Source of the DNA: Spongospora subterranea f. sp. subterranea
Taxonomy: Eukaryota
Assembly: GCA_049724395.1 (NCBI GenBank)
Contig: JAUGWO010000100.1
Location: 1 to 44,102, forward strand
Length of the DNA stretch: 44,102 nt
Direction: 5' to 3'
In this document: one piece after another, positions 1-44,102 of the stretch
Numbering within the stretch: position 1 is the first letter of the stretch
Layout of the letters: every line of letters starts with the position of its first letter
Translations under genes and position numbers: made by a program
Notes under the pieces: model-generated
The model's input: the letters and a program-made list of their open reading frames with translations, nothing else
What the model was told of the DNA's origin: nothing
Databases searched by the model: none

Positions 1-254
1 TATCCGTTTTCCCGGCTTACGTAACAAGGCGCCACAGATCTTGGATGAAATTCCATTAGCCTTTGACCGCAAATGGTTTCGGCTGGCAATTCGCTTTGGA
101 GACCCTACAAGAATGGTCTGAAGGTCAAGTAGCTGCTTCATTTGCAAACAATACAAGTCACAACGTGCAATACCTGCGGACGACATTGAAGACCTGAAGA
201 AACAATGGGCGGAAAAGAGTGGCAAAAAATTGTTTGTCATCAAATTCCAATATA

Positions 255-2997
255 CAGTAGCGATCACCTTAAACCGACAATTTCAAACCCTAGTCCAATT
301 ATTTTCATAAAAATTCATGTACACTTAAGTGTATATAGAGATTACACTGTGAATATGCCATGAAAATGATCGTGCCTACAGAACGGTGCCTGATTTTGTG
401 ATAAACCACATGTAAAAAGCAGTAACTGTTTACTTTGAAGTTGATAAAATGATTGACTAGTTTTTACAAGTCGTTTATTACGGAATCAGGGACAGTTCTG
501 TGTGCACGATATTTTTTCATGGCATACTCAATCTGCCGTTGATTAAGAAATATGCCGTTCTTCTTCCGGTAAGCATCCATGTACCTGAATGATTTCCTAG
601 CAAAACGCCTCATCGTTGCTACTGATGTCTCTTTTAAAGCAATAGGAATGACCCTTTCGAGATCCTTGAATGAATACGTGCAATGCTTTCGGGTATACTT
701 TTTTGTAGCACCCCAGAACATTTCGATCCAATTAAACTCCGGGTGGAACTTGGGATAGAATATTATCAGACCTGATGCCCGCGATACAGTTTCTTCCAAC
801 CATTCTTGCTGGGCGACGAAGTCGGGTTGCACTGACAAAAGCAAGCGGGCGTCCTTAAGACTTATCCCAGCATTCGGCCAGAGACCTCTTTCTGTAAGAA
901 TTCGGCGAATGCCTTTCTGAACAACGCCTTTGACATCAGAGCCGTCATCGGGAAACTGCATTTCTTGATGCACACGTTCTTGCCCGATTGTAAACCATCC
1001 AGGCCTTGAATGCTTAACATTCTTGCCGCCGTCCGAAAGGTTAAGTCTGGAAGCAACGAGCCCATCAGGCGGTTTGGCTCGATGATTCTGGGAGTTGTCA
1101 AACGCAAAGAGTGGCGTCGAATCAACATGAAGAACCCGAAAAATAACCAATGCCAATCTGGTTTGCTCCACTAGATCTTTGTTGCACCAATATCCATCGG
1201 CATTCTTCCCTGGCTTTATCATTTTCAAAGTCGCAATGGTAGAGCCGACTGATCCGAACTCCAAAATTTCTGGAAACTGTTCAGCAATTTCGCTTGTCAC
1301 CAAAACCTCCATGTGACCATGACACTGGCATAAGAACTGGGATACCATTATGGATTTGCCAAACCCTTTTGGTCGAAGAGTTTGTCGATCACATTCAACC
1401 CATATACACTTCTTGCTGTCATTTGCCTCAAAACAGGTCTCGTCGTGCGTAATCAACACCACCTTTGCCTCATTTGGAGAAAGTTCTGGGGGGATTACTA
1501 TCTCCATTTGATTCCCCTCGTAATGTTCCATTCGATTATACAATTGCTCAAACGATTGTAAGAACCTGAAGAACACCATGTTATGTACTTGTGGTAAATC
1601 TGTAAAAGAATTATGTAATCGTACCATTTTCGGTATTCAATGACATCTGGGCGTTCATGCCCGTCTGTATAGGTGCCCTTTTTATATTCAACGCTGTTGA
1701 ATCCAAGAAGGTGAAGCCATCTTCGTGCAGTTACCTCAGTAATAACTGTCGGATTGGTAAAGCCAAGGCTGTCAATCAAGTGAAGAGATTCGCTAACCCA
1801 TTTTGAGAATGAGAGGCCATCAATTAACTCGATTCGTTGACATCTCAGGTAATTTAAGCATGAATTGGCAACATCGGGATCCTCAATTAATGATCGCGTT
1901 TTCACATGTCTACCTTGGCAAGAAGCATTGATTTTCTTAAACTGCAAAAAATGCAGCGCCCACTGTCGAAGCCTTGGACTGCGATAAACGCAGCCTTGCT
2001 CTGATCCAAAGAACATCTTGCTAATCTCCATAGAAGATCTCATTTTTGATCTAGGATTGGTTTTGATCGCTTGTAAATATCTTAGAACACACATGTACTG
2101 CAAATTCTCAAACTTAGATAGTTTGTTGCACTTTTCGACAGCTTGAGAATTCTTAGATGAAACCATTCTTGTTAAAAGTGCAATGGATTCGTCGATACAA
2201 TCAATTGACTCTTCGATGGCTTCTTCATGATCGTCATCAGCTTGCTCGTGATCTGATACACTATCATCGAAACTGATATCAGAAGTGTGATGTTGGCCTT
2301 TTCCGAACCAATGCGTGATTTTTCGGCATCCAGTCATCGCTGTTTCTCTCAAACGCTTTTCTCTCTGCTTATTAAAAAGGGAAGACCTGCCATCTCCTGT
2401 GTGAGACTTTCTAAAATGAGAGCCTGCCCGGGTGTCCAGGTCAAAACACTATTAGTCAGTCTATCAAAAGCAGCTTCATCCATTCCGCAGAGCCATTCGT
2501 CAGATTCCCAAAAAACAAAGTGGTCGTCATCTTCTGAAGTGACACTATCACTGATATTGCATTGGCTAAACCGCGTCGCTGTAATGTTTGCGATTTGATT
2601 TCGTCTCTTATTCAAAGGCGGCATGTTAGTGAGACAACTGGTCAATCCGCAAAAGGTTATACCGTGCGCATTTTCAAAATTAGCCGTGCGTAGTTGATCT
2701 AATCATTATTATGCGTCAGTGTGCGCAAAATAATTGCGCAGTCAAACCCATAAAAGTGCGTCACGCACTTTATTCCATATATACAGTCCAAAATTGTGTC
2801 GCAACCACTGTACATAAAAAGTGTATCTTCTCTGTCAATTTTGCCTCAAAATAAAAATGAAAAATGTAACTTTGTTCGTCTTGACAGGACCTACCGAGTT
2901 ACATTCAATCTGGCCGATTTTAGATTCAAACCAAGTACTAGATAGTAAAGAGGTGCCGTACAGTCACGGAATTGTCGGTTTAAGGTGATCGCTACTG
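255..2997 (-). mobile_element. Complete IS630/Tc1/mariner-superfamily DNA transposon (2.74 kb)
   Basis: Perfect 28-bp TIR CAGTAGCGATCACCTTAAACCGACAATT at 255-282 and its reverse complement at 2970-2997. TA on both sides (253-254, 2998-2999). Encloses a DDE transposase. Confidence 0.93.
464..2624 (-). CDS. DDE transposase, ITm type with long D-E spacer; one intron (~1567-1624) and one apparent frameshift (~2350)
   Basis: Joins ORFs 2349-2645, 1498-2352 and 464-1627. Motifs TARRWLHLLGF, YTDGHERPDV, THDETCF (D1), FAFDNSQNH (D2), YPKFHPEFNWIEMFWG (E). Confidence 0.85.
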
Positions 2998-3103
2998 TAG
3001 CCCCAATTTTGATTCGGAAGGACGACTCGCGACAGCGATAGCATCTGCGCTTGCATCAAATCCAACCTGTGGTTACCATCAATCTTAGTATGGTTTTCAG
3101 AAA

Positions 3104-4875
3104 TCATGCAGTTGATCCGCCCATACCTGTGTCGACATACAATTTCCCAGTCCAGTTAACGTGGACGCCATCACTTGAAGACATTCGTTGCGGATCATTA
3201 GCAAATTTTAGCAAATTTTTGTTCATGTCCTCGTTCACTTGCTGGATCTTCTGGTCGAACTTCTGGTCAAGACAAGATATTGATCGCGAATGAACAGCGC
3301 TCGCATGAACCAGCTCGCATAGATGACCGCCGACGGCTGGCAACGCTCGCAAGACTTCGATCGTCGACGGGGTTACGGTGGAAGAGATCTTGCCGGACAG
3401 CTCAGCAGCAAAGGTCGTGAACGCCTCTGAAGAAGAATATCGGATGTTGCCATATTGCATGAGATGAATGATCCTCATCAGCTATTAGAATAGCAGAATC
3501 TTGTAGGATGACTGTTCGCATGTGGTCTAGCAAGCTGAGAAAGCTTTGTCCTGCAATCTCCGTCTTTCTAACGCCGGACGATAACAACGATGCAACCTGT
3601 TGTTGTGACGCCTCCAGACCGGGAAATACCAACTTTCGAAGATGTTCCGGCGGGTCCAACAAAGCTCGTGGCAGGTAATACTGTTTAGGATCGGCAGAGA
3701 ACCCTGCCAAAACCCGAACGCATTCCCATGGGATGACGTTGTTTGTGTAGGCTCCGCCACGCGAACGTACTTGCCAGTGGCCATTCTTGTCAACAGAGGC
3801 TTCACTTGCACCCAGATTTTCGGCCATGGACGCGCCGCCCTTTCGACCCATCTGCGTTTTCGTTGTAATGGCCAGACCGAGCGAAGCTTGAGCGGCCTTG
3901 ATGGCTTCATACTGTTTGGTGTATGTCATCGGCTTATCTGAATGGATACCATTCGGCAAAACGAATAGGTTGTACCAACGGCTTGCTTCAGAAAGATCAG
4001 GCCAAGGATCGCCCCGAACTTGAAATCGAAAGAAGAAATACAAAGACAAGCTTCCGAAAGGGCACAAACTCACTGATGAATGACGCATCAACGCATTCTG
4101 TTGCACTTTTCCAAATTGGTTTTCTTCACCTTCGCCACACAGTACGCAGAAGATGAGCGCCACTGACACCTTCGCCGGGGAAGAATTTATGTCCAATCTC
4201 CGATAACTTGAGTCGTCGAAGATTGTCGCCCCTGCACGTCAGAGCGAACGATAACAGATAATCTGTCCGCTGTTTCAGACCCTCCTCGCTGTCCAGTTTC
4301 CAATAATGCTTGGCGAGTTCGCCAAACTCATGGGCGGAAATTTCATCGGCCAAAGTCCCAATTCCACGATCTAAAAACATTGCGTTTTCACGATCCATGA
4401 CGTCTTTTTTTGAGCTTTTGAGAAATTCTTTGACACTCGGAGGGCGTGCCGGTATCGGAAATTCAGGAGGATACCGCCCAAGCATATGCTGCAGTCTCCA
4501 AAGATCCATAACAGCATTGACGTATCCGTCAAGGGTATGCCAACCCAAATGATCAGGGCGGCAGTTCTCCGGTTCAGACGTTCTGCTGAGCGCAATGGAC
4601 GAGCGTTTCCGGCCACGCTTATATGGCCGGCGATCTTTGACTTCGTGCAAAAAAAGAAGAAACTTGCTTTCATTGATCAAATCATTCTGATAGCCTTTGC
4701 AAACGTTCCAGTCAAGGAATTCTTTCTGTTTGCCCGACCACGTGTTTTTCGTCGTCTGAGGACGATGCTCGCCGACTTGAAATTGCAAACGATGTGCGGC
4801 TTGCAATTCTTCTAACCGTAGGTCAGTTTGTTGCCTACGCTGTTCCGCTAGAGACGATACGACGGTCGGATTCAT
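3104..4875 (-). pseudogene. Crypton-type tyrosine recombinase (Ndc10/CryptonF-like), frameshifted and apparently C-terminally truncated
   Basis: Motifs FLDRGIGTL, CRGDNLR, NQFGK, MRH..V.LCP.G.L..Y.F.RF, KTQMGRKGG (HxxR position with Q), GHW, AYT..IP...VRVLAGF, YYLPRA.LDPP..L...VFP, MRTVILQDSA. Frameshifts near 4135 and 3430. Confidence 0.85.
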
Positions 4876-5024
4876 TTGTGATGATGTGGAGATGGAGCAC
4901 GAGTGCCCTGAGATTGCATACAGGTGTAGCGTGGACCGTCACTGTACCTAGAGCCTATACGCACTAATTATTCCTTGGTCACATTGTGGGTTGGTCACCC
5001 GGTCATGACCCAGTCTACTAGGGC

Positions 5025-5173
5025 ATAAAAATGAAAAATGTAACTTTGTTCGTCTTGACAGGACCTACCAAGTTACATTCAATCTGGCCGATTTCAGATT
5101 CAAACCACGTACTAGATAGTGAAGAGGTGCCGTACAGTCACGGAATTGTCGGTTTAAGGTGATCGCTACTGTA
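5025..5173 (+). repeat. Second copy of the right end of the Tc1-like element, including the TIR (5144-5171) and TA
   Basis: 149-bp direct repeat of 2851-2999 with 4 substitutions by manual alignment. Confidence 0.95.
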
Positions 5174-5803
5174 CGTCTTTTAGTCGCGGCCAATTTGAAC
5201 CGCAGAAAACGCCATAAACTCTCCGGCACTTAGCATGGTCCTGCCCAGATCGTGGAACCATCAATGCGTATGTTTATAAGGTGAAAAATCTTATTTCATT
5301 ACTCAATGCAGATGTGCCTCAAGAGATATGATGACTCACAGAAAATTTATGAACAAAATTGCTCACCATTGGACATGAGCATTACCGCATGGGGCGATGT
5401 TGAAGTCAAGTACACTGAACTGGCTTCGAAGAGCAAAACGCAACATGGGAACCTCTAGCTTTTATCCAAAAAGATGTATCTATTCTGCTCAAACAGTTTC
5501 TGCTGAAACGGTCCTACCCGATATCACTTTCCTGCATACAAGATTTAGATTTTCAAAAGGGGGAATGTACAGAATCTTCCGTACTAACGATCGCACTAAC
5601 TGTAACAAATCAAATGCGATCCTGACTTCATAAATTATCTTTTGATCTGAATAAACAGCGCTTTGGTTCCTTGCGTCAACCAACGCTTGTGGAGCCTGCA
5701 TACATAGCCACCTCTGGGCAACCAATCCAAAAAATTCCGCCGCGGAATTTAGGGCTGATTCAGTTAAATTGACCTATCCGAAATCTCAAATTCCCATCGC
5801 GCA

Positions 5804-8800
5804 ATGGGACTTGAACTGGAAATGTTTCAAGCCATCCGGTGCAGCGAAGTCCTGGTGGTAGGAGCTGGCGGTATCGGTTGCGAACTGCTGAAGAATCTGG
5901 TTCTGACATCGTTCTCCAATATTCATATTGTAATAATCGAGCCCTATAACAATCTGCAAATAACAGTATCTTTTCTGGCAATTCACATCACTAACTGCTT
6001 CGTGTAAATTTTTCTACCTCAATTTCCAATAACATTTCTCGAACTTCGTTGCTTTTTGTCATATATCACACGAAATGTTCTCAACGCCTAGTTTCTTAAT
6101 ACACAGGTAGATCTCGACACCATCGATGTCTCGAACTTGAATCGGCAGTTTCTATTTCGGCGTCATCACGTTGGGCAATCTAAGGCAATGGTAGTTTGAT
6201 TTGATCTACGATGTCAACTGTAAAGCTGATTTGCTTGTTATAAAGGTTGCAAAGGAGGCGGTCTTGCAGTTCAACCCGACCGTAAATATATCGGCCCATC
6301 ACGCGAATATTAAGGACGAACAGTTTGGCGCTGCGTTTTTCTGTACGTTCAAGATTCAATTTGTCTCGTGCGGTTTTTCTATTTCTTATAGTCGCCTGCA
6401 CAACCATTTTTTTCAGTGTTATAATTTAATGCGCGATGCATCATTTATTTATATTAATTTTTTTATTTACTACCATTTGCTTTTTTATCCCATATTCTTG
6501 ACTCTAATTATTCAGCCCAGTTCGACATTGTACTAAACGCCTTGGACAATGTTGATGCCCGTCGTCATGTTAATCGATTATGCTTGGCATTAAATATCCC
6601 TCTTATTGAAAGCGGCACTGAGGTTCTAAACGATCTCTCCTCTCTTCAACAGTGGCCAAGATTATACTTTCAGGGCTATATCGGTCAAACAACTACCATT
6701 CGCCGTGACTTTACAGAATGTTTTGAATGTCAACCGAAGGTAGCGTGTCATCATTATGAGTTATAATAATTAAAAAATGCTACCAGGATGCAAGCAAAAC
6801 TTTCGCTGTCTGCACAATTCGTAATACCCCTGATCAACCAGTGCACTGTATTGTTTGGGCTAAGTATGTACTGTACTACAATTATTAGTGTCAGCTGATT
6901 ACGGGGTTGCAATCACTGGAATGATTTATTTTACTTTTATTTTTGTTTGATCGCTGGTATGAGATCATGTTTTCATTGCTCCATATATTGGGTTTGAATC
7001 TTTTATTGAATCGTATTTGTATAATGTATCCCTGGCTCAGGTATGTTCTCTCGATGTTGTTTGGTCCTCCTGACGCCGACAACATTATGCTGGACAAGGA
7101 CTTCGGTGACGACAATAATTTGAAAATGACCGACAGCGTCACTGAGCAAGCTTCCTTGTCCACGCAATTGTACTCCTGCTCTTCAACCGATATCGCGCAC
7201 TTAATTTTCAAACGTTTCTTTACTACGGATATTGAAAAGGTGGTTTTCATCGCTTTTTCCACTAGGATCAACTAGTCGCCTCAAATTGTGGTTATTTTCG
7301 TTAACAAGTTGGTGTTGCTTGCTTGCCCTTACAGGTTATACCGTTTCGTGTCTTTTCATACTTACTTTTTTTTTCTTGCGTTTACTCAATTTGCGGAGCG
7401 TTTTATTTCTCTTTTGAGCTCCTTTCAATCTGAAAAATTCGGAAGCGAGCTGTTTTGGTTGAGATGCGTGTGTCCAGGCAGTACTTATTGCAGATCGCTG
7501 GGTGAATCGGCCAGCACCTATTCCTTTATATTTCAACAAACTTGCCAAGTTTCACAAAGAGATTTCAGGTCGGTCTGTTGTCAACTCTACATTTACCGGC
7601 TTTTAAAAGAGGTTGCTGCTCCTGTGTCTTTAAACAGTGTTTTTGCATTTTCTGCTTCAGTATGATCTTTTTCATTAATTATCCTTTAATGTTTTATCGC
7701 TCAGGTTTTATTGCAATTGTTGATGTATGAGTTTGTGGCTTCTTACGATTTATTCCGTACGCTAGTACATTTTTTGTTCGACCATTCCGAAGCAAACAAA
7801 CCCATGTATCGGTCTTATTCACATGTTTTCGTTTGCTGCTTGTTTTGATGTCGTCGATTTCTGTTCCGGTTACTGGTTGTATTTTGTCAGACCGTGGAAA
7901 AAGACTACAAGATCAACATGTTCCAACTGTCTCTGAATGCGCTACGGCTGTTATCGAATCGCTGAGCCGTATCTTCGAAGAGCGCTCCAAATCAATTGGG
8001 TAAACAGTTCACATCGATTTTTTTTGTCGATAGACGATGACCGCATTTTCAGCTCCATCTTGTTTGACAAGGATGATGACCTGCTAATGGACTGTGTCGC
8101 TCATCTCGCCAACCTGCGCATGTTTATATTTCATATTCCAATGCAGTCGCGATTTCAAATCAAGGGCATTGCTGGTATTGAAACAGTTGTCATTTCACTA
8201 TGTTTGTACTTTTGCTGACTCAACTCAGAGTATTCACATTTTTGTTGCGACCTTGCCCCAATTTAATCACCGGGCGCTTTGTTTGGCCCTGTGTCGGCAT
8301 ATTTTGTTTGTCCATACATATTGAAGCCTTGATTTGAGTATATATCTCATCAAAATTGGTTTCAGGAAATATTGTCCACGCCATCGCATCCACTAACGCA
8401 ATTGCAGCGGGTCTTATTGTACTTGAAGCCATCAAGGTGTTATTTTGGCTTTTTGCAATTCTTGCTTGGAAACGACATTTAGTCGATTTTGTTTGGAAGA
8501 TTATAACTAAAGATTTCGATAAGTGCCGAACTGTGTGGATCGGGCGTTGTGGCCCGAAATTGCTGTTGCCGCAAAGTTTGGAGGAGCCAAATAAGTCGTG
8601 TTTTGTCTGTAGCAAAAGCCAACGCCTTCTTTCTGTCAATTGCGGCTTGATGACACTAGCGCAGCTTTTCAAGGTTCTCAAAACCTCAGTTCTTTTGTTC
8701 TTTCCCCTGATCTATGCTTCATTCATTGACGCTCTTGCACAACATGTGAAATTTTGACATCAGGTTTGCCGCGATGTGCTTGGCATGAACACTCCATCCA

Positions 8801-9325
8801 TTGACGTCGTTAATCATGAGTATGTAGAATAACTGTTTCGCAACTTTAGTTTTTTCTGTTGACAGCCGGGGAATGTTGTCCTTAATTTGATCTTAACGTG
8901 GATCTATGAGTGGTTTTCTCTCTTGGTTCTTTCGTGTTGTCGATTTCTGTGGTTCTACTTTCTTCCGTGTATTTTTCTGCCCTGTTCATTTTTCTGTTGT
9001 TTTCAGGAACTTCATTGGTTGCGAAGATGATTATGAAGATTCCGAATACCTATCTCGGGCATTGTCAGATCCTGGTGTTCGAATTGTTGACGGCGCTGTT
9101 CTCGTGATTGATGATTTATCGCAGCATCTGGAGGTCGAACTTCTTGTCCAAAATCGGTGAGGTCATCAGTATTGGACAAATCCGTGATTTTCACAACTGC
9201 CGTATTATTTCAGTATTGATATGGAAGGGTTTAAGGTTCTTCAGGCGAATATTGGTAACATCACCGGCAAGAAAAGATCACGAGAGGAGGGTGCCCACGT
9301 CGATAAAACTCAAGCTGAGTCATAA
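5804..9325 (+). CDS. UBA2: SUMO-activating enzyme subunit 2 (E1), multi-exon
   Basis: Exons encode [79 protein letters not shown] (catalytic Cys), [26 protein letters not shown] and CFVC. Last exon ends GKKRSREE...AES* at 9323-9325. GT-AG introns. Confidence 0.93.
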
Positions 9326-9485
9326 ATTGTTCATCTATTCGCTATCTGTGTCAGTATGACAGTAATCTTCCAATCTCTTCATGCAGAATGGCGTTTGCAG
9401 CTATTCTGTGATAATGACGAAGCTGTTTGTTCCCGGTTATAATCACCATACGTTAACTGAATGGAAATAATGGATCACGCCAAGA

Positions 9486-10015
9486 CTCCCTCTGGTCCGA
9501 AATAACTGCTACGCATTTTTTTGCGGGATTAACGGCAATTTTAGAGAAAAATGATTGAAAGTTTGAGGAAAACGTTTTCGCATGCTTTATCTGTTAGAAC
9601 CTCGGTCGATGTTTGCAGTAAATTGAATACAGATCAAGAGCGGGAAAGGAATGAAAGGAAACCAATGGCGGTATGAGATAGCCCATATAGGAGATAGAGT
9701 ATATGACTGGTAACGATACATGTGAGATACCTCATCATGGTTTACACCATTCTCATTCCAATGATTATCATGAATATGGGAAACGATGATCAAGTGTCCA
9801 TCACCAATGAACACGACATGGCGCTTCAGCTGGTAAATATCTTAAGCGAAGCAAGCGCGAATCGGGCGACCAACCTGACGGAGGAACAAAGACGCTCAAT
9901 ATACGAGAAAGTGCTGACAAGGCTAAAAGGCAACCTTGATACGGTAAGTAGCAGTTACTCTAATTCGGACCAAGGAAAAAATGTGTAAGTAGCAGTCATT
10001 TCGGACCAGAGGGAG
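9486..10015 (+). mobile_element. Internally deleted mariner (DD39D/Stowaway-like), 530 bp
   Basis: 27-bp TIR CTCCCTCTGGTCCGAAAT(A/G)ACTGCTAC at 9486-9512 and 9989-10015 (1 mismatch); TA after the right end. Internal ORF keeps NLTEEQRRSIYEKVL, resembling the N-terminus of DD39D transposases. Confidence 0.8.
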
Positions 10016-10492
10016 TATTTCAGATAGTCCAGATGATGGTGGTAGACCTTTGTCAATAATACTATGATGACTTTGAATTCCTAATGAAGTTATGATAACA
10101 TCATTTCTAGAATATTCGCCTAGAAAGAATTCGAAGGTCGAAACGTATCAGTGACGGATCGATTGATCGTGTACAACGCAGGACGGTTGTCGATTATGGG
10201 TCTACTGTGAATCCGGGGGATCGTTAAACCCTACTATCACAACTATCGGTCTTTCCATCCGTTTGGCCTTCCAGATAGATTGAAAACCTTCTTCCTTAAT
10301 ATCGTCACCGCCATCAACCTCTCTCAACCCTTTTCAGTGCCTGCTTCTTTTCTCTTTCTCTCTCTTTCGCTCATCCTCTCGTCGTTTCGCCAGATCACCG
10401 TCACTAGAACGTTTTTTTCTGAACTTTGTGTCGATCTCCGGCAATTTGGGCTAACATTTCCTGAGAGCGATTTGTGCAGCTCGATTGTGGGA

Positions 10493-12636
10493 ATGATGTG
10501 TGGCGGTTCTGGAGCAGTCGTTGGAATAGACGCCGATGCGTGTCGTGTGGACGAGGAGATTGGTGCCGAGCTTCACGCCTCTCGTGGGAGGGAGGCCCGA
10601 ATCCTCAAGCTGCTGTTATTAGGAGCTGGAGAATCCGGCAAAAGCACTTTGTTTAAACAGATGAGGATCCTACACGGGACCGGATATTCCCCTGACGACC
10701 TGCGCTTTTTCAAACCCGTTCTGCATTTGGCGATCGTCTCCGATATTCAGCAGCTTTTGAGGGCGGCTCTGATCCCGACTATAAAACAAATGTTAGGCGA
10801 TCGACTGCTACCGGAGGCGTCATGGCCAGAACGTCTGAAGGAAGACGTGGCGCGAATCGCGGGTTGGCGCTTTGCCAGCTTTGATCTGACTGAGGATCGA
10901 GGCGCAGCCATTGCCAGGGTTTGGGCCTACCCTGAAATTAAGCAGGTGAGAAGAATGACCTTTATCACTGCTCAACTTTCGTTTTGATTCCACACATAAC
11001 CTTTTTTCGATTTCGGTCGACTGATGTTCTAGAAATTCAGAATAAGCAAGATGAACGCAAATTTGCATCTGCGATCAGACATGAAACCTGATGATCATAC
11101 CGGTTTCACTTTTGTTTTGCCTTTGGGTTTCTGTAAATATACTGCTTTCGATCGTCAAAAATAAATTGAATGAAATTGCGGGTCAGGTTCATGAATGTCG
11201 CAATTTGTTCCATCTATCGGAGAACGCCGAGTTCTTTTTCGATAAGATCGAGGAGATATCTCGCCCAGGATGGACGCCCAACACGGAGGACGTGATCCGA
11301 TCCCGGATAAGGAGTGTTGGAATCGTCGAGCAGCAATTCACAATGGCCGATGGAAGTCAGTGTGTCAGCCCCAAAAATCCATCAAAAAATAATATGATAA
11401 ATCTAATCATTGTCTCATAGCGTCGTTCAAGCTGGTGGATGTCGGCGGGCAACGGAGCGAAAGGAGAAAATGGTATTGCAATTCGCTTTCGTCGTTTATT
11501 TTTCCGTTTCTTATTTTTAAACAAGGTTCTTCGCATTTTGTCGAGTGCATCAAATGGCTTTTGTGGTTTTCTGTTCAATATATGTGAAGCCCATGCTCAA
11601 TACTTGATTGAAACCGGTTATATGTGGTTGACGAAAACTTTTGTTATGCAAAAGCAAAACATTTCGCTGCAATCCAATGAATTCTTGTCGTAATTGATTG
11701 CGAGACCATCTGGAGCGTGATTTCATTCCTGTACGGTTTAGGTCTTCGTTCTTTCCAATCGTGTCAAAACTCTTCTAAACTCAATTATGACAAGCTTCTT
11801 GTTTGTTTTGTTTGGACTGTCTGGAGTTGTTTCTGAGGATGTTGCTGAATGATCAGACGTGATATTTATGGTGATGTAGGATTCATTCGTTCAGCGAGGT
11901 GAACGCTGTATTGTACGTGGCCGCCTTGTGAGTAGATGCAAACGTCGGTGCCATTGATTTTCCGTTATTGAGTGGGATTGAATTGTAGGTCTGAATATGA
12001 TCAAAAGTGCTGGGAGGTAGTTAATACTTTTTTGCTCGCCCGGCGATTTGTTGAACACATGTCTTGTGGTCGCAAACAACCTCATCACTTGATTTTACCA
12101 TAGATTTGTTAATTTGGTTTTAAAGTTCATGAAATATCTACCTTCAATTTGAACATGGGCGGTTTACAGAGAACCTTTGTTGCGCTGATTACTGACTGTG
12201 GATTGTGATCCGTTAGGATAACAAGACCCCGCGCATGACCGAATCCCTGAATCTGTTTGAGGAAATTTGCACATCGCCTGCTCTGTCGCAGGCCTCCATC
12301 ATCATATTTCTTAACAAAGCCGGTTCGTTTCATTCATGGGCTTTGTTATTGCTGAGTATTGCTTTGTTAGATCTGTTCCGGGAGAAGCTACTGCGTTCTC
12401 CAATTGGAAAATATTTACCCGATTATCAGGGTGATGGGTCATTCTCACACGCATCGGAATACATCAAGGTTCTGTTCGAGCAGGTCGGGAAGAAGGTGTT
12501 TAAAGAATTGGACCAGAAACGCAGCATGTTCTTCCATTTCACGACGGCAACCGATACCCGCAACGTTGAGGCTGTATTCCGGGACGTTCAGAACGTCGTC
12601 CTTCGAGCGACGTTGAAACGGGCACAGCTTTTGTAG
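10493..12636 (+). CDS. Heterotrimeric G-protein alpha subunit, about 7 exons
   Basis: KLLLLGAGESGKSTLFKQM (G1), RSRIRSVGI (G2), DVGGQRSERRKW (G3; exon ~11421-11472), FLNKA|D (G4, spliced), FTTATDT (G5). Stop at 12634-12636. Confidence 0.93.
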
Positions 12637-13278
12637 CAGCAGAATAACAAAATAACGATTAACAACAATGTTTATAAATAAGAATTTTGACTCCATCGGC
12701 CATCCTAAGTGGTGAATGAACAGTACTAAAGTGTGGGAAGTCTAGCTTTGGCAAGTCCCTACAGCCTCTCACAGACGTTTTCGACCCCAACAATGTTAAC
12801 AAATTAATCCTGGCGATTGAGCTATGTACTTACAGCCATTATTGATGAGGAGGTTTTTGTGAAGGATTCGCTTACATAATCGCCGAAAAAGCCTTGATTG
12901 CCCATGATTGTTCAGGATCTTCTGGCGAGTCATCAAAGAACGACAGCAGTTCAGATCCCTTATTTGATGCTTTCTCTAACTGGTCGATACGTTTTTTTTT
13001 GTTCCAATCGTTATGGCTCACACGTTGTAGCATATGAATAATCAGTCCTTGAGCATAAGGATTAATCATCCCTAATGCCATGAAGTGCGTCACGGCCCCA
13101 TCTACTGCGTGAGTCAAGCAGGATTGATCGACTCCAGGGATGGGCTAATAAACAGATTGAATTGGAACGGATTCCAACGTGAAATAGTACCGGGCGTCCG
13201 TTTTTGTCCAAAATCGTGACAGATTTGATACAGCGCAACAGCCAATGAATAAGATGTTCGCTTGGAAACAGCAATTTA

Positions 13279-15143
13279 TTATCCCCTTTTACGGCGAGAA
13301 CGAAGACGGGTACAAGCCACATGGTCAGGACGGCGCTGTGAACGCAACCGCTCACTAGAAGATTGCACTTGCAAAACCGTCTCCTCTTGCACAATGACGT
13401 CTTCAGTGGCATCAAAACTGATAGATTGACCTTTTTGACCCTGATATGGGACGATTTCGTCGGAGACCGTCATCTCGCAATCACTTTCAGCTTCTTCATC
13501 TTCCACTGACGTGTCTGAACCCCCGTCCCTGCTTGTTGAAGCATGTCCGAACGCGTCTCCTGCTGGACGCTCCAGTTGAGCAGCATAGCAAGCACTATTA
13601 CATTCATGTTCTTGAAAAAACTTGGCAATTGAAGAGGCACCCATGTTGCCAATGCCGAACGTTGATTCAGCATTGGAGATTGATACAATCTCAACGTCAG
13701 TATAGACGCCACCCGCGCCCTGAATGTCTAATGCCATAAACTCGCCGCCGGAGCGACAGAACGAGAAATGGCTGAACGCGGTTGCCTTGATCCGGTCCTT
13801 TTTCGTTCGGGCTAATGTTTTGTTTGTTAAACAGATAATATTACCTATATTTAATGTAGGTATATTTGATGGAGGTTTGAAAAACCTCTACCTGAATTTG
13901 AAACGAACTTGTCGAATCGCCCTTTGATTTGACGCTCGATGATCCAAATCACGCCCTTCCGGCACATCCTGTTGAATGGATTGTTCTTTGCAGGAAACAG
14001 AACATCAATAACCTCCGGCAGGAGTTCGACGACAACGCTGTCACAAAACGTGACCATAAAATCATCATTTTTTACAGCGGCGTTGAACTCGATCGCCATT
14101 TGGGAGCATAATGCTGCCATTTGGACGGCACGTGTCGCTGTGCCTAGCCGGTCATCCAACGGAGAATTGGCCACCTTATATACGACAAGAGCTGATCCAA
14201 ACACCATTGGAAACATAGCTTCCTTATAAACAATCTTGGACTCGCCGTCAGTAATAAGATCTTCCATGTTCGGTACAGGAAATTCCTTCTCGCTTAGAAA
14301 CTGTTGCGACCATTTTTGACCATCGAACTGTCTTAAAATGGCAACTCCAGAGCCTTGCACTGCGGAATCCGATTTTGAATTCTGGTATATATCCTGGAAC
14401 TGAAATTGATCAAGATTGCCGAACGCGCTTGAGTGTACAAGGGCGCTTCCCTTCGTTCCTGTCTTCAATCGCTTGATGACAGAACCGGTGACGTGATTAC
14501 TGTTGTTGTTGCCAAACAACTCGATGGTGCGCAGCGGCTGTTGAATTGGGCCACAGTCTTCACCATTGTCAGGGAGAGTCATATCCCATTCGTTATCAAC
14601 ATTATCCTGTTCATTATCGTGGCTGATTCTGTCATTATCATTGAAGCCATCTTGTGAATGGTCTGATCTCACCAGATGCAACACCTTCTTGCCTCCAGAA
14701 CGAGTGAGGTTGAAAGGAAATTCACAGAATGGCGTATTCTCCTGTATTATTGCACCATCCCCCGTGGTAAGAACGTAAGTGGCCCCAGAGGACCATTTCG
14801 GAACAGGAAATAAACTGGATGCCAATCCATCGATAATATCATAGTATGTGGTGGCCGACAATGCGAAAACGACGTTGATTGCCGGATGATCTGGTAACTT
14901 CGTTGCCTTTTTAGTTCGGGGATCCATCCCTAGCGGATAGGCGGTGACGTTCACCTTGATCTAACATCGGGTTGATCGCCACACCACGCCGACTGCCGCC
15001 TCCGGCACGGCGACGTGACACGTCGGCCCTGCTTCCTTAAATTTCAGAAGCTCGGCTGCGACGGTCTTTTTGACAACATCCCCAAGCGTTGGGCAGGAAG
15101 CCAAGCACTGACCCTGTTGCTGACCACAATGTTGACAGAACAT
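13279..15143 (-). CDS. Alpha-kinase (eEF2K/MHCK-type) with N-terminal Cys-rich segment; in-frame TAG at 14961-14963; intron ~13846-13891
   Basis: VVYK, WIIERQIKGRFDKFVSNSG, AFSHFSF, LDIQG, YTDVEI, FGIGNMG and HECNSAC match alpha-kinase subdomains. N-terminus is MFCQHCG...CP. The 3' end is uncertain and may extend to 12872. Confidence 0.8.
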
Positions 15144-15315
15144 AGACAGACTCGTTGATCAAATAATTGATTAAACCCACCCGACGACGAATCTGTCATG
15201 GGAAGTCCGCTACGGCATTACCTATAGTTTTTTTCTGACGTACTGTAAAATAGTTTTGTTGCTCACAAAAAACATTTTGCGCATAATTTCCGCCCCTTGC
15301 CCTTCTCGGATTCCG

Positions 15316-15335
15316 TAATTTTGGGACAGAGGGAG
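15316..15335. repeat. Solo Stowaway/mariner-type TIR (right end) followed by TA
   Basis: Reverse complement reads CTCCCTCTGTCCCAAAATTA; TA at 15336-15337. No partner TIR found. Confidence 0.55.
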
Positions 15336-15339
15336 TATG

Positions 15340-15461
15340 TATCATGATATTTGCCCCAATATCGCGATATGAACCTGCGCAACATCTGTTTATTGCAATA
15401 TTCAACTTATCACGATATTATCATGATATTTCCACGCAATATTTGGCTTCCAAACGCGACC
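15340..15461. mobile_element. Probable Harbinger/Tourist-type MITE right end
   Basis: Ends CCAAACGCGACC followed by TAA (15462-15464), preceded by several ATC(A/G)(T/C)GATAT subterminal repeats. No left end seen. Confidence 0.45.
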
Positions 15462-16211
15462 TAATAACATAAATAGAAGTCCGGAAGAAATCGGTTGCCA
15501 GTTTTAACACACCCCGTCAAACCGATGACTCCGGTAACTAAATGCAATCAACGATAGGTGCTCCATTGAATGGAATTCTTGGTGTATCGGGTCAGATGGA
15601 AGCTCGATTCCTGAACATAAATAGGAATGAGAAAAGGGTGGCACAGAAGTCATTGGATAGGCACGGCCAGGATTGAATCCTGTGTAAGTTTAGGGTCGTT
15701 AAGCTGAACAGATTCTAGGTTTTGTTGAAGTGTGTCCTTGTCCATCTGGCTTCTTATGCGTTGATTGTCTTCCCCTCCGTTGTGGACGATGTCGTCGCGT
15801 TTGATACTCAGGACGTGAGGACGACTTTCTGAGCATGGACTGGATTGCCTCCATCTTGGCCACCACCAATGCAACCATCTGCAGACAGCTTTGACTGGTG
15901 CTTAGTCGTTCTGCCGAAGTGCAATGCGAAAGCATCCTTCGGTAGTCTTATTGAGAAAGAGTTTTGACTGTAATTATCAACTCAAGTAGGTTCCAAACAC
16001 AGAGATGACATGTGTAACTTCTGTGGGCGATTTGTTAGGTTGTAAGATATTACAATGTCTAAACTAGAGAATTCTCAAAATAGCATGGCTAAAGCGATGC
16101 TGTCGATCGCTCACGACAGCTTGGTTATCAGGTTGATCACTTCAAGATCTTCGGCTCAACCCAACAGCCAGTGGTTGTTTGAAAGAACTTCTACGTCTGT
16201 TTATTTGGCCA

Positions 16212-19200
16212 TCACTGTTGCGATATGACACTCCATTTTGATGTTGGCGCGACGTTGATTGCCACAGACGAAGGTACATCCACAACATGATTACGTCTTG
16301 TGGATGAGATTTCACCAAAATGCGTTAACCGTAGGACAAGCTTGGTAAGTTCGTCGATGACAGCAGGAACAAATGCGAGACCAACAACAAGAGCGTAACC
16401 TTTGACCTCGCTAATATACCTCATGCCAAATATGTCTTGAAACGGAGGCACCAATGCCACAAACCACGTTAATGATAACGATACTAGGACAGATAGATGC
16501 ATGTACTTGTTAGAAAAAAAACCCATCTCATAGAGCGATACACGTTGAGAACGACAGGTGTAAGCTCGAAGCAGCTCAGAAGTGCAAATGTACAGGATTG
16601 TCATTGTCTGGGCCTCTTTATATCCATTCAACTTGGACGAATTGGTATTATGAGACTCGGAGTCGATCCCTTTACCCCAAAAATCACCTCCTAGTTCAAT
16701 GAAAATCAGAGAGAATATAAACAGAGTATGTTGAGTTGCCCTACCAGCAAACCATTGTAAACCGGTGCCATACACAATAACACACATTGTTGTCAGTACA
16801 ATTGTCTACAGCAAAAGAATTAAATTTCGCGTCAAAAAAGGAAGATCAGATTCCTACCTGCACAGAAATCCCCACCCACATGAACCTGTCGATGAGCGGC
16901 TCGTTCCGCCTGCGTGGTGGTCTAAACATTGTGCCTGGATCCGTCTACAAATGGTTACACACATCCGTACTGGCCACTCTCTATTACTCCCACCTTTTCA
17001 ATAGCAAGGGAAATTGCTGGAGCACCATCCGTTGTAAGGTTCAGCCATAAAAATCTGGACCGCATTGAGAGGAACAGGCATGCCAACGCACGTCGTCACA
17101 AATATAAGCATCACTTCTGCTATATTAGTTGAGAGCAGATAAAAAATAAACTTGCTTATGTTAGAATAAATTGTACGACCCTCTTCAATGGCCATCACAA
17201 TTGATGCAAAATTATCGGTAGTAAGGATCATAGCAGACGCGGCTTTGGCCACATCCGTTCCAGTAATTCCCATAGCAATACCAATATTTGCCTGCTCAAA
17301 ACATCAACCGCTACAATCACTGGGAAACCGTAAGGTATTGACCTGCTTTAAAGCTGGAGCGTCATTGACACCATCCCCGGTCATTGCGCAGCAATGACCT
17401 TGGCGCTGTAAGGATTTCACAATAGTTATCTTGTCTTCAGGTTTTGCACGAGCGTAAACATCAGCTACTGCAGTGATAGCGTCAAGGCGGCTGAACTCTG
17501 TTGCTAATGCTGTTAGAATTAAAAATATATGAGAATGAACAAGATCAAGACACCAACAATATCCCAACCTTCATGAATACCAGTATGGTCTGACTTCATC
17601 GTGTCCTTCGATTTTAATTGCTGTTCAAGAGCATCAATTCTGTTACCAATCTCACGAATCTCTTCACAATCTAATGCAGCTGTGGCAGGGGATCCTTTTG
17701 GTATAAGACCTATATTCTCCGCAATCGCCTTTGCGGTTTTGACATAATCGCCAGTAATCATGCAGACACGAACAGATGCATTATGTGCTGCAGCAATGGC
17801 TGGAATCACCTAAAAAAATTTTAGATTTGTATCTCACATAGAGTGGAAACGCATTACCTCTTTCCTTTCTGGGTCAGTAGACGCAAATAGTCCAACAAAA
17901 ATCAAATCGGTTTCCACAGTTTCCGCGGAGTCGTCATTGGGTGATGAAGAAAATGTCCTGAACGCAACAGCTAGAACGCGCAAAGCAGCGGAAGAATAGC
18001 CATCAATAACCTGGACCAATACGTATCACTCAATATCACACTATGAAAACAAGTTAAAAATAACGACATTTGTAATGGCTTCTCTTTCAGTCGATTGCAA
18101 GGATTGAATAACCGGATCACCGGAGGCGTTATTCACTATTTGTGAGTTACACTGTGCTAAGACTACATTTGGGGCACCTAAAAAACATCAAAAATGGGTA
18201 GACAGCGATGACGAGACAAGCATCCTTGCCTTTGACAACAACGATATGAGAAGCGATATTATCGACACCAGGAAACCTTCGCGGGTGAATTTTGGAATTC
18301 TCGCAAACCACAGACATCATTTTCCGAACTGAAGAGAAAGTATTTTCTTTGGTCCTGGTATATTCCTAAACACGCTGTAAGGGGAACTGAAAGAACAAAA
18401 ATTCGGCAAACTACCATATTGACATCTGTCATCGTGATGTTAGCTTTAGCTGCAACGACGACAACGGCTCTATCAGATGTATTTCCAAGACACTCCCAAT
18501 TTCCATTAGCGTCCGCTTGCAGAATCGCATTACTACATAACGCTCCACTTAGCAGCAGAAGACCTAGTCCAGAATCAATATTAGGCACAGCCTGCAAAAA
18601 AAACAATGAGCGCTAAGCGACAAAAATGCAAGTAAATTGGGACCTTGTTGTCATTAGAAAGCGACGTGAAGACCCCATTCGGATTATACCCTTCCCCACT
18701 AACAGAAAAAGTAGATCCAGAGAAGAACAGTTTGACAGTTGTCATAACACCAGCAGTTAATGTCCCTGTCTTATCGGAGCATATTACTGTCGCGCTACCC
18801 AATGTCTCAACCGAATGCAGTCGTCTGATAATGGCGTTTTTGTCAGCCATCCTTTGCATACCCATGGCTAGAGTGATAGTGACCGCAGCAGGAAGCCCTT
18901 CAGGAACAGCGGCGACAACAAGAGAAACCGCCACAATTATCATCTGCAAATAATACGGCTGTTCTGAGCCAGGGTCTGGTGTGCGTTCAGTCAAGATCCC
19001 GATCACCAAAATGCAGACAGAAATCATAATAGATAATATTCCTAGAATCTTGCCAAGTTTTTCCAACTTCTCTTGCAAAGGGGATAAACCAGCCTCCGCC
19101 TGTAATGGCGGTTTCCATCAACATAAAAACAGCTGGGAATGGTGAATACCTCACCTCATTGAGCAGCTTAGCAATTTTTCCCATTCGAGTTGACATTCCG

Positions 19201-20160
19201 GTGCGGACAACCAGCCCTTTACCGCGACCATCAAGAATAACACAGCCCATGTAGACCATATTTTCAGACGTTAAATGAGATTCCTGGGCGGACTCGCCTG
19301 AGTGTTTGGCCTCAGGTGAGAAAACGTAATCGGCATCTTTCAGAACTCCTTCAGATTCACCAGTGAGAGCCATCTCGGCAGACACCAATCCATGAGCGCT
19401 AATTAATCGTATATCCGCAGGGATCTTTTGCCCTGTGGCTAGATTGACAATATCACCAGGGACTAAGAATTTGCTGTCCACAACCTATAGCTGGCCGTTA
19501 ACAGTTGCGAAGCGTATTGCTTGAAAAAATGGGGGCTTACGTTAGGCACACCATTACGAACAACTTCAGCTTTGTCTGAAGACATTGATTCCAACGCCTC
19601 CAAAGCTTTTCCCGCTTTATTTTCTTGAACAACTCCAATTGTGGCGTTCAGAATAATTATAAAAAGAATAGCGGCGCCAGCAACATAATTTCCAAAAATA
19701 AAGGATATAAAACAAGAAACGATCAGCAAAATGACCAGCAGATCACTGAGCTGATCAAGTAACATTCTCCATAACGATGAGGGTGGAGGTTTTTCTAGCT
19801 CATTATTCCCATGCAGCTGGAGTCTGTTGGCAAATTCTTCTTTGGTGAGGCCCTGCGAAAATGGGATGACGTCGCGGTACTAAAAAGAGCACTAATAATG
19901 ACCTGGTCAGTATCGCTCTGAAACGCGTGGACGATATCTAACAACGTGGTAGAAGTCAATTCGGCCTGTTCTGCCTTCACATGATCTGCCAACTTGACAC
20001 GAGCTTCATCATTTCCATGAGGGGGAGCGACCAAGCGCTTGTGCGAGGAACCTAGTCGCTGGAGAGAAAATGTCCTGAGAGAGCCTTGGTGGACCAGTGC
20101 CCTTGATGATCCCTGCCTGGTGATGTCTGGTGGCGCGTTATTACCATGTGCCTCGGTCAT
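16212..20160 (-). CDS. Type II P-type cation-transporting ATPase, multi-exon
   Basis: [72 protein letters not shown] (after removing one extra base near 17050), [11 protein letters not shown]. Confidence 0.93.
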
Positions 20161-20918
20161 GGAGGTTAGCGGCGGTGCGGCGTTGCTGTATTTCCGTGTC
20201 TCTGTTGAACGACCTTGTCACCTATCGGTTAACAGCGCACCGTACTATGTTATTGCTTGTTGGTTATGCTGGGCTGACGACACTTGAGCCCTTCTGTGCC
20301 GGTCGACTCAGCACAAGGTTCCTGTCTGTGGGTTTGGGCCCGGTGTCACAGGGGTTGATGTATGAGAAAATGTATGTCTGTTTCGAGTGGGGCCTCTCTA
20401 TAAGCTTCGACTTATCTCCGGATTGACACTCAACAGCAGAGTTCAAAGTGCAAGCGGTCTATTCTAATCTCACCAAATTCTGAATCAGGAAACAATTGCG
20501 TCTGTGATCGATTGGTACTGAAAGATTCCGCTTGTTTAATCCACCGGATCATACCAAAACGTGATTCAACAAGGATTTGACTGTGCCGATAAGAAAGGAA
20601 AATTATGCCTGATCCGTCACGTCCTCGACCGGAATTGGAATCATCGATGTCACTTTTGTCAAGTATAGCCCTCTGGATACTTGTAATGTGGCGTAGTTGA
20701 TCTTCATGGTTCTCCTCATCGTTTGAAGAGACAGTTTCTCTCTATATTTATACAAATAGTTAACAATTCCCTGTCGTAGCTCTTCTGTTAGTCCTTACAT
20801 ACTCTTTCGGTTTTTTTAAAAGTCGGTTTTCCCATTTTCGACAAAATTATCAACCGCTATCCAGGAACTGGACTCGCTTGCTGATAAAGGTTTCTGCCAC
20901 GATAGTGTTGGTCGAAAT

Positions 20919-21352
20919 TTTACGAGATTCTTTCAATAAGAAGCGATCATGGAAAACTGGAAAGGGCGTCGATTAAGCAAATTGCAGACGAATATAATGT
21001 AAAACGACGAACGGTCGAAAGAATTGGTCTCGCCACAAGCAATGCGTTAGTGATGGCATATTGTCGACCGTTTGCGCTAGAAGAACAGGGAGATTTGAGA
21101 GAAATGATCGAGCTTCACAAGAAAAAGACGATACGTTCGCTAACGGCTGCACTGAATGTATCGCCCACAACGATTTTCAACCGATTGAAAGAGGTCTTTT
21201 GATACGCTATTCCAACAAGCTGGAACCGCAACTGAAAGCTGTGGATAGGTGAGAGAGTCGGGTTCTGCTAATAATATCACCTGCGAATCATCAGCTTAGG
21301 GGAGCCAGAGTCGAGATGCCTGTCAATGCACGACACTATTCATGTTGATGAA
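20919..21352 (+). pseudogene. DD39D-type mariner transposase N-terminal fragment
   Basis: Manual translation across frameshifts: YEILSIRSDHGKLERASIKQIADEYNVKRRTVERI, KTIRSLTAALNVSPTTIFNRLKE, LIRYSNKLEPQL, MHDTIHVDE (first catalytic D), then truncated. Confidence 0.7.
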
Positions 21353-21494
21353 GGATACAGTAGTATTGCGTTAAAGTTAAAAATCCGTAGCGAAAGTGCG
21401 CATCTTTGGCCCTGGGTAACCCAAAAGATTCGAATCTTTCTACGGACATATTTGAAACGGACTTAAGGTGCTCATTGCCAGGTGACTCAGGTGA

Positions 21495-22797
21495 ATGCCT
21501 CGATTATCTGAGCGAGGCCAGTTGCTCGGCGATATTGAACGCCTGATTCGATACATGGCTGTTGACCTGAGCAGCGAGCAGCTCCTTCGACCGACACTGG
21601 CAAGCCAGCTGAAACAACAAATTGATGCACTTATTTCGCTTAAGTTTGGGATACTTTGTTATCGAAACTTAATCCCTCGACGTTTGATCTTGAAAGGTAA
21701 CTATCTTTAGGATATTTTGCCGTTTCTGGACGATCAAGAATTTGTCCAAGACCTACGATGCTCCAGGGAGACATTCCAGGCAATTATCGATATCATCAAA
21801 GGTCACCGCATCCTACCAGTATTTTGGTTTTGATGTTCACACTGTTCGCTCCAGACGACCCTGTATTTCATAAGCAATCGCGCAACGAACAGGGACCTGT
21901 TTGGATCCAGGTCGCCGTTGCCCTGGATTCTTTTGGCACCGATGGCAATGCTGCTAGCCAACAACGCAAACGTCGAATAGGAGTTGCATATGGCACCGCA
22001 CATTTGTTCACATCCCCTGTAACCCATGCGTTGGTAAACCAGGCACAACACTATGTACGCTGGCCAGATGCTGCTGAACGTCGTCGCATCAGTCTACGTA
22101 ATGGCCGTCATTTTGGATTCAAAAATTGTGTCGGCAATGCTGACGGTACAGATATTGTGTTTTCGGAAAAACCTCCATTCCATGGAGAAGTTTGGTGGTC
22201 GTACAAAAAACGATACGGCATGAAGGCCATTCTTGTTTGCGATGATCGAAGACTCATTCGGTTCGCTCATATCGGAGATCCATCGTCCGTGTATGACAGC
22301 ACATCGTGGGAGGCAAGCGATATGTGGCGAAATCCTCACCTATATTTTTCCAAAGGCCAATACAACATCACTTGATTCTCGGCTTCACATTGAATCGACG
22401 CCGGGGAGTGTTGATCCCGTACACAGCGCCATTGTGCAACGTATCACGTAACTCTGAATTCAACCTTCGATTATCGCAAGCCAGGGTTAGCAATGAACAC
22501 GTTAACGGACTGCTGAAAGGACGTTTTCAGTCTCTGAAAGGACTGCGGCTAAGGCTCACAGACGTCGAATCTGCCAAGAGAATTGTCCAATGGATCTCGG
22601 CATGTGTTGTTCTACACAATATAATACAAGACCGCCGATCGAGCCTTGACGATTTATGTGAGGATGACGTCTACCATTCCGACGACGACACCGATGACAT
22701 GTGCACGTCCGCGCCGATAAACGAAAGTAATCTGTACAGTCAGCAATGGCGCAAAGAAATTCAAAATGAGGTCTCAACATGGAGCGGGTATCACTAA
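21495..22797 (+). pseudogene. PIF/Harbinger transposase (DDE_Tnp_4-like), disrupted
   Basis: VRWPD, GFKNCVGNADGT, KKRYGMKAILVCDDRRLIR, SVYDS, LIPY, FNLRLSQARVSNEHVNGLLKGRFQSLK, ACVVLHN. Contains stops and frameshifts. Confidence 0.85.
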
Positions 22798-22799
22798 TC

Positions 22800-23390
22800 A
22801 TTAAGTTTATTCTGCAACCAATTTCAGAACTGTTCAATTTCTTGAACTGATCTTCCTTGTTCAATGAGTTTCAGAGTAAGTTCGGTGCGATCTCGGCGCA
22901 CGTCTCTCGCAGTGTCGGCTTCCATTTTGGATTTTTCTATCTGGACTCGGATCCTATCCAATTCAAGTCGAGCAGCGCGATCTGCACGGTCCATCTGTTC
23001 AGCTTTGTCTTTGAGATGTCAATTTCTGTCATAGCTTTCTCGCATGTATTCCAGCACAGCAGTGTTGTGCTCCAGGTATGCTCCTGAAATATCTTTCCGA
23101 ACTGGAGGTGAACGAGACAGGAGGTGATGTACCAAGACGTTTTGGCATATAAATCGGTTTCTTGGTAATTGTAACTTGGTGTCCTCATGCTGGAAGTGCT
23201 ACCTGAGACGATACCCCGCTGTTGAATCCTCGCATCGTTATTTCGAGAATTTTGACCCTCCTCCCTTGCACCACCTTCCAAATCATCAGCAGAATCAATC
23301 GCTATCGCATTTGAAGCGGCGTGCCCACTCGAGAAGCTGACAGAATCCTCATCTGATAAATCACCACCATAGTCACGCGGTTGAGGAAAA
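22800..23390 (-). pseudogene. Possible 3' remnant of the convergent Harbinger accessory gene
   Basis: Low-complexity, helical-looking broken ORFs converging tail-to-tail on the transposase. No diagnostic motif seen. Confidence 0.3.
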
Positions 23391-23479
23391 AAATCAGCTG
23401 CTACGCCAAGCTAATCGTTGCAGGAGCAACGACATTGGGTCTCTCGCCAAACAGCAGGCGTCTAAACTCCCAAACCCGA

Positions 23480-24790
23480 AACAAAGGTGCTCCAGTTTTT
23501 CCGATGGATCAGGTCTGAAATTGATCTCTTTCAGTTCGCAAATACCGATGCGTTCGACCTCATACAGTGGCTGTTGATCGTCATCGATCATGATGGGCGG
23601 GGAGGGGTCGACGCGAGCGCGGTCGGGAGCGTAAAACGACGTACGGCTCCAGGAGTGACGCATGGAACACTCGGTGAATTCGTAAATCGTCCGCAGGTCT
23701 AGTTCGTAAGCGACAGGGTTGATGATTCGCTTCACCGTAAATGGTCCTACCACACTAAATGTTGTAACCAGTGTAGTGATGAGATCAAAATTTCCTTGAC
23801 ACTCAGACGTCTTGAGCGGATTCCGTCTCGCCTCAACCACACGTGATCACCAGGTTGAATTGTGGATTTGGTTGTCCCAGCGTGACGTTTCATATTGGCG
23901 ATGGCACGTTTCAGGTTCCGTCGTAGATCCGCATGGACATTAATGATATTTTCTGCGAAGGTGGTTGAGGTTGGATTGCCATTGGACGGGAGCATCTGAA
24001 AGTCGAATCGTGGGTGAAAACCATAATTTGCAAAAAACGGGCTAATTCCAGTTGAAGAGTGGATGGTGTTGTTGTATGCGAATTCGGCCATAGGAAGTAG
24101 TGAACTCCAGTCATTTTGCGAGGTATTAACATAACAACGCAAATATTGTTCTAAAATTTGGTTGACACGTTCCGTCTGACCATCTGATTCAGGGTGGCGC
24201 GCGAACGATAGATTTCGGTCAATTTTCAGTTGTTTCAATAGGTGCTTCCAGAATTTGCTAATAAATTGCGGACCTCTATGTCTGAAATCATGCTGTCAGG
24301 GAGTCCATGAAACTTGAAGATATTGTTATTGTTAAACATCAAAGAAGCGAGATTGGTGCTAGTACAAGATTCCGTACAAGGAGTAAAATGAGCCATTTTG
24401 CTGAAACGGTCGACAACCACCAAAATGGAGTCTGAGCCGCGTGATTTTGGAAGTTTGACAATGAAATCCATCGATATGGAAGACCAAGGTCTGGGGGGAA
24501 TTCGGTAGTGGCAAGAGCATACCCGATGGCTTGTGTGGGGTGTTTTTTGATCGGGCGCAAATATCGAGACTTGACATAATTGCGAATCATCGAATGCATT
24601 CCAGGCCACCAGAAATCACGGCAGACGAGTTCTTGGGTTTTCGCAATGCCAAAATGGCCCGCTAGCGTGGAATCGTGCCTAGTGATGAGAAGTTTTAGAC
24701 GATCATCGTGTTGGTGAATATATTTTCGTCGTTGAAAAAACAGATCTCCGTCATGAAAAGAGAAGTGTGAAAGGTCATATTTACCTAGTC
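23480..24790 (-). pseudogene. Ty3/Gypsy (chromovirus-type) integrase fragment
   Basis: HDSTLAGHFGIAKT...FWWPGM, PWSSISMDFIVKLP, VVVDRFSKMAHF, HPESDGQTERVNQILEQYLR, GPFTVKRIINPVAYEL, and chromodomain start YEVERI. Confidence 0.88.
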
Positions 24791-24899
24791 CTAACTCTCT
24801 CTGGGATCTGCAGGGTTGGCAAAATTGATGTTGTTGACGAATATGTGTGAATGGAGGACAGGGCGAGGCACTGCAGATTCGCAATGATAATCTGAACGT

Positions 24900-25346
24900 C
24901 TGGACAGTGCGTCTGCTTTTACATTTAAATGGCCATCTACGTTGATGATATACTAATGGCATACAATTGCAAGACAGTTTGTGAAACAATGATTGGTTCG
25001 CTGTCATCAGAATTTGAAATAACGGACGTTGGGAGTCCCACACTCCTACTGGGAATGAGAATCTCTCGTGATGGTGACACAGGCCCAATTGCTATGGACC
25101 ATTCTTAAAGACACTCTCGCCAGATTCAACATGACCTTATGCAAGACAAGTCCAACTCCAGACCAGCGCAACCTACATCTGTCAAGGAGCATGTGCCCAA
25201 GGTCCACCGAGGAACAAGAAGAGATGAGATCAGTACAGTTCAAGGACCTCATAGGATCACTCTTATGGCTTGCGATGAACACCCGTCCCGATATCGCTCA
25301 GGCAGTCAGATCACTCTGTCGCTTTTCTTCAAATCCAGGGAAACAA
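24900..25346 (+). pseudogene. Old Ty1/Copia element, RT segment (part 1 of 3)
   Basis: AIYVDDILMA, LLLGMRI, FKDLIGSLLWLAMNTRPDIAQAVRSLCRFSSNPGKQ. Interrupted by the LINE. Confidence 0.88.
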
Positions 25347-25906
25347 TTTTTTTTTTTTTTTTTGTGATTGAGTTTGCACTTTTCATGCAGGTCGGCCGGT
25401 CCCACGGCTATTGGGCCTAAGATTCGTTTCTTCGACTCGCGTCTCAGAAGCTCCTCCCAGTATCAGGCTCGCACCCGAAATATAGACCTTCGCCGGTAGT
25501 TCAGCATTTTGGTCGACGCAAAGGGTAGTGTGGGGTTAAAATAGTCCTACATATTCCGTCCCAACTAAAAAACGTACCCGGAAAACTCTTGTATCCGGGA
25601 CACTAAAAATTCCCTAAGGAACACCCTTTGGCCTAACCAGGTCGCATCCTTACTAGACAGCTCGGTTTTTGCATAGAGGTTGTCCTCCTCTTCGGCCTGT
25701 ATTTAGAGAGGTAGCACCTCTTCGCTACGGTTAGGTAGCTGATTTTTTATCGAGGTTTTACTCCTCTTCGGAAAATATTTATCTAGGCTGCCTCCTCTCT
25801 CACTGTCTCGATCGCCGTCTGCCCTTCTTAGGATCCTGTTCATTTCTTGCGAGTAATCCCACAGTGCATTTTCTGCTCGTGTATTCGGATTCGGGTTCCT
25901 GTGGTT

Positions 25907-28900
25907 CTAGATGTAGCACCTCTTTTTCACTGCCCTTCTTAGGATCCTGTTCATTTCTTGCGGGTATTCCCACAGTGCATTTTCAAATGATGAGGTGTTC
26001 AAACCTTTGTACTCTTTCCTGACTTTACTCAACTTTCCTTGTAACGCCTTGCAGTGTAACACCTGATGTTCAATCGTCTCTATTTCCGTATTACACCATC
26101 TGCATATGTTACTGTCATCCATATTCAGGTTCTTCAGGTGATTTCTTGCACAAGAGTGCCCAGTTCGTGCTCTGTTGAGAAGCGGGGTTGTAGGTTCAAT
26201 CTTCCTTTCGTTTAGCGTCATTAATATCTTAAATTTATCCCTTTCTGGGTATCCTTTGAATCTGCTAGCTTGAACTCGTTCTTTGATGTAATCTTTAAGG
26301 TTTTCTCTCTCTCTTTTCTTAAGATGCAGTTTGAACGATGATATAAATGGGTCATGTTGAATTTCATCGCCGTCCATCGATGCTTGCTTTGCTAGTTGAT
26401 CAATGTCATCGCTGTGTCCTATGGGGACTTTCATCTCGTCTTCATTATTGTTGTCGTTTTCCACGTGACTTGGTATAAAGTGTATATCCACCATGTTTTC
26501 TTTTTGTTAATTTCGCTAATTTATCTGCACATTCCGCAACGATAGCGTTCACTCTCCTTGGTTTTATCGGTAAGGATTGTAGTTGACTCATCCATGATAA
26601 GGAATCTGTCATTATGTGGATATGTCTTCCCTCATAGTTCTGGTCTACAGCTATATCTAGTCCACTATTCAGTGCAATAATCTCACATTCATATGATGAT
26701 GTCACTTCTGTTCCTAGTTTAACGGTAATTATCTCTTCGTTGGTCTCGCCTTTTTCATCTCTATTTGTATAATCAATTAGCAGAGCTGCCGCTCCTCCGC
26801 CAACATCCTTATTAAAACTCCCATCTGTCCATAGTTCGATATCTGGGTTTGTCGGCAATAGCTTTCCTTTTTTGTGTTTTTTGATTGCTTTTTCCCTATT
26901 TGAGGAATGGTATTTGACCTTATATAATCCCTCCAATATTCGTGCTGGTATATCAGTCCTAGTATGAACTGCATCATATGTGTCAGGTACTCTCTCTTTG
27001 AGTGCTTTCCATACCTCCCCCTAATGGGGTCCATCCATCGCCATCTCCATTCCAGGCAGCATATTCACTTCCTAATAATGTGTCATTTGCCTGTGCTGAA
27101 AGTACTGTCATTGTTGTCTCTGTGATTATTCTATCCTTTAATAATGGGAATCGTGATATCGCATGTAATAATGGGATTGGTGTCGATGGGAAACATCCTG
27201 TATATGTTCTCATATAGTCTCTATATGCAATTTCCATCGGGTTCAGAGTGGTCTTCATGGTTTGGTGTATTTCCGCTGCAAGCCATGGCAGGTAGTAATT
27301 GAGTTTTCCGCCTATGAATCCTCGACATATTTTTGAAAGGTCGAAACTGGAATTCCAGATTTTTCGTAGCCCTCTCATTAATTTGCATCTGGTTTTAATG
27401 TCCTTTGCTACTTCTTTGAGATCGATTTTGATTGTTGAGTGGTGATTCTCATCATTTGCTCTTAAGGTTGCCCCTAAATACTTGATTGTGTCTGTTGTTT
27501 TGATTTTATGCTCGTTGACAGTTATTTGGTCTCTATGAGCATGTTCATTGAATAATAAGTGGGTTTTCAGCCATTGTATCTTAATGTGGTTTGCTGTGCA
27601 CCAGCTTTGCAGCTTTGAACTCTCTGCCCTCAGTTGATTTTTTACTTCCCATTTGGTTGAATCTGTTGCCCATTGTGTGGTATCATCTACATAAACATTA
27701 CTATTGACCGTTTCTATTGGTGCATCGTAGATATATATAATCCATAATAAGACGCTAATACTGGATCCTTGAGGAATTCCGTTCTCTTGATAATGCGGCT
27801 CTGTAATATTTTTCCTGTGGCACACGTGGAATATTCGCTTTGTCAACCATTGGTCTATCAATAATATTAGGTATGATCTATTCCCATATTTCTCATCTTT
27901 CGTACTAGTAGTGTTCTCTGTACTCTGTCAAAGGCTTTCATAAAGTCATATACAATTAGGGCGAATTGTTGTTCTTTAGCAGCTGCTAATCCTGCATTAT
28001 GCAGCAATCTTAACAATGCATGCGTAGTACTATGAGCGGGTCTGCACCCGAATTGGTTATCAGGTATGTGCTTTTCCGCTTGGTGTCTTATTCTGTGTTC
28101 AATAATCCCTTCTACCAGTTTGGCTATATTAGGCAATAATGATATCGGTCTATATTCACCTGGTTCATCTTTAGGTAATGGTCTGATTTTCGCTATTTTC
28201 ATATCTTGTGGGAAGTATCCTAAATCTATAATATCGTTATTAATTGAATTCAGCAACGCGTATTTGTTCATATCATTTTTGCATAATTCTTTGATGAGAC
28301 TATTCGGTATTCCATCAATTCCTCCTGCTGATTTCCTATTGGCCTTAACAACTGCCCTTTCTAGCTCTCTCAAAGTAATCTTTTCCGGTGGTTGAGAGAT
28401 TCTCTCTTTCCATAGTTTTTCAATGAGTAGATCGTGTTCACGCTGTTCATGCTCATTGAGGTTAAGGTCTGCTTCGCTGTAGATTGCCTCAAACTGTCAG
28501 CTATTTTTTCCGCTTCATCTTTTGCATCAACTTTCTGTGTTTCGTACTTTCGTCTCCGTTTGTTGGTTTGAGGACTTATCTTCTTTACCAGGCTCCATAT
28601 TTTGGCTCCTGTTTCGTCCATACATGCCTGTTTAACTTCCGTTCTAAGGCTTGCATTTTTCGCTTTCTGAAATTGTTTCCTCAATGATATTTCCGCTTTT
28701 CGCATTTCGGTGTGCTGCCGTGCAATAAATTGCTGGCTTTTGCATTTCAGTATGGCTTCCTGGTGTTTGCGCTTGAGTTTATTTCGCAAGTTTAACGCAA
28801 TTTTGAGTTTCAGTGGTCCAGAATTTGCATCTATTCTGTCTAACATATTTGTGCTTGATGCTATTTTGCAATAGGTCAATGAAAGCTGTTAGTCCCATGT

Positions 28901-31159
28901 TCTTGCTTTCAACATTCTGCAGTTCCTCTTCTAACGCTTTCGTTGTCGCTCGTGTGTCAATTCGTTGTATTCTTTTACGGCTAGGGGGAATCCTTTGCGT
29001 CGATTTTCTTCTAATTGTAGTATCTATTGTTGTCGGTGAATGGTCACTGCCTAGCTCTGCGTGCACGTCCCATTGTAAGATCTCCTTTGCCATCTGTCGA
29101 TTGGCAATGGTGATATCTAATGAGTTGTTTCCTCTTGTTGGGCGTTCCGGGTTGTTCATCAATTTGCATTCTTCCAATATGCTGTCTAGGTATTTGTGAG
29201 TTTCGTCATGGTGGATTCCAAACCGTCTATCTTTGGTGTTGAGGTCACCTGTTAGAAGTATCGGTTCATCTCGCATTTCTACGAATTTGCCGATTTGTTT
29301 CCAATATGTTTTTCTAGTATTTCGATCTATATCCGGTGGTATATATATGTGAATTAATATCATTTCACTATATATTTTTACTATTTGTGTCATGATTCCG
29401 TCGTTCCCAAACGTTTGTATTGCAGGAATGCGCATCACATCTACATTTACATGGTCCCTCCAAAAAATTCCAGCTTGGGTGTACCGGTCATCGGCTTCGT
29501 GGTTTGGGAAATCGTCTACTTGGCGTCTATGGTGAAGTTCTGATATACATATTACATCGACGCGGTTGGTGTTAGCAAATCGAGACAGTTCTTTTGATTT
29601 TTGTTCGCTTAGGGAGCAGGCGTTCCATTGAGCGATTTTTAAGCTCCTGGTTGTTCTTATTTTTCTGGTTTTGGTATTGGTTTTCATGAAATATTCAGTT
29701 ATTTTCATCTGCCGTTTGTGTGTTTTAGTTCCGTTCAGGTTTTTGTCCGATGTGTCTGCTATATTGTCTTCCTTGTTGTCTGGTTCTAGTATATTTCCGA
29801 TCAATTTGGTGAGTTCGTAGTGGCTCATCTGGCTTGTTGGTGTCTGTTTTGAGGCTGTTTTTCGCGCTGTTTCATTGTCTGCAACTTCTTTGCATTGGCG
29901 CTCGCTGTTGGTAAGCCGTCTTTTATACTGCGTTTCAGTGCCGTCCTTATCTATCAGCAATGTTCGCTTTTTTGTGCAGATTTGTTTAGAGTGCGTTTGA
30001 TGTTTTTCATATTTGGCACGTTGAGTGGGTTGGTCGTCGGAATCGTCGCATGATCGGTGCCTTTTCGGATTTATGTTTTTATCGTGTCTCATCATTTTGT
30101 CTAGCGATGGTTTTATCATAAATTGCTGTTTGGAATTATCATTTCTAACATTTTGCGTTGCTGAGCTGTCTGTTTTGTTTGTTAATTTGTACTGATCAAT
30201 GTAGAGGTCACATTTGTCTGGTGTCATCATACCGCTATTATTCCATTCACTAGCCGTTGTTTCTATAGGGAAAAGGGTCCCATAATGGTTCAAGTCTTGA
30301 TGTCTCATTGGTGTTGATGGTTTCCCATGCTTGTGATGTAACAAGTAAATTGTTTTGGTCCATGGTGTTACATCACGTGACTTTGGTAACGTGTTCTCTA
30401 TCCATTTCTGTATATCTGTTATGAGCGTTGGATTCGTCTGACTTACTACTATTATGTTCATTTTGAATTTGTATGCAGCTATGGTGAGTTCGAACAACCC
30501 TCCCCATTGTCTATCGATACTCATTATATTCAGATATTCATCCAATCCTATGCTGTCATTGTTTGGCAGCGATCCTATATAGGGTTTTAATTTTTTAGCA
30601 ATGGTTCTTCCTTGCTCAGGATTTCTAGCGAATTCACATATTTCCTTTCGTAGGTTTTGCACTGTCATATTCGGGATCGCTCCTGATGCTCTGATCGCCT
30701 CGAAAGCGCAGTTTCCTATTCCGATGACATCTCTAAATACGTATTTCGTATTCTTTATCTCCACCATGCATGATGTATGGAGTCCTTTGCTGTTTCCGCC
30801 ACTGTATGGTGTTGATTGTTCCAGTGTTTTGTTTTCACTTGTTTTCCATACTTTGCTGTTATTTGGTTTTTTCCCACGTTTTACATTCAACCACACCCTA
30901 ATTGGAAACAATTTTACCATGTTCCAATTCCAGGTATCGAGTGATGCGAAGAATTGGTTGTCGCAGTGGACGGCATCTAATTTTAGTGTTCCTTTTGGCC
31001 ATTGCCACCTATAAATGGTTTTATTGTCAGATTGCCACCAATTAATGGTCGTGTTGTCAGTTTGCCACCAATAAATGGTGGTATTGTCGGATTGCCACCA
31101 AAGAATGGTAATATTGTCGGATAGCCACCAGTAAATGGTAGTATTGTCGGTTGAGTCAT
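25907..31159 (-). CDS. LINE polyprotein: GG-repeat leader, OTU protease, PIP box, APE endonuclease, RT, RNase H, Zn-knuckle (several frameshifts)
   Basis: OTU: GNCAFEAI, WGGLFEL, NHY. APE: QWNACSL, ICISE, TGDLN, LDIT, SDH. RT: YRPISLL, QFGCR, DFMKAFD, GIPQGS, YVDD, KYLG. RNase H: WTDGS, ECEIIAL, TDSLS, IPSH, DQLAK. Knuckle: CRWC...ETIEH..LHC. Confidence 0.85.
31001..31150 (-). repeat. Five tandem 30-bp units encoding [PL]T[IT]xP[FL]xGG[NKY]
   Basis: 30-bp periodicity is directly visible. From ATG 31159: MTQ PTILPFTGGY PTILPFFGGN PTIPPFIGGK LTTRPLIGGN LTIKPFIGGN GQKEH*. Confidence 0.92.
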
Positions 31160-31523
31160 TCATACAGCACCGACTTCTAATAATTTTTCTGTCAGTAAAG
31201 TACCGACTTCCAAAATATTTTCCGTCAGTGCAGGAATTGACAACAAGGACCTGTCCGCTCATCTCATACCAATGATAAGTATTCAATGAACGGCGAGAAC
31301 AGCTTTTGACGGCTGTTCTAAAATTTGGCCCGCTCTGAAGACTCAGAGGAAATTGGGAGTGCAGCTGACACTTCAGAGTTCTAGTCATCGTCAGGAAGAC
31401 TACCCCGCCAGGCATCCCTAGACTGTCACCCTTGGTGCCAGCCCGACTCCCCACCACCAGCAACACGATCGATCGCCGCCAGCATCTCGTCGATTCGTGA
31501 CTTGCGCAGTTGATTGCGGAGTG

Positions 31524-31964
31524 CCAGGGAAACAACACTGGACGACAGCCAAGCACATCCTCCGATATTTGAATGGTACTCAAGCACTCGGTATCCGCTA
31601 CTCTCGCGACGTCAATTGTTCAGGTATCCAAGCTTTTTCTGACAGTGATTGGGCAACTGCCCTGATACTAGAAGATCGACAACGGGGTATGTATTAATGT
31701 ACGCTGGAGGGCCAATATCCTGGAGGTCCAAGTTGCAAAAATCGGTAGGGACGTCATCGGTCACTGCTGAATATCAGGCACTTTACGACACTACTCGGGC
31801 CTGTCTACCACAAAATAGGCTTTACTTTCGATGGGCCGACTATGGTCAACGAAGACAACCAAGGGTGTATTGCAATGTCACAAAATAACAGGACGGATGC
31901 GTTGACGAAGCACATTGATGTGAAATACCATTTCACACGTGAGCAAATTAACGAACGACAGATC
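31524..31964 (+). pseudogene. Old Ty1/Copia element, RNase H segment (part 2 of 3)
   Basis: HILRYLNGT, FSDSDWA, RRSTTGYV, ISWRSKLQ, TAEYQAL, EDNQGCI, TKHIDVKYHFTRE. Confidence 0.9.
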
Positions 31965-32203
31965 TGTTGAAACTGATGACTGACGCGCTGCAACTGGCTA
32001 CATGCCGAGCTGTAATGGTTAAGGGCGATGCGTTTCCTCCCTGACTCTGAGACCCGAATCCCCGGTCTGATGATCTCTTGTGCTGTCCTAATACACAATC
32101 AGAGTTCTAATTAGCCTGCTGACATCATGACAGAAACTGGTGGAATCACGGAGGCAGCCTCTCCGACCGGCCGAACGACCAGCGATGCGCAAACTCCCCA
32201 TCA
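31965..32203 (+). repeat. 5' LTR (239 bp)
   Basis: TGTTG...CATCA, near-identical to 36196-36435. Confidence 0.96.
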
Positions 32204-35200
32204 GGTTATGGGCCCAGTTACGCCTGCCGACGTATCGCGCAAGGTCAAGATGTCTGCATTCCGAGGAACGAAGCTAAACGACGAGAACTGGACCCAGTTC
32301 GAATTTGCATTCACAGCACACCTACGCCAGCTGGGGCTACATGAGGCCCTACTGAAGGGGGCGTCGGCGAACGTCGAGGCGGCGTGTTTCTCGGTCCTGA
32401 TTCAGGCCCTATCCGAGGACCAGTACCCTCACATCTACGACTGCACAACAGCAAGAGACGCGTGGGCGGCCCTGAAGGACACACACCGCGCCCAGAACGC
32501 TCGGGCGGCCTTCCGCTACTCAATGGAGTACCGAACAAAGAAGCTAGGCGAGGACGAGCCAATAATCAAGCACCTGGAGATACTAATGGAGGCAGTGCGG
32601 CGGTTGGACGCAGCGACTGGGACCAAGGTCGGAGACATGGACTTCATGACGACGGCGTGCCTGTCGGTCCAGCACGACCCCCGTTATGTGGCGACCGTAG
32701 AGGTGATGATGCAGAACTCGGTCGCGATGTCAAGGAAGAAGGTCATGGACGTGTTGGTCGATACAGAGAAACGCCACAAAATGGTGACCGGTGTTTCGTC
32801 TTCGTCCCAGCTGCAGATGGCGATGCCGGCCACAGGAAGGCGCGGCATGCCGAACTCGAACAAGTCGAGAGGCAAGGGGAACCGGAAGGGAAACTGTCAC
32901 GCATGCGGAAAGGCGGGCCACTGGGCTCGAGACTGTCGGCAGAAGCCTGTGTCCTCGCCAAACGAGTCGGCCAGGAGGGCAGCGACCCAGGAGTTCCTGT
33001 TTTCGGCGATCTCAGCGGATCAGAGCTGCAGTACTCACAGCTGGCTGTTCGATAGTGGCGCCTCTTCCCATATGGTTACGGACGTCGGTATCCTGACAGA
33101 TGCCGAGCGCCTGGACCAAGCCTCAACCGTAACACTCGGCGATGGACACGGAGTGACCGCGACACACAGAGGGACGGTGCAGCTTCGAAACGGCGTCAAA
33201 CTACAAAACGTCCTGTACGTCCCAGGTCTTAGTGAGAATCTGTTTTCCATAGGAAAGGCGTGCGATACCGGTGGTGCCGAGGTGGTCTTCACCAAGGACA
33301 GATGCACGATCTCGGTCAACGGGGAAGCTGTTTTCGACGTCCCTAAGAGAGAGGGCGTGTTCCGCCTGCGGATCGGTCTCGCCAACGGCCGAGGTAGCGC
33401 CGATCAGGAGACTGCCCTGGCGGCGAAGGGTGTCCCGTCGGGCGGGCGCAGCACAGAAGATCTTCACCGTCGATATGGACACGTCAACTTGAACACGCTG
33501 ACCCTAATGTCGAGAACCGGAATCATCCCAAAGATGACCGGGAGTGTGGATGCGCAGCGAAGATGCGAATTGTGCCTCGAGGGGAAGATGGCGAGGGCAC
33601 CGATCCCCAAGAAATCGGAGCGGCAGCCAGCCGAGGCTGGCACCGTCGTTCACAGCGACCTGTGCGGCCCAATGAGAACCACGTCGATACAAGGCAACAC
33701 CTACATGGCGATGTACGTGGACGGGCGGTCGAACTGGACTTACGTTACGTGCATGAAGCTGAAATCGGAGCAGAAGATCAAGTTTAAGGAATATGAGGCC
33801 ACAATGAAGCGACAGTTCGGTGTCGACATCAAGGTCCTTCGGTCGGACGGGGGCGGCGAATATTCCGACGGGGAGTTCCAGACGTATTTGAGGAGCAAGG
33901 GGATCGCCTGGCAGCACTCGGCCCCAAACACACCGCAACAGAACGGGAAGGCGGAGCGGGCGAACAGGACCATCATGGAGATGGCAAGATGCCTGTTGCT
34001 GGAGGCCCGGCTTCCACACCAGTATTGGGAGTTCGCGGTCCTAATGGCAGCGTATATCAGAAACCGAACACCGACGCGCGCAAACGCGAACCTTCAGAGC
34101 CCGTTCGAGGTCCTGTACGGCGAAAAACCTGATCTGAAGGACATGCCAAAATTTGGTGCTCGGTGTATGGTCCACATCCCCGATCAGAAGCGCGGGAAGC
34201 TGGACGTAAAGGCGCGGCCCTGTCGGTTCCTGGGCTATGCCAGCGGCATGAAGGCGGCTGTGTTTGAGGATATGGAGTCCAGGAAGTGCTTCGTATCGAG
34301 AGACAGCGTCGACTCACAACGTCGGCCTGACGAGGAGCCAGTCGAGGGCGCTGAAGACTTCGAGGAGGTCGCGATCGCGAAGGCGCCCATCGCACGACCC
34401 GAACAAACCCAGGTCGACGGCCCACACCCTGGAAGCGGCTCAGAGCCCGAAACATTGCAACCTGCAGAGGACGAGCCCAGTTCAGATGAAGCTGCGACAG
34501 GGGACCTCACTCAACCACAGCCCGACGGTGCCGAAACAAGACAAGTGAGAAGATCCGTCCGGGAGCGGCGGGCACCGACGTTTTTCCACGAGGAATACGC
34601 TACGTTGGCGACCGAGGCGAAGGCACCAGAGCCCGAAAGCGTGGAGCAGGCCCTCAAGGACGACAGCTGGAGGGCGTCAATGCAGGAGGAGTTCAGTTCG
34701 CTGGAGCGAAATGGCACGTGGGAGCTAGTGCCACTGCCAAAGGGCAGGAAACCGGTGTCGGGAAAGTGGTGCTTCAGGGCGAAAACAGACTCGGGTGGAA
34801 ACGTGGTCAGGAAGAAGTCCCGATACGTCGCTCGTGGGTTCACTCAACAGCCGGGCGTCGATTTCGACGAGACGTTCTCTCCCGTCGTGTCCCTAACATC
34901 GTTGAGAGTCTTGTTGGCGATCGCAACAATGCTAGACATGGAGGTTCAACAGTTGGACGTCGACTGCGCGTATCTGTACGGCCACCTCGACGAAGAGATC
35001 TATCTAGAACAACCGCAAGGCTTCGCGAAGAAGGACGAGGACGGTCGGGACCTGGTCTGTAGACTTCGAAAGGCGATATACGGCCTGAAGCAAGCAGGCC
35101 GGGTGTGGTGGAAACAGATAGATGAAGACCTACGTAAGAACGGATTCGCGAGAGCCAACGGCGACTTGTGCATCTATCACCGACGCGGCCACGACGGAGA

Positions 35201-36201
35201 GGTGACCTTACTGGCCCTGTACGTGGATGACTTAGTGGTAGCGTCGACGTCGAAGTCAGCGATTAACGACTTCGGGGCCTACCTACGAGCCAAGTATTCG
35301 ATGAAGTCAATCGGGGACATCGAGTACGTGCTGGGATTGGCGGTGAAACGCGACAGAAAAGCGAAGACGCTGTTCCTGTCGCAGAAGGCCTACGCCGAGG
35401 TCGCGTTGAAGAGATTCAACATGATGGACAGCAAACCTTACGGAAGCCCGGTTTCGGCGGGAGTCGTGGTGAAGGAACCCGGGAAAGGCGGCACTATCGT
35501 GTTCCCGTACCAGCGGGCGATCGGGACACTGTTGTACCTGGCCAACGGCACGAGACCGGATCTGGCCCACGCGGTGGCATGGGCGGCCAGGTTCTCACAC
35601 AGTCCGACGGTGCAACACGTACGGGCAGTCAAGCGGATTTTCCGCTACCTGAAGGGAACCGTTGCCATGGGTATTGGGTTCGGCGGGAGCACTAACATGA
35701 ACTTGAAACTGATCGGTTACGCGGATGCGGATTATGCAGGATGTACGGAGACGCGGCGCTCGACCTCAGGATACGTGTTCCTGATGAACGGCGGCCCTGT
35801 CAGTTGGTCAAGCCGACGGCAAGAGTGCATAGCACTGTCAAACGGCGGAGTCGGAGTATATTTCTTTGAGCGCGGCGGCGAAGGAGGCCCTATGGCTGCG
35901 GAACCTGTTGTCGGAGATAGGCCAAGGGCAAACGACTGCGACAACTATCATGGAAGACAATCAGAGCACGATTGCGCTGGCCACGAACGGCAGGTCGAGG
36001 AAACGAACGAAGCATATCGACGTTCGGTACCACTTCGTACGGGAGACGGTCGAGGCGGACCTGGTCAAGCTGGTTTACTGCCCCAGCGAGGAAAACGTTG
36101 CGGACGTGTTCACCAAAGCCCTACCCGTCGGCAAGTTCCGGGAGTTCCGCGACAGGCTCATGTGCGGCGGTACCAGCTGTACGCGCGGGCGGGAGTGTTG
36201 A
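32127..36201 (+). CDS. Copia gag-pol polyprotein with one +1 base near 35841
   Basis: CHACGKAGHWARDC (gag), WLFDSGAS (protease), HRRYGH..CELC, HSDLCGP/RSDGGGEY/AERANRT (integrase), LYVDD (RT), YADADYAG (RNase H). Removing one A restores ALSTAESEY...KHIDVRYHF, with the stop inside the 3' LTR. Confidence 0.93.
32204..32217 (+). other. Primer-binding site GGTTATGGGCCCAG (initiator tRNA-Met half-molecule type)
   Basis: Lies immediately 3' of the LTR; same PBS type as Drosophila copia. Confidence 0.85.
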
Positions 36202-36435
36202 AACTGATGACTGACGCGCTGCAACTGGCTACATGCCGAGCTGTAATCGTTAAGGGCGATGCGTTTCCTCCCTGACTCTGAGACCCGAATCCCCGGTCTG
36301 ATGATCTCTTGTGCTGTCCTAATACACAATCAGAGTTCTAATTAGCCTGCTGACATCATGACAGAAACTGGTGGAATCACGGAGGCAGCCTTCTCCGACC
36401 GGCCGAACGACCAGCGATGCGCAAACTCCCCATCA
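36196..36435 (+). repeat. 3' LTR (240 bp)
   Basis: Matches the 5' LTR; preceded by GCGGGCGGGAG. Confidence 0.96.
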
Positions 36436-36440
36436 AGATC

Positions 36441-36630
36441 GTAGTACAATACTGCGTGACCGCCAAAATAATCGCCGATTTCATAACAAAACCCATCAAT
36501 ACCCAGAAATTCGTTTGGTGTCGGAACCAGCTAGGGATGTCACCTATTCGTTCGAGGGGGCATGTTGGAACATCAACGGCTCACTCATAGTGTGTTTCAC
36601 GGCTTACAATAAAGTCTGCACGGATGTTGT
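36441..36630 (+). pseudogene. Old Copia 3' end (part 3 of 3) with PPT and the start of its 3' LTR (~36563)
   Basis: Continues REQINERQI|VVQYCVTAKIIADFITKP...QLGM, followed by GAGGGGGCA-TGTTGG. Confidence 0.8.
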
Positions 36631-36659
36631 ATAATAAAAATCACTTCTTCAATGATATA

Positions 36660-36875
36660 CGTTCGTTTAGAGATCATCTGTCAGATCATAATAGGAAAGA
36701 ATGTCTTTCATCAGCATAAACTTGTAGCGCTTCTTCAGTGCAGCGATAATTCCCATGTCCATTGGCTGTTTCCACGATGTAACATTTGGAGGAAAAAATG
36801 TAACCCTTATTCCGTCTTTCTCAAAAGGTTGAGAATGTCCAGGTGCATTATCAAGAATTAAAACCACCTTCCAAC
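36660..36875 (-). pseudogene. pogo/Tigger-like DDE_1 transposase fragment
   Basis: VVLILDNAPGH...FFPPNVTSWKQPMDMGIIAALKKRY. Confidence 0.85.
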
Positions 36876-37196
36876 CCGTTCGGGGGCGAACGTATGGTCG
36901 GAGGGCTGGTACACCGGAATTTTCGTACAAGACGAGAAGACGGAAGACCGCAATGCGCTAAAAGTCCGCAACCTTCGGACAAGATCAAGGTGCGGACTCA
37001 GGGAAATGATTACTGTAATGAAGAGTGTATATGACTAAGTTAGTCCACTGGGGCACTCTCCCACTACAAACCCGAGTCCGGGTTGCGAGCACACTAAAAT
37101 GGGGAGGATGGAATGGTGATCACTTTTTGATCACTTCTCACTTTTGATCACTGACTGTGGTGGAGGGCGCGACACTGGATAGTTACGTACAGTCCC

Positions 37197-38584
37197 AGTC
37201 ACCTTAACTCCACACTGAGTCGACTCGACTCCACTCATGACTCCAGTTTATGATGGAGTCGACTCGGAGTGACTCCAGGTTTTGCTGAGTCGCCTCGGAG
37301 TCACTCGGAGTCGACTCCAACCAGGTATATCTATATATATGGTTGGTATGCAGTCAATAATCCTATTATAGGTTGGTATGCAGTCAAAAATCCTAATAGG
37401 TTGGTATGCAGTCAAACCCAAGTCCGGAGTCCCATTGGTAATCCAGCTCTGCATCCCACGAATCACGATTGACGATTGTGAATTTGTAATTGACAGCAAG
37501 TCAACGATGCCAGGTCATGATGAAACTTTTTGCGAAGTCATTGAATTCGATGATATCGACTGTACTCGCGAATATGAGTCGGAGAATAAGGGTGACCTTC
37601 TTTCAACGGCACCGAGTTCGTCAGGGAATACCCTATCAGATGTCAATGCTCACATTGAGCATATCGTTCTAAACGGACGCAGCAAATGGAGTTGTAAGCT
37701 CTGCAACGCCAAGAAGGTAAAGCAGATATGTTCTTACCCCATGATCCGATTGCCATGACACCGTCTACCCAACCATTACATTTGTTAGTTTGGAACACCA
37801 AGAATACCTTCACAATTCGTCGGCATTTAAGAATCAAGCACGAAGAAGTTTACCTTCCAGAGCTAACCCAGATGAAGCTGACCGACGGCTTTTTTAAAGT
37901 TTCTATAAACAAACTGATTGCCAGAAACATGTCAGGTCCGCCGATGGAAAGCCATCGTATTGACAAAGCGAACGATCATCTTATCAAATGGATCATCAAT
38001 CATTCGCAGCCTTTCAATGTTGTTCATCAGGCTGACTTTACGCACAATGAAATCGAACTCGACGGATGCTCTTCTTTAGAAGTGCCTGCAAAGAAGAAGA
38101 GCAAGCTCATTGAAGCTCTATCTCTAACGACGCAGAGTCAGCGTACGTCCGACAACAGTTCAGGGTCGTTTGCACGGGAATTGGAACGCTGGATTGCCCA
38201 TACGAACATGTCAATCGAGCAGTCCAGTCGAGACGTTTTGATTTGGTTCAAACTCAATGGTTTTATGTATCCAAGAGTGTCATTGATGGCCAAAGATTAT
38301 TTGGCCATCATGTCCACGTCGGTTCCTAGTGAACAGGCTTTTCAAAGAGCGGGCACAACCGTGTCGAAGAGGCGCTCACGCCTCGGAGATGACTGCGTTT
38401 CGGCAGTCTGCGAGTTAATTAAAATTTATCATTATGGTTGAACGATAGGCAGACTTTCAAAACGACTTGGAGTTGAGTCGACTCGAATGACTCGGAGTGA
38501 CTCCAGGTTTTGCTGGAGTCGACTCCGAGTCACTCAGCAAAACTTGGAGTCGAGTCGAGTCATTAAGTTGACTCCGCATCTCTA
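37197..38584 (+). mobile_element. Internally deleted hAT transposon (BED finger and dimerisation domain, no catalytic core)
   Basis: Right end reverse complement TAGAGATGCGGAGTCAACTTAA; partial left match AGTCACCTTAA. GAGTCGACTC-type subterminal repeats at both ends. Peptides WSCKLC..|..TIRRHLRIKH and WFKLN...YPRVSLMAKDYLAIMSTSVPSEQAF. Confidence 0.85.
37341..37416 (+). repeat. Three tandem copies of GGTTGGTATGCAGTCAA (28-30-bp period) inside the hAT
   Basis: Directly visible in the sequence. Confidence 0.85.
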
Positions 38585-38771
38585 AAGTTGGTTTATTGGG
38601 AATGCGCGCAACTGCGCAAACTTAGAGCCCGTCTGGTAACCACGCAGTGGCAAAATGGCATTTTGCCGTATCCCCATAATGGCCAAAATGCCATTTTTGA
38701 AAGTTCTGGAGTTGCCGTTTGCCAGACGCGCCAAAGTCTGTAATTTGGAGTGGGGTTACTGTTACAGTACA

Positions 38772-39823
38772 ATGGCGCTCTGTCCTTTTGGAAAGAAGTC
38801 TTGCAGTGACGTTATTCGGGCCTCGTGGAACGAAGAGAAGGATGAGTTCCTAGTTTCACAGCTACAGATGCAGTCCGATCGGGGTAAGCGGGCGGATTCA
38901 GGTTTTCTGAAAGAGGCTTGGAGGTCTGTAACCACAGCCTTCAACCAGCAGTTCGCCGTTGCTTACTTGCCGGCACAACTGAAGTCGCGACACGATACAG
39001 TACGAAAAGGATGCGTTTTGTTCAAATAGTTGATTGCTACGATTCAATGTATAGTTAAAAAAGAATTCAAAGACTTGAATATTTGAAAGGCAATTCCGGA
39101 TTCGGCTGGGATGACATTTGTGGCTGCCAACGGCTCTGAGATGTGAAGTAAAGATGACCAGATTCCATATTAGGATGATGTCTGGGCTGCATTTATTGAG
39201 GTATGATTGAGCCCAATGCCCTACTCCACGTTTCTGACAAACCTTCGACTTTCTTCAGACTAACAAGAATTACCGGAAATTCCAAACTACGCCATTTCCA
39301 TTGTTCGAGCAGCTGGCCGTCTTGTTGGATGGATGCCAAGCGATTGGAAATTTTGCCCTGGGACCGCCAATAACTGGTGGCGCAGGTTTGTTTATGTCGG
39401 AAGAACGAGACGAGAGTGTATCCTTGACGCCTTTGGGAGAACAAGCCGATGCATCGGACAATTATATTTGTTCAGGAGAATCTGGCACTGCCCGGAGACC
39501 GAAACGGCGAGCGTTGGCAAGTCGTGTGACGCCTCAACGAGATCGACGATCCGCAGGATTCGTTATCGGAGAAGCCATGAACAAGTTGGTCGAATTGGAG
39601 ATTGCCAAAACTAAAAAATTCCAATCAGGTTCCATTGACACAAGATGATCGTGTTGCAAACGCAATTGATATTTTAATGAAGAACTACGAGTACATGGAC
39701 AGCGATGACTTTTCAACTTTAGCATTTAGGTCTGATGTCTTCGGGAATGGTTGCAATGCGACAATTTTCGTAGAGTTGACCGGTGCGGCCCGCGACGCAT
39801 GGATAAGCAAAAAACTCATGTAA
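38772..39823 (+). pseudogene. Harbinger Myb/SANT-like DNA-binding protein (introns and frameshifts)
   Basis: ASWNEEKDEFLV...GKRADSGFLKEAWRSVTTAFN...QLKSR; NSGFGWD; FPLFEQLA. Confidence 0.82.
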
Positions 39824-39840
39824 TACATATCGAGTATTTA

Positions 39841-42543
39841 TTATTGTTGCCGTTGATGCAACGTTCCCTGGTACTGGTCCCACATAGATTTGGCAATCCC
39901 ATCTTTCATTCGTCCCGCTTCAATTGAATAACAATCAGGTACTTCGTGCTGTTCGTGGTTTCTGCCACGTGCTACTCGGCGACAAAGTTGTTGATCTCGA
40001 CGATCAGCGTCTCTTTCGGATTGCTCTAAGATATACGGGTCCCGCTCCAATCCCATGATGATGTTATGCAACGCACAGAGCGAGTAAACATTTTTGGCTT
40101 GCGAGGTGAATGGGTATTCTGGAGAAGACATGAAAATCGGAAATCGCTTCTTTAAAACACCAAAGATTCGCTCAATGCAGTTGCGTTGCTGTGCGTGACG
40201 AAGATTGTACAATTCTTTGGCATTCTGGGGACGTTGGTATGGTATGGTATACAAAGGTTCGCGGGTTCTTATGGGTCGGCTAATCCTGTGTACTACCAGG
40301 TTTTCCCTACTTCCGCCTGGCCGCTACAAGTAGCTTGGGTAGCCAATGAAGGAACCTATTAGACCAGCTGGATTCAGCAACATAACCTGTCCTACGACCA
40401 TACAGAATGGGACCTGCCCCCACCCGATTACATTGCCTATCCAGAGTTTCGAGTTTACTGCAAGCAGCTCACTCTTCCACATTCATTATGGCCATGTGGT
40501 CAGACCCAGTAAAGATTAGACATATCTAGATAAAGCAGCCTGCTTTTTCAGCTTTTCGCAAAATTTTCGTCATGGCCTTCTCGTGGCTCCAGATTGCTGT
40601 GGTGAAAGTAGTTGCCGGTAGTGTCTTGTAATGTCGTCTGCATTTCTTGAGTCGCTTTTTGAATACTTCGCATTGTAACACCTGATGTTCGATTGTTTCG
40701 GGATGTTTGTCGCAGTGTCTGCACTTGTTCGTGTCTTCCATTCCAATGTTGCTGAGGTGCTGTCTGCATCTGCGCTGTCCAGTTCGCGCTCTGTTAATTA
40801 GCATGTGTGGTATGGATTCACCTGGTAGTTTGCGAAACAGGTCTCTATCCGGGTAGTTTTGGAAGTGGCTGCATTTGACGTTCGCCTTCAAATACTGTTT
40901 TAATTGACTTCGTTCGTATTTCTTTAGTTGTAGTTTAAAGGATGACAGAAATGGTGCATGCTCTATTTTGGTCCCAATATTCGCCACATTTTTTGCTAGT
41001 TGATCAATTTCATTGCTTCGTCCTATAGCTTTCGAGTTGTCATTGTCAGATGTGCCACTTGTGTAATGGACATGACTTGGAACGTAGTGAATGTGTATCT
41101 GATTACGACGGGATAGTTTCGCTAGTAGTCGAGCAGAGTCTGCCACAACTGCATATACTCTTCGAGGTTTGATAGGTAGTGATTGAAATTGACTTACCCA
41201 GGATAACGAGTCTGTCATTATGTGGATGGTTCTGTTTTTAAATCTCTGATCGATGGCCAGTTCTAGCAAAGCATGTAATGCAATGATCTCGGCTTCCTAA
41301 CTCGAGGTGATTTTGCGATTCAGTTTGATTTGCGACTTTTCCTTAATGTAATTTGCCGCTACACCTTTGGTGCTTTTGTATTGCAAGAGGGCAGCAGCAC
41401 CCCCTTTTTTCCCTTTGGTAAAACTGCCATCAGTCCAGATTTCTACATCCGGGTCACGTGGAAGAAGTTCGTTTCTTTTGTGCTTTTCAATTGCCTCCTT
41501 TCGCGTGGTTTTGTGTAATTAATTTACTGTATAGAGAGCTTTGAGAATATTTGGGGCAATATCTACCGTTGCATGTATGGTTTTGTATCCTTTCGGGACT
41601 CTCTCTCTAAGAGCTTTCCAGACTTGGCCAAGTGGAGACCAGCCATCGCCGAATCCTGTCCATTTGGTGTAGTCCTGTCTCTGGGGACGTTGATAGCCCA
41701 ACGCCCACTCTTTAAGATGGTAACGAACCCCTCGGTAAGGTGTCAGGAGATTAGTTTTAAGACCGTATCCCGCATCACCTAAATACATTTTTCCTGCTGG
41801 GACTGAGAAACCTTTGAAGAGAAGGGCATCATTGAGTACGCCGCCGTCCGATGCTGAGCCCTCCCAGCCGGCGAGCACATAAAAGAATCGCAAATCAAAT
41901 GAGCAGGCGGCGAGCACGCTGTTTCTTCCCGTTCCAGTCTTTATTCTGGCTCATGAAGCTCTTGCGATTGCGGAACGGCCTAGCTCGACCAAAAGGGGGC
42001 GATGCAGGTATGTGCGTTTCCGTCCAGCGCTCCGATGCAGTCTTGGAAGAAAGGAAACATTTTTGGATTGCTGTGGATTTCCCAAGGGCAGACATTTGCA
42101 AAAGACAGGACGACGACTTCAGGGTATATAACAATCAAAGCTTCCAGAACTTCATTAAAGGACTTGGTTATAGTCCATCCACTTCTTTGGAACCTCTCTT
42201 GCGCTTGTCGATTCGAGGATGCATGACCGACGATGTAGAGGAATGTCGCCAATTTCTCTTTCGCAGAAACAAACCTGCTTGTCGCGAGAGCGTTTCTCCT
42301 CTCCATCATTTCAAGAATTGCCTCAAATGTTTCCGACAGCACACGCATTTGATTGCGGAAGCGGCGACGGTTTCCAATCAGAAGTTCTTCGACCCACTCT
42401 TCGCCACTCATTTGGGAGGTATGGCAACGTTCCTTAACAGCGTAATTCACTGACCACCATGCCAAACTCGCGCAAACCTTCAAGTTGCTTCATATTACTA
42501 TGGCGCGCGTTTCAAACTCCGTAAAAATGACGTTGACCTCCAT
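39841..42543 (-). pseudogene. Harbinger transposase interrupted by a LINE
   Basis: QAQERFQRSG, DCIGALDG, LAACSFD, AGWEGSASD, YLGDAGY, TPYRGVRYHLKEW...YQRPQ|NAKELYNLRHAQQRNCIERIFGVLKKRF. Confidence 0.9.
40237..41679 (-). mobile_element. 5'-truncated LINE related to 25347-31523 (RNase H and Zn-knuckle)
   Basis: 13-bp TSD TCTGGGGACGTTG at 40224-40236 and 41680-41692. Shares GDGW(S/T)PLG, IMTDSLSW, LPIKPRRV, NRARTG and ETIEHQVL with the full-length LINE. Tail is (ATACC)n rather than poly(A). Confidence 0.92.
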
Positions 42544-42836
42544 TTCCAAAACGCCATAATTTCGCCATTATGGAGTTTTGTACTGGGACGACCAGAATGT
42601 GCCAGAAACTTCACGGTGTTGTTCTAAAATGGCATAACGCTCCATTCTGGAGTTTTGAAAGCAAAATGGAGGCAGAACTCCGTGGTTACCAGACGGGCTC
42701 TTAATTTGCGCGTAAGCCAGGTTTTCAGGAAATTCAATAAGGAAAACTGCAATGGGTTATAAGTCCTTCAGAGTTCTAACGGAAATCGATCGATGTCTTC
42801 GGTATTCTTTTACAGAAAACTCATCTTGATCGGGGG

Positions 42837-43178
42837 TCAATTTGTTTCCGTCCTCCCCGCAACACGATAGGCGTCCATGTACCGGAAAAACTTATTTGCA
42901 AACCTTTGATTCGTTGCTAACGAAACGCTGTTCAAAGCCAATGGGACAACTGTTTGAAGGTCTTTGAACGAAGTTGTACAATTCCTTCTGGTGAAAAATT
43001 TGCACGCCGCCCAGTACATCTTGATGAAGTTGAATTCGCAATGGAATTTGGGATAAAAGTCTAACAAAATTCCATCATTCTTAAAAACTACTTCTTGTAA
43101 GCAACATTTTTGTTCCTGGAAATCGGGTTGCTTTTGCAACAACTCCATGCCCCAGGAACGCATCCGCCAAAGCCGCAC
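42837..43178 (-). pseudogene. C-terminal fragment of a second long-spacer ITm transposase
   Basis: QPDFQEQK...FYPKFHCEFNFIKMYW...RYMDAYR, homologous to 464-1627. Confidence 0.85.
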
Positions 43179-43289
43179 AAGGTACCACCGGACCTGTATT
43201 CGTCGTGGCTACAGGACGATTACAGGTCCCGAGACCGACAGACGTCTACGGACGTCGCTACTTTGACAAACACCCAAAGGTCGCGCAGA

Positions 43290-43830
43290 GGATAATGGCG
43301 ATAATAATAGGAACAATCGGGTGATCCACTTTGATGATAATGGCGATAATCGACAGTCAATAGAGAACCGGGTGATCCACTTGATGATGATAATGGCGAT
43401 AATGACAGTAATAGAGAAGAAAAGTGATCCACTGATGATGATAATGGCACCTAAAACCCTATATTGGCGACAATCGACAGTCAATAGAGAACAATCGAGC
43501 GTAAATAGAGAAGAATAGGGTGATCCACTTGATGATGATAATGGCGATAATCGACAGTCAATAGAGAAGAATAGGGTGATCCGCTTGATAATGATAATGG
43601 CGATAATCAACAATCAATAGGAAGAATCGGATGACCCACTTGATGATGATAATTGCGACAATCGACAATCAATAAAGAACAATCGAGATGAAAACAGAAG
43701 AATAGAGGGCGCCATTTGATACCAGTAATCTAGACCTCGACAGGAGAAGGGCGGTGTACTTGATGATAGTATTCGCGACGATGGAGATTCAATACAAGAG
43801 GAATAGAGCGATCCATTTGATACAATCAAT
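43290..43830. repeat. Degenerate ~56-bp tandem repeat (about 9-10 copies)
   Basis: Unit approximately GGGTGATCCACTTGATGATGATAATGGCGATAATCGACAGTCAATAGAGAAGAATA; period of 56 between 43517 and 43573. Confidence 0.85.
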
Positions 43831-44102
43831 ATTCGACCGATTGACGCGAAACTTTAATTGGCTGATTGGAAAAACTCAATGATCCAAAATGTTCCTGTGT
43901 TTTCGCTATCCCTGTGACTTTACCGTTTCCAAAATCGTACGCTGACAAATCGTTTTTTACGCCCGTTCGAGGCGACACTAATTGTCTGATTGACTATTGA
44001 CAAAAATAATTTTTCCGGATTTTCGCAGGACTTTCCAGCGATGTGTAAATTTCATTGAATGAGAAAGTCAGTTCGTCAGAGTACTTACTGTAACAACGAT
44101 AA

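What the first reader, a model, noticed from the sequence alone, without database searches (positions are those of the whole stretch)
30280..30745. OTU cysteine protease fused N-terminally to APE-RT-RNase H in a LINE lacking ORF1
Seen: VIGIGNCAFEAI (Cys codon 30708-30710), QWGGLFELTIAA and LNHY (His codon 30285-30287) are in frame with the APE domain. The TSD-defined 5' end leaves only ~365 nt of UTR, with no gag-like ORF1 visible. The usual Asp of DGNC is Ile. Known: OTU domains occur sporadically in transposons such as Helitrons and in viruses as deubiquitinases. Inference: this domain processes the polyprotein or counteracts ubiquitin-based host restriction.
Basis: partly seen in the sequence, partly recalled or inferred. 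Interest (0 to 1): 0.72.

Follow-up and report, generated by a model that had tools for sequence, protein, structure and literature searches.

The report
LINE retrotransposon fused to OTU protease
A jumping gene (LINE), likely from a root-infecting protist, carries an OTU protease domain at the front of its copying enzyme that likely strips ubiquitin tags during insertion, while this copy has lost about 1.5 kb that probably held the usual first gene.

Summary
The OTU domain is real. It passes the Pfam cut-off, folds confidently (pLDDT 90) as an OTU, and shares one stop-free frame with the APE endonuclease of a poly(A)-tailed LINE (APE-RT-RNase H-CCHC). Cys 30708-10 and His 30285-7 are as described and are kept in relatives down to 38% identity; variants among copies are mostly synonymous; a 35%-identical relative joins OTU end to APE start. 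The D-to-Ile change is family-wide, and His+2 is Gly.

'No ORF1' is not supported. The true TSD is 25335-46/31524-35, so the element starts at 31523. Contigs of public runs hold 1501 extra letters at 30983/30984 that this copy has lost, where ORF1 would sit. ORF2 likely starts near ATG 30920. A PIP-box-like motif precedes the APE.

Best reading (inferred): a deubiquitinase tethered to ORF2p, acting at the PCNA-bound insertion site or protecting element proteins. Polyprotein processing is less likely. None of 29 other clade rows has an OTU hit, so it looks like a lineage-specific gain. My searches found OTUs described in Ginger and Helentrons and other proteases in LINEs, but no OTU in a LINE. 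Clade not assignable here.

The parts
25347..31523 (-). LINE copy (6177 bp here; about 7.7 kb in the family)
   Evidence: TSD, poly(A), family depth and loose ends
31524..31535 (.). 5' copy of the 12-bp target-site duplication
   Evidence: identical to 25335-25346; splits an older copia pol frame; empty site seen as loose end
25335..25346 (.). 3' copy of the target-site duplication
25347..25363 (-). poly(A) tail, 17 nt
31002..31523 (-). 5' region with five 30-nt tandem units (31002-31151); ATG at 31002
   Evidence: part of the family by depth and contig pieces
30983..30984 (.). junction where this copy lacks 1501 letters of the family (likely ORF1)
   Evidence: record 24 of X7 and of X5 spans it; loose ends in X2, X15, X18
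30895..30973 (.). 79-nt arm whose 80%-identical inverted partner lies in the missing piece; covers the candidate ORF2 start
   Evidence: X5 record 24 (record 1747-1825, 16 other letters)
30918..30920 (-). first in-frame ATG after the junction, likely ORF2 start
   Evidence: relatives keep an LHxxC motif upstream of Met 30767 and start 29-68 residues before the domain
30264..30785 (-). OTU protease domain
   Evidence: Pfam, AlphaFold pLDDT 89.9, Foldseek, profile vs PDB
30708..30710 (-). catalytic Cys (predicted)
   Evidence: Cys in 16 of 18 alignment rows with a letter there
30285..30287 (-). catalytic His (predicted); His+2 is Gly
   Evidence: His in 14 of 15 rows with a letter there
30729..30731 (-). 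Asp seven residues before the Cys, candidate third triad residue
   Evidence: Asp in 15 of 18 rows; geometry not measured
29712..30260 (-). about 180-residue Lys/Thr/Asp/Asn-rich linker
29688..29711 (-). PIP-box-like motif QxxIxxYF (consensus recalled)
   Evidence: similar motif in 32 of 50 relatives with sequence before the APE
29040..29633 (-). APE endonuclease
   Evidence: Pfam PF03372 35 bits, cut-off 24.5; GDLN and SDH motifs
27463..28175 (-). reverse transcriptase, broken at 27876 in this copy
   Evidence: PF00078 in two successive frames
26385..26843 (-). RNase H, broken at 26501 in this copy
   Evidence: PF00075 E 1e-4, under its cut-off; above cut-off in intact relatives
26045..26161 (-). 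C-terminal CCHC zinc finger; ORF2 stop at 25907-25909
   Evidence: PF13966 E 1e-4, under its cut-off

Best explanation
A LINE family has an OTU protease domain fused to the N-terminus of its endonuclease-reverse transcriptase protein, and the domain likely works as a tethered deubiquitinase that removes ubiquitin from host or element proteins where the LINE particle acts. Shown: OTU fold with Cys and His, in-frame fusion, conservation, synonymous excess, the 1501-letter loss in this copy. Inferred: the missing piece encodes ORF1; ORF2p (about 1670 residues) starts near ATG 30920; the PIP-like motif docks ORF2p on PCNA, and the flexible linker lets the OTU reach ubiquitinated PCNA, repair or chromatin factors at the nicked target, or remove degradation tags from ORF1p/ORF2p; the Asp at Cys-7 would stand in for the absent His+2 acid.
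For: Pfam above cut-off. Model pLDDT 89.9, pTM 0.86; all 35 PDB rows shown by Foldseek are OTUs, best OTUD3 at E 4.7e-6. Cys in 16 of 18 and His in 14 of 15 rows with letters; the Trp of the WGG motif and a near-invariant Arg are kept; PMC7396840 (passages) describes a conserved Trp and basic residue needed for DUB activity, and equating them is my inference. 22 of 36 listed variants in the frame are synonymous against 20% expected, none in the Cys or His codon. P0160 joins OTU end, PIP-like motif and APE start; P0156 has OTU plus a PIP-like motif. The Cys-3 Asp gives only a backbone amide to the oxyanion hole in EAV PLP2, whose third residue Asn263 is Cys-7, and the N-terminal OTU of the nairovirus polymerase does not self-cleave (PMC3968130, passages). 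L1 ORF2p needs PCNA through a PIP box, and the PCNA ligase Rad18 restricts L1 (PMC6203705, passages).
Against: No activity or substrate was tested. Two canonical positions depart (Ile at Cys-3, Gly at His+2), so the enzyme may be slow or dead. An acid at Cys-7 also occurs in nairovirus OTUs, so its conservation does not prove a catalytic role. None of the 143 hits held a whole OTU and a whole APE in one protein. The variant table showed 40 of 157 rows, and these come from a few related contigs, so they are not independent. The PIP motif is a regex match without a chance control. Close relatives without an OTU have intact ORFs, so the domain is not needed clade-wide. The missing 1501 letters could not be retrieved.
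Confidence: 0.5

Rival explanations
1. The domain is a catalytically weak or dead OTU kept as a ubiquitin-binding module that targets ORF2p to ubiquitinated chromatin or PCNA.
For: Ile/Val replaces the Cys-3 Asp in the window and its 5 closest aligned relatives, and His+2 is Gly/Ala; selection on a fold does not need catalysis.
Against: The Cys is kept in all 5 closest aligned relatives and the His in both of those that reach it and in P0271 and P0160. OTUs work with incomplete or re-sited triads (PMC3968130, PMC7396840; passages).
Confidence: 0.2
2. The OTU is a processing protease that frees the APE-RT part from its N-terminal extension, as the OTU-fold proteases of arteriviruses and tymoviruses process polyproteins.
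For: Viral precedent (PMC3968130). OTU-less relatives carry, just before the PIP-like motif, a PPPG motif (29 of 50) or a GG after an ORF1-like region (P0201, P0237), which look like separation sites; the OTU could replace them.
Against: No GG, PPPG or NPG in the window's linker, and no GG or PPPG after the OTU in P0124, P0156 or P0160. The ORF2 frame is stopped in the visible letters of the missing piece (read by eye, table 7), so ORF1 is unlikely to be fused. That PPPG or GG are cleavage or skipping sites is untested.
Confidence: 0.17
3. The element has no ORF1; the 1501 extra letters are non-coding or a nested insert in some copies.
For: Only about 150 of the 1501 letters were seen; the piece holds an inverted repeat arm; no ORF1 protein was found. 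Ingi elements lack ORF1 (PMC3708506, passages).
Against: The extra piece is in the dominant family contigs of X2, X5 and X7 and shows as a loose end in X15 and X18. Its size and place fit an ORF1, and one frame is open in every visible stretch. Two distant relatives have ORF1-like coiled-coil regions before the APE.
Confidence: 0.12
4. The OTU is a neutral passenger from a DNA transposon or host gene that happened to land in frame.
For: The nearest non-family OTUs are unnamed proteins, some with transposon-like tails (P0192, P0232; by eye). None of the other 29 clade rows has an OTU hit.
Against: Kept in frame with catalytic residues across relatives 38-84% identical and synonymous excess. Capture explains origin, not retention.
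Confidence: 0.05

Closest known systems
NeSL and Utopia-1_TSP non-LTR elements with an N-terminal Ulp1-like protease (PMC4640811, passages)
   Same: A ubiquitin-like-protein protease at the N-terminus of the RT protein of a non-LTR element.
   Different: Ulp1 rather than OTU; restriction-like endonuclease, target-specific. Here APE plus RNase H.
Dualen/RandI LINEs (C48 peptidase in cryptophyte Dualen, PMC5029228 passages; Josephin-like protease recalled, from no call)
   Same: Cysteine protease upstream of APE-RT-RNase H-CCHC in one ORF.
   Different: Different protease family; Dualen also has a C-terminal restriction-like endonuclease, not detected here.
Helentrons and Ginger1 transposons with OTU domains (PMC2836005, PMC4067079, PMC6431247; passages)
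   Same: PF02338 OTU carried by a mobile element; Helentrons also carry an APE; ubiquitin-pathway role proposed, untested in the passages seen.
   Different: DNA transposons with Rep-helicase or DDE integrase; no RT, poly(A) or LINE-type TSD.
Nairovirus L protein (PMC3968130, passages)
   Same: OTU at the N-terminus of a large polymerase, acting as a deubiquitinase without self-cleavage; best sequence-profile matches in PDB.
   Different: RNA virus; keeps the Cys-3 Asp (alignments); 12-18% identity by Foldseek; no sign of descent from it.
Ingi/L1Tc clade (PMC3708506, passages)
   Same: APE-RT-RNase H-zinc finger order (Ingi architecture recalled).
   Different: Ingi lacks ORF1 and has a 2A-like peptide before the APE. 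This family has a 1.5-kb ORF1-sized region and no NPGP motif in ORF2.

Membership tests
OTU protease (PF02338) | Profile score above the curated cut-off | tested here: met
   30.4 bits vs 23.3; ESM Atlas top hits OTU at 0.93
OTU protease (PF02338) | OTU fold | tested here: met
   pLDDT 89.9; 67 PDB matches at E<=1e-3, all 35 rows shown are OTUs
OTU protease (PF02338) | Catalytic Cys then His, conserved | tested here: met
   16 of 18 and 14 of 15 rows with letters, of 20 aligned
OTU protease (PF02338) | Asp three residues before the Cys (typical, backbone role) | tested here: not met
   Ile/Val in the window and 5 closest rows; Asp in 9 of the other 12 rows with letters
OTU protease (PF02338) | Third triad residue (acid/Asn at His+2, or upstream of the Cys) | tested here: inconclusive
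   His+2 is Gly; Asp at Cys-7 in 15 of 18 rows; model coordinates not available to measure
OTU deubiquitinase | Cleaves ubiquitin isopeptides | not testable with these tools
   needs an assay
APE-type non-LTR retrotransposon | APE and RT in one ORF | tested here: met
   each of 5 breaks tested lies in the overlap of successive stop-free frames and family contigs lack those indels
APE-type non-LTR retrotransposon | Poly(A) tail, TSD, no LTRs | tested here: met
Ingi clade | No ORF1 | tested here: inconclusive
   1501 family letters at the ORF1 position, mostly unseen
Ingi clade | 2A-like peptide before the APE | tested here: not met
   no NPG in the linker or elsewhere before the APE (by eye)
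Ingi or other I-group clade | RT groups with named reference elements | not testable with these tools
   no labelled references; the RT nests in a 30-row clade of unnamed elements, SH-aLRT 100, quick tree
Helentron | Rep-helicase, no RT | tested here: not met
   no such Pfam hit in the element's six frame pieces; RT present
NeSL/Utopia/Dualen | Restriction-like endonuclease and Ulp1/C48-type protease | tested here: not met
   protease is OTU; ORF2 ends about 45 residues after the CCHC finger

The most novel reading that the evidence does not exclude
The first LINE armed with its own deubiquitinase: an OTU with a re-sited triad, tethered beside a PCNA-binding motif, that erases PCNA or repair-factor ubiquitin at the insertion site to beat ubiquitin-based restriction, within an undescribed protist LINE clade whose members swap OTU, PPPG and GG modules at the same N-terminal slot.
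Probability: 0.25. Interest if true: 0.78.

Novelty: new variant of a known kind. Interest (0 to 1): 0.5.

Why it matters
Ubiquitin-type proteases recur in unrelated mobile elements (Ginger, Helentrons, NeSL/Utopia, Dualen), but the passages read leave their role as conjecture. An OTU fused to a young, homogeneous LINE's ORF2p near a PIP-like motif gives a compact, well-folded domain on which to ask whether such proteases counter host ubiquitin control of target-primed reverse transcription. It also shows how a deleted copy and a chance TSD can fake an ORF1-less element.

Tried and rejected
No own genome is held. Retrieval of the missing 1501 letters failed: exact pattern in metagenome contigs, 0 matches; related-locus scans of metagenome, genome and viral contigs, 176, 57 and 49 pattern matches with none confirmed; protein search with the antisense arm, no candidate. 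Word-index search with the OTU among longer proteins found nothing; the exhaustive search did. Single-sequence fold was useless, pLDDT 36. phmmer of the single domain vs PDB gave only E>=0.05. VIA-align jobs were never run, so there is no second aligner. The careful RT tree did not finish; the quick tree is reported. The OTU tree is poorly resolved, so no donor is named. TSD candidate 30904-30915 was rejected; either 12-mer arose in 1 of 2000 shuffles, so its presence remains unexplained. A ubiquitin-like domain before the GG in P0237 is only a 0.84 lead with no Pfam hit. Transcription: contigs of oligo-dT libraries X17 and X18 cover parts of the element, and X1 has far higher word depth over 31050-31450 than over ORF2, but contigs cannot show expression, so this is not counted. 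No complex prediction was run (enzyme-substrate pair; no eukaryotic reference). Earlier findings: nothing in 3 look-ups. Two clade papers were not held.

Full report
1. Observation. The codons at 30708-30710 and 30285-30287 are Cys and His on the minus strand. They lie in one stop-free frame, 28779-31619, that also holds the APE domain. The 180-residue stretch scores 30.4 bits on Pfam OTU, cut-off 23.3. A fold from a 20-row alignment is confident (pLDDT 89.9, pTM 0.86). Foldseek finds 67 PDB matches at E<=1e-3; all 35 rows shown are OTUs, led by OTUD3 and nairovirus OTUs. The viral library agrees where names are informative, as does a profile search of PDB sequences, E 3e-13. The domain is real.

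2. The element's ends. Two 12-mer repeats flank the poly(A) end. The copy at 30904-30915 lies inside the family body. The copy at 31524-31535 is the TSD: the flanks on either side belong to one copia pol reading frame, contigs in X2 and X5 show the empty site as a loose end at 31524, and 5 X2 contigs leave the window at 31523 with unlike flanks. The copy spans 25347-31523.

3. The missing piece. I laid 7 of the 24 runs listed, in two calls. One contig each in X7 and X5 covers 31523-30984, runs on for 1501 letters absent from the window, then covers 30983 onward. These two records have the same coordinates and may be one data set filed twice. X2 gives separate support: two contigs run 1098 and 428 letters past the junction from either side. 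X15 and X18 show the loose end at 30984. No listed piece crosses the junction as the window does, but the tables were cut (2071 and 439 pieces not shown). Only about 150 of the 1501 letters are visible. Read by eye, and assuming the count is exact, the ORF2 frame is stopped at the start and middle of the piece, the frame of the ATG at 31002 may close in the middle, and the third frame is open wherever seen. Size and position fit an ORF1; that is inference. Five attempts to fetch the piece or related loci failed.

4. State of the family. Downstream of the APE this copy has single-base indels at 28812, 28490, 27876, 27360, 27329, 27017 and 26501, which the high-depth contigs lack. The five that separate long frames each fall in the overlap of successive stop-free frames, and the span from ATG 30920 to the stop comes to 1671 codons with the net indel. 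Several sit in homopolymers, so they may be assembly errors or decay of this copy; the intact copia ORF next door argues against a high error rate everywhere. Long contig pieces differ from the window by few letters (5 in 1285; 4 in 1892), so the family is young and homogeneous.

5. Conservation of the fusion. An exhaustive search with the OTU-APE frame gave 143 hits. The closest diverged OTUs are 84, 71, 63, 56 and 38% identical. All five keep the Cys and have Ile/Val at Cys-3; the two that reach the His keep it, as does P0271. All five keep an LHxxC-like motif upstream of Met 30767, so coding starts earlier; ATG 30920 is the first in-frame start after the junction. P0160 matches the OTU end (31% over 131 columns) and the PIP-APE start (50% over 76) in one protein. 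P0156 has the OTU (36% over 181) followed by a PIP-like motif. No hit held both whole domains, a real gap in the evidence. Of the 36 variant rows inside the frame, 24 are at third positions and 22 are synonymous, against 20% expected; only 40 of 157 rows were shown, and they come from few contigs.

6. Context in the clade. The RT, read with X at its break, nests in a 30-row clade of unnamed elements (SH-aLRT 100, quick tree, 71 rows). None of the other 29 rows hits an OTU profile. 21 of them have 40 or more residues before the APE, several are near-duplicates, and the two nearest (P0001, P0129) lack that region, so they say nothing. Among 50 stored relatives with such a region, 29 have a PPPG motif and 32 a PIP-like motif before the APE (regex, no chance control, cluster members included). 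The OTU therefore looks like a gain in one branch. The only organism-named close relatives are from Spongospora subterranea (P0143, P0271, P0146, P0272), so the host is likely a plasmodiophorid; host genes were not used to test this. The nearest non-family OTUs are unnamed, and the OTU tree does not resolve a donor.

7. Mechanism. Shown: fold, Cys/His, fusion, constraint. The Cys-3 Asp supplies only a backbone amide in EAV PLP2, whose third residue lies seven before the Cys (PMC3968130, passages), so Ile there need not kill the enzyme. His+2, the usual acidic site (PMC7396840, passages), is Gly here and non-acidic in 13 of 15 rows; Asp at Cys-7 is kept in 15 of 18 and may serve instead, though nairovirus OTUs have it too. 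Inferred: ORF2p binds PCNA through the PIP-like motif, as L1 ORF2p does, and L1 is restricted by the PCNA ligase Rad18 (PMC6203705, passages); a deubiquitinase on a 183-residue linker would be placed to undo such marks or to protect the element's proteins (0.5). Rivals: binding-only module (0.2), processing protease (0.17; no conserved site in the linker, ORF1 probably not fused), neutral passenger (0.05).

8. Prior knowledge. OTUs are described in Ginger1 transposases and Helitrons/Helentrons (PMC2836005, PMC4067079, PMC6431247; passages). Non-LTR elements with other cysteine proteases are described: Ulp1-like in NeSL and Utopia (PMC4640811, passages) and C48 in a Dualen (PMC5029228, passages). 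Ingi elements lack ORF1 and carry 2A-like peptides (PMC3708506, passages). PMC5718144 (passages) had nothing on this. Six searches pairing OTU or protease terms with non-LTR terms listed no paper reporting an OTU in a LINE; two searches listed 30 of 979 and 30 of 51 papers. Subscription journals and Repbase reports are not covered, two clade papers were not held and no supplements were read, so a prior record is possible.

9. Verdict. A real, selected OTU fusion in the ORF2 of a young LINE family; the 'no ORF1' claim comes from a deleted copy and the wrong TSD. New variant of a known theme; interest 0.5.

Noticed in passing
P0128, P0133, P0144 and other clade relatives: OTU-less relatives share an EEAxDxIxRLPPPG-type motif just before the PIP-like motif and APE (PPPG in 29 of 50), often after a hydrophobic stretch. 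It sits where 2A peptides sit in Ingi but is not a 2A; possible stalling or skipping signal.
   Followed up: partly
P0201, P0237: Two distant relatives have one ORF with an ORF1-like region and a domain ending in GG about ten to twenty residues before the PIP-like motif; ubiquitin-like only as a 0.84 Atlas lead, no Pfam hit.
   Followed up: partly
window 30895-30973: An inverted partner of this arm lies 427 letters upstream inside the missing piece; the pair could fold over the candidate ORF2 start at 30920. The rejected TSD candidate lies in this arm.
   Followed up: partly
window 40224-41692 (-): A second, 5'-truncated LINE of the same clade (RNase H and zinc finger, about 50% amino-acid identity) with a 13-bp TSD at 40224 and 41680, inside a transposase-like frame.
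   Followed up: partly
window 31965-36435 (+): Intact copia element, LTRs 99% alike, 1386-codon ORF, next to and probably nested in the older copia that the LINE also splits.
   Followed up: no
window 253-5173: DDE_3 (Tc1-like) element with 30-bp inverted repeats at 253 and 2970; a second copy of its right end at 5025-5173 encloses NDC10_II (Crypton-like, label recalled) frames: possible composite transposon.
   Followed up: no
window 25819-25873: The 3' UTR repeats 55 nt of the ORF2 end (96%); family contigs break around it.
   Followed up: no
window 10211-19600: Intron-split host genes: G-alpha, alpha-kinase, P-type cation ATPase.
   Followed up: no
window 31050-31450: Run X1 has word depth about 200,000-330,000 here against 456 for the main ORF2 contig; could be an abundant short transcript or derivative, but contigs cannot show this.
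   Followed up: no
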